This document shows positions 1-64,000 of a DNA stretch of 64,000 bases, piece after piece. Numbering within the stretch: position 1 is the first letter of the stretch; the number at the start of each line of letters is the position of its first letter. The stretch is taken from the NCBI GenBank assembly GCA_016214265.1, contig JACROU010000045.1, forward strand, positions 1,072 to 65,071, read 5' to 3'. Below the pieces are notes generated by a model. That model had not been told where the DNA came from. It ran no database searches and saw nothing but the letters and a program-made list of their open reading frames with translations. The translations under genes were made by a program, and so were the position numbers. The stretch is from Candidatus Omnitrophota bacterium. GTDB taxonomy: Bacteria > Omnitrophota > Omnitrophia > Omnitrophales > JACROU01.

Positions 1-1010
1 CGAATGGCCTCGCCTTTTTTCCCGCCCGTCGCGACCAGAACAATTTCGCGCGCGCGGCGAACCTCACCGGCCAACGTCAGCGCTTTGACCGGAACCAAGT
101 TTATGTTTGTGAAATACCGGGAATTATCAAGAATGGTCGGCAGAGCAAGGTGAACCAGCTTGGCTCCCGGCTCGAAAAATTCAGCCTCGTCTTTGAGAAT
201 AAGATTTTTCATGAGATGCGCAGGGATCTGGGCCAAAATTTCTTGTGCTTTTTCACGAGTCAGATTACGGATGTAAAAGATGGTGTTCTGATGATCCAGC
301 AATCGCCGGCCCAAAATATCCAATTCGGCTCTGAGGTCTCCACGATCCGCATCGGGACGATATTTGGCAAGTTCGTCGACCAAGTCTGAAGAATTCCCCA
401 AATTACTTCTGAGCCTCAGACGCAGCTCAAGAGCCCGGGAAATCGCCTGACCAAGCTCGCCTTCGGCCACATCTAAGCCGACGGTAAACTCATTAAAATC
501 GCGGAGTGTCAGCTCGGATATTTCTCGAGCCGGCTCAACGAACGCGAAATGCCCGTCCTTGCCGATGCCGAGAAGCTGCCAGTCGATGCCGCCCTTCTCG
601 CGGATTTTCGCCAGATATTCTGAAATTTCTATTCTAGGATCCTCGGTCTTACCACGAAACAGATGTGTGCTCTCACGCTTGAATGCCCGGGCCGGATCAA
701 TTTCCCGGAGCCGCGCAAACAGATGCCCCTCCATATAATACCGGTAGCTTTGAACGTGCTCTGGACTCAATCCGAAATACTCATCCAGATTAAAAGTAAC
801 AACACGGGAAAAATCGATACTGGAATCGCGGCGGAACATCTCGACCACTTCGTCATAAACCGATTCCATCGTCCCGCCAGTCGCAAGGCCAAGCACCGCA
901 TCGGGCTTCGTCTTCACCACCTGAACCAGCCGCTCTGCCACGTCCTTCGGCAATTCATTTTTATTTTGAATGACTTGAAGTTTAATTTTTCCGGGAGGAG
1001 TGATTGAATC
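1..1010 (-). other. glucosamine-6-phosphate deaminase / 6-phosphogluconolactonase (NagB/Pgl)-like domain, truncated by the window edge
   Basis: AVLGLATGGTMESVYDEVV, VVTFNLDEYFGL, IDWQLLGIGKDGHFAFVEP (revcomp of cggctcaacgaacgcgaaatgcccgtccttgccgatgccgagaag at 531-575), ...ILDNSRYFTNINLVPVKALTLAGEVRRARNIVLVATGGKKGEAI at 1-60. Confidence 0.6.
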
Positions 1011-4000
1011 GGATTGACCTAAACTCAAACCGTTAGAGGAAGACTTCGTTCGCTGATCGTACGTATTCCTGATAAATACTTCTAATTCAGACTCGAATGA
1101 AAATCCTTCATGACTTTTTGCAGCTTGATAAATTTCTTCCTTCAAAGCTGGCGGCGCTCGATTGGGCAGCAATTCAAAAACCATTTCGCGCGTGATCCGA
1201 ATTCTTTCTTTCCGGACCGGTTCCGATTCTTCCGGGCGTGTCATCACAGCCCCGCGATTTAAAGATTCCGCGGCAGTTCCAGACACAGCGGCTTTTCCTT
1301 TGTATATATGTATGACAAGGGCATCCAACTGTTCACGAACTAATCCCGCTGGCACACTTGGATCAAGACCGATCCCAAACTCCCCGTCTATTTGCGTCAT
1401 GAAAACATTTTCGTTATTCGTTCTATCATGAATCGCCTGATGGGAACCGACAAAATTTTCAGTAACGTGTTCTATTTTTACCTCATAGCCATGCTTTCCA
1501 AGTTTATCCGTAATTAGTTTCTTCCATTCCTCAACAAATCCGCCCAACCGCCGCTCCTTTTCACTCACATTCAATTTTTCCCATTCAGAATAAGCCGAAC
1601 CGGAATAAACACGTGTGGGATAAGGCATCACATCTTCGACAAAAGTCATTACTTCCGTTCCCGGTGAAGCCGGAACCATGAGGCGGCTGAATTCCCGGAA
1701 CACATCATCCATTTCCGCAACCGTCATATAACCTAGAGCATCAAAACCAATAATACGTTTAAACGTATGTTCTGGTTTCGGAATTTTTCTCCAATCACCA
1801 GCGATCGTTTCAATTCGCGGATAACGTGATTGAATATCTTTCAAAGGTCCGGTCATATAATCCGTGACTGACATTTTCTGAACCAAGCTTTCCGGCAGCG
1901 GAGAAACCTCCCCTGTCTTATCCTCTAAATAAACAAGGTCCCGTCCCTGCCCCACGCCGATATCGAGCACACGTTCTCCTTCCGACAAATTTTGATCGAA
2001 AGGATTCCAAAATAATCGCGTTAACAACTGAGCGCGGGCCCGCTCCACTCTTTTCGTCGCTGCTTCTAACTCAAAATAACGGGAACGGGCATAACCTTTA
2101 ACAACAACACGCTTGATCAAATTCAATTCGCCGGCATAAAGATATCGGGCCAAAGCTCCGTCATCCAAAACAAACGGCTGAGATAAGAAATATAAATTGT
2201 TCTGATTGTCTACAAGATGGGTGCCTGTTACCATCGCGGTTTTACGATCCCCCTCCGTAAGTACGGGCTGGATGTTTCGAACGGGTTTAGTTTTCAGATC
2301 AGTAACCAAAGTGAAGACAATCTTACGCCCGCCCATTAATACAACCTGCAGGGAAACAGTGGCTAAATTTTCCCCGATACGCAACTGACTCCATTTTTCC
2401 GGATTGCGAAGCTCCAGAAAAACTTGTATCTCTTGAATATCATTGGGAGTAACCGGAAAATGCGCCGCTAACGTCAACGCTTTTAAAAACACCGACCCCT
2501 CTTCAGCAAGAATAAAATCTGATACGGCATCCTGAAACGCAGCGTATTGCTTCCGGGGTTTTTTCTCACCGCTGGCATTTTCGAATATCTTTCTTACTTG
2601 TTTTTCCAATTCAACAGGAATCCGGGTGATTGCAGATGGTTCGGTAATCACATTTTCATCTTGGCACCACAATGCGGGCATAAAAGTCTTGTCGGATTTC
2701 ACGAAATGCGTCTTGGATTGCAACCTCCACACATCAGTTAAATCCCCTTCAAAATCCTTACCCAAACTCGCGCCGCCTGCCGGGATGCCCGCTTGCGGGT
2801 CGGCTGGCGAGTTCTTGGTGGAGCGCGACAGTTCAGAAATTTCTTTATTGGAAATTGGATTTGATCTTGCTCCCGACGAACCCAAAGATTTTCCGGAGGA
2901 ATTAAAATCGGGCATGGCTTCGGGAATAGAAGCTGTCGGCGAGGCAAATGGAATATCATTTTTGGCGACCGCGGGAAAAACGGATCCGTATTCGCGTTTC
3001 AAAATCTGGCGAAACGCGTCGTATTTCCCGTCCGCTTTCAGCGCTTTAGCAATTTGGGCATGAATCCCCCCGAGCGCCGCGAGCACAGTCGTCATTTTTC
3101 CGTCCCACGTCAAAAGCGGCGCGATGGCGTTGCCGTCCACACTCGCCGACTCGACAGTGCCAAAACGGCTTTGCATTTTGGGACCCTTGAGCATCACATC
3201 AAGCCAGGCCAAGGCAATTCCTGAGGGTCCGGCCAACATCACCGGAAACACCGCGTACGGCGCCACCACTTTTTTATTTTTGACGGGTTGAAGCGCGAGC
3301 TCCGGAATTCCGGACTCTGCCAGATACGCGGGATTCTGATTGCCAGTCACCACATCGTGCGCGGACGCAAAAAGTCCCGGAATTTTATTCAGAGCCGAAT
3401 TCCAGGTTCTGGCCCTTTCTCCATTTTCAAAAATCTGACGGACTGTGGGGTCATCGGTATACGGAAGAATTAAATATTTCCACATTTCGTGCGATGAAAA
3501 CCAAAATCCTTTGAGTGTCGTCAGTCGGCCTTGAGGCGTTTTGAAATCCGAAGGCTTCAGATTGGGACGCTGATTGGCCCAAACCTTGTCCGCTTCCTTC
3601 GCGTCTTTCCATCGGCCAAAAAGAGTAATGAAGAAGGTAAAGAGCTCACCCTCATAAGGGTCTGCCAGAAAATTCGTATTGCTCAAATAATTTTCCTGGG
3701 AAGGTGCGGCATTCACATTTTTGATTTTGACCTCACCGCGAATTTTTCCGCCGCCCTCGTAGAACATCGTGACGGCATTCTGAGCCATCATATCGAACCG
3801 GGTTTTGTAACGTGCCGCTAGATCTTTGTGACCTTTCGCATCCAGCGCGTGATAAGCGGCATAAAGCGACCAGGCCAGCTGGCCGTTATCGAGCGCGGGC
3901 ACGCGATCCTGCCAGTCCCGCGTAGGCTGCATTCCACCATCGCTGACTAAAAACCAAGGCAGAAAACCGCCGAAACCGGGGTAGGTGCGACTGAATTTTT

Positions 4001-7000
4001 CGTAACTCGTAATTTTCTTCGTGAGAATGTCAACGGCCCGGGCTTCGGCCTTCGCGAGATTATCCGGGGACATAAACAATTTCACCCGGTCGTCTTCCCC
4101 CAGCACCGCGAGTGCCGCCAGCGCCACTTGAAGCGATTCTTTAGATGCCGCGCTCCAATTTCTTGGGCCACCACGCAACTCACCAGTCTCAAAATCAATC
4201 GAATGGCCGTCATAAGTCAGTCCGGAACCGGCGTTGTACGCAATTCCCGGCTGATGAAACTGTCCCTCCCAATACAACAATTTCCGAAGGTAAGCATCCG
4301 CCAATTCTTTTTTGCCGATCAAATCTTCCGCTTTAAACTCGGGGGCAAATCGATAATTTCCTTTAGGTTCCTGCACCGGCATTTTCCCGGCAAACGCAAA
4401 AGCGGCCGCCACGCCAATAAGAGCCAGAAACTCTCTTCGCGAAAAGCTTTCTTCAGAATTTCCGAGACTTGAAGCTTGAGAAACGGGGAAAAAATGAGTC
4501 ACGATTTTGCTAACCAGAGGATGAGAAATATTCAATGATTTTCCCATCAGCCGCACCATTTGATCCAATAATGCCTCAAAACTTTCCTTGGCATCCCAAG
4601 AAAGGTTGCCAAATAATCGAATCATGGCTTTTTCAAAATTTTTCTGATTAAGAACCGCCTCTTGTTGATGAACAGCTTCATTGACCGGCTTATTCGGTTC
4701 CGACGCGCAAATTTGTGTTGTAAAACTGGGACTATGAACTAATGCTCCAAAAACTTCGGGAATGCGATTAATCGTGGCATTACTAACAACAGCCGGCGAT
4801 ATTTCAATTAATGCCTGGCCGACCTTAATAAAGTGTTTGATGAGCTCTTGTTCATCCTCTCCCTCATTGGCCCCCAAACTTTGCGCGGCTGTGACCACCG
4901 TCCCCGCATCGGAGCCATTTTGAAAAACTTTTTCGATATGTTCCGCGTCGGTGATAATTCCACGCCGCGCGCCGCCATCCTTAACGAAAGCCAGCGTGGC
5001 TTCCACTTTGGGCCCCATGCTGCCGGGAGGAAACTCCCCTTCTTTATAATATTTTTCGAGTTCGCTCACGGAGGGACGAACCAACTCTTTTTCGGATAAC
5101 TTTTTGAACTGCACTTTGACACGCGGAACGCCGGTCACAATCAGAAGATTTTTCAGATTCAATTCTTTCGCCAGAAGCGCGGAACTGCGGTCTTTGTCGA
5201 TCACGCCCTCCAGCGCTTCAATCACATCGACTTCTCGGTAGCGGATCGGCACTCCGCCGCCACCCACGGCCACCACAATTTTTCCGGCCGTGAGGGCTTC
5301 GCGAATATCCTGGAGATCTTTCGGAAAAATTGAAAGCGGTTTGGGCGAAGCCACCACCCGGCGCCAGCCTTTTCCCGGAACATACGTAAACTGCCATCCT
5401 TTTTCTGCCATCAAAGCATTCTTCTGATCCTCTGAATTGTATGGACCAATGGGTTTGTCAGGATGATGAAACGCTTCATCGTTTGGATTTACAATCACCC
5501 GGGTCGGATTCAGATAAATTTCCGGCAAATTCGGAAGCTCATCTTTTTTGATTTCTTCGTAGGCGCGTAAAATATATTTTCTGAAAATTTCGGTCTGAGT
5601 TTCAGCCACCAATTCATTCAGTCGCGGCATTTGCTGAATCTCTCCGGCTTTCAATTGTTTTTCTTTTTCAAGCCAGAGGTCGCCGACTTGCGGACCATTA
5701 CCGTGTGTAATCAAAAGCGGAGTTCCGGGCCGGTAAAGCCGCAGCACGCGCCGGAGCATTTCTTTGACGTTGCGGTACTGCGCCTCATCTGTGCGAATAT
5801 CTTTTAGCGGTCCAGACTCAGCAATGAAGGCATTTCCGCCGAGCGCCACTGCCGTTCCTGAAAGCCCGACTGCACCCAAACTGGAGCCCTGAACCCGCGC
5901 AAACGGAAACTCGATTTTAAAAATGGGCGCCTGTCCTCCGGAAGTCAGCAACAACATATCTCCGCCGTAACTTTCGATGAGTCGTTTGGATAAATTCAGC
6001 CCCACCCCGGCTTCCGGACGCGTCTTGTCATCGGACTTGCCTTTTTTGAATAACTGCGGAATTGTTTCGGAATTAATGGGAGCACCGTTGTTGCCGACAA
6101 ATAACACCACCTTGTCGGTGTTTGGGTCATGACCGGCCTCGATAGTTACTTCAGTCGCATGATGTTTTTTCGCATTCCGGATTAAATTACCCAGAACAAA
6201 AATCATTCCCAATTTGGAAACACGAACTGGAAGCGGAGCATCAGGAATAGATACCTTGATGTCAAAAGAGCTCTCGGTTTTTCCTTCGGCTTCCGCATTA
6301 ATTCTTTCTTTGTTTAAATAAAGATGCCGGGTGATTGAAACGATTTTTTTGACATCTACAAATTTTTCGTTCACTTCCCTAGCTGCTCTGGAACGCCGAA
6401 TCACATCCATCAACTCTTCAAGACTTTCGCCCAACAAAACAATCACCGCAATTTTTTCGAGAACAAGCATTTCGATAGTGGTCAGCAGCAGGTTTTTAGG
6501 CAAATCCTGCTGCGCCTCCCTCGCAAAACGAACCATCAAACTCAAATTCAGGAGAATCCTCCAGATTTTTTTGAAAAAATCGTCCACTTTTGTATTCGGA
6601 TTTGGCTCGATCTCCTCTTTTCTCAGATCATTGTTGAATCGGTAAACCAGGTTGGAACCAGCTTGATGAATCTTTCTCAATTGCACTTCTTTCCCAACAC
6701 TAAATATTCCTTCGAGAGGCAAGAACTTCGAAATAGAACCCAAATGGGTATGAATGGGATTCAGCCATCCGGCAAGCTCATGGAAAGCCATGCCGACGAT
6801 TAGCAGCTGATCGGCCTTGGAAAGCTCTGTTCGGATAATACGGAAAGAACTCTTGCCTTCAGGGTCCTTCAACAACTCTAAAGCAACGCTTCTGTCATTG
6901 TTGCGAGGAAAATCCCGGTTCATGTCAAGAACGACATATCCAAAATCCGGACGTTCTTGTGCGTCCAAAATCAAATTGGCGCCGAAAATGCTGAAACGTT

Positions 7001-9434
7001 TTTCTTTCAATCCCCAAAATCCGAATTTTTTTGCCACATCGTCCCTCGGGGGAGTGTGGCCAGAAAATAAAGCGGCCAGTTTCATCCGGGAAAGATAGGT
7101 CGCCAAAAAATTGGCATCGTACTTTCGGAGAAAAAGGAGAATGTACAGCGCATGATTTTCTTTGTAAAAGTAACCGTCTTTCAGCAAGTTAATTATCTGA
7201 TTCCAGCTTTTTAATCTAAAGGAGGGCCTGGCATGGACCAGCATGACATGCTCATCACCCATCCGAGCGCGGATTACGATAGGCCAGCTTTTAAAAAAAT
7301 CCGACATCGCAATTAAAATTGCGGGGCCATGTTCTTCAAAATAACCATAATGCTGCTTAATATAATTTTCAAAATCCGATGTCTGAGATTGTTTTATCTT
7401 GGAATCAGGCGGGGCTCTTAAAATTTCGACCTGACTTCCAGCAATATGCGACAACTCATGATTGCCAAGTACCGCATGCACATTCCGGGGAAAGCCGATT
7501 TTCAGTTTCATAAAAAGCGCCAGCGTCGCAAGGGTTTGTGTCTGGGCGTCCTCTTGTTTCATCAAATCCCCTGAAGGATGAATCAGGTCGCCTAAAAATA
7601 CCAGGTGAAGACCGCCATCCTGAAGTCCCGTGAGAATGCCCGGCTCGCGGAGCAGCGAGGTTAAATGATAGAAATGTCCCTGCATATCCCCCACCACCGC
7701 CAATTTTTTTCCGGTTTCAATATTCAAGAGCGCGCCAGGTTTCATTTCCCAATCCAGCGGACGCTCACTTTCCGAATAGGTCATCGCTTCCCTGGCGTCT
7801 TCAAACAACTGTTTCAGGCCGCCAAGATTAAGTTCATCTAAAAACTTTTTAGGATCTGTAGGAATTTCAAATTTCGTTTTTGCTTTTTTTATCTCCCCCA
7901 GACTTGCCGCGGCGGCGGATACAATAGCCATGCGCGTGGCAACGACAGTTTCTCCGAGGCTGGCCGCTAGCGCCGGACGACCCTGAGCCAGCTGGGCCAG
8001 CACCAATCCGGAAGTTTTGATGCCACGCGTCATCGATTGGCGGTAAATCTTCGAGCTGTCACCGTCAACGTTGGGACGAATCGTGACATGCGGAATTTGG
8101 CGATTGTTGAAATATTTGTTCAGACCCTCAGTATGAAATCCACCGGTTATCAAAATGGCGCGGGAATTCTTCGATTGCCGAAGCTTTTCTTCAATTTTTT
8201 TCATAAAAACGTCTTCGCGTGCCTCTGCGGCTGCATAAAATGAATAGGCTGGAGAGACTATTGGCCGGCCGCCCTTTAGCTCTTCCCACTCTTTTCGGGT
8301 CAACTCAAGTGACACGAGTCCGCGAAGTAAGCGAAAATTTCGGACTTCTTGAACAAAACTTTCAGACACCATCGCGGCAAGAAGCAACTCCATCAGCCGT
8401 TTGATTTCTTCAAAGAGCGGGGCACTTTCGATTTCGTACTGAAAAATTCGGTTGCGCGCATAACGCGTAAAATTGGGATAATTCTCGAACTTGAACCCGC
8501 GGGGCGCGGCGGATTGATACAGTCTTTCGGTAACATGACGGTAATTACACACCCCGTCAACTTCGTCGCCACCCCTCTCAAGATGAGACTTCATCCAGTT
8601 ACCAAATCTTTGTTTGATCTCAGCCTCTTCTTTGCTGGCTTTTTCAAAATCAATCAGCCCTTCTTCGGCCTTCAGCTGAAACAGACGGACTAAATTGGGA
8701 AATTCGATTTGTTCTTTGGCATCCGCCAAATCACGATAGAGATACATTTTTGTGAAACGGCTCAAATCTGCCGTCACGGATGACCAATTCGCGTTCTTCC
8801 GGTCAAAGTCCAAATATTCCCGCAACAGAATCAACGCGTCTTTTTTCAACTCCCGAGAAGCTTTCCGGTCCAGCTGTTGACGGATTGTTTCCAAATTTCT
8901 TTTCGATTCGGTTTCATGACGCATCACGTCCCTGAAAAGATCAAAGTTTTTCCGGTAAAGCGCGGCATCTTCGATACCAATGGCATGAAGTCCCTTCGTA
9001 TTCAAGGCAAGCTCCGAGCCCGTGATTTCGCCCAAATCAACCAATTTGTCGATGAGCTTATGGTTCAGCTGCGGATTTTGAAGAAATCGGAGATACCGGG
9101 AATCCAGCTCCTCGACCGCGCCTTCAACAAAAACAGTTGTGATTCCATAATTTTTGAAAAGATATTCAATGATTTTTTCGGTATTTCTTTGTCCAGAAGG
9201 ATTTCCGTGAGCATCTTGAATATGAATCAAAAAGGGGCGGTCAGCAGAATGAGCCAGCGAGGCGGATTCGATGGCACCTAACTCAACGGGAATTTGAATT
9301 TGTGGAAGCGGCTCAACACGGACTTCTGAAGGAAGATTGCCGTAAGCGATGGTGTTGGACAAAAAACACACAATGACCGCAAACGCAACAATACGCTGGC
9401 TTAATTTTGCGAGCCTTCCTGGCTGTGATTGCAT
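1..9434 (-). CDS. giant multidomain protein; 5' end (ATG) at 9434, 3' end beyond the left window edge, at least 3144 codons in window. Domain order: signal-anchor, metallophosphoesterase, GHKL/HATPase_c, carbamate kinase-like, Tat-like hydrophobic segment, (alpha/alpha)6-like, SAM methyltransferase-like, NagB/Pgl-like
   Basis: No complete ORF of 60 aa or more is listed on the minus strand across 1-9434 except two short off-frame ones, and plus-strand ORFs are all short. Minus-strand translation starts at ATG 9434 (AGGGTGGA 11 nt upstream, in-frame TAA at 9462-9464). It reads MQSQPGRLAKLSQRIVAFAVIVCFL... and stays open; motifs checked against the plus strand at 7456-7484, 6075-6098, 5680-5711, 4382-4447, 3841-3920, 1937-1978 and 531-575 all fall in the same frame (first codon base congruent to 2 mod 3). 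Confidence 0.7.
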   Translation of the reverse strand, partial: MQSQPGRLAKLSQRIVAFAVIVCFLSNTIAYGNLPSEVRVEPLPQIQIPVELGAIESASLAHSADRPFLIHIQDAHGNPSGQRNTEKIIEYLFKNYGITTVFVEGAVEELDSRYLRFLQNPQLNHKLIDKLVDLGEITGSELALNTKGLHAIGIEDAALYRKNFDLFRDVMRHETESKRNLETIRQQLDRKASRELKKDALILLREYLDFDRKNANWSSVTADLSRFTKMYLYRDLADAKEQIEFPNLVRLFQLKAEEGLIDFEKASKEEAEIKQRFGNWMKSHLERGGDEVDGVCNYRHVTERLYQSAAPRGFKFENYPNFTRYARNRIFQYEIESAPLFEEIKRLMELLLAAMVSESFVQEVRNFRLLRGLVSLELTRKEWEELKGGRPIVSPAYSFYAAAEAREDVFMKKIEEKLRQSKNSRAILITGGFHTEGLNKYFNNRQIPHVTIRPNVDGDSSKIYRQSMTRGIKTSGLVLAQLAQGRPALAASLGETVVATRMAIVSAAAASLGEIKKAKTKFEIPTDPKKFLDELNLGGLKQLFEDAREAMTYSESERPLDWEMKPGALLNIETGKKLAVVGDMQGHFYHLTSLLREPGILTGLQDGGLHLVFLGDLIHPSGDLMKQEDAQTQTLATLALFMKLKIGFPRNVHAVLGNHELSHIAGSQVEILRAPPDSKIKQSQTSDFENYIKQHYGYFEEHGPAILIAMSDFFKSWPIVIRARMGDEHVMLVHARPSFRLKSWNQIINLLKDGYFYKENHALYILLFLRKYDANFLATYLSRMKLAALFSGHTPPRDDVAKKFGFWGLKEKRFSIFGANLILDAQERPDFGYVVLDMNRDFPRNNDRSVALELLKDPEGKSSFRIIRTELSKADQLLIVGMAFHELAGWLNPIHTHLGSISKFLPLEGIFSVGKEVQLRKIHQAGSNLVYRFNNDLRKEEIEPNPNTKVDDFFKKIWRILLNLSLMVRFAREAQQDLPKNLLLTTIEMLVLEKIAVIVLLGESLEELMDVIRRSRAAREVNEKFVDVKKIVSITRHLYLNKERINAEAEGKTESSFDIKVSIPDAPLPVRVSKLGMIFVLGNLIRNAKKHHATEVTIEAGHDPNTDKVVLFVGNNGAPINSETIPQLFKKGKSDDKTRPEAGVGLNLSKRLIESYGGDMLLLTSGGQAPIFKIEFPFARVQGSSLGAVGLSGTAVALGGNAFIAESGPLKDIRTDEAQYRNVKEMLRRVLRLYRPGTPLLITHGNGPQVGDLWLEKEKQLKAGEIQQMPRLNELVAETQTEIFRKYILRAYEEIKKDELPNLPEIYLNPTRVIVNPNDEAFHHPDKPIGPYNSEDQKNALMAEKGWQFTYVPGKGWRRVVASPKPLSIFPKDLQDIREALTAGKIVVAVGGGGVPIRYREVDVIEALEGVIDKDRSSALLAKELNLKNLLIVTGVPRVKVQFKKLSEKELVRPSVSELEKYYKEGEFPPGSMGPKVEATLAFVKDGGARRGIITDAEHIEKVFQNGSDAGTVVTAAQSLGANEGEDEQELIKHFIKVGQALIEISPAVVSNATINRIPEVFGALVHSPSFTTQICASEPNKPVNEAVHQQEAVLNQKNFEKAMIRLFGNLSWDAKESFEALLDQMVRLMGKSLNISHPLVSKIVTHFFPVSQASSLGNSEESFSRREFLALIGVAAAFAFAGKMPVQEPKGNYRFAPEFKAEDLIGKKELADAYLRKLLYWEGQFHQPGIAYNAGSGLTYDGHSIDFETGELRGGPRNWSAASKESLQVALAALAVLGEDDRVKLFMSPDNLAKAEARAVDILTKKITSYEKFSRTYPGFGGFLPWFLVSDGGMQPTRDWQDRVPALDNGQLAWSLYAAYHALDAKGHKDLAARYKTRFDMMAQNAVTMFYEGGGKIRGEVKIKNVNAAPSQENYLSNTNFLADPYEGELFTFFITLFGRWKDAKEADKVWANQRPNLKPSDFKTPQGRLTTLKGFWFSSHEMWKYLILPYTDDPTVRQIFENGERARTWNSALNKIPGLFASAHDVVTGNQNPAYLAESGIPELALQPVKNKKVVAPYAVFPVMLAGPSGIALAWLDVMLKGPKMQSRFGTVESASVDGNAIAPLLTWDGKMTTVLAALGGIHAQIAKALKADGKYDAFRQILKREYGSVFPAVAKNDIPFASPTASIPEAMPDFNSSGKSLGSSGARSNPISNKEISELSRSTKNSPADPQAGIPAGGASLGKDFEGDLTDVWRLQSKTHFVKSDKTFMPALWCQDENVITEPSAITRIPVELEKQVRKIFENASGEKKPRKQYAAFQDAVSDFILAEEGSVFLKALTLAAHFPVTPNDIQEIQVFLELRNPEKWSQLRIGENLATVSLQVVLMGGRKIVFTLVTDLKTKPVRNIQPVLTEGDRKTAMVTGTHLVDNQNNLYFLSQPFVLDDGALARYLYAGELNLIKRVVVKGYARSRYFELEAATKRVERARAQLLTRLFWNPFDQNLSEGERVLDIGVGQGRDLVYLEDKTGEVSPLPESLVQKMSVTDYMTGPLKDIQSRYPRIETIAGDWRKIPKPEHTFKRIIGFDALGYMTVAEMDDVFREFSRLMVPASPGTEVMTFVEDVMPYPTRVYSGSAYSEWEKLNVSEKERRLGGFVEEWKKLITDKLGKHGYEVKIEHVTENFVGSHQAIHDRTNNENVFMTQIDGEFGIGLDPSVPAGLVREQLDALVIHIYKGKAAVSGTAAESLNRGAVMTRPEESEPVRKERIRITREMVFELLPNRAPPALKEEIYQAAKSHEGFSFESELEVFIRNTYDQRTKSSSNGLSLGQSDSITPPGKIKLQVIQNKNELPKDVAERLVQVVKTKPDAVLGLATGGTMESVYDEVVEMFRRDSSIDFSRVVTFNLDEYFGLSPEHVQSYRYYMEGHLFARLREIDPARAFKRESTHLFRGKTEDPRIEISEYLAKIREKGGIDWQLLGIGKDGHFAFVEPAREISELTLRDFNEFTVGLDVAEGELGQAISRALELRLRLRSNLGNSSDLVDELAKYRPDADRGDLRAELDILGRRLLDHQNTIFYIRNLTREKAQEILAQIPAHLMKNLILKDEAEFFEPGAKLVHLALPTILDNSRYFTNINLVPVKALTLAGEVRRAREIVLVATGGKKGEAI
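1500..2300 (-). other. class I SAM-dependent methyltransferase-like domain within the giant ORF
   Basis: Motif I ERVLDIGVGQGRDLVYL verified at 1937-1978 (plus strand gtcccgtccctgccccacgccgatatcgagcac), followed by RIIGFDALGYM and EFSRLMVPASPGTEVMTFVED. Confidence 0.5.
2700..4300 (-). other. (alpha/alpha)6 six-hairpin glycosidase-like region within the giant ORF (family unassigned; DUF3131/GH144-like is a guess)
   Basis: Segment ...DGGMQPTRDWQDRVPALDNGQLAWSLYAAYHALDAKGHKDLAARY... verified at 3841-3920; aromatic/Gly-rich helical repeats. Assignment is by resemblance only. Confidence 0.3.
4382..4447 (-). other. internal twin-arginine-like motif plus hydrophobic segment, SRREFLALIGVAAAFAFAGKM
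   Basis: Codon-by-codon revcomp of 4382-4444 gives S-R-R-E-F-L-A-L-I-G-V-A-A-A-F-A-F-A-G-K-M in the ORF frame. Confidence 0.5.
4865..5900 (-). other. carbamate kinase-like (amino-acid kinase family) domain within the giant ORF
   Basis: VALGGNAF near the start; signature LLITHGNGPQVG, read as revcomp of gccgacttgcggaccattaccgtgtgtaat at 5680-5711; KIVVAVGGGGVPI; GSMGPKVEA; ends at ...GSDAGTVVTA (about 4870-4925). Confidence 0.65.
5950..6260 (-). other. GHKL / histidine-kinase-like ATPase (HATPase_c) domain within the giant ORF
   Basis: N-box-like LGNLIRNAKKH, G1-like VLFVGNNGAPI (plus strand aatgggagcaccgttgttgccgac at 6075-6098), G2-like GVGLNLSKRLIESYGG. Confidence 0.5.
7040..7710 (-). other. 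calcineurin-like metallophosphoesterase domain within the giant ORF
   Basis: Motifs VVGDMQGHF (about 7672-7698), FLGDLIHPSGD and VLGNHE (7467-7484, plus strand ctcatgattgccaagtac), then SGHTP (about 7045-7062). Confidence 0.6.
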
Positions 9435-9470
9435 TCGAACGAGATCCACCCTTAGAGGAATTTAGGGGGA

Positions 9471-9498
9471 AATATAGCATATCTGCTTATATTTACAA
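9471..9498 (-). promoter_or_regulatory. candidate sigma-70 promoter for the giant gene: -35 TTGTAA (9493-9498), 16-nt spacer, -10 TATATT (9471-9476)
   Basis: Minus-strand reading ...cTTGTAAatataagcagatatgcTATATTtccccctaaattcc..., about 35 nt upstream of the ATG. Confidence 0.3.
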
Positions 9499-9521
9499 GT
9501 TTTGCAAAGTATTTTAAGGAA

Positions 9522-9917
9522 TTACTTCCGGTAAGGATATTTCAAACGCGGGGGTTTCTGTCTGGGATGATAATGAGCATCCGGCTGAGATTCTGGCCTT
9601 AGCTCCTCATAGGTCTTGTCCAACTCCTTCTTCTTTCGATCCACATCCCCATGCAGTGATACCAGATCTTTTTTCACGGCACTAACTTTATCTTCGGGAT
9701 CTATGTTATTTTCAACAAACGCATTACGAACTTTTTGGTCGTGTTCATATTTATAAAGAATATCTTCTTTTTTGTGAATCAAGAGCTCGAGACTGTCAAT
9801 TTCCCCCTCCAGTTTTGTCGCCCGGTCTTGAAGCTTTTCACGTTTTGAGGAAGCCATGGCAACACCTGAAAAAGCGAAAACCAGAACAAATAAAGCATAA
9901 AGCAATCGCCGCATCAT
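9522..9917 (-). CDS. hypothetical secreted coiled-coil protein
   Basis: 131-aa ORF with N-terminal signal peptide MMRRLLYALFVLVFAFSGVAMA, then a charged heptad-like segment; 4-nt overlap with the downstream ppa stop. Confidence 0.55.
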   Translation of the reverse strand: MMRRLLYALFVLVFAFSGVAMASSKREKLQDRATKLEGEIDSLELLIHKKEDILYKYEHDQKVRNAFVENNIDPEDKVSAVKKDLVSLHGDVDRKKKELDKTYEELRPESQPDAHYHPRQKPPRLKYPYRK

Positions 9918-10462
9918 TTTACTTTTTTCATCCCTTTCGGCCGTGCGCCATTCAAAAAGGCGTCGAAATAACGTTTAATAATTTGAAACGCAATTTTGGA
10001 ATTTCCCCACCCCAACACTGCCGTTTCTTTACCCTCAAGTTCTTTGTAGCGGTTGAAAAAATACTCGATTTCATCCAGTTGTTGTCCCGGAAGCTGTTCG
10101 TAATCTTTGATTCGGGAATAAAACGGATCTGCGTGCGGCACGGCGATAATTTTTTCATCGAGCGTTTTTTCATCACGCATCGTCAGCACGCCGATCGGGC
10201 GCGCCTCAATCACACAGCCAGTAAAAGTGGGCTCCCGGGTCAGCACAAGAATGTCCAGCGGATCATCATCCGGCGCGACGGTAGAAGGAATAAATCCATA
10301 CGGCGCGGGATAATGAATGGTGGCAAACAACGTGCGGTTTAATTTGAAGACTTCTAGCTGAGGATCGTATTCGTATTTACTGCGGGATCCTTCAGGTATT
10401 TCGATGATGGAATTGATGTAGCCCTTTGCCAAATTGCCGATCGGCATCTCGATAAGATTCAT
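9914..10462 (-). CDS. ppa: inorganic pyrophosphatase (family I)
   Basis: 182 aa; SIIEIPEGSRSKYEYD, DGDPLDILVL, IIAVPHADP motifs typical of soluble PPase. Confidence 0.88.
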   Translation of the reverse strand: MNLIEMPIGNLAKGYINSIIEIPEGSRSKYEYDPQLEVFKLNRTLFATIHYPAPYGFIPSTVAPDDDPLDILVLTREPTFTGCVIEARPIGVLTMRDEKTLDEKIIAVPHADPFYSRIKDYEQLPGQQLDEIEYFFNRYKELEGKETAVLGWGNSKIAFQIIKRYFDAFLNGARPKGMKKVK

Positions 10463-10467
10463 AACGG

Positions 10468-10926
10468 CTAAACCGGTTTCACCAGATAAACAGCGTCATG
10501 CTGACGGACGCGATTTTTGGCCCCAAAACCGACCTCGGCCCCGATCTTTGCCGACTGAACCGGCACATGATCAATCTGAAGCGATTCGACGCGCTGTTTA
10601 AAATCCGTGGTCGCGCCCTTGATGTGAATTTCATCGCCAACTGTAATGGTTCCTTTCTTGACTTTGATCACCCCCGCCTCCACGTGTGGAAAATAGTGGG
10701 TGACAAGCCCCAACTTCACATAATTCTTGGGAAGGCTTGGGCCTTTCTTAACCGTTTTCTTTTTCTTAGCGGTTTTTTTGGGTTTGGATTTCGACTTCGC
10801 TTTCGTTTTGACAGTCTTTTTCGGCCTGACTTTAACAACTTTTTTCTTTGATTTTTTTTGGGGGACCGATTTCTTCTTCTTCAGCAGCTTCTTGAAGTTT
10901 TTTGCAAGTTTCTTAAATAATCCCAT
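10468..10926 (-). CDS. lysine-rich histone-H1-like protein with C-terminal EF-Tu domain-2-like beta-barrel
   Basis: 152 aa; N-terminal 70 aa are KKxK repeats (KKLLKKKKSVPQKKSKKKVVKVRPKKTVKTKAKSKSKPKKTAKKKKTVKK). C-terminus GVIKVKKGTITVGDEIHIKG...AKIGAEVGF resembles the translation-factor beta-barrel. Confidence 0.6.
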   Translation of the reverse strand: MGLFKKLAKNFKKLLKKKKSVPQKKSKKKVVKVRPKKTVKTKAKSKSKPKKTAKKKKTVKKGPSLPKNYVKLGLVTHYFPHVEAGVIKVKKGTITVGDEIHIKGATTDFKQRVESLQIDHVPVQSAKIGAEVGFGAKNRVRQHDAVYLVKPV

Positions 10927-10941
10927 ATTTCCTCCTATCGA

Positions 10942-11289
10942 TCAACCCGGCGGCCAAACAAATTTTCGTCCGCCCAGCAGATGAAGATGTAAGTGATAAA
11001 CGGCCTGTCCAGCGTGAGGGCCGTTATTAAACACCAGACGGTAGCCTTTTTCCAACTTCCTTTTCGCGGCTAATTTCCTGGCGATCAGAACCAGCTTGCC
11101 GACAATTTCAGCGTCTGTCTCCGATATATCGGCAACTTGTTCAATATGCTTCTTGGGAATAATTAAAATATGTGTGGGGGCCTGGGGGTTAACATCATCA
11201 AAAGCAAGCATCTCGTCATCCTCATACTCGGCTTTTGACGGGATTTCTTTCTTGATAATTTTACAGAAAAGACATTCTTTGGTCACCAT
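10942..11289 (-). CDS. HIT-family (Hint) nucleotide hydrolase
   Basis: 115 aa; histidine triad HLHLHLLGG; CLFCKII N-terminus. Confidence 0.85.
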   Translation of the reverse strand: MVTKECLFCKIIKKEIPSKAEYEDDEMLAFDDVNPQAPTHILIIPKKHIEQVADISETDAEIVGKLVLIARKLAAKRKLEKGYRLVFNNGPHAGQAVYHLHLHLLGGRKFVWPPG

Positions 11290-11329
11290 AACGAGTCCGT
11301 TCGTTGTTTAATATAAATGGTAGCAAATA

Positions 11330-12628
11330 TTAGGAACTTTGCAACTTACCAAAATTCTGGATGACTGAGCCCAAACGGGCCAAAACCCTTGCCCGGCCAA
11401 GCACTTCCATCAGGTCAAAAAGGCCGGGACTGACCGAAAAACCGGTGATGGCCACGCGGATAGGATGAATCAAGCCAGCGGCGTCAATCGCAAGTTTTGC
11501 CGCAGAGTCACGAACCACCGATTCTAGATTTTTGGCGGTAAAATCAGCCGTATTTTCGAGCGCGACGAGCACAATTTTTAACCTTTTCAGGGTTTCTGGG
11601 TCACTCAAATATTTCCCGACTGCGGCCGGATCAAACGTGACTTTCTCTTCGAGGCAATAATTTGCTTCGCGCGCGAGATCATTCCAGGTTTTGATTCGTT
11701 CCCGAAACAGAAGCAGGATCCTTTTAAATTCTTCACTCGAATTACCAAAAAACGCCGCGCCCCGCTGAAGATATTCTTCTTTCGAAACTTTCTTCAGATG
11801 ACACGCATTGATAAAACGCATCTTGTCGATATCAAACGTGGCGGCAGTGGTATTCACACGCTTTAGAGAAAATTTTTTGACGAGCTCGTCTTTGGTAAAA
11901 AATTCCTGATTGCCCCCAGGTCCCCAGCCCAAAAGAGCCAGGTAATTCAAAATCCCCTCGGGAAGATAGCCTTCTTCCTCAAACGCTTTGAGCGATACGG
12001 CACCGTGTCGCTTCGACAGGGGCGTTCCGTCAGAGCCCATGATGAGCGGCAAATGGGCATACTTTGGCGGCTGCCAGCCCAACGCTTTAAATACCGCGAT
12101 TTGCCGCGGCGTGTTCGAAATATGATCCTCGCCGCGAATCACATGAGTAATTTCCATATCATGATCATCAACGACACAGGCAAAATTGTACGTGGGAATT
12201 CCGTCAGATTTGATAATCACCAAATCATCGAAAAGACTGGCGTCAAATTGAATCGCGCCCTTGATCACATCGTGAAACACCACGGACTCTTTCACCATTT
12301 TATATTTTACGGCCTGAGTCGCGTCATCAACCCGGTAGGCCTTTCCCTCAGCCATCAGCTTAGAGGCCACTTCCTGATATCGTTTAACCCGGGAAGTCTG
12401 ATGCTCAACGTCTCCATCCCACTCAAGCCCCAGCCATTTCATGCTCGAGATAATTTCATCAGCGTACACTTGTTCCGAACGTTCCCGGTCGGTGTCTTCC
12501 ATGCGGAGGAAAAATTGGCCGCCTTGATTGCGGGCATAAAGATAATTGAAGAGCGCGGTGCGGACTCCGCCGATGTGAAGATGTCCTGTCGGCGATGGCG
12601 CGAAACGCACTTTAATATTGGAGGTCAT
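11330..12628 (-). CDS. gltX: glutamyl-tRNA synthetase
   Basis: HIGH motif PSPTGHLHIGGVRTALFNY, KMSKS-like LSKRHG. Start placed at MTSNIKVRF (12628) rather than the track start 12700, which would overlap ior by 65 nt. Confidence 0.85.
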   Translation of the reverse strand: MTSNIKVRFAPSPTGHLHIGGVRTALFNYLYARNQGGQFFLRMEDTDRERSEQVYADEIISSMKWLGLEWDGDVEHQTSRVKRYQEVASKLMAEGKAYRVDDATQAVKYKMVKESVVFHDVIKGAIQFDASLFDDLVIIKSDGIPTYNFACVVDDHDMEITHVIRGEDHISNTPRQIAVFKALGWQPPKYAHLPLIMGSDGTPLSKRHGAVSLKAFEEEGYLPEGILNYLALLGWGPGGNQEFFTKDELVKKFSLKRVNTTAATFDIDKMRFINACHLKKVSKEEYLQRGAAFFGNSSEEFKRILLLFRERIKTWNDLAREANYCLEEKVTFDPAAVGKYLSDPETLKRLKIVLVALENTADFTAKNLESVVRDSAAKLAIDAAGLIHPIRVAITGFSVSPGLFDLMEVLGRARVLARLGSVIQNFGKLQSS

Positions 12629-12635
12629 TTCTGAT

Positions 12636-14801
12636 TTATAGAATTTGCTGTAATTCCCGAAAAAAACTGACGCCGGCTCCCACGGAAGAGGGTTTGCCAC
12701 TCAAAAGATCTTCTGCTTTCCGCTTGGCTTCGGCCATTTTGGGATAACGCACCTTTCGGTAACCGCGCACTTCTTCGGGGATTTCGAAAATTTTCACGTA
12801 AGACTCATAACGCACTGTCCCGCCCGGAGAAAAAGCATCCACCAAACCGATATACCAGTCGCGAAATTCTTTTTCTTTAGCATGCCAAGCAGGCAGCAAC
12901 ACGCGCAGAATTTTAAAATGCTTCATAATGTTCAGCATCCAATCTTTCGTCCTCATGTTCCATTCTAAATCAAACCCCAGAATGGTGAATTGCGGACGAT
13001 TGATGTGCTCATAGACTGCCTTGTCGCCGCGTTTTGGATCAACATCGTAGCGCTCAAGATCACGTCGGTATTTTTCAACGCTCGTCAACAGATGCGCCAC
13101 ATACACCTCATCTTTGATGAGCATCACTTTGGCAAGATAACGAATCACGGCTTTTGTGACTCGATAATCATTTTCGGAATTGTCTTTCACATAAACCGTT
13201 TTGATTTTATCAAAATATTTCTGGGCATATTTCAGATTTTCGAATTGAATCAAATCATAAGCGCGCAGGGCAATTTGCAGATTGATAGTATCATCCAGTT
13301 TTAGAAACTCCACCAGCGCTTCCACCCGTTTTTTATATTCCCGGGCCAGTCTTTTACTTTTTTTCGAAAGAATCTTGATTTTATCGTCTAGCATTTCCGA
13401 GTATGTGGCCAATTTGGCTTCTATTGCATAAACCTGAGGATTAAGTGCGATTTTTCGCCCGAGATTAAACGCTTTCATGTTGTCGTCAAACGCGCTTTTC
13501 GGGACGGTCATTTGAATGGACCACTCAAGATTCTTAAAATCGACTGGCAATTCCCCTCGTTGATACGCAGCGCCCAGAATCATCATATTGGCATAAATCG
13601 TATTGCCAAGCATGCGCTGGGCTACCTCCGAAACATTCGCGCCGAAATATGTTTCACGCTTTGTTGCACGACGAATCATCTCCTCAAGTTCAGCGGGCAG
13701 AAAATTATCTTCTCCAAGCAGCATGGTGATAGTTGGCGTTTTCTCGGTATTGATCACAGCCGTCGTAAAATCCGGACTACCGATGCGTTGAGTGAGCGTC
13801 GGATCCAGACTGCGCACGCTTTCGAGAATGTCCATCCCCAAAAGCAGGTCCGCCTTGCCGTACGGGATAATCGGAGAAATAATTCCGTTGCCATTTCGCG
13901 TATACGTTACGTGTGAGAACACACCGCCGTTTCGAATGGCAAGACCCTTTTTATCCGCAAAGCTGACGCGATATCCCTGGCGCATTCCAGCCCTCACTAA
14001 AATCGCCGTAACAAGACCGATACCCATACCACCGACTCCGGAAAGATAAACGGACCAACCCTTGTCAAAAGTGCGGCGCTTGGCCTCGGGAATATCTGAA
14101 AAATTGATTGAATCGACGGGTCGTACGGGAGCTTGTTTCCGGATCACGGTAATTTCTTCAAAAGAGGGGCACGCCTTTACGCGGTAACAAGCACCATCCG
14201 ATTTGCAAAGTGAAAGATCGGTGGCAATTTTGGGGCCATAATGAGTTTCTTCAATCGTCAAACCGGGACATCCGGTGGTTTTCGTACACTCCAAGCAGAA
14301 CTCACAGACTTCCGGAGTAATGTTGACAAATTTTTTCTCGGGCATATAGCCGATTTTTTTGATTACGTCCCGCTCAGCGCGAACGACTTTGCGGTCGTAG
14401 GTGATACCGCATTCTTTGTCAGCAATCACCACCTTGACACCTTTTTTCAGCACCGTCTCTTCCATTAAATGTCGGTAACTGTCCCGGTATTCAGGATTCA
14501 CACGATAAACCGGCACTTCCCCATTTTTCGCCATACCGCTTACGATGGATTCAATATTTTGTTTAAACGTGGAATTCCCCAGAATGTCAACATTCTGTCC
14601 CGGATTCGGCTGATGGCCGGTCATGGCTGTTGTATCGTTATCCAAAATAACAATCAAAATATCCTGTCCGTATTTCAGCGCGTCGGAAATAGCGATCATG
14701 CCGGAGTGAAAAAATGTGGAGTCGCCCATAAAAACAACCTGCTTGTTCTGGATAAAACGATCGATACCAGCACCTGTTCCCGGTCCCACCGGTGTCTCCA
14801 T
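12636..14801 (-). CDS. indolepyruvate:ferredoxin oxidoreductase family, C-terminal part (TPP-binding, 2x[4Fe-4S], IorB-like); frameshifted from upstream part
   Basis: GDSTFFHSG TPP motif; CEFCLECTKTTGCPG and CKSDGACYRVKACPS ferredoxin motifs; long IorB-like C-terminus. Overlaps ORF 14638-16158 in another frame. Confidence 0.7.
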   Translation of the reverse strand: METPVGPGTGAGIDRFIQNKQVVFMGDSTFFHSGMIAISDALKYGQDILIVILDNDTTAMTGHQPNPGQNVDILGNSTFKQNIESIVSGMAKNGEVPVYRVNPEYRDSYRHLMEETVLKKGVKVVIADKECGITYDRKVVRAERDVIKKIGYMPEKKFVNITPEVCEFCLECTKTTGCPGLTIEETHYGPKIATDLSLCKSDGACYRVKACPSFEEITVIRKQAPVRPVDSINFSDIPEAKRRTFDKGWSVYLSGVGGMGIGLVTAILVRAGMRQGYRVSFADKKGLAIRNGGVFSHVTYTRNGNGIISPIIPYGKADLLLGMDILESVRSLDPTLTQRIGSPDFTTAVINTEKTPTITMLLGEDNFLPAELEEMIRRATKRETYFGANVSEVAQRMLGNTIYANMMILGAAYQRGELPVDFKNLEWSIQMTVPKSAFDDNMKAFNLGRKIALNPQVYAIEAKLATYSEMLDDKIKILSKKSKRLAREYKKRVEALVEFLKLDDTINLQIALRAYDLIQFENLKYAQKYFDKIKTVYVKDNSENDYRVTKAVIRYLAKVMLIKDEVYVAHLLTSVEKYRRDLERYDVDPKRGDKAVYEHINRPQFTILGFDLEWNMRTKDWMLNIMKHFKILRVLLPAWHAKEKEFRDWYIGLVDAFSPGGTVRYESYVKIFEIPEEVRGYRKVRYPKMAEAKRKAEDLLSGKPSSVGAGVSFFRELQQIL

Positions 14802-16158
14802 GAAACAGTAAGTCCACCGGCCCTGAGTTGTGATTCTTTTTCATGTACTCGGAATTCATAAAATCTTTTTTGATTTCGAGAAATACGCTGGAGGAATCCC
14901 GGTGCGGACACCCTGGACAGAATGTCGGTGTGCGGCGCGGAATGCGAACAGCAAATTGAGCGGTTTTTTGTATCAACCCGAGCTCGCCGTCCCAAACTTG
15001 ATCCAGTTTCGGCAAATCACTGTCTTTGATCCAACGGAAAAGCGGCACAAGGCGTTCGATTAATATCGAAGTGTTAATGCCGCGGGTTTCGGGAATACCA
15101 GCAAGCGAGTCCGGAAATTTCTTACCCCAAACTTTCGGCATAGAGGTGATAGTCTCGTACTGAAAGGCGTCTTTCAATATTTGCGTGATTTGAGATTCGA
15201 TAAAATCACGTTTTTCCTCAACGATAAATAGCTCCTCAACGATTTTCGAAAACTCCAAAATAGTTTCGGGATCCAGCGGATACGTCAGTCCAAGTTTCAG
15301 GATTGGAATTTGTCCCGTCATCCCTAGCTCGCGAAGCGCATGTTCCAAATAACTGTGAGCGAGTCCCGACGTGACGAACCCGAACCGGCGTTTTTTGCTT
15401 AATGCCGGACGGTATAAAATCTTATCCAGTTGTTGTGAACGAACGAATTTATGCAGATCCGCGAAACGTGCTTTGATGTTCTCTTCACGCTGAGAAGTGC
15501 GCGGCGGAAGGATCACCGTCTCTTCGACAGGGATTTTTTCTGTGTTAATGCTGATACGGTCTTTCGTATTAATGGTAGAGAATACGTTGGGATTACATTC
15601 CACGGTTCCCCCGCCGTCAGCAAGATTAGTCGTGATAATAAACGTGATATAAAGATTGGCGGCGCGCGAGGCTTCGAACGAAAGCCGTATCCAGTCTTTG
15701 ATTTCTTGAAAAGTTGCCGGCTCAATGATGGGCATAAACAAATGTTTGGAAAGAAAACGCGAATCGGAAGGAACTTGCGTACTGTCAGACCACGGATCGT
15801 CCCCAACAACCACAACCGCACCGCCCGTGTGGCCGGTCTTTGCCATATTGCCGAGCGCCAGTCCATCCGAGGCCACATGAAGCCCAACGCTCTTCATTAC
15901 GCAAAGTCCGCGAAGATCAGACATCTGCGAACCGTTCAACCGCGCGACGCCCAGAGCTTCGTTGTTGGCGATTTGAAGCAGAATTCCTTTTTCTTTCAGG
16001 AGATCATCCGCTTGTTTGGCGATATTAAAAAAATCGGCAACCGGAGAACCGGGATAGCCCGTAAGTAAGCTAACACCCGCTTCCAAAGCGCCTTTAAAAA
16101 GCAGCTCAGTGCCGCTAAAAACCTGAACTCCTGATTTCTGAGTAAAACGTTGATCCAT
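14638..16158 (-). CDS. indolepyruvate:ferredoxin oxidoreductase family, N-terminal part (pyrimidine-binding domain)
   Basis: GYPGSPVADFF, VVVGDDPWSDSTQ, TFCPGCPHR. The frame runs out shortly after ...HNSGPVDLLFHGDTG, while the other frame reads ...ETPVGPGTGAGIDRF. Confidence 0.7.
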   Translation of the reverse strand: MDQRFTQKSGVQVFSGTELLFKGALEAGVSLLTGYPGSPVADFFNIAKQADDLLKEKGILLQIANNEALGVARLNGSQMSDLRGLCVMKSVGLHVASDGLALGNMAKTGHTGGAVVVVGDDPWSDSTQVPSDSRFLSKHLFMPIIEPATFQEIKDWIRLSFEASRAANLYITFIITTNLADGGGTVECNPNVFSTINTKDRISINTEKIPVEETVILPPRTSQREENIKARFADLHKFVRSQQLDKILYRPALSKKRRFGFVTSGLAHSYLEHALRELGMTGQIPILKLGLTYPLDPETILEFSKIVEELFIVEEKRDFIESQITQILKDAFQYETITSMPKVWGKKFPDSLAGIPETRGINTSILIERLVPLFRWIKDSDLPKLDQVWDGELGLIQKTAQFAVRIPRRTPTFCPGCPHRDSSSVFLEIKKDFMNSEYMKKNHNSGPVDLLFHGDTGGTGNRCWYRSFYPEQAGCFYGRLHIFSLRHDRYFRRAEIRTGYFDCYFG

Positions 16159-16171
16159 TTTCTGTCCTCGC

Positions 16172-17005
16172 CTAAAGAGGTATCTTAAACTTTTCTCTCA
16201 AAGTTTCAAAGTAACTTCTCTTTGAGCTTTTAATCAATTTCAATTTTGTGGAACTTTGAGTCATTTCAATCACACTATCATCCCCTACTTCAATGGTATC
16301 CTGTCCATCCGCGGCAAGTAAGGCTCGCTCACGCGGATCGTCACAAACCACTTTAGCCACAATTTTTTCAGAACCCGGGACCACGATCGGGCGAAGGCTG
16401 GAAACGTGTGGACAAATTGCCGTAACAATCATCACATCCAGCGAGGGGTGAACAATGGGTCCGCCGGCGGAAAGCGAATAAGCAGTTGAACCAGTTGGAG
16501 TTGCAATGATGACGCCGTCTCCTGAAAAACTAGTAAAAAGTTCAGAGCCAATACGGATCTCGACCCGCATATAACGGGTCAGGCCTTCCCGGTTGATAAC
16601 AATGTCATTCAGAGCCTGAAATCTGCGATTCAATTTTGACTTTTCGTCACGAACATTGCACACAAGCATCGAGCGCTCTTCAATATCGAAATGGCCCGCG
16701 AAAACCGATTTCAGTTCTTCGATCACTTCGTCTTTTTTGACTTCCGTGATGAACCCGAGAGATCCCAAATTCACCCCAAGAAGCGGGATTTCACGTTCAA
16801 TCATACGATTGGCCACATGCAAAAGTGTACCGTCACCGCCCGCGCAGATAATCAGATCGGCCTCTTTCAAAATACGATCCACAGCTTCGGACTGAGAACT
16901 CAAAATGCGACATTCGCGTTTCGTCAACCATTCCGCGAGCGTTGCTAACAATTCGCTTGAACCCGCTTTATCCTTATTCACCACAAGTCCTACGGTCTGA
17001 ATCAT
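16172..17005 (-). CDS. nadK: NAD+ kinase
   Basis: GGDGTLL motif (ICAGGDGTLLHVA), NDIVINRE motif, 277 aa. Confidence 0.88.
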   Translation of the reverse strand: MIQTVGLVVNKDKAGSSELLATLAEWLTKRECRILSSQSEAVDRILKEADLIICAGGDGTLLHVANRMIEREIPLLGVNLGSLGFITEVKKDEVIEELKSVFAGHFDIEERSMLVCNVRDEKSKLNRRFQALNDIVINREGLTRYMRVEIRIGSELFTSFSGDGVIIATPTGSTAYSLSAGGPIVHPSLDVMIVTAICPHVSSLRPIVVPGSEKIVAKVVCDDPRERALLAADGQDTIEVGDDSVIEMTQSSTKLKLIKSSKRSYFETLREKFKIPL

Positions 17006-18891
17006 AGTTTCACCTTTTCAATGCACTCTGTAATTGCCACTGTCAATTTTCCCACACTGAGGCCAAAAGAATCCAAAATTTTGTCGCGATCACCGTGCTC
17101 AACGATTTTGTCCAGAACCGCGTGCCGATTAACATGAATATCCGTCAAACCTTTTCGTTCGCAGAATTCAAGAACACGGGCGCCAAGTCCGCCAGCGTAC
17201 ACGTGATCTTCGATCACATGCCAATTGCGGACACGGCCGGCTAAATCGATCAACAAATTTTCATCGAGTGGTTTGGCGAAACGCAAATTGACCACAGTCG
17301 CGTTAATTCCCTGCACTTTTAAAGCCTCAGCAACTTTGAGCGCACGCGAAACAAAAGATCCAAAAGCTAGAATTGCGACATCGCCACCTTCTGCCAGAAT
17401 TTCGCCTTCGCCAATCGCAAAATTTTTATGAGCATTCGACGCTGAGAGAGTAATATTTTCTTTCGGATAACGGACAGCGAAAACTCCCCGGCCCAAATTA
17501 TTCACAGCTAATTTCAACATCTGTTTCATCTCCGCTTCGTCCCATGGACTGGCAATCACCGAATTGGGAATCGTGCTGATGTAGGCAATATCATACAGTC
17601 CCTGATGTGTCGGGCCGTCAGGACCCACCACGCCGGCCCGGTCCAGACACGCAGTCACGTGAACATCTTGAATCGTGACATCGTGAATCAACTGATCAAA
17701 CGCTCTCTGCATAAACGTGGAATAAATCGCGCACACTGGCTTGAAGCCACCTCGCGAAAGCGCGCCAGCGAAAGCCACGGCATGCTGCTCAGCAATGCCG
17801 ACATCAAAAAAACGTTCAGGAAACCGTTTCTGAAATTCACCAAGACCGGTTCCGTCCGGCATCGCCGCGGTAATCGCGACAATTTTCGGATCGTCCTGGG
17901 CAAGTTCAATCAAACTGTTTACGAAAGCTTTTGTGTACCCAAGTGATTTTTCACCGGCGGGTTTCGACGAAACTTTCGGCTCTCCGGTTTTGATATCAAA
18001 AGGCGGCATCCCGTGTCCACGCTCCGGATGATTTTCGGCCGGCGCATAGCCTTTTCCCTTCTTTGTAATCACATGAAGGAGTACCGGTGTTTTAATCGAT
18101 TTGATATTCTGAAAAGTTTTCACCAAATGCTCAATATCGTGTCCATCCACGGGCCCGAAATAACGGAATCCGAGCTCTTCAAAAATAATTCCGGGCACCA
18201 TTAAATTTTTAAATCCTTCTTCCGCGTGTTTCACAAGTCGTTTGAGCCGCGGGAAATTATTCAACTGTTCTTCAACGCGTTTGCGGAGCCGGTTGTAGAT
18301 GGGCGCGGTGATAATCTGATTCAGGCACTGACTAATCGCACCGACATTTTTCGAAATCGACATTTCGTTGTCGTTGAGAATAACGAGGAGTTCTTTGCGC
18401 AAATGTCCAGCGTTGTTGAGCGCCTCAAAACAAATTCCTCCGGTGAGCGAACCGTCGCCGATAATCGCCACAACCTTTTCGTCACTTCCGCGAAGATCCC
18501 GGGCACATAAAAGCCCGAGCGCCTGCGAGACTGCCGTCGAAGCATGCCCGACGGTGAAATGGTCGTGTTCGCTTTCATCATGAGCCGAAAATCCGCTCAA
18601 CCCTCCGTGCTGACGCAACGTTCTCATCCGCGAACGACGGCCTGTGAGCAGTTTGTGCGAATAAACCTGATGGCTGACATCCCAAACAAATTTGTCGCGC
18701 GGGGAATTAAAAACATAATGAAGAGCCGTCACAATTTCCACGGCACCAAGCGACGTTCCCAAATGGCCGCCAGTTTCAGAAACCACTTCGATAATTTCTT
18801 CACGCAGCCCCTGACAGACTTCGGGTAATTTCTCAAGCGGAACCTTTTTTAAATCCTGAGGTGAATTGATCGATTCAGAAATTCTGGCCAT
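17002..18891 (-). CDS. dxs: 1-deoxy-D-xylulose-5-phosphate synthase
   Basis: 629 aa; GGHLGTSLGAVEIVTALHYVF, TPP-binding GDG...NDN, transketolase-like C-terminus. Confidence 0.9.
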   Translation of the reverse strand: MARISESINSPQDLKKVPLEKLPEVCQGLREEIIEVVSETGGHLGTSLGAVEIVTALHYVFNSPRDKFVWDVSHQVYSHKLLTGRRSRMRTLRQHGGLSGFSAHDESEHDHFTVGHASTAVSQALGLLCARDLRGSDEKVVAIIGDGSLTGGICFEALNNAGHLRKELLVILNDNEMSISKNVGAISQCLNQIITAPIYNRLRKRVEEQLNNFPRLKRLVKHAEEGFKNLMVPGIIFEELGFRYFGPVDGHDIEHLVKTFQNIKSIKTPVLLHVITKKGKGYAPAENHPERGHGMPPFDIKTGEPKVSSKPAGEKSLGYTKAFVNSLIELAQDDPKIVAITAAMPDGTGLGEFQKRFPERFFDVGIAEQHAVAFAGALSRGGFKPVCAIYSTFMQRAFDQLIHDVTIQDVHVTACLDRAGVVGPDGPTHQGLYDIAYISTIPNSVIASPWDEAEMKQMLKLAVNNLGRGVFAVRYPKENITLSASNAHKNFAIGEGEILAEGGDVAILAFGSFVSRALKVAEALKVQGINATVVNLRFAKPLDENLLIDLAGRVRNWHVIEDHVYAGGLGARVLEFCERKGLTDIHVNRHAVLDKIVEHGDRDKILDSFGLSVGKLTVAITECIEKVKL

Positions 18892-18899
18892 CTGACTGC

Positions 18900-19721
18900 T
18901 TATCCTTCCCTGTTCAAAACAAAATCCGCGATTTCGCCGAGACGATTAGCCTTCGAACCCAATATCTTGACACTCTTTTTCGCACGTTCCGTCAAAACTC
19001 GCGCTTCATCCTGCGCTTCGTGACGCGACATAATCCGGACAAAACCATCGGAGTCGATTATATCATCCACAATCTGATACGAAAATCCCAGGCACTCACC
19101 GTAATCGGAAATTGTTTTCTCCGTTTTCTTATCCGCACCGGCCGCGATGGCACCCGTCAAGCAGCTCACTCGGATCAACTGCCCGGTTTTTGAAATATTG
19201 ACGTAGGAAATTTCCGGAAGCTGGGGACGCTTCACCAGCGAAATCTGTTTGTCCACCACCTGCCCACCGATCATGCCGTGTGATCCAACGGCGTGAGCAA
19301 TTTCTGGAACCAATCTCTGAATTAATTTTGAATTCTTCATACTGGCCAAAACGTGAAACGCCTGCGTGAGGAGAGCATCGCCCGCCAGCACGGCAATCGC
19401 CTCGCCGAATTTTTTGTGAACCGTCGGCTTCCCCCGGCGGAACATATCGTTATCCATGCACGGCAAATCATCGTGAATCAGCGAGTAGGAATGAATGAGC
19501 TCCAGCGCACACGCAGCCGGAAGCACATCTTTGATTGTTCCGCCAAGCGCTTCGGTAGCGGCAATCGCAAGAATGGGACGAAACCGCTTTCCCCCGTTCA
19601 GCACTGCATAGCGCATCGCCTGATGAATCACGGATGGATACGCCTTCGCCTCAGGCAAATAACTGTCGAGCGCCTTGTCAACAATGACTTTCTTTTCTTT
19701 GAAATATTTTTCGAGTGTCAT
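18900..19721 (-). CDS. ispA: (2E,6E)-farnesyl diphosphate synthase / polyprenyl synthetase
   Basis: First DDxxD-type motif LIHDDLPCMDNDMFRRGKPT; second DDxxD-type motif SYQIVDDIIDSDG in the C-terminal part; lies between dxs and xseB as in E. coli. Confidence 0.85.
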   Translation of the reverse strand: MTLEKYFKEKKVIVDKALDSYLPEAKAYPSVIHQAMRYAVLNGGKRFRPILAIAATEALGGTIKDVLPAACALELIHSYSLIHDDLPCMDNDMFRRGKPTVHKKFGEAIAVLAGDALLTQAFHVLASMKNSKLIQRLVPEIAHAVGSHGMIGGQVVDKQISLVKRPQLPEISYVNISKTGQLIRVSCLTGAIAAGADKKTEKTISDYGECLGFSYQIVDDIIDSDGFVRIMSRHEAQDEARVLTERAKKSVKILGSKANRLGEIADFVLNREG

Positions 19722-20035
19722 GAGAAAAGCGTCCCCTCATCGGTTTCTGATTCGGATTTACCAGGGGCTTTTTTCCGGGTTTTCTTGAGCGCACCCGTCA
19801 CCTCGTCTTCGTCCAAATCAAACGCCTCTTTTTTTATTTCACCGTTAAGTGTCTTGGTGAGAATTTCAACCTTACGCTCCGCCTGAGACAATTTTTCCAT
19901 GCACGTACGCGACAGCTTTACGCCTTCCTCATATTTCTTGATGGCATCTTCCAGCGAAATCTCGCCGCCCTCCAGCTCCGAGACGATTTTTTCGAGCCGC
20001 TCCAGCGCTTTTTCAAATTTTAGTTCTTCGGCCAT
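19718..20035 (-). CDS. xseB: exodeoxyribonuclease VII small subunit
   Basis: 105 aa; FEKALERLEKIVSELEGGEISLEDAIKKYEEGVKL is typical XseB. Confidence 0.85.
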   Translation of the reverse strand: MAEELKFEKALERLEKIVSELEGGEISLEDAIKKYEEGVKLSRTCMEKLSQAERKVEILTKTLNGEIKKEAFDLDEDEVTGALKKTRKKAPGKSESETDEGTLFS

Positions 20036-21318
20036 AAACTTCCTCCTTTGTCCACGTCGATCACTTTGGATGTAAAATTTCCTTTTCCGAGCTGAGTCAC
20101 CACGACCTCGCCGGTCTTAAGTTCTTTGGCATCGCGCACAACCTGTTTATTTTCCCGTGCCGTGATACTGTAGCCGCGCGTTAAAATGGCAAGCGGGCTG
20201 AGCGCTTCGATCTGAGCGACGATGTGGCTGAAATCCGCTTTCTTCGCGCTCATCAAACTTTTTAGATAATTTCCCAACTGGCGATTCAGGCTTTCGAGTT
20301 TCTGTCTTCCATCCTGAATCAGCCGCCCCGGATAATTCACAATTACGCGCGTTAAATCGTCGAGCCGCTGGCGGGACTGCTCGATCAAGCGTCCCGGCTG
20401 TGTCAGCGCGTAACTTTCTTTCAAATTCAACACTTGTTCTCTTCGATCCGCGACAAAATTGGTTACCGCAAGCGTCATCCGCTGACGGCTCTCGCGCATG
20501 CGCTCCAAAATCTCGGCACGGCTCGGCACCGCAAATTCCGCCGCCTGAGACGGAGTCGCAGCCCGGCGGTCCGCCACCAAATCGCTCACGGTCACATCGA
20601 TTTCGTGACCCACCGCGGAAATAATCGGAATGTGCGAATTGAAAATCGCACGCACCACAATTTCTTCGTTGAACGCCCACAAATCTTCCAGACTGCCGCC
20701 GCCACGGCCGACGATCAGCACATCGCAGAGGGCGAGCCGGTTCATATCGTCGATCGCCTTCGCGATTTCCTGAGCGGCTCCCTCGCCCTGAACTTTTACG
20801 GGATAGAGCAAAATCGGCAAATTTGGGAATCGGCGATTCGAAATATTCAAAATATCCCGTATCACGGCTCCTGTCGGCGAGGTGATGACGCCGAGCCGCT
20901 CCGGCATAAATGGCAGCGGCTTTTTGTGCGCAGGATCAAACAATCCCTCTTTGCGAAGTTTGTCGGTCAATTGCCGTAGCGCAAGCTCGAGTGCACCAAT
21001 ACCCTTCGGCTCAATTCTTTCGACCACAATTTGATATTGGCCGCGCTTGTCATAAACCGTAATTTTGCCAAGCACTAAAACTTTGAGACCATCCTTCATG
21101 TCGAAGCGAACACTTTGATTGACATTCCGGAACACAACCGCCTGAATTTGCGCATTCTCATCCTTCAAGCTCAAATACCAGTGGCCAGACATGTGCTTCA
21201 CCAGGTTGGAAACCTCACCCTCAATCCACACACCCGAGAAATTCATCTCGAGCGTCATGCGAATATCTTTGGTGAGTTCCTGAACCGTAAAAACTTTTTT
21301 CTGCGTCGCTTCGGTCAT
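20020..21318 (-). CDS. xseA: exodeoxyribonuclease VII large subunit
   Basis: 432 aa; N-terminal OB-fold (VWIEGEVSN), catalytic core, long C-terminal coiled coil; 16-nt overlap with xseB. Confidence 0.88.
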   Translation of the reverse strand: MTEATQKKVFTVQELTKDIRMTLEMNFSGVWIEGEVSNLVKHMSGHWYLSLKDENAQIQAVVFRNVNQSVRFDMKDGLKVLVLGKITVYDKRGQYQIVVERIEPKGIGALELALRQLTDKLRKEGLFDPAHKKPLPFMPERLGVITSPTGAVIRDILNISNRRFPNLPILLYPVKVQGEGAAQEIAKAIDDMNRLALCDVLIVGRGGGSLEDLWAFNEEIVVRAIFNSHIPIISAVGHEIDVTVSDLVADRRAATPSQAAEFAVPSRAEILERMRESRQRMTLAVTNFVADRREQVLNLKESYALTQPGRLIEQSRQRLDDLTRVIVNYPGRLIQDGRQKLESLNRQLGNYLKSLMSAKKADFSHIVAQIEALSPLAILTRGYSITARENKQVVRDAKELKTGEVVVTQLGKGNFTSKVIDVDKGGSLWPKN

Positions 21319-21319
21319 T

Positions 21320-22114
21320 TTATACCCTGTTTAAATATTCATGTACACGTTCGATGTGAAGCGCTTTGCCCGTTTCCATGTCAACGTCCACAATCGCGCC
21401 GGAAAGCCGGACATCCTCGGTGGCCACATCGTATTTCGAGGGAAGTCCCGTCAAAAATTTATAAAGGACCGGCTCAATTTCTCGGCCGATTACTGAATGA
21501 TAAGGCCCCGTCATCCCAACATCCGTGATGTAGGCCGTTCCCTTTGGCAATATCCGCTCGTCCGAAGTTTGAATGTGGGTGTGCGTGCCGTACACACACG
21601 AAACTTTGCCGTCCAGAAACCATCCCATCGCCACTTTTTCGGAAGTAGCTTCAGCGTGCATGTCGACGAAAATAATCGGCGTTTTATCCTTTATCTCGGA
21701 AAGGATATTACGCACGGTTTGAAACGGACAGTCCATCGGCTCCATAAAAACCCGGCCGAGCAAATTGATAATTCCGATTTGAACGCCGTGGGATTTAATA
21801 ATGTTAAATCCTACCCCTGGTGTTCCCGCCGGATAATTAGCCGGACGAATCACGCGCGCATCTTTTTGAAGCACCTCGACACTTTCCTTTTTACGGAACG
21901 TGTGGTCGCCCAAGGTAATCACATCGGAGCTAGCCTTAAATAAATCTTTGATGGTATCGGGTGTGATACTCGATCCGCCCGCAATATTCTCCCCATTCGC
22001 AATTACGAACTGAATATCTTTATCGCGGCGAAGTTCGGGAATCAATTTCAGGCAGACTTCGCGCCCCGGTTTGCCGACTATATCACCAACGATTAATACG
22101 CGGAGAGTAGACAT
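21320..22114 (-). CDS. YmdB-like metallophosphoesterase (2',3'-cyclic nucleotide phosphodiesterase family, TIGR00282-like)
   Basis: 264 aa; VLIVGDIVGKPG, GENIAGG, GDHTF, YGTHTHIQTSDERILP. Confidence 0.8.
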   Translation of the reverse strand: MSTLRVLIVGDIVGKPGREVCLKLIPELRRDKDIQFVIANGENIAGGSSITPDTIKDLFKASSDVITLGDHTFRKKESVEVLQKDARVIRPANYPAGTPGVGFNIIKSHGVQIGIINLLGRVFMEPMDCPFQTVRNILSEIKDKTPIIFVDMHAEATSEKVAMGWFLDGKVSCVYGTHTHIQTSDERILPKGTAYITDVGMTGPYHSVIGREIEPVLYKFLTGLPSKYDVATEDVRLSGAIVDVDMETGKALHIERVHEYLNRV

Positions 22115-22122
22115 TTATTTCC

Positions 22123-22686
22123 TCAATTATGAACAACCAAATCCAGCTTCACATCATGCGGCTCAACGGGAATTTCCTCTGCCAGCTGAACGTCAAACGC
22201 CAGTCCCACCGTCGCTACTTTTGAATTTAATTTCGAAAGAAACTGATCGTAATAACCTTTTCCGCGCCCCAGCCTGAAATTTTTTTTGTCAAACGCCAGT
22301 CCGGGAACAATCACCATATCCAGATCATGAGGAGGAAATGGCGAACTCCATCCATCGGGTTCCATAATCCCGTACTTGCCCGGCTTCATCTTGCCCGGCG
22401 CAATCAATTCGGCAGAAATCATCTCACCGGTCTGTTCGAGAACAACCGGGAGCAAAACATGTTTTTTTTCCTGAAAGGCACTTTTGATAATGTGGCGCGT
22501 GTCAACCTCTTCATCCATCGCTACGTAAAGCATTACGGCTTTGGCTTTTCGATATGCCGGAAGGTCGAAAACGAGATCGGAAATGATCCTGCTTTTCTCA
22601 CGCCTTTCTTCCAACGATTGATGGCGCAAGCGCTTACGGTATTGATCTCTGAGTAACTGTTTATCCTTGAGGATTTGAGCTTTCAT
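22123..22686 (-). CDS. 5-formyltetrahydrofolate cyclo-ligase
   Basis: MTHFS family motifs VVLEQTGEMISAELIAP, FDKKNFRLGRGKGYYD. Start placed at MKAQILK; the longer track start would run into the 22745-22791 hairpin. Confidence 0.78.
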   Translation of the reverse strand: MKAQILKDKQLLRDQYRKRLRHQSLEERREKSRIISDLVFDLPAYRKAKAVMLYVAMDEEVDTRHIIKSAFQEKKHVLLPVVLEQTGEMISAELIAPGKMKPGKYGIMEPDGWSSPFPPHDLDMVIVPGLAFDKKNFRLGRGKGYYDQFLSKLNSKVATVGLAFDVQLAEEIPVEPHDVKLDLVVHN

Positions 22687-22744
22687 AAAAGAAAAGTATT
22701 TTATAGGAGAAAAGGGCCTCTTCCAAGCGGTAAAAGGTGCTCTG

Positions 22745-22791
22745 CCGGAGGTAGCCGCTACCTTGATTTTAAAGGTAGCGGCTACCTCCGG
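22745..22791. repeat. perfect 20-bp inverted repeat (hairpin) ccggaggtagccgctacctt-gatttta-aaggtagcggctacctccgg
   Basis: Arms at 22745-22764 and 22772-22791 are exact reverse complements; extendable by g-c/t-g at 22743-44 / 22792-93. No U-run on either strand. Confidence 0.6.
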
Positions 22792-22801
22792 CGATCCAGC
22801 G

Positions 22802-23791
22802 CTAATCAACATCGATAAGAAGTGGGTCGATAGCCTTCATCAAGACCCAGCTGTCATTCACCTCTCCGAAATGATCCTTGGTGGTGTGATACACATCGGC
22901 ATGTACGTTAACACCGGGAACCAGGTTCAGATCTTGACTGTGAATTTTCACAATGCCATCCGAAAATTCAGATTGTTCGCGCGTGGCAATAATCGGGTCA
23001 CCGCTACCGATCACACAGTCATAAATAATCTGTCGATCCGGAAGCGGCCGCGCTTTAAAATTATTCAGTCCGGTAATTTCATCCCCCACATAACCGTTCG
23101 CATTCACATCCTTGCTTCGGAAATGATTCGGCGAATTATTTTCGTTGCCTCCGGAAAGGTAAATACTGCGCGGACGCAAATCCCGGACCGCGGCACTTTT
23201 AGTGTCAACATCCCAAACCAAATCGCGAATCACTTTTGGAATAATTACAAATTCTATTTTTTTGAGTTCAAAATTGCTACCTTGATGCGGTGTTCCTACT
23301 GAAATAAAACCGGCCGCATCATTTTGATAATACGGCGATTGAAGATATTCTCGCGCGGCCAGGCCGCCCATGCTGTGGCCCACTAAAATCACGTGATCGG
23401 TGGCATTGGCTTTTTTAACCGCGGCGACAACGGCTGCGAGTTCCTTACCCTGTTCAACGATCGGAATTTGAGTTCCCGAAAAAGTCATCGTGTAAATGTG
23501 TCCGGGCTTGATCCGTCGGGGATGAAGAATGGGATTGGCGGGATCACGCGAATCACGGCTCACCGTAATGATGCCCCGGTCTTTCCAGCCCAAACGCCGC
23601 AGCTCCTTAAACATCTGGCTTTTTTCCCAGAAGGTTCCGGTATATCCCAATCCTGGAATAAAAATAACGGGATACGATGGAAGCATATATCCTTGAGAGA
23701 TACCGTGCCGCACGTATTCCTTGTCCAGGGATGCGTTGCATCCGGAAAACATGAAACTGACTACAGCAATCAGAACAAAAAATTTCCTCAT
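22802..23791 (-). CDS. secreted lipoprotein, alpha/beta-hydrolase (lipase/esterase) fold
   Basis: Lipobox MRKFFVLIAVVSFMFSGC; nucleophile elbow ILVGHSMGGLAAREY. Track start 23854 overlaps tRNA-Arg, so the internal Met at 23791 is used. Confidence 0.7.
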   Translation of the reverse strand: MRKFFVLIAVVSFMFSGCNASLDKEYVRHGISQGYMLPSYPVIFIPGLGYTGTFWEKSQMFKELRRLGWKDRGIITVSRDSRDPANPILHPRRIKPGHIYTMTFSGTQIPIVEQGKELAAVVAAVKKANATDHVILVGHSMGGLAAREYLQSPYYQNDAAGFISVGTPHQGSNFELKKIEFVIIPKVIRDLVWDVDTKSAAVRDLRPRSIYLSGGNENNSPNHFRSKDVNANGYVGDEITGLNNFKARPLPDRQIIYDCVIGSGDPIIATREQSEFSDGIVKIHSQDLNLVPGVNVHADVYHTTKDHFGEVNDSWVLMKAIDPLLIDVD

Positions 23792-23821
23792 CGTATCGCC
23801 CCTATCTTTGTCATCAAAATA

Positions 23822-23898
23822 TGGTGCCCTCGGGCCGAGTCGAACGGCCGACATCCTCCTTAGGAGTGAGGTGCTCTATCCATCTGAGCTACGAGGGC
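23822..23898 (-). tRNA. tRNA-Arg (anticodon CCU), CCA encoded
   Basis: Revcomp GCCCUCGUAGCUCAGAUGGAUAGAGCACCUCACUCCUAAGGAGGAUGUCGGCCGUUCGACUCGGCCCGAGGGCACCA: 7-bp acceptor stem, D-arm GCUC/GAGC, anticodon loop CUCCUAA, T-arm GGCCG-UUCGACU-CGGCC. Confidence 0.85.
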
Positions 23899-23916
23899 AT
23901 AATAAAACACAAATGA

Positions 23917-24543
23917 TTAATTAGCTTTTTGAGTTTCGGGAAATTTTTCCATAATGGTATTAATTGATTTGGCTACTTTCTTTTCTTCGATCTGAATCAC
24001 TGGGGAATCCAGCTCAACATTTTTAATACCGGTAGCACGCCATACGGAAGTTTTTGTCTTACGATCATAAAAATCAAGAATAAACTTGCCTTCACTGTAG
24101 TACGAAGTATAAGCACGGTCATCCCAGACTGAAGCGGGAATACTTCTGACGTTGCCAAACTGATTTATTCTTACCCGGGCGCCAAAATATTCCTGTTTGT
24201 GTCCGAACCCCGCCTTCGACACGCTTTCCTTTTGCTCGATACTTCCCGTGTAAACCACTACTAAATCAGCTTCCTCAAATGGAACCTCACTATATCCCTT
24301 GGCAATTAAATCTTTATTAACCGCCTCTGTGATCACTCGATACATGCCCTCATGCGGCTGCTTTTTCAAATGCTTCATCCAGAGATCCTGAGGCAGCCAG
24401 GCAAACGTTTTGTACTGATTAAAATCTTTCTCCGTATCTTTATTGATAGACACTTCAAGATCGGCAAAGCTGATATCGGAAAAACCAGAAAAAATACACG
24501 CAACCAAAAAACCAATAATGATTTTTTTATACATAATTTTCAT
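23917..24543 (-). CDS. hypothetical secreted protein
   Basis: 208 aa with signal peptide MKIMYKKIIIGFLVACIFSGFS...A; no recognisable catalytic motif. Confidence 0.55.
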   Translation of the reverse strand: MKIMYKKIIIGFLVACIFSGFSDISFADLEVSINKDTEKDFNQYKTFAWLPQDLWMKHLKKQPHEGMYRVITEAVNKDLIAKGYSEVPFEEADLVVVYTGSIEQKESVSKAGFGHKQEYFGARVRINQFGNVRSIPASVWDDRAYTSYYSEGKFILDFYDRKTKTSVWRATGIKNVELDSPVIQIEEKKVAKSINTIMEKFPETQKAN

Positions 24544-25450
24544 TGCCTTTTTTTAAAAACAACATTGGACTAAATCGTGACAATAACCACGCCGCTAAAA
24601 AGGTGATGACAACACCAACGAATCCTGCCAACGCTCCGGAAAGAAGCTCATTCTGTATTAATGGAATTGCGTATCCAGTAAAAGGACTCAAAAAGGCGGG
24701 CGCGGAGGCGGGAATGAATTGATATTTCTCAGCAACCCACATTAAACCGTCAGGAAAGCGGGAGGCAAAAGGACTTAACATCCCCCCGATCACGATAGCA
24801 CTCAGAAATGGACTGCTAACTATCCCTATTGAAGATCTTTTCGCCGCGTTTACGGAAAAAAGATGATAGGCCAGAATAGTCATTAATCCTTCCCCAATTC
24901 CAATAACAGCATGGGTGCTTATCATCGCGCCCGCAATTTTAGAAAAAGGAATTGTTCCGGAAAATGCCAACTCCAAACTACAAGCAAACGCCGCCAGCAT
25001 TACAGAAAACCAAGCCGCTAAACCTATCATCATGGAATCAAACAACGATTGAGAAAATTTGGGGGGCAGCGCTTTATAGAGAAAGCCACCGAAGGCGGCG
25101 CCGATCAAAGCCATATTCAAAATGTTAGCGCCTAAAACTGAAAATCCACCATCGGAGAACACCAAACATTGAACCAGGAGCACCAGAGCCGCTGCCAAAA
25201 CACCGAAAGGAATGCCAAGCAAAGCAGTCGCAAGCACGCCTCCAAGAAAATGTCCGGAAGTACCGTTCTGAACAGGAAAATTCATCATTTGAGCGGCAAA
25301 AATAAAAGCGGAAACCGACGCAAAGCGAAGCACACTGGGTTTGTCTTTAAATTTCATTGCCGCCAGCGTTAGCCCTCCAACACCTAGCACACTCACAGCA
25401 GCCGTAACGGGACAAATTGCCCCTCCCATCATAGAATTAGGAATATGCAT
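24527..25450 (-). CDS. CbiM/NikM-family ECF transporter substrate-capture component with C-terminal PDGLE domain
   Basis: N-terminus MHIPNSMMGG (CbiM-type MHIPDG-like), about 7 TM helices; C-terminal FPDGLMWVAEKYQF is a PDGLE-like motif. No adjacent CbiQ/CbiO. Confidence 0.7.
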   Translation of the reverse strand: MHIPNSMMGGAICPVTAAVSVLGVGGLTLAAMKFKDKPSVLRFASVSAFIFAAQMMNFPVQNGTSGHFLGGVLATALLGIPFGVLAAALVLLVQCLVFSDGGFSVLGANILNMALIGAAFGGFLYKALPPKFSQSLFDSMMIGLAAWFSVMLAAFACSLELAFSGTIPFSKIAGAMISTHAVIGIGEGLMTILAYHLFSVNAAKRSSIGIVSSPFLSAIVIGGMLSPFASRFPDGLMWVAEKYQFIPASAPAFLSPFTGYAIPLIQNELLSGALAGFVGVVITFLAAWLLSRFSPMLFLKKGNENYV

Positions 25451-25515
25451 AATTGTTTCTCCTATTTTGGATACGTCTATAATCAGCTTGAACTAAATGA
25501 CGAATTAAAGGAACG

Positions 25516-25950
25516 TCATTCAATAGGATTACCTGCAGCATTATTAAAACGAACAACCCCTGTTTCATCAACAAAAAAAGTATTCACTCCTGTAACGTTC
25601 GCGGTGACTGGAGCTGCCGTGCATGTAAATTGATTCGCATTCACTAAGGTATAAGTAAATGTATACCCCTGTTTCGTTCCGCCAGCCAAAACCGCATCGA
25701 TATAAGGCGGAGTTGCAGCTGAAAGCGCGACCAAATTCGCCGGATAAGTCGGCGGATTCTGCGTCATTCGAAAACTTTCACAACCCGTACTAATCGTTCG
25801 AAGAGAAGATTTCGCAGTTGATTCGTTCGCCCCCACTCTGGCCCGCAGCAAAACAGGAAACGAAATTGCCACCAGCAGCCCCAGAACACCGGCAACAATC
25901 ATGATTTCAACGAGTGTAAATCCTTTTTTCGAAACTAATTGAGATATCAT
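25516..25950 (-). CDS. type IV pilin / pseudopilin-like protein (prepilin N-terminal methylation motif)
   Basis: KKGFTLVEIMIVAGVLGLLVAISFP class-III signal, about 120-aa globular part. Confidence 0.75.
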   Translation of the reverse strand: MISQLVSKKGFTLVEIMIVAGVLGLLVAISFPVLLRARVGANESTAKSSLRTISTGCESFRMTQNPPTYPANLVALSAATPPYIDAVLAGGTKQGYTFTYTLVNANQFTCTAAPVTANVTGVNTFFVDETGVVRFNNAAGNPIE

Positions 25951-26037
25951 TATAGTCTCCCCACCGGGGGGTCTCCCACCGATATAAATATTATCATTAA
26001 GAGGGCCAAACGGTTGGAAATAGATGGTAGCGGAGGT

Positions 26038-26060
26038 AGGGGCATAGCTACGCTATGCCC
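26038..26060. repeat. hairpin ggggcatagc-tac-gctatgcccc downstream of the 2508-aa gene
   Basis: 10-bp perfect stem; no flanking U-run in the minus orientation. Confidence 0.4.
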
Positions 26061-26070
26061 CTAAAAAATA

Positions 26071-29000
26071 TTATTCTGATTCCTCGGCGGATCTGAATGT
26101 TTTTACTGCAGTATCTGCTTCTGGTGCTGAAATAGTGACCCGGCCTTTTGAAAACGAATTAGCACGAAGTGAATTTGCAATATTTTTTCGAAGTGAAGCA
26201 TCGTGCTTCTTGAGTGGACTTTGAGTCACATCCCGGAATACCCGGTTGATAATTAAGCCGCCGCGCGGCTCGTCAAGATCGGCCGGCAGGACAAGTTCAT
26301 TTTGTTCCAACGTCGCTCCGACCACGCCTTCGAACGCCTGACGCAGCATCCAGCCGGCAGCTCCGGTATAGCCGTGCCAGATCATGCGTCCCTGATCAAA
26401 GTTGGTCAGAATGTCCGCAGATTGTTTGTTCGGCTGTCCGCCATAAATTTCAATCTCCTGTGGAACCACGTGAGAAATCGGCGAGATTTTCAACCAAAGC
26501 CGGTAGGCAATCTCGCGATACTCTTTAGCTTTCGCCTCGTTACCCTGACTTTGGAATTGTTCGGACAGAATGCGTGCCGCACGAACCAGCCACTGAACGC
26601 CGTGGCAATACATTCCGTTTTCACGAACGCCTTCCGGATATTTACTGCTTCTGCCTAGATAAGGCTTTGTGTCTTCCCGAAGCGCCGGCCATCCGAGCAA
26701 AATAGCATTTTCTTTTTCGAGCACGGAGAGCGCGGTATTAAAAACGGTGAGCGCACGCTCTTGATTGATGCCTGCCATCACGGCCCATGCCGCTGTGAGG
26801 GCGTCAATTTCCCAAACACCGCTTCCCTTAATACCGATTTCGGTACCATCATCGTGAAAAGCGCGCAAATACCGGTCTTCCCTCCACGTTTTTTCAAGCG
26901 CCTCGCCGAGAGCCGTCATTTTCTTTTGATAATGCTCTTTGCGTTTCGCGCCGTCTTTTTTTTCGATAATATCGAGCATATTTTTCAGGATGTAGTACAC
27001 GAAAAATCCCAGCCAAATACTTTCTCCTTTGCCTTCACTGCCGATCTCATCCAATCCATCATTCCAGTCGCCGGTTTGAATCAGCGGAAGACCATTTTTC
27101 CCCGTGCGTTTTTCGAGCACAAGATCCAATGACCGCAAACAGTGGCGATACACAGAATCGGACCGGGTTGACCGGTGATAAATATGTCCCCAGCCGCCCT
27201 TGTTTTTGGGCAGTGGTGCATAAGGAAATTCCGCAGAAACGTAAGACGTCACTTCATCGAGAATGGAATGATCTCCAGTGGCCCGAACATACTCGACCGC
27301 GCCCCAAGCCAGCCAAACAGGATTGTCTGAGGCTTGCGACCGGCAGGAAAACGCCGTACGTCCATCGGTGAGCGTGAAAAACCAGTGATACACATCCCCC
27401 TCGTAAAACTGATGGGAAGCATGAAGAATAATCTGTTTTCGGGCCAGCGCCGGATCCACCCAAATTAAATTCACGGTATCCTGCAACTGATCGCGGAAAC
27501 CATACGCTCCGCTAGTTTGATAGAAACCACGGCGCGCCCAAACACGTTCTGCGATAGCCTGATATTTGAGCCAGTTTTGCAAATGATCAAATTCCGGATT
27601 GTTGGTGTTAATTTCAGCCGTTTTAATGAGGCTGAGCCACCAATTACGCGTCTCTTCAAGACTATTTTGAACATTCTGAATATTTTTGTACTTCTGAACA
27701 ATCTGACGCGCTTCTTTCTTGTCATCAGCCTGTCCCAAAATCACGGAGATCGTGCATTCCCCATGAGCGGGAATTTCCACGCTTCCCAGAAAACCGGCGA
27801 TCTGTCGGATGTCAGTATACTGCGCAATATCCGGCCGGCCTTCTTCGACAAAAAATGGACGCGTAACGCCACGGCCGGAACCAAAAAACCGCCCGCGTAA
27901 AGTTTCCACGCATTTCGCCGGAATCGACATGGAGGCAAACGCCCAGCCGGAGCGGAAAATATTGCGCGGATTTTCAAAATAAAGCGCTCCCGAAATTTTG
28001 TCATGTTCCACCGGCAAATTCCCTGCTCGTTCCGGCTGGAAGGATAGCACCATCTGAAAATAAGGGGCCACGCGCATCCGCCTCGATTTATCCGAAGTGT
28101 TTTTTACGGTTAACAAATACACTCCTGTTGGTTCCGTAGGAGGAACAAACACGGTCAACTCCGTCGAAAGCGAACCATCGGTCATACGGAAAACGGCCGT
28201 TCCATCAACACCGAATTCGGATTCGTGCTTCGCGGTTGTTTTGTTCAGCGGATGATACGTAGGCGAAAACCATTCATTGCTGTCCGGATCGTAAAGATAA
28301 ATAGCTTCCGCTGGAATTTCTTTCGTCACTGTATCCGGCCAATCAGGTGTCAGTCGATTCTGCTGTGAGTTGCCGTTACACGAAGTGTGCAATCCGCGGT
28401 TCGTCACCATCACCGAATGAATTTCATTCGACATCGCGTGATCATACGGTCGCGGCGTAAACGGTGTATGCACCAGCAGTTTTCTTCCCTGGTCGATGTA
28501 TTCGGAATAAGGTTGCGGGGTTCCGGGCGGAATTTCACCGTGACCGATCAGCGGGAATTTCTTTTTCACCGGGGCACCAGACAGAGTTCTATCCACATGG
28601 GGCTTCAAATGTTTCTGAATCAAATCAAGAGCGGCTTCTTTATTTTTCGCATAGCCGACCATCAACCGGACGGACTTGGAAGCTCTTGCCTCTACGGTCA
28701 CGCCCAGCATCAAACTGCCAATCGGGTCAAATGTCGGATACGGAGCGGTATCGCGAGATTCCAAAAAGTCGAAGGTCTCGAAAATTCTTGGTTCCCAAAT
28801 ACTGCGGGCACGGCCAATAAAATCCATGCGGGAAGTGAGAAAACCTTCCGGAGCAATATCCGCCGCCAAAATACCGATAGATTTCGTCCCCTTTTGCCAC
28901 GCCAGGACGGCATTGGCTTTACTGACATATTCCATTTCGGGGAACAGCCGGGAGTACTGCGTGTGGAAACGGTCATGAATGCCACCTTGCAACACCCACT

Positions 29001-32000
29001 CCAGATAAGGAACAACTTTTAACTGACGGTTCTGATCGGTTAAGTTTTCCACCGTGACATTCCACAATTCCGCAGTGGTTTCCAAATCGGGCAATCGGAT
29101 TTCAATTGTTGTCCGAATTCCGTTAGCAATGTTGACTACCTTCAACATACTATCCGTTTTTTCAAAATGAGAGGTTTCGAATTTTTCTTGCGGAAAATTA
29201 CCGATAATCGGCCAAGAATGTTTGTTTCCGGAATCAGACTGGGACGGATCCACGAGAAACAGAATTCTCCCGCACGGATCGATAATGTCGTAAGTGCGGC
29301 GCGTAATATCACATTCTTTTCCGAGAAGTTCGCTGTAAATCTCACCGTTTTCTTTCAGTGCAACTTTGTATTCCCTATTTTCCAATTCATAACTGGCGAT
29401 GCGGCGCTGGCGCGAACGATGACCGAGCGCACGAATCAGACACGCCACTCCCGTACACACCAATACGCAGGCGGCGATAAACAAGGCCATTTCGTACCAA
29501 GTTAGCGACTGCAAAAATGCCAGAAAACCTTTTCCCCGGTTCGCATTTTGAATAGCTTCGGAAGTGCTCCAGGCATAATCCCAGGCTTCACCGCGAGGAA
29601 GATAAAACGGAATCAACAGCGGACCCCATGTGGTGAAACGTTTCACTGCTTCGGGAATATAACGCTGTGCTGCGGCAGGTCCGATGAATTTTGCAATGCG
29701 TTCGTCGAGCTTGTCCATTCCGAGAAAGCTCAAATTCACCAGTGTGGCGACTCTCAGCCCCATGTGATCCATCCAAATCAGGATGCGGAAGAAATCAAAC
29801 GCCAGCACGTAAATAAACATCTGAAGACTCCAAGCCTGGAAAGTGCTTGGTGACATCGTCAAATTGTTGTAGGTCGCGAATAGGGTACGAATTGCGCCGT
29901 CTTGGTTGTACCACGTCGGATTCGGCATCATGCGCAGGAATGTAAAAATGATCGGCGCCATCCACAATCCCCACCGTAGAACGTAAATCATATGCTCGAC
30001 CAGCGTGGCAAATCCCGCCTTCGAGAAGAAAAACTTGATCGGCGCTTTGTCCTTCTCAAAGTACGCCTGCATAAACACTTTGTTGATCGCGAAGAGCCAC
30101 GCCGCGATCGACCAATTGATCACGCCCGCCAAGGATTCGGTGAACAGCAATTTGACGCCACCCGTGTATCCGCCCAAATCGATACGGCCCCATTTGTTGA
30201 TCAGCGGATAGGTGATGTAATCCACGCGCGGAATTCCAGCACTAAGATAAAGTTTGAATTTTTCGATAATGACTGGAACCTGCAGAGCGTCCAGATAAAA
30301 TGCCGCCGCGCTGCCGATAAATGCTCCAAGAAGCGAGTCAACAAAATACAGTCTCCAGGTCTGTATCCGTCCTTGGCCTTTCATTGCATACAAAATATCG
30401 CGCAAAACACTCACCCCGCCGGAAGCCAGAAAACCGATCAGAAGTCCGAAAGCAATTCGGGCTGACATTTCCACGCGGAACATGCCATTCGTTACCATGT
30501 ACGCAAAACCGAATCCCACCACCGCGCCCCGTAAATACAAAATCGCGTTACGGTAGCTATATGCCGCGCGGTCAAAAAACCGGATACTGCCATCAAACGT
30601 TTCGATAATAGTAGTAATTAATGGAAAGACCAGCGCGCCGGAAATGATGCCGATCAGAATCGGCATCGCGGCCATAATCTTCTGCACTGCCGTAGAACCG
30701 AGAAGCATGGACAACACATACAGAATGGCAACTAAAATACCGCTGTATGCCATACCCTTTCGCATGCCGGTGTTGACATGATTAAAAATACTCGTGTCAG
30801 TCGGGGCAATCCGTTTGCCGCCATCCAAAGCAATTCCGGTGATAAGATAAACTTCTCCCCACAATCCCGCGTAAGAAAGCATTGTGGTGATCACAGCAAC
30901 CAAGCCCTTCAGCAGCACTGGCAGTGACGCAACCACGGCCACGGACCCCAAATCCGCAATTTGCGGAGCAATCACCACACCCAACGAAACGAGGAAAATA
31001 TAGAAATGCGCCTTGCCGGAATTTAGCCACTTCCCTTTTGTAACTAAACTAATACCATTCGTCACCGCTTCATTGAAGACAAACGCAACAAGAAGCCGGC
31101 CGGTCACCGCGAGGATCAGCGGCCAAGCGGCCAGGACGCCGCCGGTAATTCCGTTCAGGACGGTTTGAATCAACGTGATGTTTTCCACCAACAAGAGCCA
31201 GCTGAAAAGATACGGCGTGACAACGGTCACAACGGCAGTAACAATTCTTAATTGTTTTCCGGAAGAACCGATCGTGCTTGCGTTCAGAATGTGATAAACG
31301 AGGAAGGTAATCGTAGCGATGAGATTGTTCAGCATGAAAAGCTGATTCCAGCTGCCGGGAGCCGCCAAGAGCGCCACTTTGCTAGACGATGCGGCCAAAA
31401 GTCCGGTCGCCAAAAGATTCTGCAATAGTTCACCGGCCGACAAATTTCTACCGGCAAGCTTGAGCATCAAGAGCTCAGGAATCAAAACGCCCAACAAGGC
31501 CAATCCGAGGAAATTGAAATTAAAACCCGCATCCAAAGGACTGGTTGTGCCCAGGGCAAAAATATTCACGGCAGCACCGCCCATCAACACAGCAATGACA
31601 CCGAAAAAGAAATCCATTTTCAGCGCGGAACCATTTGCCCTAGCGCGCACAGCGATATTAAAGCGTTCCACGTTGCTCAATTTCAATTTATTGGAATCCC
31701 CGCGGCTCAACAAACCGCCAAACAGCGAGGCCAACAAGAAAAGAAGAAAACCGGCCAGAACGATTAGACCAATTTTTACAAACGTAAGATTTTTCTGCAG
31801 AAAACTGAGATGGTTAAATTCAACATCAAAATAGAACGTTCCACTCGCCGCCTTGACATCCTTCGCCGGCGCCGCAGCCGCAGTCTGATTGGGACCAACA
31901 GCCGTAGATAACTTGGAACTGCCCGCCATCGGGCTGACGACAAAAACCACCTCGGTAAGCTGTCCGATCGTGCCCCAGCTGATCGGTTCGCGCAATGAAT

Positions 32001-33597
32001 TCCGTCCCGACTTCAGGTTGAGCGGAATGGTTTGCATCCCAGTGGTCCCCTTCACCTCAACTTTCACCGAAACTTCCAACAACTGCTCGCCCTTCGGAAC
32101 ATTCACGCCGATTTTGACAGCATCCGCACGGAACGAATTCAAATCGGGATGATAACTTTTTGTCCAAATCCCCACGACCGATCCCACAGGAACAGAATAA
32201 TCAAATTGCCAAACATCTTTATCCAGAGTTTCATCAAAAGTATTTTTGATCGATCCTTGCGACTGTCCGATATTGAACACGCCCTTTTCGCCGGCATCAA
32301 GCAGACTGAAGTATGGCGTAATCATGGAAACATCCGTTTTCGCGGGAGTCGAAAGCTTCACAAAATCCACAGCCAGGGATAAAATACCCTTCGCCACGTC
32401 GACATCCCCGACCGGAGCAAGAATAAAATCCACCCCTTTTAATTCGCCCAACTTTGTCCTATCGATTGATGTTTTAATCGAATTCCAACCGGATTTCAGC
32501 TGAACCGGAATATTCTGAACGCCTTTGGCCCCCTGGATCTGAGCTTCTAAAGAAATTTGGCTGGCCTGGCCGGAATTGGAAAGACGAACGCCAATTTTAG
32601 CTGTGTTAACAGAATCGGCGGTTAGAGCAGCCGGAAAATTCTTGGTCGAAATGGTTAATGCCGATCCCTTCGACAATGTGTAATCGAACTCCAAAATGTC
32701 TTTATCCACCACTTCATCACAGGTGGGAACGACGCGACCTTTCGCTGAACCGGACGGGGTCACAATTTTCTCTTTAGCGGACAAAATGCTAAATGCCGAA
32801 ACGACTGGGACCGGAGCGCTGGTCACTGGTGCAACAGGTTTTTCAGAATTTTCAGAATTAACAGCAGTTTTTCGGGGCTTAAAGGTTTTTACCTGAGGCT
32901 TGGCGACAACAGTTTGACTCACGGGGGCCTTACTACTATTAATAGAAGTAATAGAAGCCGGGGCGGTCACCGGGGCAGAACTCGCCTTCTTCGCAGGCGC
33001 CTGATTCACAAAATCGATAGCAAAAGATAACGTCCCCGTTACCATGTCACCTGATCCGGCCGCGCCCACTACGAAATCCACTTCACTCAAATCCCCGATT
33101 TTTTCCCAATCGATGGGCTGACTAATTGAATTCCAACCCGATTTCAGCTGAACCGGAATGCTTTGAACACCGGCGGATCCTTTGAAATCTAACTTGAGCG
33201 AAACCTGACTCGCCTGCTCGGCACTAGCCACTTTGACGCTAATTTTCGCTGTTTTAACCGAAGTCGCCGTCAAAGTAGCCGGAAAATTTTTGGACCAAAC
33301 GGTAATGGCTGCACTTTGAGGTATCGTATAATTGAATTCTAGAATATCTTTGTTGGTGGATTCATCAAAAGTGGAAATAACTCTTCCCTTTGCGGTGCCT
33401 TCATTGGAAACACCTTTTTGACGCGCATCGAGAAGATTAAAAGAAGAAGAGGAACTGCTGGCAGCGGAAACGTTAGCAAAAAAACCAGCAACAAAAACCG
33501 TCAGGATTGAAACAACAAAAGGGTTAAAACACAATTTTTTGCAAAGGGATGTTTTGCGGTACTCCATAATTTTCCAACTCAATCGCATCTCAACCAT
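26071..33597 (-). CDS. giant (2508 aa) membrane protein: signal peptide, 3 tandem carbohydrate-binding-like repeats, about 15-helix polytopic membrane region, C-terminal GH94 (cellobiose/beta-1,2-glucan phosphorylase-like) domain
   Basis: Complete ORF in the track. C-terminal motifs GAYGFRDQLQD (revcomp of about 27481-27515) and IQTGDWNDGLD are GH94 catalytic signatures; hydrophobic helices from about aa 600 to 1340; three repeats of about 150 aa at the N-terminus. Confidence 0.85.
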   Translation of the reverse strand: MVEMRLSWKIMEYRKTSLCKKLCFNPFVVSILTVFVAGFFANVSAASSSSSSFNLLDARQKGVSNEGTAKGRVISTFDESTNKDILEFNYTIPQSAAITVWSKNFPATLTATSVKTAKISVKVASAEQASQVSLKLDFKGSAGVQSIPVQLKSGWNSISQPIDWEKIGDLSEVDFVVGAAGSGDMVTGTLSFAIDFVNQAPAKKASSAPVTAPASITSINSSKAPVSQTVVAKPQVKTFKPRKTAVNSENSEKPVAPVTSAPVPVVSAFSILSAKEKIVTPSGSAKGRVVPTCDEVVDKDILEFDYTLSKGSALTISTKNFPAALTADSVNTAKIGVRLSNSGQASQISLEAQIQGAKGVQNIPVQLKSGWNSIKTSIDRTKLGELKGVDFILAPVGDVDVAKGILSLAVDFVKLSTPAKTDVSMITPYFSLLDAGEKGVFNIGQSQGSIKNTFDETLDKDVWQFDYSVPVGSVVGIWTKSYHPDLNSFRADAVKIGVNVPKGEQLLEVSVKVEVKGTTGMQTIPLNLKSGRNSLREPISWGTIGQLTEVVFVVSPMAGSSKLSTAVGPNQTAAAAPAKDVKAASGTFYFDVEFNHLSFLQKNLTFVKIGLIVLAGFLLFLLASLFGGLLSRGDSNKLKLSNVERFNIAVRARANGSALKMDFFFGVIAVLMGGAAVNIFALGTTSPLDAGFNFNFLGLALLGVLIPELLMLKLAGRNLSAGELLQNLLATGLLAASSSKVALLAAPGSWNQLFMLNNLIATITFLVYHILNASTIGSSGKQLRIVTAVVTVVTPYLFSWLLLVENITLIQTVLNGITGGVLAAWPLILAVTGRLLVAFVFNEAVTNGISLVTKGKWLNSGKAHFYIFLVSLGVVIAPQIADLGSVAVVASLPVLLKGLVAVITTMLSYAGLWGEVYLITGIALDGGKRIAPTDTSIFNHVNTGMRKGMAYSGILVAILYVLSMLLGSTAVQKIMAAMPILIGIISGALVFPLITTIIETFDGSIRFFDRAAYSYRNAILYLRGAVVGFGFAYMVTNGMFRVEMSARIAFGLLIGFLASGGVSVLRDILYAMKGQGRIQTWRLYFVDSLLGAFIGSAAAFYLDALQVPVIIEKFKLYLSAGIPRVDYITYPLINKWGRIDLGGYTGGVKLLFTESLAGVINWSIAAWLFAINKVFMQAYFEKDKAPIKFFFSKAGFATLVEHMIYVLRWGLWMAPIIFTFLRMMPNPTWYNQDGAIRTLFATYNNLTMSPSTFQAWSLQMFIYVLAFDFFRILIWMDHMGLRVATLVNLSFLGMDKLDERIAKFIGPAAAQRYIPEAVKRFTTWGPLLIPFYLPRGEAWDYAWSTSEAIQNANRGKGFLAFLQSLTWYEMALFIAACVLVCTGVACLIRALGHRSRQRRIASYELENREYKVALKENGEIYSELLGKECDITRRTYDIIDPCGRILFLVDPSQSDSGNKHSWPIIGNFPQEKFETSHFEKTDSMLKVVNIANGIRTTIEIRLPDLETTAELWNVTVENLTDQNRQLKVVPYLEWVLQGGIHDRFHTQYSRLFPEMEYVSKANAVLAWQKGTKSIGILAADIAPEGFLTSRMDFIGRARSIWEPRIFETFDFLESRDTAPYPTFDPIGSLMLGVTVEARASKSVRLMVGYAKNKEAALDLIQKHLKPHVDRTLSGAPVKKKFPLIGHGEIPPGTPQPYSEYIDQGRKLLVHTPFTPRPYDHAMSNEIHSVMVTNRGLHTSCNGNSQQNRLTPDWPDTVTKEIPAEAIYLYDPDSNEWFSPTYHPLNKTTAKHESEFGVDGTAVFRMTDGSLSTELTVFVPPTEPTGVYLLTVKNTSDKSRRMRVAPYFQMVLSFQPERAGNLPVEHDKISGALYFENPRNIFRSGWAFASMSIPAKCVETLRGRFFGSGRGVTRPFFVEEGRPDIAQYTDIRQIAGFLGSVEIPAHGECTISVILGQADDKKEARQIVQKYKNIQNVQNSLEETRNWWLSLIKTAEINTNNPEFDHLQNWLKYQAIAERVWARRGFYQTSGAYGFRDQLQDTVNLIWVDPALARKQIILHASHQFYEGDVYHWFFTLTDGRTAFSCRSQASDNPVWLAWGAVEYVRATGDHSILDEVTSYVSAEFPYAPLPKNKGGWGHIYHRSTRSDSVYRHCLRSLDLVLEKRTGKNGLPLIQTGDWNDGLDEIGSEGKGESIWLGFFVYYILKNMLDIIEKKDGAKRKEHYQKKMTALGEALEKTWREDRYLRAFHDDGTEIGIKGSGVWEIDALTAAWAVMAGINQERALTVFNTALSVLEKENAILLGWPALREDTKPYLGRSSKYPEGVRENGMYCHGVQWLVRAARILSEQFQSQGNEAKAKEYREIAYRLWLKISPISHVVPQEIEIYGGQPNKQSADILTNFDQGRMIWHGYTGAAGWMLRQAFEGVVGATLEQNELVLPADLDEPRGGLIINRVFRDVTQSPLKKHDASLRKNIANSLRANSFSKGRVTISAPEADTAVKTFRSAEESE
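26250..29400 (-). other. GH94 glycoside-phosphorylase-like module (N-terminal beta-sandwich, helical linker, (alpha/alpha)6 catalytic barrel, C-terminal beta domain)
   Basis: GAYGFRDQLQD and GDWNDGLD motifs; WNV...YLEWVLQGG N-terminal sandwich-like region; established GH94 layout. Confidence 0.75.
29580..31800 (-). other. polytopic membrane region (about 15 predicted TM helices) of the 2508-aa protein
   Basis: Continuous run of 18-25-residue hydrophobic segments separated by short loops (e.g. IGLIVLAGFLLFLLASLFGGLL, FFFGVIAVLMGGAAVNIFALG, MAYSGILVAILYVLSMLLG). No soluble DxD glycosyltransferase domain seen. Confidence 0.6.
31810..33444 (-). repeat. three tandem in-frame repeats of about 150 aa each encoding a beta-rich putative carbohydrate-binding module (aa about 52-198, 268-415, 429-596)
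   Basis: Protein-level repeats, e.g. DILEFNYTIPQSAAITVWSKNFPATLTATSVKTAKISV...IPVQLKSGWNSISQPIDWEKIGDLSEVDFVV versus DILEFDYTLSKGSALTISTKNFPAALTADSVNTAKIGV...IPVQLKSGWNSIKTSIDRTKLGELKGVDFIL versus DVWQFDYSVPVGSVVGIWTKSYHPDLNSFRADAVKIGV...IPLNLKSGRNSLREPISWGTIGQLTEVVFVV. Confidence 0.75.
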
Positions 33598-33616
33598 CCT
33601 GTTCTAATTCAGGGGT

Positions 33617-33628
33617 GGGGAATTCCCC
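33617..33628. promoter_or_regulatory. perfect 12-bp palindrome GGGGAATTCCCC about 20 bp upstream of the 2508-aa gene start codon
   Basis: Seen at 33617-33628 in the 5' untranslated / promoter region. Confidence 0.3.
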
Positions 33629-33811
33629 CCAAATTTTTTATGATTTTTGAATCCATATCATCTTAAGCGAAAAAAGAAAAAAGATAATATTGCGATAACC
33701 CTTTTACGAAGAGGCCGAAATTATAGCAGATAAACCGTATTTTGCGAGGATTTTGCCCCCTTTTTTTCGGGGGGGAATGGGCTCAAGCCACTCTGGCTCA
33801 ACAACCTAGAA

Positions 33812-34336
33812 TCAATACTGAATTAGCGAAAAAACGGGATATTTTTTCAGTTTATCCCGGCCTTTGAGGAAAGAAAGCTCAATCAGGAATCCAAATCCTT
33901 CGATAATCCCGCCGAGTTTTTCGATCAGCTTAGCCACCGACTTCGAAGTTCCCCCAGTCGCCAGAAGATCATCAATCACAAGGACCCGGGTTCCCTTCTC
34001 GATAGCATCCTTGTGAATCTCCAATGAGTCCGTACCGTATTCAAGTTGATAGGTAACAGAAACGGTTTTATGCGGGAGTTTGCCTTTTTTGCGGATAGGA
34101 ATAAATCCGACGCCTAGACGGGCGGCAATCATGGGTGCGAAAATGAATCCGCGTGATTCGATGCCGGCGACCACGTCTACATCCATTTTTCTGGCTTCTT
34201 CCACCATAAGATCGGCAACGAGCTTCAGAGACTCGCCATCTTTCAGAAGGGTCGTAATATCTTTGAAAACAATCCCTTTTTTCGGAAAATCAGCAACGTC
34301 ACGAATGCGCTCTTTCAGTCTTGCAACTTGAATCAT
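33812..34336 (-). CDS. apt: adenine phosphoribosyltransferase
   Basis: PRPP-binding VLVIDDLLATGGT; FPKKGIVFKDIT N-terminal motif. Start at MIQVARL; the track start 34360 is 8 codons longer. Confidence 0.85.
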   Translation of the reverse strand: MIQVARLKERIRDVADFPKKGIVFKDITTLLKDGESLKLVADLMVEEARKMDVDVVAGIESRGFIFAPMIAARLGVGFIPIRKKGKLPHKTVSVTYQLEYGTDSLEIHKDAIEKGTRVLVIDDLLATGGTSKSVAKLIEKLGGIIEGFGFLIELSFLKGRDKLKKYPVFSLIQY

Positions 34337-34366
34337 CGTAGGCACTTTTTTTCTCCTCACGGTGGA

Positions 34367-35275
34367 TCAGCTGACATAGTTTTCGAGTTTGTCGTGCTCA
34401 ACCAACAGCTGAGCTTTGATTTTCCGGATCGCGATTGCCTCAATCTGGCGAACGCGTTCGCGGGTAATATCAAATTGCTTTGCGGTTTCTTCAAGGGTGT
34501 GCGGTTCCTGGCCCCGGAGACCAAACCTTAATACAATTACTTTTTTCTCCCGCTCGTCGAGACAATCTAATAGTTTATCAATACGCTCGGTTTTAAAGAC
34601 TTCTTCGGTGTTTTGAATCGGCTGGTCATAATTCTCGTCCTGAATCAAATCAATCAATTCCGCGGATCCGTCAATGCTAAGCGGCGCGTTGAGCGAGCTG
34701 GGTCGATTCGCAATATTTTCAATTTCTTTGATTTTAGAGGCTGGAACTTTCATGATTTTGGCGATTTCATTGCGCGTCGGAACACGGTCCAGTTTTTGAG
34801 TCAGAGCGTCGCGGACTTTTCTCCACTTGGATACAATATCAAACATGTAGACGGGAATGCGGATGGTCTTCCCCTGATTGGACAGCGCGCGCATAATCGC
34901 CTGCTTGATCCACCAGGAAGCATATGTAGAAAACCGATAGCCTTTCTTATAATTGAATTTGTCGACAGCACGCATCAGTCCGATATTGCCTTCTTCGACC
35001 AGATCCGAGAACGAAAGCCCCAAATTGGTGTAGCGCTTGGCAATGCTAATCACCAGGCGCAAATTGCTGCGAATCATTTTATGGCGTGCCCGCCCTGCCG
35101 TGCGTGATCTTGCGTTTATTTCTTTCGCTAAATCTACTTCTTCTTGAGGAGTTAAAAGAGGTATTTTCTCAATTTGCTTGAGATAAATAGACATCGGCGT
35201 TTGGCTTGAAATTCCGCCGCCTGACGTACTTGGAGCTTTAAACTTGAATTTCTTGTGTTCTACTTTTTTCCGCAT
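34367..35275 (-). CDS. RNA polymerase sigma factor, sigma-70 family (RpoD/RpoS-like group, 302 aa)
   Basis: Region 2 [26 protein letters not shown]...[10 protein letters not shown]; region 4.2 [30 protein letters not shown]. Confidence 0.85.
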
Positions 35276-35405
35276 AAGAACCCTGTGGTGGGATAAATGG
35301 TCCTATAATTTACGGCTAACTTACGGTTTTATTGAGCACCAGAGTCCCGGGCTAGGTGCCAGGTTCATGAACCTGGCACCTAATTTCCGGAAATTTCCAG
35401 ATTTT

Positions 35406-38093
35406 TTACTTCTTTGCCAGCTTCAGTTCTGCCTGAGCTGCGGCCAAACGGGCAATGGGAACCCGGTACGGCGAACAGCTGACATAGTTCATCCCAACGG
35501 CCACGCAGAAGTTAACGGAATCGGGGTCGCCGCCCTGCTCTCCGCAAATGCCTACTTTTAGCCCCGGACGAACTTTGCGTCCCTTCTCGATCCCCATCCG
35601 CATCAGAGAACCGACACCCTCGGTATCGATTGACTGGAACGGATCTTTATCGAGAATTTCAAGCGACAGATAACTTTCAAGGAAAGTCGCCGCGTCATCA
35701 CGCGAAAATCCGTAAGTCATCTGGGTCAGATCGTTCGTTCCGTAAGAAAAGAACTCGGCCGCCTCGGCAATTTTATCCGCCGTCAGCGCCGCGCGCGGCA
35801 CTTCGATCATGGTTCCGATCATGAACTGCACTTTGTCGTTTTTCTCACTGAACACCTTTTCAATGACTTTCAGTGATTTATCTTTCAGGAATGTGAATTC
35901 CTTGAGAGTACCGACAAGAGGAATCATGATTTCCGGAAGTACTTTAATGCCTTTACGCTTCATATTGATTGCAGCTTCAATGATTGCGCGCACCTGCATC
36001 TCATAAATTTCCGGGAACGTGATACCCAAACGGCAGCCGCGATGTCCCAGCATGGGATTGAATTCGCTCAAGATATGCACTTTGTGTTTAATCTTGTCGA
36101 TTGAAACGCCCATCACCTGAGCCATTTCCTGCTGCGAAGCTTCTTCGTGCGGCAAGAATTCATGCAGCGGTGGGTCGAGCAAACGAACCGTCACAGGCAA
36201 GTCGTTCATCGCGCTGAAAATCCCCTCAAAATCCTTCCGTTGAATAGGAAGCAATTTAAGGAGCGCCTTTTCACGCTCCGCCGTGTTCTCGGCCAAAATC
36301 ATTTCACGCATCGCAATAATGCGGTCAGCCTCGAAAAACATGTGCTCGGTGCGGCAAAGACCTATACCTTCGGCGCCGAATTTCCGTGCAACCTGCGCAT
36401 CGTTCGGCGTGTCGGCATTGGTACGGACCTTGATCTTGCGATATTTGTCAGCCCATTTCATAAGCCGGTCAAAATCGCTGCTCAGTTCTGGTTCAACGGT
36501 TTTCACCTGGCCAAGATAAACTTCACCCAGCGAACCGTCCATCGAAATCCAATCGCCTTCTTTCACTTCAACGCCTTCGACCTTGAAGATCTTTTTGTCA
36601 TAATTAATATCGAGTTCACTCACTCCAGCCACGCAACATTTACCCATTCCGCGGGCAACCACAGCCGCATGCGAAGTCATACCGCCACGCGCCGTCAAAA
36701 TTCCTTGAGCGGCGTTCATACCGGCGATATCTTCGGGTGAGGTTTCTTCGCGAACCAAAATCACTTTGGTTCCCTTTTTCGCGAGCTCTTCGGCATGTTC
36801 CGCGGTAAACACGACTTCGCCTGAAGCCGCGCCCGGGGACGCCGGAAGACCTTTTGCGATTTTCTTTTTCTTCACTTTCGGATCAAAGTTGGGATGCAAG
36901 AGCTGATCCAGCTGTTTCGGCTGAACGCGCATAACCGCCTGGGCTTCCGTAATCATTTTCTCGCGCACAAATTCGCAAGCAATTCGGACCGCGGCGGCGG
37001 CTGTTCTTTTTCCGGAACGGGTCTGGAGAAAATAAAGCTTCCCTTCCTGAATCGTAAATTCCATATCCTGCATGTCCCGGTAATGCTTCTCGAGCCGGTC
37101 CTTGATCGCCACAAGCTCGCCGTAAATCCGGGGCATTTCTTTCTTGAGGATATTCAAAGGTTTCGGCGTGCGGATACCAGCCACAACGTCTTCACCCTGA
37201 GCGTTGATCAAATATTCCCCGTAAAATACTTTTTCTCCGGTAGAGGGGTCCCGCGAAAAGCAAACGCCGGTTCCGGATGTCTCGCCCATATTGCCGAACA
37301 CCATGGCTTGAGCGGTCACCGCGGTTCCCATAAGTCCCTTGATATTATTCAGCTCGCGATATTTGAGTGCGCGCGGATTATTCCACGATCCAAAAACCGC
37401 GTTGATCGCTTTGAACAACTGCTCGATGGGGTCCTGAGGAAATTCCTCGCCGGTTTTGTCTTTGTAGATTTTTTTGTATTGCCGAACGATTTCTTTCAGG
37501 TCCGCGGCGGAAAGATCCATATCCGCTTTCGCACCAACCTGTTTTTTCTTGGTTTCAAGAATGTGCTCGAATTCATCGTGATCCACGTTCATCACAACGT
37601 CACCGAACATTTGAATGAAACGGCGATAGCTGTCCCATGCGAAACGTTCGTTCTCGGTTTTGATGATAATTCCCTGAACTACTTCGGAATTGAGTCCGAG
37701 ATTCAACACAGTATCCATCATGCCCGGCATCGACACCGCGGCACCGGAACGAACGGAAACAAGCAGCGGATTTTCTTTGCTGCCAAATTTTGCGCCCATG
37801 GATTTCTCAAGTTTCGCCAAATTATCAAGAATTTGCTGTTCCAGTCCGGCTGGCCATTTTTTGGCGTTCTGGTAATACAAATTGCAAACTTCTGTGGTGA
37901 TCGTAAATCCCGGAGGAACGGGTATTCCCAAATTGGTCATTTCAGCCAGGTTGGCTCCCTTGCCTCCCAAGAGCGGCTTCATCTCGGCTTTACCTTCTGC
38001 CTTGCCGCTTCCAAAAAAATAAACGAACTTCCCTCCTGTCTTTTTCACTCGAGTCCTTCCTTTCTCTGATTTAGCCTTCAAAAACGTTGCCAT
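35406..38093 (-). CDS. ppdK: pyruvate, phosphate dikinase
   Basis: 895 aa; N-terminal ATP-grasp, phospho-His motif GGMTSHAAVVARGMG, C-terminal PEP-utilising TIM barrel. Confidence 0.92.
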   Translation of the reverse strand: MATFLKAKSEKGRTRVKKTGGKFVYFFGSGKAEGKAEMKPLLGGKGANLAEMTNLGIPVPPGFTITTEVCNLYYQNAKKWPAGLEQQILDNLAKLEKSMGAKFGSKENPLLVSVRSGAAVSMPGMMDTVLNLGLNSEVVQGIIIKTENERFAWDSYRRFIQMFGDVVMNVDHDEFEHILETKKKQVGAKADMDLSAADLKEIVRQYKKIYKDKTGEEFPQDPIEQLFKAINAVFGSWNNPRALKYRELNNIKGLMGTAVTAQAMVFGNMGETSGTGVCFSRDPSTGEKVFYGEYLINAQGEDVVAGIRTPKPLNILKKEMPRIYGELVAIKDRLEKHYRDMQDMEFTIQEGKLYFLQTRSGKRTAAAAVRIACEFVREKMITEAQAVMRVQPKQLDQLLHPNFDPKVKKKKIAKGLPASPGAASGEVVFTAEHAEELAKKGTKVILVREETSPEDIAGMNAAQGILTARGGMTSHAAVVARGMGKCCVAGVSELDINYDKKIFKVEGVEVKEGDWISMDGSLGEVYLGQVKTVEPELSSDFDRLMKWADKYRKIKVRTNADTPNDAQVARKFGAEGIGLCRTEHMFFEADRIIAMREMILAENTAEREKALLKLLPIQRKDFEGIFSAMNDLPVTVRLLDPPLHEFLPHEEASQQEMAQVMGVSIDKIKHKVHILSEFNPMLGHRGCRLGITFPEIYEMQVRAIIEAAINMKRKGIKVLPEIMIPLVGTLKEFTFLKDKSLKVIEKVFSEKNDKVQFMIGTMIEVPRAALTADKIAEAAEFFSYGTNDLTQMTYGFSRDDAATFLESYLSLEILDKDPFQSIDTEGVGSLMRMGIEKGRKVRPGLKVGICGEQGGDPDSVNFCVAVGMNYVSCSPYRVPIARLAAAQAELKLAKK

Positions 38094-38114
38094 TTCTAAT
38101 GCTCCTTTCTAGAT

Positions 38115-40280
38115 TTAAGCGATATCAACACTGGTTAAACATGATAAATCTGCAACTCGGTCAACGTAAAGCGCGTTGATCTTTTTCATCAAAGCCTGCC
38201 GATTGGCTCGAACCTCGCGATCTTCCACATTGACCATCACATTGTCAAAAAACTTGTGAATGGGTTCATAAAACACCTGGCCGTAAAACCGCGTGACACC
38301 CAAATAATCTTTGCGGCTCAACTGTTCGTTAAACTTCGCTTCGTTGTCACGGCAAAGCTTCATAAGATTTTTTTCAAGCTCGTCAGAAAACAGGCTTTCT
38401 TTAATTTCGTCGCCAACGGCGCCCTTCACCCCTTTCAAAATATTGCTGGTGCGCTCCACCACTTTTGCGGTTTGAAGAAACATCTGACGCTCACGATCCG
38501 CAAAATCGCGGAGCGCCTCGAACCGTTTGAGCACATCATTCACATCATCAAAACGTGTCGATTGAACCGCCTGAAGAATTTCGTAAGGCTGAGTTCCCGG
38601 CTTCAGATTAAGTTCAAAGAAAAGCCGCTCTTTAAAAAATGCTTTGAGTTTCGTCTCGGCTTCCGGACTCCAATTAATTTTTGAACCGTAAAGTTCGCGG
38701 AACTTATCGATCAGATGATTCAGCGAAAAAGAAAATCCAAACGCACGGATAATTTTTACGATACCACCCGCCGCGCGGCGAAGCGCGTACGGATCCTGGC
38801 TCCCCGTCGGAATAAACCCGGCGCCAAAGGCCCCAACCACGGTGTCCGCCTTTTCAAGAATGGCGAGCATACCACCAAGCCGGTTCATGTTCGATGATAA
38901 TTCTGTGTAATCCATATTTAGGCTTTTTGGCCAATATTGAGCGTCAATCGCACGGGCCACGTCCACATCTTCGCGGTCAAACAGCGAATATTCCCGACCC
39001 ATGATACCCTGCAATTCGGGAAACTCATACACCATCGCGGAAACCAAATCCGCCTTCGATAATTCTGCAGCGCGGACAAGATTTTTCTTCTCACCCGAAG
39101 AAAGTTTCATGTCATCAGCAAAAAATGCGGCGGCGGATTTCATCCGCTCGACCTTGTCATAAACGGTTCCGAGTTTGCCGAGAAAAACAATTCCCTTGAG
39201 CTTCTCGATTTTCGCCGCGAGCGGCTTTTGCGTGTCTTCGTGATAAAAAAACTGCGCGTCGCGAAGGCGGCTTTCGAGTACGCGGCCATAATCTTCCGAG
39301 ATTTTTTTCAGATCGTTACGCTTGCCATTCATCACCGCCACGAATCGCGGCTCGAGCTTTCCGGATTTGTCAAAGCAGGCGAAAATTTTTTGATGTTTTT
39401 TCATGCAAGTCGCAAGCACTTCGCTCGGGAGTGCGAGAAAACTTTTGTCGAATGAACCCGTAATCAAAAACGGCTCTTCCACCAAATCAGAAGCATCGGC
39501 CACCAGCTCCGTGTCAAAGGCCGCCGCGTCCCAGCCTTCTTTCGCGGCGAGTTTGGTCAAATCATTCTTGATGAGCTCCTGACGCTTTTCGCGGCAGATA
39601 ATGACATGCTGTTTTGCCAACAAAGTTTCGTAATCGCCGATCTTTGAAATTCGGATTGGTTTTTTGGACAGGAATCGGTGCCCCAAAGTAATTTGCCCGG
39701 ATGTCACGCCGGCAATGTCAAACGGGATAAGCTTGTCATCGAAGAGCGCAACGATCCAGCGAATCGGACGGCTGAAACGCATTCCCGTTGATTCCCAACG
39801 CATATTTTTTGGAAAAGCAAGTTTGAGAATCAATTGTTTGAGCACTTCCGGAAGAATTTTTATTGTAGGTTTTACCGGTTCCTCGATTTTCGCGACCAGG
39901 TAAGTTCCCTTCTCGGTTTTTTCTTCGACGAGCGCTTCCCGCAAAACGCCTCTGGACTTCATAAATCCTTCCAGCGCCTGCGAAGGCTTGCCTTCAGCGT
40001 CATACGCTTTATCGATCGACGGCCCGCGGAAAATTTTTTCTGAAGCCGACTGTTTTGAGGGAATCCCTTCGAACCAAAATACGATGCGCCGTGGCGTCGT
40101 CGTAATCGAAACTTTTTCGAAAGCGAGGCGGTTGTCGGAAAAAAGCTTTCGGCAAATATTCTCCCATTCGCCATTTTCGACATTGCCCCAATGATGCATC
40201 GGGAGTTCTTCAACGCCGATTTCAAAAAGGAGCTCGCCTTCAGAAGATTTCTTGAGATTTGAGGATGACTTTTTGCTCAT
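38115..40280 (-). CDS. glyS: glycyl-tRNA synthetase beta subunit
   Basis: 721 aa, typical GlyS N-terminus; 4-nt overlap with glyQ upstream. Confidence 0.88.
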
Positions 40281-41182
40281 TTCGATTTCTTACTTTTTTT
40301 CACAAGCGGGAAACCCAGTTGTTTACGAACCTCAAGATAGCCTTCCGCGCAGCCTTTGGCCAGCGCACGGACCCGGCCAATGTATCGCGGGCGCTCGGTC
40401 ACGCTGACAGCCCCGCGGGCATCCAGCAAATTAAACGTGTGCGACGCTTTCAGACAAAAATCGTAGGCCGGAAGCACCAGTCCTTTTTCCAGCAGGCGCT
40501 TAGCTTCATTCTCGTAATCTTCAAACTGGCGGCCGAGAAGTTCCACATTCGCCTCTTCAAAATTGAAACGGGAAAATTCTTTCTCGCCTTCCAAATGCAC
40601 ATCACCGTAAGTTTCGTTTCCGCCCCAGTGAATATCGAACATCGACTTTTTGTTCTGCAGAAACATCGCGATGCGTTCAAGACCGTAAGTAATTTCGCAG
40701 GAAATCATTTCCAAATCGATGCCGCCGCATTGTTGGAAATAGGTAAATTGCGTAATCTCCAAACTATCGAGCCACACTTCCCAGCCGAGGCCCCAAGCTC
40801 CGAGTGTCGGCGATTCCCAGTCATCTTCAACAAAACGAATGTCATGCGCATCAACATCGATACCAACGTAACGAAGACTGTTCAGATAAAGTTCCTGGCA
40901 ATTGTTGGGAGCGGGTTTCAGAATCACTTGATATTGATAATAATGCTGAGTGCGGACCGGATTTTCGCCGTAGCGGCCATCGGTCGGTCGGCGAGAAGGT
41001 TCAACATAAGCCGCGTTCCAAGGTTCAGGACCCAGCGCACGCAAGAAAGTGTGAGGAGAAAATGTTCCCGCGCCCTTTTCCAGATCGTAAGGCTGAACCA
41101 CCAGACAGCCTTGAGCGGCCCAAAAGTTATTGAGGCGTTGAATCAATTCCTGAAAGGTAACTGCTTTGGATAAAGTGGCCAT
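40277..41182 (-). CDS. glyQ: glycyl-tRNA synthetase alpha subunit
   Basis: 301 aa; [26 protein letters not shown], class II aaRS motifs. Confidence 0.92.
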
Positions 41183-41303
41183 AAGAGCTGGCGATTCTAT
41201 CAGAAAGAACAGGCCAAATCAAGGAAGGTAACTTGTTACAGAGAAATGAATTAGAACATGATTACAACCTTAGCTCAACCCGAAATAATATTCCGCAGTG
41301 GAA

Positions 41304-41654
41304 TTATTTATTCGGTTCGTAATGTTCAGCCCCTTCACCGGATTTATGGCTGTGCGGATGGCTTTCCATCATCTCGCCTGACTCAGCGGATTCTCTTGCC
41401 GCTTCACCTTGGTGAAAATGCTTTGTATCCTCAGTTTTTGCAGCATGTCCTTTTCCCTTAGAAAGATCGCCTTCGATCTTGGCTTGTTTCTTCTGATCAA
41501 CTACATAATGAGATACACCCGAACCTTTCTTCTTAGCATGGCCATGCGTACTCTTCCCAGCTTCCTGATTTGTTGGGGCTGCCAGAGAATAAGAAGAGAA
41601 AAACATCACAAATAATACCAACAAGCCCAAAAACATGAATCGCATTCTACTCAT
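41304..41654 (-). CDS. small secreted histidine-rich protein
   Basis: 116 aa; signal peptide, then His-rich stretch HGHAKKK, KHFHQGE, HPHSHKSGEGAEHYEPN. Confidence 0.5.
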   Translation of the reverse strand: MSRMRFMFLGLLVLFVMFFSSYSLAAPTNQEAGKSTHGHAKKKGSGVSHYVVDQKKQAKIEGDLSKGKGHAAKTEDTKHFHQGEAARESAESGEMMESHPHSHKSGEGAEHYEPNK

Positions 41655-41920
41655 TTTAAATTTCCTCCTTGAACTGCATGCCCGTGTTCTTGCCCAGGCT
41701 TTTCAGAATCAATTTTTGCCACATTGGCCCCTCGCCCAGCACTCGATGAATCCGCAAACATGGGGCAGTTGGCATCCATAACTTCCCCTTGCCCTGCAGT
41801 AGCAGTGTCACAGGTACTCTGTCCTGCCGACGAATGCCCGGACATTGAACAACAGCCAGCCCACGCTGTTGAACTTGTAATAAGAAACATAAGAACAAAC
41901 AGATTAATTCGTTTTTTCAT
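41651..41920 (-). CDS. small secreted cysteine-rich protein
   Basis: 89 aa; signal peptide MKKRINLFVLMFLITSSTAWA, then GCCSMSGH...CDTA...CPMF...HGHAVQ; ATGA overlap with the downstream His-rich gene. Confidence 0.45.
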   Translation of the reverse strand: MKKRINLFVLMFLITSSTAWAGCCSMSGHSSAGQSTCDTATAGQGEVMDANCPMFADSSSAGRGANVAKIDSEKPGQEHGHAVQGGNLK

Positions 41921-42187
41921 ATCTAATTTCTCCTTCTGTGATGTAACACTTCCGATGCAACCCCCTCTTGGTCTGTTCTAACTATTCAACGAATTAGTAA
42001 ATACAATCCCCCCACCTTTTTTAAAAGTAAATTTACTCACGCCCACTGTGAAAGGTCACATGGTTTACAGCAAAACTGTCGGATTGAAATTCTAGGTCAG
42101 ATTATGCAGCTTTGGGACGGGAAATTGAAATGAATCTCGAAGGAAAATCGAAAACTACCGCGGTTTATAATCACAAAAAAAGAGGGA

Positions 42188-42481
42188 TCAAGCCGCATGC
42201 AAAGCCTCAAGCACAGCCTCCGGTTTTGATTCAGCAACGCGAAGTAATGCAATCGCGGCTCCTTCAGGATAAGTTCTTCCCTGTTCCCAATTACGTAAGG
42301 TGGCAAGACTGACACAAAGCATCTGGGCAAATTTTGATTGTGATAATCCTAACCTGGTACGAATTTCTTTAACCTTAACCGGTTCAAAATGAAAGACTCG
42401 GCTTGGTTTGCGCTTTCCCCTATGAATGGCTCGTGCCTGATCAATGCTTTTCAATAATTCCTGAAAATCTTTGCTCTTCAT
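42188..42481 (-). CDS. HigA-like antitoxin (XRE-family HTH)
   Basis: 97 aa; HTH IRTRLGLSQSKFAQMLCVSLATLRNWEQGRTYP; 4-nt overlap with the upstream toxin gene. Confidence 0.65.
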   Translation of the reverse strand: MKSKDFQELLKSIDQARAIHRGKRKPSRVFHFEPVKVKEIRTRLGLSQSKFAQMLCVSLATLRNWEQGRTYPEGAAIALLRVAESKPEAVLEALHAA

Positions 42482-42792
42482 AAAATACCTTCTTTCACAT
42501 ATCGAGCAAGAACCTTTAACTGTTCCGAAGATAAATCTTCCTGCTTTGATTTCTTAAATAGATAAATCATGTAGATTCGCCTGTTATTTATCAAATAGTA
42601 AATAACTCGCAATCCGCCTCTCTTGCCTTTCCCGCCCCCAGCCCATCTCAATTTTCTCAATCCCATTCCGCGCGGAATCAAATCGCCAGCGGAAGGATTT
42701 TCAACCAACAGCGCTTGCAGATAACAATATTCTTCGTCACTTAACATCTTCACAACACGTTTCGTGAAGATATCCGTTTCAATAAACTCCAT
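42478..42792 (-). CDS. HigB/RelE-superfamily toxin (COG4679-like)
   Basis: 104 aa; GKGKRGGLRVIYYLINNRRIYMIYLFKKSKQEDLS is a family-typical C-terminal motif. Confidence 0.65.
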   Translation of the reverse strand: MEFIETDIFTKRVVKMLSDEEYCYLQALLVENPSAGDLIPRGMGLRKLRWAGGGKGKRGGLRVIYYLINNRRIYMIYLFKKSKQEDLSSEQLKVLARYVKEGIL

Positions 42793-42868
42793 GGAGTCCT
42801 ATCCACTTGAATACTACGCTAATAGCGTACTATTGTCAAGTCGCCACATTGGGCCCAAAATTAATCAC

Positions 42869-42903
42869 AAAAAAAGGGACGGCTGCGTTGACACAACCGT
42901 CCC
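42869..42903 (-). terminator. rho-independent terminator downstream of comEA
   Basis: Minus-strand hairpin gggacgg-(14 nt)-ccgtccc at 42876-42903, followed by U7 (plus-strand a-run 42869-42875). Confidence 0.6.
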
Positions 42904-42928
42904 ATCCCGGAAATACCCTTTTTAGTTT

Positions 42929-43255
42929 TTAGACAGTCACCTGCTCTTTGATCCGCTCAAACTTAACCGGACCAATACCCTTCACATTCACCAGCTCTTC
43001 AGGCTTTTGAAAGCGGCCATGCTCGGTGCGATAAGCGATCACGCGCTCCGCCATTTTTGGCCCGATGCCTTTGATCTGTTGAAGCGCGGCGGAGTCCGCC
43101 GTGTTCAGGTTAATGACGGCTAACTGCTGTGTGCTTGTAGCGGCTGTAGCCGGTTGGGACGGTTTTCCAGCCAGAACCGGGCTGACGGGAGACAATAATC
43201 CCAACAGCGCCACGATAGCGGCAAAAGAAAACCACTGCATTTTAATTGACTTCAT
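42929..43255 (-). CDS. comEA: ComEA-like helix-hairpin-helix DNA-binding competence protein
   Basis: 108 aa; signal peptide; INLNTADSAALQQIKGIGPKMAERVIAYRTEHGRF...VKGIGPVKFERIK (2x HhH). Confidence 0.8.
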   Translation of the reverse strand: MKSIKMQWFSFAAIVALLGLLSPVSPVLAGKPSQPATAATSTQQLAVINLNTADSAALQQIKGIGPKMAERVIAYRTEHGRFQKPEELVNVKGIGPVKFERIKEQVTV

Positions 43256-43436
43256 TGTTGCTTCTCCTTCGCTTCTTAATTCAAACCCTTTCGGATTTGT
43301 GAAAACAGGATATGATGATTATTCATATTTGTCAATTACTATTTTCATTTTATTTATATTAATATTTGCACTATTTTCAATGACAAAATAACAATCCATG
43401 GTTTATACTGTTTTACATAACCTGGAGGTATTTACT

Positions 43437-43988
43437 ATGATTCAAATTGGCGAACGCATTCGCAATGTCCGCAGAGAAAAAGATATCACGTTGATCGAGC
43501 TGGCGCGTCTTACGGGCGTCGCCCAGGCCACCCTCTCCCGCATCGAAACCGGAGACATGATCGGCACTGTCGAGTGTCATCAAAAAGTAGCCAACGCGCT
43601 GGGCATGAGCCTGAGCGAACTTTACGAAGGCATTGATGAGAGAACATCCAAAACGCATCACGCAAAAAAAACCGATGGCCATTTAACCTCTGCCCAAACC
43701 GAACGGGTCAAAATTGAACTGCGCACATCAAAAGCACTTAAGAAAAAATTGCTTCCGTTGGTTATCACGTTGAAGGGCAACGCAGAAACAGAAGAAGAAC
43801 GTGCGGAAAAATCAGTGGAAAAATTTATTTATGTGATTGATGGGGATATTATTGTTCATCTAAACAAACAGGATCATCCGCTAAAGCAGGATGAAAGTAT
43901 ATATTTTGACGGCTCATTGCCTCACATCATTATTAACAAGTCGTCAAAAACGGCAAAAATTATTTCAATCGCTTCCCCGCCGGCTTAA
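43437..43988 (+). CDS. XRE-family HTH plus cupin-domain transcriptional regulator
   Basis: GGAGG 8 nt upstream of ATG 43437; HTH IELARLTGVAQATLSRIETGD; C-terminal cupin-like beta region. Confidence 0.75.
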   Translation: MIQIGERIRNVRREKDITLIELARLTGVAQATLSRIETGDMIGTVECHQKVANALGMSLSELYEGIDERTSKTHHAKKTDGHLTSAQTERVKIELRTSKALKKKLLPLVITLKGNAETEEERAEKSVEKFIYVIDGDIIVHLNKQDHPLKQDESIYFDGSLPHIIINKSSKTAKIISIASPPA

Positions 43989-45112
43989 GCCTGAATATTT
44001 TTGTAAACTTCAATCGTTTGTTCGGCTGTTTTTTGCCATGAAAATTCTTTGGCTTTCCGCGAGCCTTTTTCAGCAAGCTCACGGCCCAAGGCAGAATTTT
44101 GGGCTAAATCTAGAATAGCTTTTGTAATTTCGGATTCAGAATAAGGATCCACAGGATAAGAACAATCTTTCCCAAGCTCGCCCAAGCTGGAATTATTCGA
44201 CGCAATTACCGGTACGCCACAAGTCATTCCTTCCACAAGCGGCAATCCAAAACCTTCATAAATTGAGACAAAAATGACGGCATGAGCCGCACTATAAATT
44301 TTCCACAGCATGTGATCCGGAACAAAACCAGTTGCGATAACATGATTTTCTAACGACAATTCTTTTATCGCCGCTTCAAATTGCTGAGTCCCCCATTCTT
44401 TGGCGCCCACAATCATTAGCTTGGGAAGATCTTTTTTCGATTTCAGCGCTTGGGCATAAGCTTTCAGTGTTCGAATCAAATTTTTCCGTGGCTCAATGGT
44501 TCCGACAAAAAGAAAATACGGATCCGATAGTCCAAGTGATTCTTTAATTTCGCGGCGCGCTTCGTCAACCGGGACACGCACGCAGCCGGGGTCCGCGGCA
44601 ATATAAATCACGGAAATCTTTTTTTCAGGAATTCGAAGATGCTTGACCAAATCTTCCCGAGTATGAAAAGCATCCACGATCAGATGATCCGCTTTTTTAT
44701 AACACCATGGCAGCCAATGTGACCAATAGGTCTGCGCCGTTTTCGACATATTTCCCGGGAAAAGATACCCGATAATATCATGGGCAGTAATGACGACTTT
44801 TTTCTTACCCTGTTTTCGAATTCCAAATCCGGGAACGTGAATCATGTTAGCGGAGCTTTTCGCGAATTGCTGCGGTAGCTGAACGGCTTCCCACCAGAAT
44901 CGTTCGTAGGTCTTTAAATCTCGACGAAGACCGTTAGAAAACTGATAAAGCCGGGGCGGTTCGGAAAGTTTTGAAAAAGCATCCAGCAAATTGAGTGTAT
45001 ATCTTGGAATGCCCGTCAGTTTTCCGAGCGTGCATTGAATATCAAAACCAATTTCCATAAATTTCGAACAATCCTCCGAATAAAAAAACTCATTATACAG
45101 ATCCCGCTCCAT
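43985..45112 (-). CDS. glycosyltransferase family 4 (GT-B, group 1)
   Basis: 375 aa; EGFGLPLVEGMTCGVPVIASNNSSLGE motif. Confidence 0.85.
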   Translation of the reverse strand: MERDLYNEFFYSEDCSKFMEIGFDIQCTLGKLTGIPRYTLNLLDAFSKLSEPPRLYQFSNGLRRDLKTYERFWWEAVQLPQQFAKSSANMIHVPGFGIRKQGKKKVVITAHDIIGYLFPGNMSKTAQTYWSHWLPWCYKKADHLIVDAFHTREDLVKHLRIPEKKISVIYIAADPGCVRVPVDEARREIKESLGLSDPYFLFVGTIEPRKNLIRTLKAYAQALKSKKDLPKLMIVGAKEWGTQQFEAAIKELSLENHVIATGFVPDHMLWKIYSAAHAVIFVSIYEGFGLPLVEGMTCGVPVIASNNSSLGELGKDCSYPVDPYSESEITKAILDLAQNSALGRELAEKGSRKAKEFSWQKTAEQTIEVYKNIQA

Positions 45113-45207
45113 TATTCAAAAGCATTGCTTGACCAGACCATTTCATTTATCATTTTCCCGATGTTTCACCAATATGATAACCATTAATTCTAGGGAGCTA
45201 GCTAAAC

Positions 45208-45741
45208 ATGACACGTAAAATATTTTGTTTAATCACAGTGCTTTTTCTTTCCTTAATTACCTCCAACCTGTTGGCGGATTCTGCCAAATCCGTTGCGGGC
45301 GTTACCTTTTCCGCTCCGTCCGCCTGGAAAGAAACCCAGCCCTCCTCCAGCATGCGCACCTATCAATTTGATATCCCGGGAAAAGCCAACCAAAACGCCG
45401 AACTGGCCGTTTTTTATTTTGGTCAAGGACAAGGCGGAAACATTCAGGGAAATATTGAACGTTGGAAAGGTCAATTTACGAAACTCGATAGCGAACAAAC
45501 CAATCCCAAAACTATCAATGACCTTAAGGTTACCGAAGTATTGTTTCAGGGAACTTATCAACTGTCCGGCGGACCAATGATGATGGCACAAGGCGACCCC
45601 GTAAAAGATTATGCGCTTTTGGGAGCGATCATCGAAGCGCCTCAGGGTGTCGTCTTTTTGAAAATGATCGGCCCGAAAGACACCGTCAATAGCTCAAAAT
45701 CAGATTTTGAAGCGCTGCTCAATGGATTGAAAAAAGCGTAA
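45208..45741 (+). CDS. hypothetical secreted protein
   Basis: 177 aa; signal peptide MTRKIFCLITVLFLSLITSNLLA; AGGGAG RBS. Confidence 0.55.
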   Translation: MTRKIFCLITVLFLSLITSNLLADSAKSVAGVTFSAPSAWKETQPSSSMRTYQFDIPGKANQNAELAVFYFGQGQGGNIQGNIERWKGQFTKLDSEQTNPKTINDLKVTEVLFQGTYQLSGGPMMMAQGDPVKDYALLGAIIEAPQGVVFLKMIGPKDTVNSSKSDFEALLNGLKKA

Positions 45742-45746
45742 CTGTT

Positions 45747-46361
45747 TTATTCCAGCAATTCTTTGAATCGCTTTAAGCTGTAGAATGGAAAATCGATTCC
45801 ATTTTGATTGACCAGCCATTTGGGAACACTCCCGGCGGGATCGAGAAGAATTTGATAACGAACCTCAATTGCCCCCCCTTCTTGGGGGGTAAATTGCCAG
45901 AATGACTTAAAGAGCGCTATTCTGACAATATTTTCCTGAATAGGATAAATTCCCGGCGATACGGTAATCCGGTAGGAAATCGCTCCGGTTTTGGGATCCG
46001 AATCACGAACGCGGGAAGTCACCACATCCCGATCGGATACGGGCCACTGGAGTTTTTGGTGGAAATAAAAAAACTTCTCGCTCGAACCTTCCTTTTGAAT
46101 TTCCCGAAATTCTTTACAGTGATACATCCACTCGTGAACCCTTGCCGCGTCCTCATAAAGTTCAATCACGCGGTCTAACGGCGCTTTGACAGAAACAACT
46201 CCCTGAAATTCACTGACCGGTGAGCCCTCAACTTTGCGGGAAAAAATTTTGATACCGTCCTCATCTTTTTTAAGGTGCCATCCACCGGTATCATTTGCCA
46301 AAGCTGTGGCGCTCAACAAAAAAAATGCGGCGATGAAACCAAGCAATCCGAATTTAGGCAT
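45747..46361 (-). CDS. hypothetical secreted protein/lipoprotein
   Basis: 204 aa; signal peptide MPKFGLLGFIAAFFLLSATALA. Confidence 0.5.
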   Translation of the reverse strand: MPKFGLLGFIAAFFLLSATALANDTGGWHLKKDEDGIKIFSRKVEGSPVSEFQGVVSVKAPLDRVIELYEDAARVHEWMYHCKEFREIQKEGSSEKFFYFHQKLQWPVSDRDVVTSRVRDSDPKTGAISYRITVSPGIYPIQENIVRIALFKSFWQFTPQEGGAIEVRYQILLDPAGSVPKWLVNQNGIDFPFYSLKRFKELLE

Positions 46362-46363
46362 AA

Positions 46364-47167
46364 TTACGATTTTCCCACTCCGTACTTTTCTAACAGCAAC
46401 TGGGCTTCTTTATTGTCCGGGTTCATCTCCAAGGCTTTGTGAAGATAAATCCCAGTTTCTTTCAGCTTATTTTTTTTGAAATAGGTCCGGGCCAGCATGA
46501 TATATCCACTTGTCAATTTCGGATCGAGTTCGATCACTTTTTTGTAAGTCTCCTCCGCCTTTTCAAGATTCCCGCCCGCGAAAGAAGGATTAAACACAAA
46601 CATTCTGCCATAAGCGGCGAGAACCCGCGCATTATTCGGTTCCAATCTCAATGCTTTTTCAAGCAACCGTTTTGCTTTCGGACCATTTTTCATCCCGCTG
46701 GCCATACCATTAATCTTGTGCGTAAAAAGAATACTTTCAACGGTCAACACATTCGCATTTTCCTGATATTTCGAGCTGAGGGATTGGATGTAAGGAAGCC
46801 CTTCCTCCGCCAAGCGTTTTTCTTCAGATCGCAAATTTTCGGTTTGAGAATGAGAAAGCCCTTGTTGTTCACGATCGTAGCAACGAATAATATTGGCCTC
46901 TTGCTCGTAAGATTTCGCGATCAAAAATTTCAGTTCGTCGGAATTTGAGTTTTGACGAAACAGCGAAACAAGCTGAGCACGAGCCTCATTGATTTTCGCC
47001 TTGTCGTAAAGACGAACGCCGTCATTCATCAGAGTCACCGCGCTCGCGGCTTCGGCGATCGAACTGCTCTGTCCGTCGTACGGGAATTCCGCCCGGGCAG
47101 AAATGGGCTGGAGGATAGTTACACCGATCATCATGACCATCAAAAAGCGAAAAAGTTTATTTTTCAT
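46364..47167 (-). CDS. secreted TPR-repeat protein
   Basis: 267 aa; signal peptide, then several 34-residue TPR-like repeats (AYGRMFVFNPSFAGGNLEKAEETYKKVIELDPK...). Confidence 0.65.
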   Translation of the reverse strand: MKNKLFRFLMVMMIGVTILQPISARAEFPYDGQSSSIAEAASAVTLMNDGVRLYDKAKINEARAQLVSLFRQNSNSDELKFLIAKSYEQEANIIRCYDREQQGLSHSQTENLRSEEKRLAEEGLPYIQSLSSKYQENANVLTVESILFTHKINGMASGMKNGPKAKRLLEKALRLEPNNARVLAAYGRMFVFNPSFAGGNLEKAEETYKKVIELDPKLTSGYIMLARTYFKKNKLKETGIYLHKALEMNPDNKEAQLLLEKYGVGKS

Positions 47168-47186
47168 AAATCTCCTTTTAACCCTG

Positions 47187-47564
47187 TTATAAATTTATCT
47201 TAGATCGCTGTGACAATGCTACCGCCACCATAATCCAGCCAATAATAAAACTCAATCCCCCGAATGGAGTAATGATCCCCAGCGCCTTCACGCCCGTCAA
47301 CGCAAGGGCGTACAAACTCCCAGAAAACAAAACAATGCCCGCGATGATGAACCAGCCGGCGGCGGAAATAAGGCTACCTTGAGTTTTCTCCTCCAGCCAC
47401 GCGATCGCAAAAAGCGCTGCCGCGTGAATGGCATGATAAAAAATCCCCGTTTGATAAATGGTCAACATCTCGTGGCTAATGCGCTGTTTCAAACTATGCG
47501 CCCCAAAAGCTCCCAGAATGACGAACAGGGCCATGAGCAGCGCGGCTCGTTGTGCGGTTTTCAT
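47187..47564 (-). CDS. DUF423 (YgdD-like) membrane protein
   Basis: 125 aa; 4 TM; GAFGAH...IFYHAIHAAAL...FSGSLYALAL...TPFGG. Confidence 0.7.
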   Translation of the reverse strand: MKTAQRAALLMALFVILGAFGAHSLKQRISHEMLTIYQTGIFYHAIHAAALFAIAWLEEKTQGSLISAAGWFIIAGIVLFSGSLYALALTGVKALGIITPFGGLSFIIGWIMVAVALSQRSKINL

Positions 47565-47565
47565 G

Positions 47566-48276
47566 TTATTCGGACTCCCTCGTTGTTATTTTTTCTGCCT
47601 CAACCAAAAATTCCGTGATATTTTTCGCCAATTCTTTTTCATGACCGATAAAAAAATGGCCGGCTCCTTCAACACATCGGATTTCTTTCGGAGACGACAT
47701 CCGATAAAACAGCTTCTCGATCTCCGCTTTTGGGCAGGCAAAATCATTCGGAGAATAAATCAATAATTTGTCTGCGGGAATTTGGAGTGCAGATTGAGGC
47801 AACTGCCATTTAGCAAGCGGAGGTGAAACAAGGATCCCTTTGGTAATTTCTTTTTTTTCAGTCAGCAATTCCAAGGCAGGAAGACAGCCGAATGAATATC
47901 CGATCACCATCATCGGACTGGCATCATTGACAACAGAGCCAAGCGCATCAAACGCCTTCCGGCAATCCTTGAAAATTTTACTTTCATATTCCGGCGAGGT
48001 CGAATTCTCCCAAAACTCACGCTGGAAATTTTCCAAATTCTTATCGGTTTGGCTTCGCCCAATTCCTCGATAATTTAACGTCATCACCACAAAATCCCGG
48101 CCGGCAAGTTCAGGCAACAGATACCGGATCACGTTATTGCGCATATCCCCACCCAGAAACGGGTGTGGCGGGCAGATCAGAATCCGCCCCCGAGGATTTT
48201 TCAGCGTATCCGAATAAACCAGCAGGCCTTCCAGCCTCAAATCATCCGAAATAATTTCTATTGTTTCTTCAATCAT
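47566..48276 (-). CDS. alpha/beta-hydrolase (dienelactone-hydrolase-like)
   Basis: 236 aa; nucleophile elbow VIGYSFGCLPA. Confidence 0.65.
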   Translation of the reverse strand: MIEETIEIISDDLRLEGLLVYSDTLKNPRGRILICPPHPFLGGDMRNNVIRYLLPELAGRDFVVMTLNYRGIGRSQTDKNLENFQREFWENSTSPEYESKIFKDCRKAFDALGSVVNDASPMMVIGYSFGCLPALELLTEKKEITKGILVSPPLAKWQLPQSALQIPADKLLIYSPNDFACPKAEIEKLFYRMSSPKEIRCVEGAGHFFIGHEKELAKNITEFLVEAEKITTRESE

Positions 48277-48277
48277 T

Positions 48278-49585
48278 TTAGCTAGCCGGATTTTCCAAAA
48301 TTTCGTTAAACGCTCCCGTCACTTTTTTAATCAAAAATTTGATTTGAGATTCCGTAATCACAAGCGGAGGCATAAAGGTTAAAACGTTTCTGTCCTTCCC
48401 TGTTTTTCCGGCCAGAACACCCCTGTCCTTCAGCGCTTCCAAAATTCGGTCCAGATCCCGTGCCGCGGGATCCCCATTCTTCCGCCGAAGTTCAAGTCCC
48501 AGCATCAGCCCCAATCCCCGGACATCGAAAATTAGGGAATATTTCTTTTGAAGTTTGCGGCACTCTTTTTTAAGCAATGCGCCGAGCCGATTGGCGCGTT
48601 GATCCAATCGATTGGAATCCATGAAATCCAGTGTGGCTAAAGCAGCGGCCGCAGAGGTTTGAGTTCCGCCAAATGTCGAAGCTCCGGGTTTGATGTAGGA
48701 CTTCGCAATTTCATCGGTCGTGATGAACGCGCTAATCGGCAGGCCGTTTGCCAGCGCCTTACACACCGTCAAGATGTCCGGTTGAATACCAAAATGCTGA
48801 AACCCGAATTTTTTCCCGGTCCTGCAAAATCCGGTCTGCGCCTCATCGATAATCAACAACACGCCATGTTTTTTCAGAATTTTTTCGAGCCGCTCGAAAT
48901 ATTCCCGGGGCGGGACTTGAATGCCCCCGTTTCCATGAACCGATTCGGTGATCAGTGCGGCGATCCGGTTCGGATATTTATTCAATATCTTTTCAGCCTC
49001 ATCAGCGCATTTAATTTTGCAGCTAGGATACTTCAGTCCAAGCGGACACTCGTGACAGGTCGGACTTGGAATAAAATGAACATTTTCCGCAGGTTCGGGA
49101 TCCGTGCGCCAAAAAGAAATTCCAGTCACACTCGACGTCAAATAAGTCCGGCCGTGCAGTGCCTGGCGGAGCGCCATAAAATCCGTCCGCCCCGTATGCA
49201 ATTTGGCGAGCAGCATCGCCCCTTCATTGGCTTCACTGCCGCTCGTGCAAAAAAAACTGCGCCGAAGTTTCCCGGGAATAAACCGGGCCAATCGCTCAGC
49301 CAGCCGCAAAAGAGGCTCGGTAATATAAATAGTAGTCGTGTGCTGAAGATTTCGCAGCTGCTGGTAGACCGCCTTCAGAATTTTAGGATTCGAATGGCCG
49401 CAATTAACAACACCCACACCGGAATAAGCATCCAGATATTTCTTCCCGGTATCGTCGTAGAGATAAACCCCTTTGCCTTTTTTCAAAAGCATCGGGCTCT
49501 TGTAAAAATGGTAGACGCAGGGAATCAAATATTTTTTCTTCTTCTCCAAGAAGTTTTGAATGCGGCTTTTAGTGGCTGTTTTCAT
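48278..49585 (-). CDS. class III pyridoxal-phosphate-dependent aminotransferase with internal Cys4 insertion
   Basis: 435 aa; LLIIDEAQTGFCRTGKKFGFQHFGIQPDILTVCKAL (PLP-lysine region); insertion PTCHECPLGLKYPSCKIKCADEAE at about 48990-49080. Confidence 0.82.
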   Translation of the reverse strand: MKTATKSRIQNFLEKKKKYLIPCVYHFYKSPMLLKKGKGVYLYDDTGKKYLDAYSGVGVVNCGHSNPKILKAVYQQLRNLQHTTTIYITEPLLRLAERLARFIPGKLRRSFFCTSGSEANEGAMLLAKLHTGRTDFMALRQALHGRTYLTSSVTGISFWRTDPEPAENVHFIPSPTCHECPLGLKYPSCKIKCADEAEKILNKYPNRIAALITESVHGNGGIQVPPREYFERLEKILKKHGVLLIIDEAQTGFCRTGKKFGFQHFGIQPDILTVCKALANGLPISAFITTDEIAKSYIKPGASTFGGTQTSAAAALATLDFMDSNRLDQRANRLGALLKKECRKLQKKYSLIFDVRGLGLMLGLELRRKNGDPAARDLDRILEALKDRGVLAGKTGKDRNVLTFMPPLVITESQIKFLIKKVTGAFNEILENPAS

Positions 49586-51615
49586 TGCAAGATATTGAGT
49601 TTCGGTGACTCAGTGTAAGAAATGATAAGATTAGTCGGAAGCTCGGACAATGGCTCCGAAATATCCTCATTCGGATTCCCGTAAGGTCCGAGCGAAAACG
49701 GCCGAGGCGCTTCTTTTTTAAGAGAATCAAACAACGCCGCCCAGGAACTATCTGGTTTCGACTCTTCGCGGACCGTTTTCAATTTTTCACCGTATAACTC
49801 CACCAATCGCAGGAGGTACGGTGCGTCGTACAGCATCCCTTCAATTCTCAACCGTTTGATGGACGGCTGAAAAAATGATTCCAGAATATCTACCGTACAA
49901 AGATCCTTCGACATAAACACGTGATTCCGGCAATACTGATCGGCTTCCAGAAAATACAAGTCATTCAATCGGCTTCTGAGCGCATACTTAAGCCCCGTGC
50001 ATGGTCCCGAGCAGCTATCATATTTGGTCGTGCCCGTCATGTGCGCACCGATCACGCAATAATCCAGAATCATTCCCGGTACGGAACCGTGAATCAGACA
50101 TTCCATTGGCAATGCAGACTGAGAGGCAAGATTTAAAATCTGGTGCAGATTCAATTCCACGCCCGGGGTTAAAAATGAAACGCCCTCGCCCTTTAAAAAA
50201 TTTATCGCTGGCGGATTCCAAACGTTCAACGAAAAGTCCGCGTGAACGGGAACGTGGGTCAATTTCCGAACCACCTGAAGCGCCCCCAGATTGTGTACCA
50301 GATATTCATCTGGAGGACAGTCCGCAAGATCGCCGATCAGCTGCTCAATTTCCAGCAACTCCCTTTCTGTCGTGATGCGCGGGGTTTGAATGCCAATCTT
50401 CTTCCCCACTTGATGGCATTGCGTAATCAACTTTTTAAAATCGTCCCGGCTAACCGAAGTTGAAAATGGACCCGAGAACAATTCACCGCCGACATAAATC
50501 CAGTCACAGGAAGATTTCGTCAATGCCATGGCGGTTTTCAAATCGCCACAGCGCACGCTCAATTCGGGCAGAGAAACATCCACGCCCACGTTAATGGTTT
50601 CCAACAGCCGGGCTGCATCTGTCTCGGAATAAGGTTTCTCCTGAACCGCGATGGAAAAAATTCGGGGTTCCCGCTCACCATCCAAGCCTGTGGAACCGAG
50701 CCCAGGACGGGAAAAGGCATGATTGCCATCCACTTCGCGAATGGTGTGTTTTTTTAGCGCGGCCAAGTCATTAAAATCCGTTCTGTAGTGAGAAGGATTT
50801 TCATAATATCGATCGATGGCTTTCCGATATGCACTAACGATGGGCATCAGGTATTCCAATTTGCGTGCCCGGCCCTCAATCTTAAGCGATGCGATATTGG
50901 CCGCGACCAGTTCCGGTATTTGGTGAAACAGGCAAATATCTTTGCGGGCCAACACATATTTTTCTTCCACCTGGGCAAGAATCTTGGAACTGCTGCGATC
51001 CACCAAATCCCATTGCCAGCGGCAGGATTTCAAACATTTTCCTCGGTTCGAGCTCATCGACGTCGACACCCCGCTGTGAAAACATTGCGAGCTTTGAGCG
51101 ACGCACATATCACCGTGGACAAAATATTCCACCTCGAGCCCCGAACTCTGCGCAATTTCATTTGCCTGATAAACCGTAATATCCCGAGAAGTGATAATAC
51201 GGGTGACACCGTGCCGTTTCAAAATCGATGCAGAGGCACGATGATGAACATTCATCATCGTGCTGGCATGCCGGGGAATTTTGATGCCCAGCTCATTCAT
51301 TGCCTGCAGGAGTCCCAGATCGTGAAGAATCACTGCGTCGGAATTGATTTCTTCCAAAAAAGAAAAGTATTCCCTGACAGCGCCCATCTCTCCGGAAGTC
51401 AGAAGATTATTCATCGTCAAATAAACTTTCACATTTTTTCCGTGAGCATATTCAATTGCGCTTTTCAATTCACGATCTTCAAAATGAAGCCAATTCCCGT
51501 GCTGGCGCATGCTGTAGCGTTTGCCACTCAGGTAAACTGCATCGGCTCCCGCTTCAATCACGGCTTCCAAAGTTTCGCGGGTACCCGCGGGCGCTAAAAG
51601 TTCGATTTTTTTCAT
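49582..51615 (-). CDS. peptidase-U32-family protein, tandem U32 domains (RlhA/YdcP-like size)
   Basis: 677 aa; N-terminus MKKIELLAPAGTRETLEAVIEAGADAVYLSGK is a typical U32 start; second U32-like half from about aa 330. Confidence 0.82.
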   Translation of the reverse strand: MKKIELLAPAGTRETLEAVIEAGADAVYLSGKRYSMRQHGNWLHFEDRELKSAIEYAHGKNVKVYLTMNNLLTSGEMGAVREYFSFLEEINSDAVILHDLGLLQAMNELGIKIPRHASTMMNVHHRASASILKRHGVTRIITSRDITVYQANEIAQSSGLEVEYFVHGDMCVAQSSQCFHSGVSTSMSSNRGKCLKSCRWQWDLVDRSSSKILAQVEEKYVLARKDICLFHQIPELVAANIASLKIEGRARKLEYLMPIVSAYRKAIDRYYENPSHYRTDFNDLAALKKHTIREVDGNHAFSRPGLGSTGLDGEREPRIFSIAVQEKPYSETDAARLLETINVGVDVSLPELSVRCGDLKTAMALTKSSCDWIYVGGELFSGPFSTSVSRDDFKKLITQCHQVGKKIGIQTPRITTERELLEIEQLIGDLADCPPDEYLVHNLGALQVVRKLTHVPVHADFSLNVWNPPAINFLKGEGVSFLTPGVELNLHQILNLASQSALPMECLIHGSVPGMILDYCVIGAHMTGTTKYDSCSGPCTGLKYALRSRLNDLYFLEADQYCRNHVFMSKDLCTVDILESFFQPSIKRLRIEGMLYDAPYLLRLVELYGEKLKTVREESKPDSSWAALFDSLKKEAPRPFSLGPYGNPNEDISEPLSELPTNLIISYTESPKLNILQ

Positions 51616-51646
51616 TGCGATAAAACCTCGATAATCTCAAAAATCA

Positions 51647-52759
51647 TTAATAAATTCCTTCCTCAACTTTGAATTGTTGTTGCTCGAGGGGGCACGGATC
51701 GGCCAGCCCGTCCCAAATTGAGCCGAATAATTTTTCTTCATCCCCTGCCTCGACATGAACTGCGGTATCCCGTTCCATCACATTGGGGAGAAAATAACTT
51801 TCATCCAAACGGTGGAACACGACCTGTCCCCGTTTGCCAACAGTCACCTGCCGGCGCAACCGTTCGGAATCAGGCAATGTTTGATCTAGCGAAATCAAGC
51901 GGATGATGACCCTGTCATGATGAGGGAAATAACAGTTTAGGCCATTCTCTTTGCTGAGATCTTTCACACTATGGCAGACACCGAACAGTGAATTGCCATA
52001 GCCCATAATCACTTTCGCGTTCGGAAAAGCCGCCTTGAATTTCTCCCGCGTTTCCGGCTTAAGCGGCATGCCACCCAAATAAATTCCCCGGATTTTCTTT
52101 CGCCGCGAATCCGTCAACCGGTCGATCAAAGCCTCAAGCACCACCGGCGTCACAAAAACATTCTCAATCTGCTGCGTGTTCCAAACCGAAAGCGCTTGCG
52201 AGAGAATATGCTCCAAATACCGAGCCCGGGCCACTGAACCTGTTTCGAGTTTCCGGTACCAGCGCGGATCAAAATCGATGGAAAAGGCATCCGAACCGCT
52301 CATTTCTTTGGCAATGGCATTACAGGCTTTGCCAATCACGTGAGGACCTCCCGGCCCGATCCAAAGCCAGCGGCCCACGCCTGAAAAATCAAGCGCCATC
52401 GCCACGCCAATAAAACTTTCCACAAAAATTTTGTGGAACTCTTCCTCAAAATAAGCCGTGATCTTGGGACGGCCTGTCGCGCCTCCGGTTTCGGCCGTAA
52501 TCAGTTTGCGATTTTGTTGCAGAAATCGCATCGGAATAAAATCTTCTACCGGGCGCACCGACAAATCATTCAAATTCATCGGGCCCAGCCGCCACAAATC
52601 ATCCTCGGTCTGAATTTGATCCTGAATTGAAAAACCCAGGACCTTTTCTTTCTCAAGCCAATAACGGCTTCCCGATTGAGGATCCAGATGAATTTCCAGT
52701 ATCCGTTGCAGCCTCTTGGACGGGGCAAGAACATTTTCTTTTCCCGAAAACAATTTCAT
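51647..52759 (-). CDS. adenylate-forming enzyme, PaaK/LuxE-like (ANL superfamily)
   Basis: 370 aa; TGGATGRPKI (P-loop-like (S/T)GGxTGxPK) and GYGNSLFG (GYGxTE-like). Family-level call only. Confidence 0.5.
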   Translation of the reverse strand: MKLFSGKENVLAPSKRLQRILEIHLDPQSGSRYWLEKEKVLGFSIQDQIQTEDDLWRLGPMNLNDLSVRPVEDFIPMRFLQQNRKLITAETGGATGRPKITAYFEEEFHKIFVESFIGVAMALDFSGVGRWLWIGPGGPHVIGKACNAIAKEMSGSDAFSIDFDPRWYRKLETGSVARARYLEHILSQALSVWNTQQIENVFVTPVVLEALIDRLTDSRRKKIRGIYLGGMPLKPETREKFKAAFPNAKVIMGYGNSLFGVCHSVKDLSKENGLNCYFPHHDRVIIRLISLDQTLPDSERLRRQVTVGKRGQVVFHRLDESYFLPNVMERDTAVHVEAGDEEKLFGSIWDGLADPCPLEQQQFKVEEGIY

Positions 52760-54336
52760 GCCTCGGCCAGCTCCTCAAGAATACGGGTGTTGATGTTGCG
52801 AAAATGTTCGCTGAAAATATAACCCAGCTTCAAACACATGGCCTGATCGCCCAAAAGTTTCAACCGTCCCTGGAACAGAGCTTCGCGCGGATCCAGAGCT
52901 CCGCTCACTATTAACTGAAAAATCGTTTCATTCATTTCATAGCCAAAATCAGAATTGAGTTTCTCGAGCTCCTGACATTTACGAACGGAACCGCAATCAA
53001 ACTCCACGAGCTTTTCCACCGGACGGTCCCCCGTCACCCGGAAAAGCACCCGCGCTTTCACAAATTGAATCCGTTTCATAAAACTGTCGCCAAAATCATT
53101 TTCACTGAACCGTTCCAGATAGCGCTCCGGTTCTTCGGCACTCAAACAGCTCAAAGCCAACGCGTTGAGCCTCGGCGAGACTTTCCGGTTCACATATTTT
53201 TCAAGCTGAACGATGAAATCCCGGGCGATGGTTTCCAAACTCATCGTGTCCGCATGCGTCATCTCGGAACCGGTAACTGCCGGTTTCAAATCAAACACAG
53301 GAGACGAATACAGATAAGGCTCGTAAACACGCGTCGTGCGGAAAAAGCGCTCCTCAAACGGCGTGCGGCTTTTTTGCTTCCAATCTTCTTTTTCCACCAA
53401 TTCGATTCCCTCAAGTCCAAGCACGCGGCAAAAAACCGCGCGGGACTGTCCGATCGTCACTTCGGTTGAGGACAGCACGTCGAACACTTGCGACCGAATT
53501 GGCCGCTTGATCAAATTCTCAAGAATCCGGTCCGCCAGATAAAATACCGACACTAGATTCAGCCGGGTATTGGGATTCGCTCCGACCCGCATGGGAATCC
53601 TGTAAATGGAATCGCGCAGTTCAATGCCGTATTGCCGCGTCAGTTTTTTTCCGTCATGAAAATCGTCGTGGCAGCATTCCCGGATAAAATGAAGGAGTTT
53701 CAAAAAAGTGTAGAGCGTCGTCATCGTCTGCGCTTCCCCAATCACCTGTCCGCCCACCACAATGCTGGGCCGGTAAACAGAAATGACGGGCTCAGAACCA
53801 GCAAACTGCTTCTGAAGAAAAACCTCGGCTTCGAATTTTGATTTCTCATAGGGATTTTTGAATGTCTGATAACGATTGAGTTCGTTGGATGAAAAACAGA
53901 AAGGATAATTCCCCGCCACAAACGCGGTGCTGACATGATGGAAATTTTTGATTTTGAGCTTTTGGCAAAGTTCAAACGCGTGACGCACACCATCAGTATT
54001 TTGCGAGCAAATCTCGGATTCCTTGTCCTCATCGAAACACGTCATGCCAGCGCAATGAACGAAGGCATCGATGTTTCCGGTCAGGTCAGCGATGGCCTGA
54101 GAGCCAAGTCCGCAACCGGCTTGCGACACATCCCCTTCCAGAACCGTTAAGCGGTGATCGCGGTTAAGCGAACGAAGTTCTGGAAACGCATCGAAAAAGT
54201 GGGCCAGCCGTCCTTCCAGCAAGCCTTTTCGCCGGCGAAGGATGAGCGTCACGCGAAAATCTTCCGCCAAAAGACGCGCCAATACGTGCCGGCCAATATA
54301 TCCCGTTGCCCCTGTGAGTAACATATGCTGTGTCAA
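52756..54336 (-). CDS. NAD(P)-dependent acyl/thioester reductase (NAD_binding_4, fatty-acyl-CoA reductase-like) with C-terminal SCP2 sterol-carrier domain
   Basis: LLTGATGYIGRHVL Rossmann motif, YEKSK catalytic dyad; C-terminal GALDPREALFQGRLKLLGDQAMCLKL is SCP2-like. Confidence 0.7.
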   Translation of the reverse strand: MTQHMLLTGATGYIGRHVLARLLAEDFRVTLILRRRKGLLEGRLAHFFDAFPELRSLNRDHRLTVLEGDVSQAGCGLGSQAIADLTGNIDAFVHCAGMTCFDEDKESEICSQNTDGVRHAFELCQKLKIKNFHHVSTAFVAGNYPFCFSSNELNRYQTFKNPYEKSKFEAEVFLQKQFAGSEPVISVYRPSIVVGGQVIGEAQTMTTLYTFLKLLHFIRECCHDDFHDGKKLTRQYGIELRDSIYRIPMRVGANPNTRLNLVSVFYLADRILENLIKRPIRSQVFDVLSSTEVTIGQSRAVFCRVLGLEGIELVEKEDWKQKSRTPFEERFFRTTRVYEPYLYSSPVFDLKPAVTGSEMTHADTMSLETIARDFIVQLEKYVNRKVSPRLNALALSCLSAEEPERYLERFSENDFGDSFMKRIQFVKARVLFRVTGDRPVEKLVEFDCGSVRKCQELEKLNSDFGYEMNETIFQLIVSGALDPREALFQGRLKLLGDQAMCLKLGYIFSEHFRNINTRILEELAEA

Positions 54337-54384
54337 GGATAGGTCAATCCGTTCTTTGATAGGCTGAAATAAATTTCGTTCAGT

Positions 54385-55932
54385 CTAAAATTTTTGTTCA
54401 AAAGCTTTTTCGGGAAGCCTCAGGTATTTTTCCAGAATTTGAGGATCATCAAAATCTGCCTGATCAAAATAAATCATCAACGTTCCTCGCTGCCGAGGGG
54501 TTCCTGCATGATAGATTCCGGAAGCCGCAAGCAACGCTGCCTCCAGCCGGTCCACGTTCCGGACCAAACCATTTCTGTCGAACATGCTGATGGTCCCCCC
54601 GTTGAACGGAAGGCTCTCCAATTCATCATACGAAAGTAATTTATAGGAACCGCGTTCGTTGGCCTGAACGTTTTCCGGCAATTTCGGCTGAATCTCCATT
54701 ACCTCATGGGTGCCGGAAGAATAAAGGGCGATTTCGTGAGAGTTCCCTCTAAAAATCTCCACCAGCGCGGGCACATCCGCATCGATTTTTTTAGGTACCT
54801 TATTTTCAAGCACGAAATGCTTGCTGGCTAACGGAGTTTCATACTTTTCTTTGGCCCATTTCTCTAAAATTTGAGTCGGGAAAATTTTATAATAGCAGCC
54901 GCAGCTCGAAACATTTTCATACACCAGCGGCTCATTGAATTTATTTAACGCGATGCGGATAATCGATCCTTGCGTGGAGCCGACTTCCGGATCGAAACCG
55001 CCATTCAATTGCGGCCGTTCCGGAAACCACATCGTGTACACCAGAAATTTGACGCTCGCGCCTTGCACCATTTTCGTTTCGGCATAAGCATAAATCACTG
55101 GTTCGGCCACGTTCACTTTTGGCTGAGCTTTGGCGGCAGTCTTGCCTTCGATAACAATTTTTCCGAACTGGTCGTCTTTGGGATCAAAATTGATTTTCTC
55201 TTTTTTCTCCATCGCAATCACCGGGGCGTAATATTGAAGAAGCTGCCAATCATTAACCTCGGTCATCTCCTCCAACGCATCCGGAAAACTAACCGCTTCG
55301 GGACGATAAACATCGACTTGTTTCAAATTCAATTTCGGAGCAGTATGCGGTGTGGTCATGACGTGATAGCCCATCCAAGCGCGGACAAACGGAGAAAACG
55401 GCAGCAGCAACAGCTGTCTTATGGTTCGTCCCCGCGTTTTGATCGAAGAGGCGATATGCGTGGTGATGGTTTTAAAATAGCGGTCGAGCGATTGCGGATT
55501 TTGAATGCTTTCGACTTGATGAATTTCACCCTCTAATTTTTCAGAAGCATCCTTTTTGTACGACACCAGAACATGATCGTAGGCATCTCCCATTTTCTGC
55601 GCCGGAATGCGTTTCAACTCCAACTCCGTCGCTTTGTCTCCCAGCTCCTTCGCTTCGGTCAGTGTTTTGACAATAAACTTCCGTTTCGTTTCAAGGTCAC
55701 CGAATGTCCTGTACTCCTCCAGCCGGGATTTGGATTCCATATCAAACACCAAAAATTCTTTTTTCCGGACTTCAAAATAGCGGGCATCAGACACGGCTTC
55801 TTTTTGAATCAGCTTGTGGACAGTCTTCACCGAATCTGTTTCTAAAATCCGGGAACGCGATGTGGAAGCACACCCCGAAACAAACAAGACGGTAAGTACG
55901 ACAGACAGGAATTTATTGATTCGATTTTTCAT
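54385..55932 (-). CDS. hypothetical lipoprotein (515 aa)
   Basis: Lipobox MKNRINKFLSVVLTVLFVSGCAS. Confidence 0.55.
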   Translation of the reverse strand: MKNRINKFLSVVLTVLFVSGCASTSRSRILETDSVKTVHKLIQKEAVSDARYFEVRKKEFLVFDMESKSRLEEYRTFGDLETKRKFIVKTLTEAKELGDKATELELKRIPAQKMGDAYDHVLVSYKKDASEKLEGEIHQVESIQNPQSLDRYFKTITTHIASSIKTRGRTIRQLLLLPFSPFVRAWMGYHVMTTPHTAPKLNLKQVDVYRPEAVSFPDALEEMTEVNDWQLLQYYAPVIAMEKKEKINFDPKDDQFGKIVIEGKTAAKAQPKVNVAEPVIYAYAETKMVQGASVKFLVYTMWFPERPQLNGGFDPEVGSTQGSIIRIALNKFNEPLVYENVSSCGCYYKIFPTQILEKWAKEKYETPLASKHFVLENKVPKKIDADVPALVEIFRGNSHEIALYSSGTHEVMEIQPKLPENVQANERGSYKLLSYDELESLPFNGGTISMFDRNGLVRNVDRLEAALLAASGIYHAGTPRQRGTLMIYFDQADFDDPQILEKYLRLPEKAFEQKF

Positions 55933-56429
55933 ACAAGAGCCTTTTCAACGTCTTTGGCTAATTCATCCGAATATTCATGATATTCGCCGAGGATTTTCCC
56001 ATTGGTATCAATCAAAAATGAAGCGGGTAGCCCCACCACGCCGTACTCTTTTGCCGTCTCGGACCCGGAATCCAGCCAAACCGGATAATTGATCGCGAAT
56101 TTATCTTTATAGATGGCAACTTTTTTATCAGACTCCCCCACATCCACGCCTAAAATCGTGAACGATTTTTCGGAGAATTTCTTTTGCAGTTCGACTAGCT
56201 GCGGAATTTCATGCTGGCACGCGCGACACCAGGTGGCCCAAAAGTTGATCAGCACCACTTTCTTTTCTTTCAGCAAATCATTGAGATTTGAATTTTTGCC
56301 CTCAACCGAAGTGAGAGAAAATTTTGGGGCTTGTTGTCCCTGTCCCATGTCAGCATATCCCCGCCCCAAAACCGTAACCATAAATAGAAGAGCCAGGCCG
56401 CAAATCACCAAATTATTTTTTGATGTCAT
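55929..56429 (-). CDS. TlpA/ResA-like thiol-disulfide oxidoreductase (thioredoxin fold)
   Basis: WATWCRACQHE active-site CxxC; signal anchor. Confidence 0.8.
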   Translation of the reverse strand: MTSKNNLVICGLALLFMVTVLGRGYADMGQGQQAPKFSLTSVEGKNSNLNDLLKEKKVVLINFWATWCRACQHEIPQLVELQKKFSEKSFTILGVDVGESDKKVAIYKDKFAINYPVWLDSGSETAKEYGVVGLPASFLIDTNGKILGEYHEYSDELAKDVEKALV

Positions 56430-57130
56430 ACCAGCAATCCTCCCATTTTGATAAAAAGATATTCCGCAGCCAAAATCAGCAAAAAACCGAATATTTTCTT
56501 GATCCGCTCAAGCCAAATTCCCGACTTGGGCATGGACGCGATCAATCCCGTAAACGTTCCGAGCAGAATAAATAAAAATCCGACGCCGTAACCAAAAACA
56601 AAAAGCAGTGAAAATCCGTAAAATAAATTTTTCTTGCTCCCGACGTAAACCAGAATCGAGGCAAGCACTGGCGCGGTACAAGGCCCAACAATCAGTCCCG
56701 CAAGCGCGCCCATGATAAACACGCCCAGGACGCCTTCTTTTTTTTTCTGAAGCTTGCTGGGGAAAATTTGTATTTGCGGAAAAATATATTCGCTCACCAT
56801 CGACAGTCCGAAAAACAAATAGGCATTCCCGACGACAAAATAGGTCCACGGATTCGATGAAATCTGTCCGAAAAGCTGCCCGGACATGGACGCAATCAGT
56901 CCCAAAACGGCGTAGCTGATGGCCATTCCCAAAACAAAAATGAGCGAAATCGTAAACCCTCGAAACCGGGATCCGGAACTCCGCGCGCCAATGACGCCAA
57001 GTGTGAGCGGGATTACCGGATAAACGCACGGGGTGAAACTCACGAGAATTCCTGCGAGGTAAACCGCGATGAAAGCCAGTATGGGATGAAAGTGAATCAT
57101 CTCTTGTGTGTTCGCAAAAAATGCCTGCAT
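56426..57130 (-). CDS. ccdA: cytochrome c-type biogenesis protein CcdA (DsbD family)
   Basis: 234 aa; 6 TM; conserved Cys in FTPCVYPVIP and GPCTAPVL. Confidence 0.82.
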   Translation of the reverse strand: MQAFFANTQEMIHFHPILAFIAVYLAGILVSFTPCVYPVIPLTLGVIGARSSGSRFRGFTISLIFVLGMAISYAVLGLIASMSGQLFGQISSNPWTYFVVGNAYLFFGLSMVSEYIFPQIQIFPSKLQKKKEGVLGVFIMGALAGLIVGPCTAPVLASILVYVGSKKNLFYGFSLLFVFGYGVGFLFILLGTFTGLIASMPKSGIWLERIKKIFGFLLILAAEYLFIKMGGLLV

Positions 57131-57259
57131 CGTTGCTCCTAGATGGTCGAATTTGAATCGAAACTATCGGAAGAATCTACTGAAAGCAAATGAAATTAAC
57201 ATGAACTCAGTATGAAATTCTGATCATTTTGGAAGACGGCTGGGAAATAATTGCGAAGC

Positions 57260-58681
57260 TTAGAACGGCAGGGAAACCGTAAATACTGTCCCCTGTTCCA
57301 GTTGGCTCTCTACGTGAATCGTGCCTTCGTGGGCGGAAACAATGGCTTTGCAGACAGACAGCCCAAGGCCATAATTCGTAATTCCGGACGACCGGGAGGG
57401 GTCAACACGGTAAAACCGGTCAAAAATTTTATCCAGGTGTTCCGCCGCAATTCCGCGCCCCGTATCCGAAATTTTCATCACAACCTGATGTCCTTCCGGG
57501 GCAGCTTCGATGCAAACCTTGCCTCCGGGACGGTTATAATTGATAGCATTATCCACGAGATTAAACAGAAGCTGGCGAAGCAATGTTTTATCCCCGCGAA
57601 CTACGATTTCATCCGATAATTTTTGCGCCAATTGAACATTTTTTGAAACATGAAGCGGTTCGAAAAAATCGAGAAGCTCGTCTAGAAGTTTCCCAAGCGA
57701 AACCCTCTCGGCATGCAATTTCACCTGCCCGTTATCTACCCGCGCCAGAAAAAGCATGCTTTCAATGAGCTGGGAGAGTCGCTCCAACTCCTCCAATTGA
57801 CTGACCAGCACGTCCTGATACTCAGCGAGTTCCCTTTTTTTACCGAGCGTCACCTCAATCTGATTTTTCATGACCGCAATCGGAGTTTTCAGTTCGTGGG
57901 ACGCGTCCGAAGTGAACTGGGAAATTCTTTCATACGAATTCTGAATACGCGCCAGCATCGTATTAAAGGTGGACGCCAGCCGATCAAAATCGTCCCCGCT
58001 TCCTTTTAACGTCAGCCGTTCATCCAGTTTGTTGACCGTAATCGCTTCCATTTTTTTGGTGATTCTTCGAACCGGCCGGAGCGCAAACCAGGCCAAAACC
58101 CAGCCAAAAATTACTGCCATCAAAAACAAATTGGGCAGCATCCAGAATAATTTGTCTAAATAAATTTGCAGTTTTTCATGAATCACATCCAGATAAGATC
58201 CAATAAAAATATAATTGACCGTCTGCCCCCGGTCATCCGCAGACACATAAGCAGCGACATAATATCTTTTTCCTTTTGGATCTTTGACATCAAAAAACAT
58301 TTCACTGTTCTTCTTGACCTGCAAAGCATCAAGACGTTTGAGCACATCCTCAAAGCCTCCACCACCGGCATAGCTGATCACTTTTCTTTTGGAATCTAGA
58401 ATTTGGTAACTGGACGAATACTCCGGACGCTCGGAAAGTTCCTTGTCAATCCACTGTACTAGTTCCAGACCAAATGGCTGACGTTTCAGCATCGAAGCCA
58501 CTTCCTGAGTTTCGTGACCAAGAAAAAACGCAGCCCCTTTGTAAAGAGTCCGCCGAAGACCGAAATAGAAATATCCCGCAAGGATGGTGATAATTAGGAG
58601 GAAAAAGAGCGCATTCCACAGTGCCAATTGAATGCGAATGCCACCAAAAAACCGCGTGAAAAAATTCTGTTTATTGATCAA
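57260..58681 (-). CDS. two-component sensor histidine kinase (HAMP, HisKA, HATPase_c)
   Basis: 2 TM plus HAMP; H-box FTSDASHELKTPIA; N, G1 (DTGRGI) and G2 (GLGLSV) boxes. Confidence 0.88.
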   Translation of the reverse strand: MINKQNFFTRFFGGIRIQLALWNALFFLLIITILAGYFYFGLRRTLYKGAAFFLGHETQEVASMLKRQPFGLELVQWIDKELSERPEYSSSYQILDSKRKVISYAGGGGFEDVLKRLDALQVKKNSEMFFDVKDPKGKRYYVAAYVSADDRGQTVNYIFIGSYLDVIHEKLQIYLDKLFWMLPNLFLMAVIFGWVLAWFALRPVRRITKKMEAITVNKLDERLTLKGSGDDFDRLASTFNTMLARIQNSYERISQFTSDASHELKTPIAVMKNQIEVTLGKKRELAEYQDVLVSQLEELERLSQLIESMLFLARVDNGQVKLHAERVSLGKLLDELLDFFEPLHVSKNVQLAQKLSDEIVVRGDKTLLRQLLFNLVDNAINYNRPGGKVCIEAAPEGHQVVMKISDTGRGIAAEHLDKIFDRFYRVDPSRSSGITNYGLGLSVCKAIVSAHEGTIHVESQLEQGTVFTVSLPF

Positions 58682-59339
58682 TGGAATAACCGACTCCTTT
58701 TATCGTTTTGATTAATTTCCGCTCAAAATCGCTGTCGATTTTCTCCCGAAGCCGTTTAATGTGAACATCGATCACATTCGAACCGGTAATCGCCGAGTAA
58801 TCCCAGATATGCTCCATCATCACTGAGCGGGTCATCACCCGTCCCTTATTTTCTATAAGGTGCTGAAGAATGGCGAATTCTTTAGGACGAAGATCAATTT
58901 TTTGACCGCCACGAATGACTTCACGAGTGGCAAGATTCATTGTGAGATCGTCGATTTTTAAAATATTTTGAGGGGCACCGCTTTTCCGACGGTGAATCGC
59001 ACGAATGCGGGCCAGAAGCTCGGTAAACGAAAACGGCTTCACCAGATAATCGTCTCCGCCCAAATCCAATCCTCGAACGCGGTCTTCGAGCGATCCTTTC
59101 GCGCTTAAAATCAGAACGGGCATGTGACTGGAACTGTCCCTGATTTTTTTCAGCACCTCCAGGCCATCCATTTTGGGCAGAAGAACATCGAGGATAATGC
59201 AATCGTAAGCGACGCTTTCGGTGAATTCCAGCCCTTCAACGCCGTCATAGGCGACGTCCACGGCGTATGACTGTTCCTCCAGTCCTTTTTTCAATGACAG
59301 CGCCAGTTTTTTTTGATCTTCAATAATCAAAATTCGCAT
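58671..59339 (-). CDS. OmpR-family response regulator
   Basis: Receiver domain (DVLLPKMDG, phospho-acceptor Asp) plus winged-helix C-terminus (GYSIDQ end). Confidence 0.9.
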   Translation of the reverse strand: MRILIIEDQKKLALSLKKGLEEQSYAVDVAYDGVEGLEFTESVAYDCIILDVLLPKMDGLEVLKKIRDSSSHMPVLILSAKGSLEDRVRGLDLGGDDYLVKPFSFTELLARIRAIHRRKSGAPQNILKIDDLTMNLATREVIRGGQKIDLRPKEFAILQHLIENKGRVMTRSVMMEHIWDYSAITGSNVIDVHIKRLREKIDSDFERKLIKTIKGVGYSIDQ

Positions 59340-59345
59340 AACTGG

Positions 59346-60773
59346 TCAACGTTCACCAAGATAATGGATTTTGGCCATAAAACGTGCGGTCGGCAGCGCT
59401 TGCTTGCCCGAAATAAGCACGACGGGGTCTCCGGGCTTTAGTAGTCCGTGACGCAAAATCAGGCTGTCTCCCAAACGAATCATTTCATCCGCACTGCCAG
59501 AATGCGGAATCAAAATGGGCACCACACCCCGAAGCAAAGTCATCCGCAAAATCTCTTGTTTCGACGATGCAAAAACAAAAATGGGGCAATTAGGACGCAG
59601 TTTTGAAACGAGAAGCGCGGTTCTTCCCGAAACGGTAAACACAACAATCGCTTTCGCGCCCATATTATTGGCTGCGTCGAAGGCCGCATGAGTAATAGCC
59701 CTAATCGGCGAAAATCGTTTTTCATGACGGGCACCGTTCACGTCGTGAAGCGACGGAGGCATGACGTGCTGTTCGGTCTCGCGCAAAATCTTGGCCATCA
59801 CCCGCACCGATTCAACCGGGTATTTTCCGATTGATGTTTCCCCGGAAAGCATCACAGCATCAGTGCCGTCAAAGACCGCGTTAGCGATGTCGGATACCTC
59901 CGCCCGGGTCGGATGATTCGCTTCCATCATCGTCTCCAGCATTTGCGTTGCGGTAATGACCGGTTTATTGATTCGCCGGCAGAGTTCAATCAAAGCTTTT
60001 TGAATCGCCGGAACTTTTTCAACGCCCAGCTCAATACCCAAATCGCCGCGAGCGATCATCATCACGTCCGCCACAGTCATCACAGCATCGATATTTTTAA
60101 CCGCACTAGGTTTCTCAATTTTGGCAATCACCGGAATTTCTTTATGATTCCGTTTCAGCCACCGTTTAATCGTATTTACATCTTCCGCACTGCGGATAAA
60201 GGAAAGAGCGATGTAATCCACATTCATTCCGGCCGCAATGCGAAGATCCATCAGATCTTTTTCCGTTAGCGCCGGCAGTGTGGCGGGCGCATACGGCAAA
60301 TTAATTCCTTTGTTTTCGCCTAAAACCCCTCCCGAAATAACCCGGCATTTAACCCCTTCATGATTCACGCGCAGAACTTCCAGTTCCATATTTCCATTAT
60401 CGAGAAGAACTCTGTCCCCCTTCTTGACCATTAGAGGAAACTCGCGGCACGAAGTGGTGATCACATGCCCCGATCCCGGCATATTTCCGATCAGAATCAA
60501 AAACTCCTCGCCGTTTTTAAGTGCGAGCGGCGTCTTCGATTTTAATGTTCCGGTACGGACACGGGGACCTTGAAGATCCACAATAATACCGACACTCTTT
60601 TTCACCGACGCAGCGGCTTTTCTGATTATTTTAATCCACTGACGAAGCGTGGCAGGCGTTGTGTGCGACGCGTTAATGCGCAGCACATCGGCCCCTTTAA
60701 GAATCAAAGCCTCTAATTTTTCTGCCTGCCCACAAGCGGGTCCGACAGTTGCAACAATTTTGGTCTTCTTCAT
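59346..60773 (-). CDS. pyk: pyruvate kinase
   Basis: 475 aa; MKKTKIVATVGPA, IIAKIE, MIARGDLG motifs. Confidence 0.92.
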   Translation of the reverse strand: MKKTKIVATVGPACGQAEKLEALILKGADVLRINASHTTPATLRQWIKIIRKAAASVKKSVGIIVDLQGPRVRTGTLKSKTPLALKNGEEFLILIGNMPGSGHVITTSCREFPLMVKKGDRVLLDNGNMELEVLRVNHEGVKCRVISGGVLGENKGINLPYAPATLPALTEKDLMDLRIAAGMNVDYIALSFIRSAEDVNTIKRWLKRNHKEIPVIAKIEKPSAVKNIDAVMTVADVMMIARGDLGIELGVEKVPAIQKALIELCRRINKPVITATQMLETMMEANHPTRAEVSDIANAVFDGTDAVMLSGETSIGKYPVESVRVMAKILRETEQHVMPPSLHDVNGARHEKRFSPIRAITHAAFDAANNMGAKAIVVFTVSGRTALLVSKLRPNCPIFVFASSKQEILRMTLLRGVVPILIPHSGSADEMIRLGDSLILRHGLLKPGDPVVLISGKQALPTARFMAKIHYLGER

Positions 60774-60796
60774 AACTCACCTGTTCTTGGTTATTA

Positions 60797-61228
60797 CTAC
60801 AAATTCTTTTTTTCCCAAGCCTTTAGCTGCTCGAGCGTCTCACGCATAAACTTTTTCGGATTGCGTTTAACTTTCTCAACACGCGCCTTAGCCATATCCG
60901 GAACGGCACGGTAGACGCCTCCCCATAGAATAAGTTCCACTAAAATCGGCAAGAGATCCTTGCCCGCCTGAGTCAGATAATAAAGTTTTTTGTTTTTATG
61001 TTTAGGATGCCTCATCAAATCGATAATCCCCGTCGAGGTCAGCCGTTTCAAGCGGTCGGAGAGAATATTCGTGGCAATCCCTTCCGGACCGGACAGAAAT
61101 TCGTGGTATTCGTGTTTATTCATGAACAAATCACGGATCACAAGTAGCGTCCAACGGTCCCCGAGAACATCGAGGGCATTGGCCACAGGGCAGCACGAGC
61201 GGCATTCGGTTTCTTTCAAGGGTTTCAT
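60797..61228 (-). CDS. HxlR-family winged-helix transcriptional regulator
   Basis: CPVANALDVLGDRWTLLVIRDL is an HxlR signature. Start at MKPLKE (61228); the track start 61453 adds 75 residues with no similarity. Confidence 0.7.
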   Translation of the reverse strand: MKPLKETECRSCCPVANALDVLGDRWTLLVIRDLFMNKHEYHEFLSGPEGIATNILSDRLKRLTSTGIIDLMRHPKHKNKKLYYLTQAGKDLLPILVELILWGGVYRAVPDMAKARVEKVKRNPKKFMRETLEQLKAWEKKNL

Positions 61229-61264
61229 GCCGGGTACTATATCAGATTCCGCGCCCAAAATAAA

Positions 61265-61322
61265 ACTTGCACTTTGCAAGTGATTTGGATAGATTGGATT
61301 TACTTGCGTTTTGCAAGTGATT
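61265..61322. promoter_or_regulatory. putative operator: two dyad elements (acttgca-ctt-tgcaagt at 61265-61281; acttgcg-tttt-tgcaagt at 61302-61319) and a direct repeat ttgcaagtgatt (61274-61285, 61311-61322) in the divergent promoter region
   Basis: Seen directly between the HxlR-like gene (minus) and the small Cys-rich ORF (plus). Confidence 0.4.
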
Positions 61323-61358
61323 GATAACGGAGGATTAAATAATAAAAGGAGAAGCACC

Positions 61359-61685
61359 ATGTCAGACTGTGACAAATCAGGAAACACCTGCAGCACCCAG
61401 CAAGCCGGCGAAGGTGAATGCTCGTCGAGCGCCTCAGAAACCTGCTGCCCCATTGAAATGGCAGCTCAAAAGTGGTCAGACAGTTTTTGCAAGGCCATGC
61501 AGGAGGTTCAGGTGGAAATCCTAAAACAAAAAATCAAGAAGGCTTGGGGAGCAGATATGGAAAAAGTCGGCGATGCCGTCATTGAATCGATGGGAGCTCA
61601 GTGGCATGCGATGCTCAGCAAAGCTAAAGCGCATGTCGATTTACGCGAGAACATCAAGAAGGTGTTTTTGTCAGGACAGAAGTAA
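61359..61685 (+). CDS. small cysteine-rich hypothetical protein
   Basis: AGGAG RBS 7 nt upstream of ATG 61359; MSDCDKSGNTCSTQQAGEGECSSSASETCCPIEM...; divergent from the HxlR regulator. Confidence 0.45.
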   Translation: MSDCDKSGNTCSTQQAGEGECSSSASETCCPIEMAAQKWSDSFCKAMQEVQVEILKQKIKKAWGADMEKVGDAVIESMGAQWHAMLSKAKAHVDLRENIKKVFLSGQK

Positions 61686-61702
61686 ACAAGAACCCACAAT
61701 CC

Positions 61703-61736
61703 GGAGGAAGGAGCCGATTCACGCTCCTTCCTTTTG
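61703..61736 (+). terminator. rho-independent terminator after the small Cys-rich ORF
   Basis: ggaaggagc-cgattcac-gctccttcc followed by tttt. Confidence 0.55.
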
Positions 61737-61819
61737 GAGGGTGCGAAGGATTCTCCCCTTTTCTTCATTACTACAATGGTAACAGGGCATCAGAGAGCAC
61801 CTCGGAGGGGAAAGGCTCT

Positions 61820-62878
61820 TCATATCTTTCGATATCGTGTGCTTCGCCCCTGTCCGATACGCTCAATTTTTTTAAATTTAAGCAGACGGGAAAGAATTTG
61901 ATTCACGGTAGGAGGTACAATTTTTAGTTTTTTTGACAATTCAAGCCGTGTCACTTCATCCACTGTCTGTATATATTCCAAAACAAGTAGTTGTTTGGGA
62001 GAAAATAGTTTCTCGATGGCTTCTTTTGACAAAAGCGAAACACTCTGTTTTGCCTGTTCCAGGAGAATAGAAAAAAAGAAATCAAGCCAGGGCGCAATGT
62101 TTACATTCCTCACTTTTAATTTTTTCTGACTTTTTCGAAGCGCCAAATAATAATCGGGCTTGTTATCTTCTATCAGTTTTTCATAAGACACGTAGGGAAC
62201 ATACGCGTATCCTTGCTGCAATAAGAGAAGATTCGTGAGAACACGCGAAAGGCGGCCATTTCCGTCCTGAAAAGGATGAATGGCCAGAAAGTTGATCAGG
62301 AAATTTGCGATGATCAAAAGCGGATGAATTTTTTTCGCCTGAAACGAGACTGAAGTCCATTCAACAAGTTCCTGCATTTCTTTTGGGGTTAGGTAGGCCG
62401 ATGTTGTCTCAAAAAAAACACCGACAGACTCCCCCCCCGCGTCAACCATATGCACTTTATTTTCCACTTTTTTATATTCGCCCCGGTGAAGCTTGTCTTT
62501 ATCCACGAAACGCAATATCTCTTTGTGAAAATGTTTGATGGTGCTTTCTGAAAAGCGGATGTGATTGGCAGTTTCAAACACTTTTTGAAGAAGTTCGTAA
62601 TAACCTTGCACTTCCTGTTTATCACAATCGATGAATTTTTGAACGGAAATTCCGCGCATAAGCTTTTCAACGTCTTCATCTGAAAGATGGGCTCCTTCAA
62701 TACGCGTTGAGGAGCCAGTGGACATGATCAGCACCGATCGTTTCAGGCGTCCAAGGATCTGCGGACTGAGGTGAACACCGCCAACCCAGCGGCCTTTCAG
62801 CTCATCAATTTGGGCAATTTTTGTCCAAATCTCACCGGGTAATCGTTCGATTGGGGCATTTAATCTTTGATGCTGCAC
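61820..62878 (-). CDS. Fic-family protein (AMPylation/adenylyltransferase fold) with C-terminal winged helix
   Basis: Fic motif HPFQDGNGRLSRVL; 352 aa. Confidence 0.85.
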   Translation of the reverse strand: MQHQRLNAPIERLPGEIWTKIAQIDELKGRWVGGVHLSPQILGRLKRSVLIMSTGSSTRIEGAHLSDEDVEKLMRGISVQKFIDCDKQEVQGYYELLQKVFETANHIRFSESTIKHFHKEILRFVDKDKLHRGEYKKVENKVHMVDAGGESVGVFFETTSAYLTPKEMQELVEWTSVSFQAKKIHPLLIIANFLINFLAIHPFQDGNGRLSRVLTNLLLLQQGYAYVPYVSYEKLIEDNKPDYYLALRKSQKKLKVRNVNIAPWLDFFFSILLEQAKQSVSLLSKEAIEKLFSPKQLLVLEYIQTVDEVTRLELSKKLKIVPPTVNQILSRLLKFKKIERIGQGRSTRYRKI

Positions 62879-62983
62879 AGGAGGATTCCTTTCTTCTATC
62901 CCAACTATACATGATTATACACGATTATAAACGAAAAGGAAAGTGACGAAAACCCATCACATTCCCTCACCCCGTCGCGACAC

Positions 62984-63019
62984 AAAAAAGGCCTTGGCTC
63001 ATTACTGAACCAAGGCCTT
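62984..63019 (-). terminator. rho-independent terminator downstream of tRNA-Glu
   Basis: Minus-strand hairpin aaggccttgg-(12 nt)-ccaaggcctt followed by a U-run (plus-strand a-run 62984-62989). Confidence 0.5.
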
Positions 63020-63025
63020 AAAAAG

Positions 63026-63100
63026 CGTCCCCAAGGGGATTTGAACCCCTGTCAGCAGATCGAAAATCTGCTGTCCTAGGCCAGACTAGACGATGGGGAC
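63026..63100 (-). tRNA. tRNA-Glu (anticodon UUC), CCA not encoded
   Basis: Revcomp GUCCCCAUCGUCUAGUCUGGCCUAGGACAGCAGAUUUUCGAUCUGCUGACAGGGGUUCAAAUCCCCUUGGGGACG; close to E. coli tRNA-Glu; anticodon loop UUUUCGA. Confidence 0.85.
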
Positions 63101-63142
63101 GTGAATGATTTGGGCGGTCTTTAAACCGGTAAAAGAGCCGGG

Positions 63143-63148
63143 ATTATA
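63143..63148 (-). promoter_or_regulatory. candidate extended -10 (TGcTATAAT) upstream of tRNA-Glu
   Basis: Minus-strand reading ...aaatgcTATAATcccggc..., about 40 nt upstream of the mature tRNA 5' end. Confidence 0.3.
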
Positions 63149-63347
63149 GCATTTGAAAAAATCGTGTGGTAGCAAAATCCTTGACGCCCTCCCCTAATTT
63201 GACTTTGCCAAAATGGTGAGCTAGGTTTGTGGTATGGCGACGGATAAGCGCTACTTAATAGATAGAGCGCACATCGGAATCCAAAAGAAGTTGAGCCGAA
63301 GACTCAACACCTTTGAGATTCAAAACACCGTCGCCATTTTTATGTTT

Positions 63348-64000
63348 TTACACACTCCGGCGCTTTAACGACCCGCTTTGCAGGTGCTCCGCCCTCTCAA
63401 GAGGGGACGTTACGCCTACTTTCGGGCATAACGATTCCAGAGGACAATGCGCGCAATCGGGTTTCCGGGCCAAGCAAATCCGCCGTCCGTGAAAAATCAG
63501 CTGATGTGAAAATTCGGTCCAGCGCTTGCGCGGAATGAGTTTCATCAAATCGAATTCGATTTTAACCGGATCCGATTGCTTCGTCAGGCCCAGGCGGTTG
63601 CTCAACCGCTTCACATGCGTATCCACAGTAATTCCCGGCACGCCAAAGGCATTGCCCAAAATCACGTTCGCGGTTTTTCGACCGACGCCGTGCAGTTTCA
63701 CCAATTCCTCGAGCTTGGCCGGCACCTTCCCTCCGTGAATATGCTGGATATCTGCCGCCGACGATTGGATAGACTTGGCTTTGTTTTTATAAAATCCCGT
63801 CGAGCGGATATCCTGCTCCAGAGTTTTCAGATTCGCGCCGGCAAACGCACGCACGGACGGATATTTTTTGAAGAGTGGGGGCGTAACTTTGTTCACTCGC
63901 TCGTCGGTGCACTGAGCCGACAGAATGGTGGCCACCAGAAGTTCATGCGGGGTTTTGAAATACAAAGCGCATTTGGCATCGGGATGGGCTTTTTTGAGCC
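63348..64000 (-). CDS. nth: endonuclease III, 5' end beyond the right window edge
   Basis: HhH-GPD (LVKLHGVGRKTANVIL), 4Fe-4S motif CAHCPLESLCP. The frame stays open upstream of the track start (...LKKAHPDAKCALYFKTPHELLVA matches the Nth N-terminus), so the gene is truncated by the window. Confidence 0.85.
   Translation of the reverse strand, partial: LKKAHPDAKCALYFKTPHELLVATILSAQCTDERVNKVTPPLFKKYPSVRAFAGANLKTLEQDIRSTGFYKNKAKSIQSSAADIQHIHGGKVPAKLEELVKLHGVGRKTANVILGNAFGVPGITVDTHVKRLSNRLGLTKQSDPVKIEFDLMKLIPRKRWTEFSHQLIFHGRRICLARKPDCAHCPLESLCPKVGVTSPLERAEHLQSGSLKRRSV

Follow-up and report, generated by a model that had tools for sequence, protein, structure and literature searches.

We analyzed a 64,000-nucleotide stretch of DNA from Candidatus Omnitrophota bacterium (GCA_016214265.1, contig JACROU010000045.1, positions 1,072 to 65,071), hereafter the window, which carries on its minus strand a packed series of genes for a reductase, an adenylase, a tandem U32 protein, an aminotransferase, a hydrolase, and several membrane or exported proteins (Table 1). 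A preliminary description, made from the sequence alone, had proposed that six to eight of these genes form an operon for a fatty acyl to aldehyde to amine, or related lipid-tailoring, pathway. The open reading frames (ORFs) and junctions it described were confirmed, and its central observation holds. However, tight co-directional packing is not special here, since nearly every ORF from 9.8 to 63 kb lies on the minus strand, and scans for promoters and terminators remained at background level. The evidence that these genes form a unit is therefore their conservation elsewhere rather than their spacing. The module is also wider than first described, covering about 46364–56429 and possibly reaching 59339, as it extends upstream of the reductase to include the p515 gene, probably the TlpA-like gene and, less certainly, the CcdA gene.

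Table 1. Genes of the cluster and its surroundings in the window.
Position	Strand	Predicted product	Junction	Membership
58671..59339	-	OmpR-type response regulator, possible regulator of the module		Uncertain
57260..58681	-	HAMP/HisKA histidine kinase, partner of the regulator		Uncertain
56426..57130	-	CcdA/DsbD-type membrane thiol-reductant transporter	4-nt overlap with the TlpA-like gene	Uncertain
55929..56429	-	Exported TlpA-like thioredoxin-fold protein with a CRAC motif	4-nt overlap with the p515 gene	Probable accessory part
54385..55932	-	p515, 515-aa lipoprotein		Cluster-specific family
52756..54336	-	NAD(P)H-dependent thioester-reductase-type SDR (residues 1 to about 350) fused to an SCP2 lipid-binding domain (421-508)		Member
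51647..52759	-	EhpF-type truncated ANL adenylase (370 aa), no C-terminal subdomain	4-nt overlap with the reductase gene	Defining gene
49582..51615	-	Tandem U32 protein, predicted Fe-S, O2-independent hydroxylase-family enzyme	31-nt gap	Member
48278..49585	-	Class III (omega-type) PLP aminotransferase	4-nt overlap	Member
47566..48276	-	Cytoplasmic alpha/beta-fold serine hydrolase	1-nt gap	Member
47187..47564	-	DUF423 small membrane protein	1-nt gap	Likely lineage-specific accessory
46364..47167	-	Exported TPR protein	19-nt gap	Member
45747..46361	-	Exported START-domain lipid-binding protein, last gene of the co-directional run	2-nt gap to the TPR gene	Unproven

Domain assignments of the cluster proteins

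To verify the proposed domains, we searched the encoded proteins against Pfam and NCBIfam HMMs. The domain calls of the preliminary description were confirmed, except for the proposed PaaK/LuxE-like identity of the 370-aa protein. The reductase matched PF07993 NAD_binding_4 (E=5.6e-38) with 131 bits against 58 bits for Epimerase, and is thus not a sugar epimerase, while it matched PF02036 SCP2 at residues 421-508 (E=2.4e-4), the score of 21.8 bits being just above the 21.3-bit cut-off. TIGR01746 scored 100 bits, below its 213-bit cut-off, and the nearest solved relatives were the MxaA and CAR reductase domains, plus SCP2. The motifs GATGYIG at residue 9 and YEKSK at residue 163 are present.

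The 370-aa protein hit only PF00501 AMP-binding, weakly (E=4.6e-5), and PF04443 LuxE did not hit at E<=0.01. In contrast, a profile comparison against the PDB matched it over its full length to EhpF (3l2k/3hgu, E=4e-50), an ANL enzyme of phenazine biosynthesis that lacks the C-terminal domain. A P-loop, TGGATGRPK, lies at residue 91 and GYGN at residue 253.

The tandem U32 protein contains two complete U32 domains (PF01136, two stretches, E=1.3e-93), each with four cysteines (C171/178/194/198 and C520/535/539/562) that are invariant in 13 cluster U32 proteins. TrhP, UbiU, and UbiV models all scored below their cut-offs. Both halves align to the N-domain of RlhA, to UbiU, and to TrhP at 25-32% identity, and the protein is not collinear with RlhA. 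The aminotransferase matched PF00202 Aminotran_3 (E=9e-99), with GABA, acetylornithine, and omega-transaminases as best solved relatives and its catalytic Lys276 within TVCKA. The hydrolase matched PF12146/PF00561 and has a GYSFG nucleophile elbow at residue 126. Catalytic motifs are intact in all four enzymes of the proposed pathway, namely, the adenylase, the reductase, the aminotransferase, and the U32 protein.

Among the remaining proteins, p515 had no Pfam or NCBIfam hit, and only 37 protein clusters of this family were found in 5.8 billion. Its lipobox Cys21 and a CGC motif at residues 344-346 are invariant. Although its AlphaFold2 model is confident (pLDDT 88, pTM 0.86), Foldseek returned no PDB match at E<=0.001. 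The TlpA-like protein matched PF00578/PF08534, with its CxxC at residue 68, the CcdA-type protein matched PF02683 DsbD_TM (E=3.9e-45), and the DUF423 protein matched PF04241 (E=1.7e-28). The TPR protein matched TPR families and carries a signal peptide, and the START protein matched PF01852 (E=9.7e-13). The response regulator matched PF00072 and PF00486, and the kinase matched PF00672, PF00512, and PF02518.

Conservation of the gene set across phyla

We next asked whether the gene set occurs in other genomes, since its absence elsewhere, like a reassignment of the 370-aa protein to an unrelated family and of the reductase to a sugar-nucleotide epimerase, had been named beforehand as grounds for rejecting the proposal; neither outcome was observed. 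Relatives of the EhpF-like protein occur in 119 of 185,579 species genomes and on 247 metagenome stretches, and the gene set recurs, in varied gene order, in more than 150 loci from Planctomycetota, Omnitrophota, Pseudomonadota, Thermodesulfobacteriota, and Lentisphaerota. Among 44 full-context loci, the reductase is present in 42 (95%), the aminotransferase in 41 (93%), and SCP2, either fused or separate, in 43. The tandem U32 protein is present in 22 of 22 anammox loci and in 9 of 22 other full-context loci. The hydrolase gene lies next to the EhpF-like gene or next to p515 in 17 of 22 non-anammox loci, forming an adjacent pair with p515 in many loci, and p515 is found almost only with this cluster.

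Conservation of the other genes was more restricted. Relatives of the TPR protein were found in 23 loci, lying inside the cluster in L005 (223 bits; L numbers designate individual cluster loci) and, in Scalindua-type loci, between U32 and the aminotransferase. A relative of the TlpA-like gene lies directly upstream of the reductase in L091 (117 bits) and upstream of the SCP2 gene in L155 and L169. A DUF423 gene also ends the cluster in L090, an Omnitrophota locus, and in L092, but nowhere else. Kinase relatives were found in 24 loci, the best (260 bits) being encoded directly upstream of the cluster in L090, where a regulator-kinase pair immediately precedes the reductase; such a pair also lies next to the cluster in several gammaproteobacterial loci. 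No relative of the CcdA-type or START protein was found in the other loci. The window copy has no RND pump within 64 kb, whereas most relatives encode one of HAE3/HpnN-like type. "Minimal" variants, consisting of the reductase, the EhpF-like gene, and the hydrolase, with or without YceI and a single U32-like gene, lack the aminotransferase and the RND pump, and amination is therefore not universal.

Physical linkage with futalosine-pathway genes

Examination of the neighboring genes revealed that the cluster is merged with genes of the futalosine pathway of menaquinone biosynthesis in three independent architectures. First, an AF1704-like MqnD paralogue, belonging to a clade separate from canonical MqnD, lies between the EhpF-like gene and the aminotransferase in Omnitrophota-type, Planctomycetota-type, and L005 loci, and its closest homologues sit on the same contigs as EhpF-like genes. 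Second, gammaproteobacterial superclusters have mqnA, mqnC, mqnE, an MTAN-like gene, and canonical mqnD embedded between cluster genes, although a survey of complete genomes reports that Pseudomonadota lack this pathway (PMC11707229). Third, ten metagenome contigs carry a run of MqnA-MqnE-MqnC-reductase-RND-EhpF-hydrolase-U32-aminotransferase genes; the two examined in detail (L128 and L167) are tight and co-directional, and in L142 and L167 MqnE and MqnC are fused in one ORF. The tandem U32 protein and the MqnD paralogue are almost mutually exclusive, as 49 loci have only U32, 17 only the paralogue, 1 both, and 7 neither. However, no mqn gene was found in the window, nor within 10 kb of the anammox loci.

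Other neighbors also point to a quinone or lipid context, including YceI in 8 loci and a UbiE-like methyltransferase in 4 loci. Cytochrome b and NapC/NirT-type multihaem cytochrome genes lie directly downstream in anammox and in a second, unrelated architecture, but not next to the window or gammaproteobacterial clusters. No UbiA/MenA-type prenyltransferase was found in about 170 loci by tblastn, a search of limited sensitivity because only E. coli queries were used. No carrier protein accompanies the thioester-reductase-type domain, except an ACP-ketosynthase fusion upstream of the reductase in L006 and L007.

Comparison with described systems

We found no paper describing this cluster. Among the closest known systems are EhpF/EhpG of D-alanylgriseoluteic acid (phenazine) biosynthesis in Pantoea agglomerans and ThnN-type relatives. 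The adenylase and EhpF share the truncated ANL architecture, the P-loop, and a neighboring reductase gene, giving the same adenylate-then-reduce logic for a carboxylate. However, identity is only about 29%, and EhpF-like genes in Pantoea and Streptomyces are followed by an aldehyde-dehydrogenase-family gene inside phenazine or chorismate-derived aromatic clusters, whereas the partner here is an SDR fused to SCP2, followed by an aminotransferase, in a context of futalosine, RND, and U32 genes. One relative is annotated as an arylcarboxylate reductase. The substrate of EhpF itself reportedly rests on mutant accumulation and bioinformatics (Bera et al. 2010).

The UbiT-UbiU-UbiV system for O2-independent hydroxylation in ubiquinone biosynthesis likewise combines two U32 domains, each with four conserved cysteines, with an SCP2 domain in a quinone-related context in low-oxygen organisms. 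Here, both U32 domains are fused in one chain, with 27-28% identity to E. coli UbiU and UbiV and scores below their cut-offs (163 against 440 bits and 77 against 275, respectively), SCP2 is fused to a reductase and barely similar to UbiT, and the linkage is to mqn rather than ubi genes. Regarding the futalosine pathway (MqnA-E), every intermediate after MqnA carries an aryl carboxylate, which suits an EhpF-type enzyme, but none of the cluster enzymes is part of the described pathway.

Carboxylic acid reductase (CAR) plus omega-transaminase logic, as in the reductase-aminotransferase enzyme PigE, and LuxCDE also rely on ATP activation of an acid, NAD(P)H reduction to an aldehyde by a thioester-reductase-type domain, and class III transamination. 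In the cluster, there is no phosphopantetheine carrier domain, the adenylase and reductase are separate proteins, and no LuxC- or LuxD-type protein is present. Finally, hopanoid genes combine in one cluster HpnO, a class III aminotransferase making a terminal amine on a membrane lipid, and the RND exporter HpnN. The RND proteins studied here score far below the HpnN cut-offs (106 against 752 bits), no squalene-hopene cyclase, HpnH, or HpnG gene was seen among the neighbor families examined, and carboxylate activation is not known to have a counterpart in hopanoid synthesis.

A tentative model for the cluster

Taken together, these results suggest an undescribed branch of futalosine-type naphthoquinone metabolism, a reading that we favor over the alternatives but hold only tentatively. 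In this model, the EhpF-type adenylase would activate an aromatic carboxylate as an acyl-adenylate, most likely the 6-carboxyl of 1,4-dihydroxy-6-naphthoate, its prenylated form, or an earlier futalosine-pathway intermediate carrying the same benzoate carboxyl. The SDR would then reduce the activated acid to an aldehyde with NAD(P)H, standing in the place of the aldehyde-dehydrogenase-type partner of known clusters, while its SCP2 domain would hold the hydrophobic substrate, as UbiT and UbiJ do in ubiquinone synthesis. The aminotransferase would convert the aldehyde to an aminomethyl group, and the tandem U32 Fe-S protein would perform an O2-independent ring or side-chain oxidation, the equivalent slot being filled in other lineages by the dedicated MqnD paralogue. 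In most relatives, the RND pump would move the product out of the cytoplasmic membrane, and periplasmic parts (p515, the TPR protein, DUF547, and the TlpA-like redoxin) would then handle it. Our analysis establishes the family assignments, the catalytic motifs, the conservation, and the physical linkage to mqn genes, whereas each of these steps, their order, the substrate, and the product are inferred. Moreover, class III fold enzymes include racemases and phospho-lyases, and no aminomethyl-naphthoquinone is known to us from these organisms. The interpretation given in the preliminary description is thus partly supported: its activate, reduce-to-aldehyde, transaminate logic fits, the SCP2 association is real, and its closing suggestion of a quinone-modification cassette proved the better half, but the adenylase is not PaaK- or LuxE-like and no evidence points to a fatty-acyl substrate, the context pointing to a chorismate/futalosine-derived aromatic acid.

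A less likely alternative is that the cluster makes a small, non-prenylated aminomethyl-naphthoquinone or naphthoquinol, exported by the RND pump as a periplasmic or extracellular redox shuttle or cofactor for multihaem cytochromes. This view is consistent with the lack of a detected prenyltransferase, with gammaproteobacterial superclusters that hold the early mqn genes but none of the late genes MqnP, L, or M, with the many exported parts (p515, TPR, DUF547, the TlpA-like protein, and the neighbor proteins f20 and f26), and with the downstream cytochromes. A group II intron reverse transcriptase and an integrase flanking the L167 operon further suggest a mobile module. However, SCP2, YceI, START, and the HpnN-like RND pump fit a lipid better than a small polar amine, and a prenyltransferase could lie elsewhere in the genome.

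The originally proposed pathway, in which a fatty acid or other aliphatic or isoprenoid lipid acid is converted to a long-chain amine or aminolipid, hydroxylated by U32, and exported to the outer membrane, appears still less likely. The lipid-handling parts (SCP2, the RND pump, START, and YceI), the shared Pfam family of the reductase and fatty acyl-CoA reductases, and the ACP-ketosynthase fusion of L006 and L007 speak for it. However, the adenylase is EhpF-type rather than FadD-, FAAL-, or LuxE-type, the relatives examined sit in aromatic-metabolite clusters, and the repeated merging with mqn genes has no explanation under a fatty-acid model. Apart from L006 and L007, no fatty-acid synthesis or acyl-carrier genes were found among the recurrent neighbor families examined.

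It is very unlikely that the cluster simply finishes ordinary menaquinone, processing the C6 carboxyl by a route that replaces the UbiD/UbiX-type decarboxylase MqnL/MqnM and yields no new product. Although the cluster is linked to early mqn genes, no mqnL/M-like genes were found in most loci, and the late futalosine steps are still only predictions (PMC4746308), reduction followed by transamination keeps the carbon and cannot give unsubstituted menaquinone. UbiD-like genes also lie near the cluster in L043 and L150, an exporter and periplasmic proteins are not expected for a housekeeping quinone, and the cluster is far rarer than the futalosine pathway. Lastly, a chance juxtaposition of housekeeping genes (a U32 RNA hydroxylase, an ArgD-like aminotransferase, and an SDR), which co-directionality, the background-level promoter and terminator scans, and the large size of the U32 and aminotransferase families might have suggested, is refuted by the conservation data.

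On present evidence, this real and rare gene cluster, shared by an Omnitrophica bacterium, all anammox genera, and a few other low-oxygen lineages, would most likely turn a carboxyl group on a menaquinone-pathway (futalosine) intermediate into an amine.

Conservation of the gene set in other genomes

The ORFs of the cluster, with their 4-nt overlaps and short gaps, were found exactly as stated in the preliminary description, and its observation of a tightly packed gene set therefore holds. Pfam searches confirmed NAD_binding_4 (E=5.6e-38, well ahead of Epimerase), a C-terminal SCP2 domain just above its threshold, two Peptidase_U32 stretches (E=1.3e-93), Aminotran_3 (E=9e-99), an alpha/beta hydrolase, DUF423 and a TPR protein, while the 370-aa protein hit only AMP-binding, weakly. 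Two of the proteins encoded in the window are identical to proteins deposited from a Candidatus Omnitrophica metagenome-assembled genome (MAG), on a 69-kb contig (locus tags HZC17_05365 and HZC17_05375), whereas an exact-sequence look-up of the reductase returned no record. However, tight co-directional packing carries no operon information in this contig, since almost every ORF of 150 aa or more that is not shadowed by a longer one lies on the minus strand between 9.8 and 63 kb, with a negative GC skew throughout. A promoter and terminator scan was likewise uninformative, remaining at background level. We therefore tested the unit by its conservation in other genomes.

Relatives of the 370-aa protein are rare, occurring in 119 of 185,579 species genomes and on 247 metagenome stretches. 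They come from all anammox genera sampled (Scalindua, Brocadia, Kuenenia, Anammoxibacter, Loosdrechtia and Wunengus), gammaproteobacterial MAGs (Sedimenticolaceae among them), Magnetococcales, Thermodesulfobacteriota/Desulfobulbaceae, Phycisphaerae and Gemmataceae, Lentisphaerae, and Omnitrophota. The loci carrying these relatives were fetched (designated L followed by a number) and compared by tblastn and all-against-all ORF clustering, and component frequencies were computed for the 44 loci with at least 8 kb on both sides of the adenylase gene.

Frequency of cluster components around the adenylase gene in the 44 loci with at least 8 kb on both sides
Component	Frequency
Reductase	95%
SCP2, fused or as a separate ORF	98% (43 of 44)
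Class III aminotransferase	93%
MMPL/HAE3-type RND transporter	86%
Tandem U32	70% (22/22 anammox, 9/22 others)
Alpha/beta hydrolase	57%
515-aa lipoprotein (p515)	lineage-specific
TPR protein	lineage-specific
DUF547	lineage-specific

In the window, p515 lies just upstream of the start previously given for the unit, and in other loci it forms an adjacent pair with the hydrolase. In the closest Omnitrophota-type loci (L090 to L092), the order is [RR-HK] reductase-SCP2, adenylase, MqnD paralogue, aminotransferase, p515, hydrolase, RND, DUF423, and a TlpA-like gene lies directly upstream of the reductase in L091. The module in the window thus runs at least from the TPR gene to p515, probably extends to the TlpA-like and CcdA genes, and possibly reaches the two-component system, although START, GT4 and CcdA had no counterparts in other loci. 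No RND transporter was found anywhere in the 64 kb of the window. Among the species-genome loci, the closest match to the window is the cluster of L005 (contig JAJCYG010000036.1), with 57-69% protein identity and the same p515-hydrolase-TPR tail. This record is labelled "Actinomycetes bacterium," indicating either a binning error or recent transfer.

Coordinates of the module and of other features in the window and in related loci
Sequence	Coordinates	Strand	Feature
Window	46364-55932		Minimum extent of the module, from the TPR gene to p515
Window	to 57130		Probable extension of the module, to the TlpA-like and CcdA genes
Window	to 59339		Possible extension of the module, to the two-component system
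Window	45208-45741	plus	177-aa exported protein with no Pfam match; the only plus-strand gene near the cluster, convergent with its end
Window	1-9461	minus	Giant protein gene; single ORF of more than 3,153 codons that runs off the start of the window
Window	26071-33597	minus	2,508-aa ORF with an N-terminal signal-like segment and an Ala/Leu/Val/Gly/Ser-rich composition; probably a giant surface protein
Window	9800-63000		Stretch of almost exclusively minus-strand ORFs
L167	4125-6374		MqnE-like and MqnC-like radical SAM enzymes apparently fused in one ORF of about 745 aa
L142	4061-6283		MqnE-like and MqnC-like radical SAM enzymes apparently fused in one ORF of about 745 aa
L167	378-3034		Group II intron reverse transcriptase/maturase and phage-type integrase, immediately upstream of the MqnA-to-aminotransferase operon
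L006 (also L007)	3863-5563		Fused acyl-carrier (PP-binding) plus ketosynthase protein, directly upstream of the reductase-SCP2 gene
L036 (also L038 and L054)	16006-17421		B12-binding radical SAM genes flanking the cluster
L093	7336-9753 and 12426-14522		Two MMPL-type RND genes in one gammaproteobacterial supercluster, one divergently transcribed just upstream of the MqnD paralogue

Family assignment of the encoded proteins

To identify the 370-aa protein, a profile built from 19 cluster proteins was searched against PDB. The profile matched EhpF (3l2k/3hgu) end to end at E=4e-50, with profile positions 4-358 of 358 aligned to chain residues 19-366 of 366, and family members are 324-393 aa long, ending where the ANL N-terminal domain ends. 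The phosphate-binding loop TGGATGRPK at residue 91 and GYGN at 253 are present, with invariant T91, G93, G96 and P98, although PF00501 hits only weakly (E=4.6e-5) and below its cut-off. The preliminary description had assigned this protein to PaaK/LuxE-like adenylating enzymes, but no PF04443 (LuxE) hit was obtained at E<=0.01 and no PaaK structure appeared among PDB matches at E<=1. EhpF is the "atypical ANL" adenylase of D-alanylgriseoluteic acid biosynthesis and lacks the C-terminal subdomain. It has reportedly been proposed, with EhpG, to reduce one carboxylate of phenazine-1,6-dicarboxylate to an aldehyde (Bera et al. 2010, a study whose title is cited in PMC3175449).

In Pantoea and Streptomyces plasmids, the EhpF-like gene is followed by an aldehyde-dehydrogenase-family gene inside phenazine or chorismate-derived clusters, and one relative is annotated "arylcarboxylate reductase." In the window and in the cluster loci, the partner is instead a NAD_binding_4 (PF07993) SDR of the thioester-reductase type, with an intact GxxGxxG loop, GATGYIG at residue 9, and an intact YxxxK pair, YEKSK at 163. 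Its best solved relatives are the MxaA and CAR reductase domains, but it scores only 100 bits against the 213-bit cut-off of the curated thioester-reductase model TIGR01746. No PP-binding domain is present in the window genes, and an ACP-KS fusion was found upstream of the reductase only in L006 and L007, two gammaproteobacterial loci, where it could be a carrier or extension step used only in that lineage. The SCP2 domain of the window protein scores 21.8 bits against a PF02036 cut-off of 21.3 and matches PDB SCP2 chains at E of about 1e-3, while the separate SCP2 ORF of Scalindua matches at E=1.4e-11.

The U32 protein contains two canonical U32 domains, each 25-32% identical to the RlhA N-domain, UbiU and TrhP, and scores below every curated cut-off, TrhP included (UbiU, 162.7 bits against 440; UbiV, 76.7 against 275). 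Orthology to RlhA, the tandem U32 23S rRNA C2501 hydroxylase, was rejected because the proteins are not collinear, both halves of the window protein aligning to RlhA residues 7-268 and the C-terminal half of RlhA remaining unmatched. In each half, four cysteines (C171/178/194/198 and C520/535/539/562) are invariant in 13 sequences, as would be expected if each half bound a 4Fe-4S cluster like UbiU and UbiV. An exhaustive HMMER search showed that the protein belongs to a larger family of collinear tandem U32 proteins of about 630-690 aa (30-54% identity), and the U32 family is therefore not cluster-specific.

The aminotransferase is a generic omega-type class III enzyme with its PLP-binding lysine (K276, in TVCKA) and reaches no NCBIfam equivalog cut-off that would assign its substrate specificity, and the hydrolase has a GYSFG nucleophile elbow. 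p515 belongs to a lipoprotein family with only 37 clusters in 5.8 billion proteins, with an invariant CGC motif and a confident AlphaFold2 model without any solved structural relative. The RND pump of related loci is HAE3/HpnN-like but remains below the cut-offs, that of Scalindua scoring 106 bits against 752 (TIGR03480) and 78 against 1100 (NF052374) for HpnN, and 204 against 352 for the HAE3 subfamily model. B12-binding radical SAM genes, which flank the cluster in Scalinduaceae and Thermodesulfobacteriota loci, are possible extra tailoring enzymes, for example methylases.

Linkage to futalosine-pathway genes

Three independent architectures tie the cluster to the futalosine route to menaquinone. 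First, a PF02621 protein (E=3.4e-61) sits between the adenylase and the aminotransferase or U32 in L005, in the Omnitrophota-type loci and in the Planctomycetota-type loci. This MqnD paralogue (MqnD2) is closest to Archaeoglobus AF1704 (1e-53) and more distant from Thermus MqnD (1e-38), and the nearest homologues of the MqnD2 clade sit on the same contigs as the adenylase homologues. Second, in gammaproteobacterial superclusters, mqnA, mqnC, mqnE, an MTAN-like gene and a canonical mqnD lie between or beside cluster genes. In these relatives, MqnC scores 421 bits against a cut-off of 428 and MqnE 366 against 435, while MqnD and MqnA were identified by PDB matches. A 2024 survey of complete genomes found no futalosine pathway in Pseudomonadota (PMC11707229). 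Third, ten metagenome contigs carry MqnA, MqnE, MqnC, reductase-SCP2, RND, adenylase, hydrolase, U32 and aminotransferase in that order, and in the two mapped in detail (L128 and L167) the genes form one tight co-directional run. In L142 and L167, MqnE and MqnC appear fused in a single ORF and the run continues into multihaem cytochromes, one of them NapC/NirT-type in L142. The genes upstream of the L167 operon suggest that the module is mobile.

Anammox loci show the same kind of continuation, with cytochrome b plus multihaem cytochromes directly after the aminotransferase. Further quinone and isoprenoid hints are YceI in 8 loci and a UbiE-like methyltransferase in 4. In contrast, a search of the 64-kb window for mqn genes gave nothing but noise at E<1, and the anammox loci have no adjacent mqn gene. 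A tblastn search of about 170 loci for UbiA/MenA prenyltransferases also found none, which weakens the version of the pathway with a prenylated substrate but does not exclude it.

The tandem U32 and MqnD2 have complementary distributions. Among 74 loci with at least 5 kb on both sides, 49 carry U32 only, 17 MqnD2 only, 1 (L005) both and 7 neither (Fisher's test, p=2e-10, not corrected for phylogeny). After collapsing adenylases at 65% identity, the counts are 13, 13, 1 and 6, respectively, and two of the 55%-identity groups contain both states. Gammaproteobacteria with a canonical mqnD nearby still carry either U32 or MqnD2, so the two are alternatives within this pathway and not simple substitutes for MqnD.

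Proposed pathway and its significance

The most likely mechanism, which we put forward tentatively, is that an aromatic carboxylate derived from the futalosine pathway is adenylated, reduced to an aldehyde and transaminated to an aminomethyl group. The substrate could be 1,4-dihydroxy-6-naphthoate, its prenylated form, or an earlier benzoate-bearing intermediate. In this view, SCP2 would hold the hydrophobic substrate, U32 or MqnD2 would supply an oxidation or ring-forming step, and the RND pump and periplasmic proteins would take the product out of the inner membrane. While the family assignments, motifs, conservation and physical linkage are established by the analysis, the substrate, the order of steps and the product are inferred, as are Fe-S binding by the U32 protein and any hydroxylation of a quinone precursor. 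Besides the absence of adjacent mqn genes in the window and the anammox loci and of prenyltransferases near any locus, this reading is weakened by "minimal" variants that lack the aminotransferase and the RND pump, and by the lack of a carrier protein for the reductase. The interpretation given in the preliminary description, a fatty acyl to aldehyde to amine (or related lipid-tailoring) pathway, is only partly supported, its order of activation, reduction and transamination being retained but its PaaK/LuxE-like assignment being rejected.

The system would work like EhpF/EhpG plus an omega-transaminase, with a UbiT/U/V-like oxidation module, grafted onto the Mqn pathway, but its membership of the LuxE/PaaK, CAR, UbiU/UbiV, TrhP, RlhA and HpnN families was rejected, in each case on at least one of the criteria. 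Literature searches covering its component families, anammox and ladderane biology, and futalosine and Kuenenia quinone biosynthesis found no paper describing the cluster, and the "F390 synthetase" of the ladderane paper belongs to a different fatty-acid gene cluster. A more far-reaching possibility, which we consider unlikely although the evidence does not rule it out, is that the cluster and the early futalosine enzymes form a horizontally mobile module making a previously unknown nitrogen-bearing naphthoquinone, for example a 6-aminomethyl derivative, prenylated or not. This product would act as a dedicated redox carrier or shuttle for specific cytochrome b and multihaem cytochrome c complexes in anammox bacteria and other suboxic-zone bacteria, and the tandem U32 and an MqnD paralogue would be two evolutionary solutions to the same step.

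The cluster would define a new pairing for two-protein carboxylate reductases, in which an EhpF-type adenylase is associated with a thioester-reductase SDR, without a carrier protein apart from the fusion seen in L006 and L007. It would also provide a new functional context for U32 "O2-independent hydroxylase" proteins outside ubiquinone and RNA modification, as well as a new SCP2-assisted pathway, and the complementary distribution of U32 and the MqnD paralogue offers a concrete handle on what either protein does. The gammaproteobacterial genomes further show that futalosine genes occur in a phylum in which the survey of complete genomes did not find them. If the proposed pathway is correct, it adds a branch to one of the two menaquinone pathways and points to an unrecognised quinone-type molecule, possibly a new quinone-type carrier, in all anammox genera sampled, which are globally important in nitrogen loss, and in uncultured Omnitrophota, Magnetococcales, sulfur-oxidising Gammaproteobacteria and Desulfobulbaceae.
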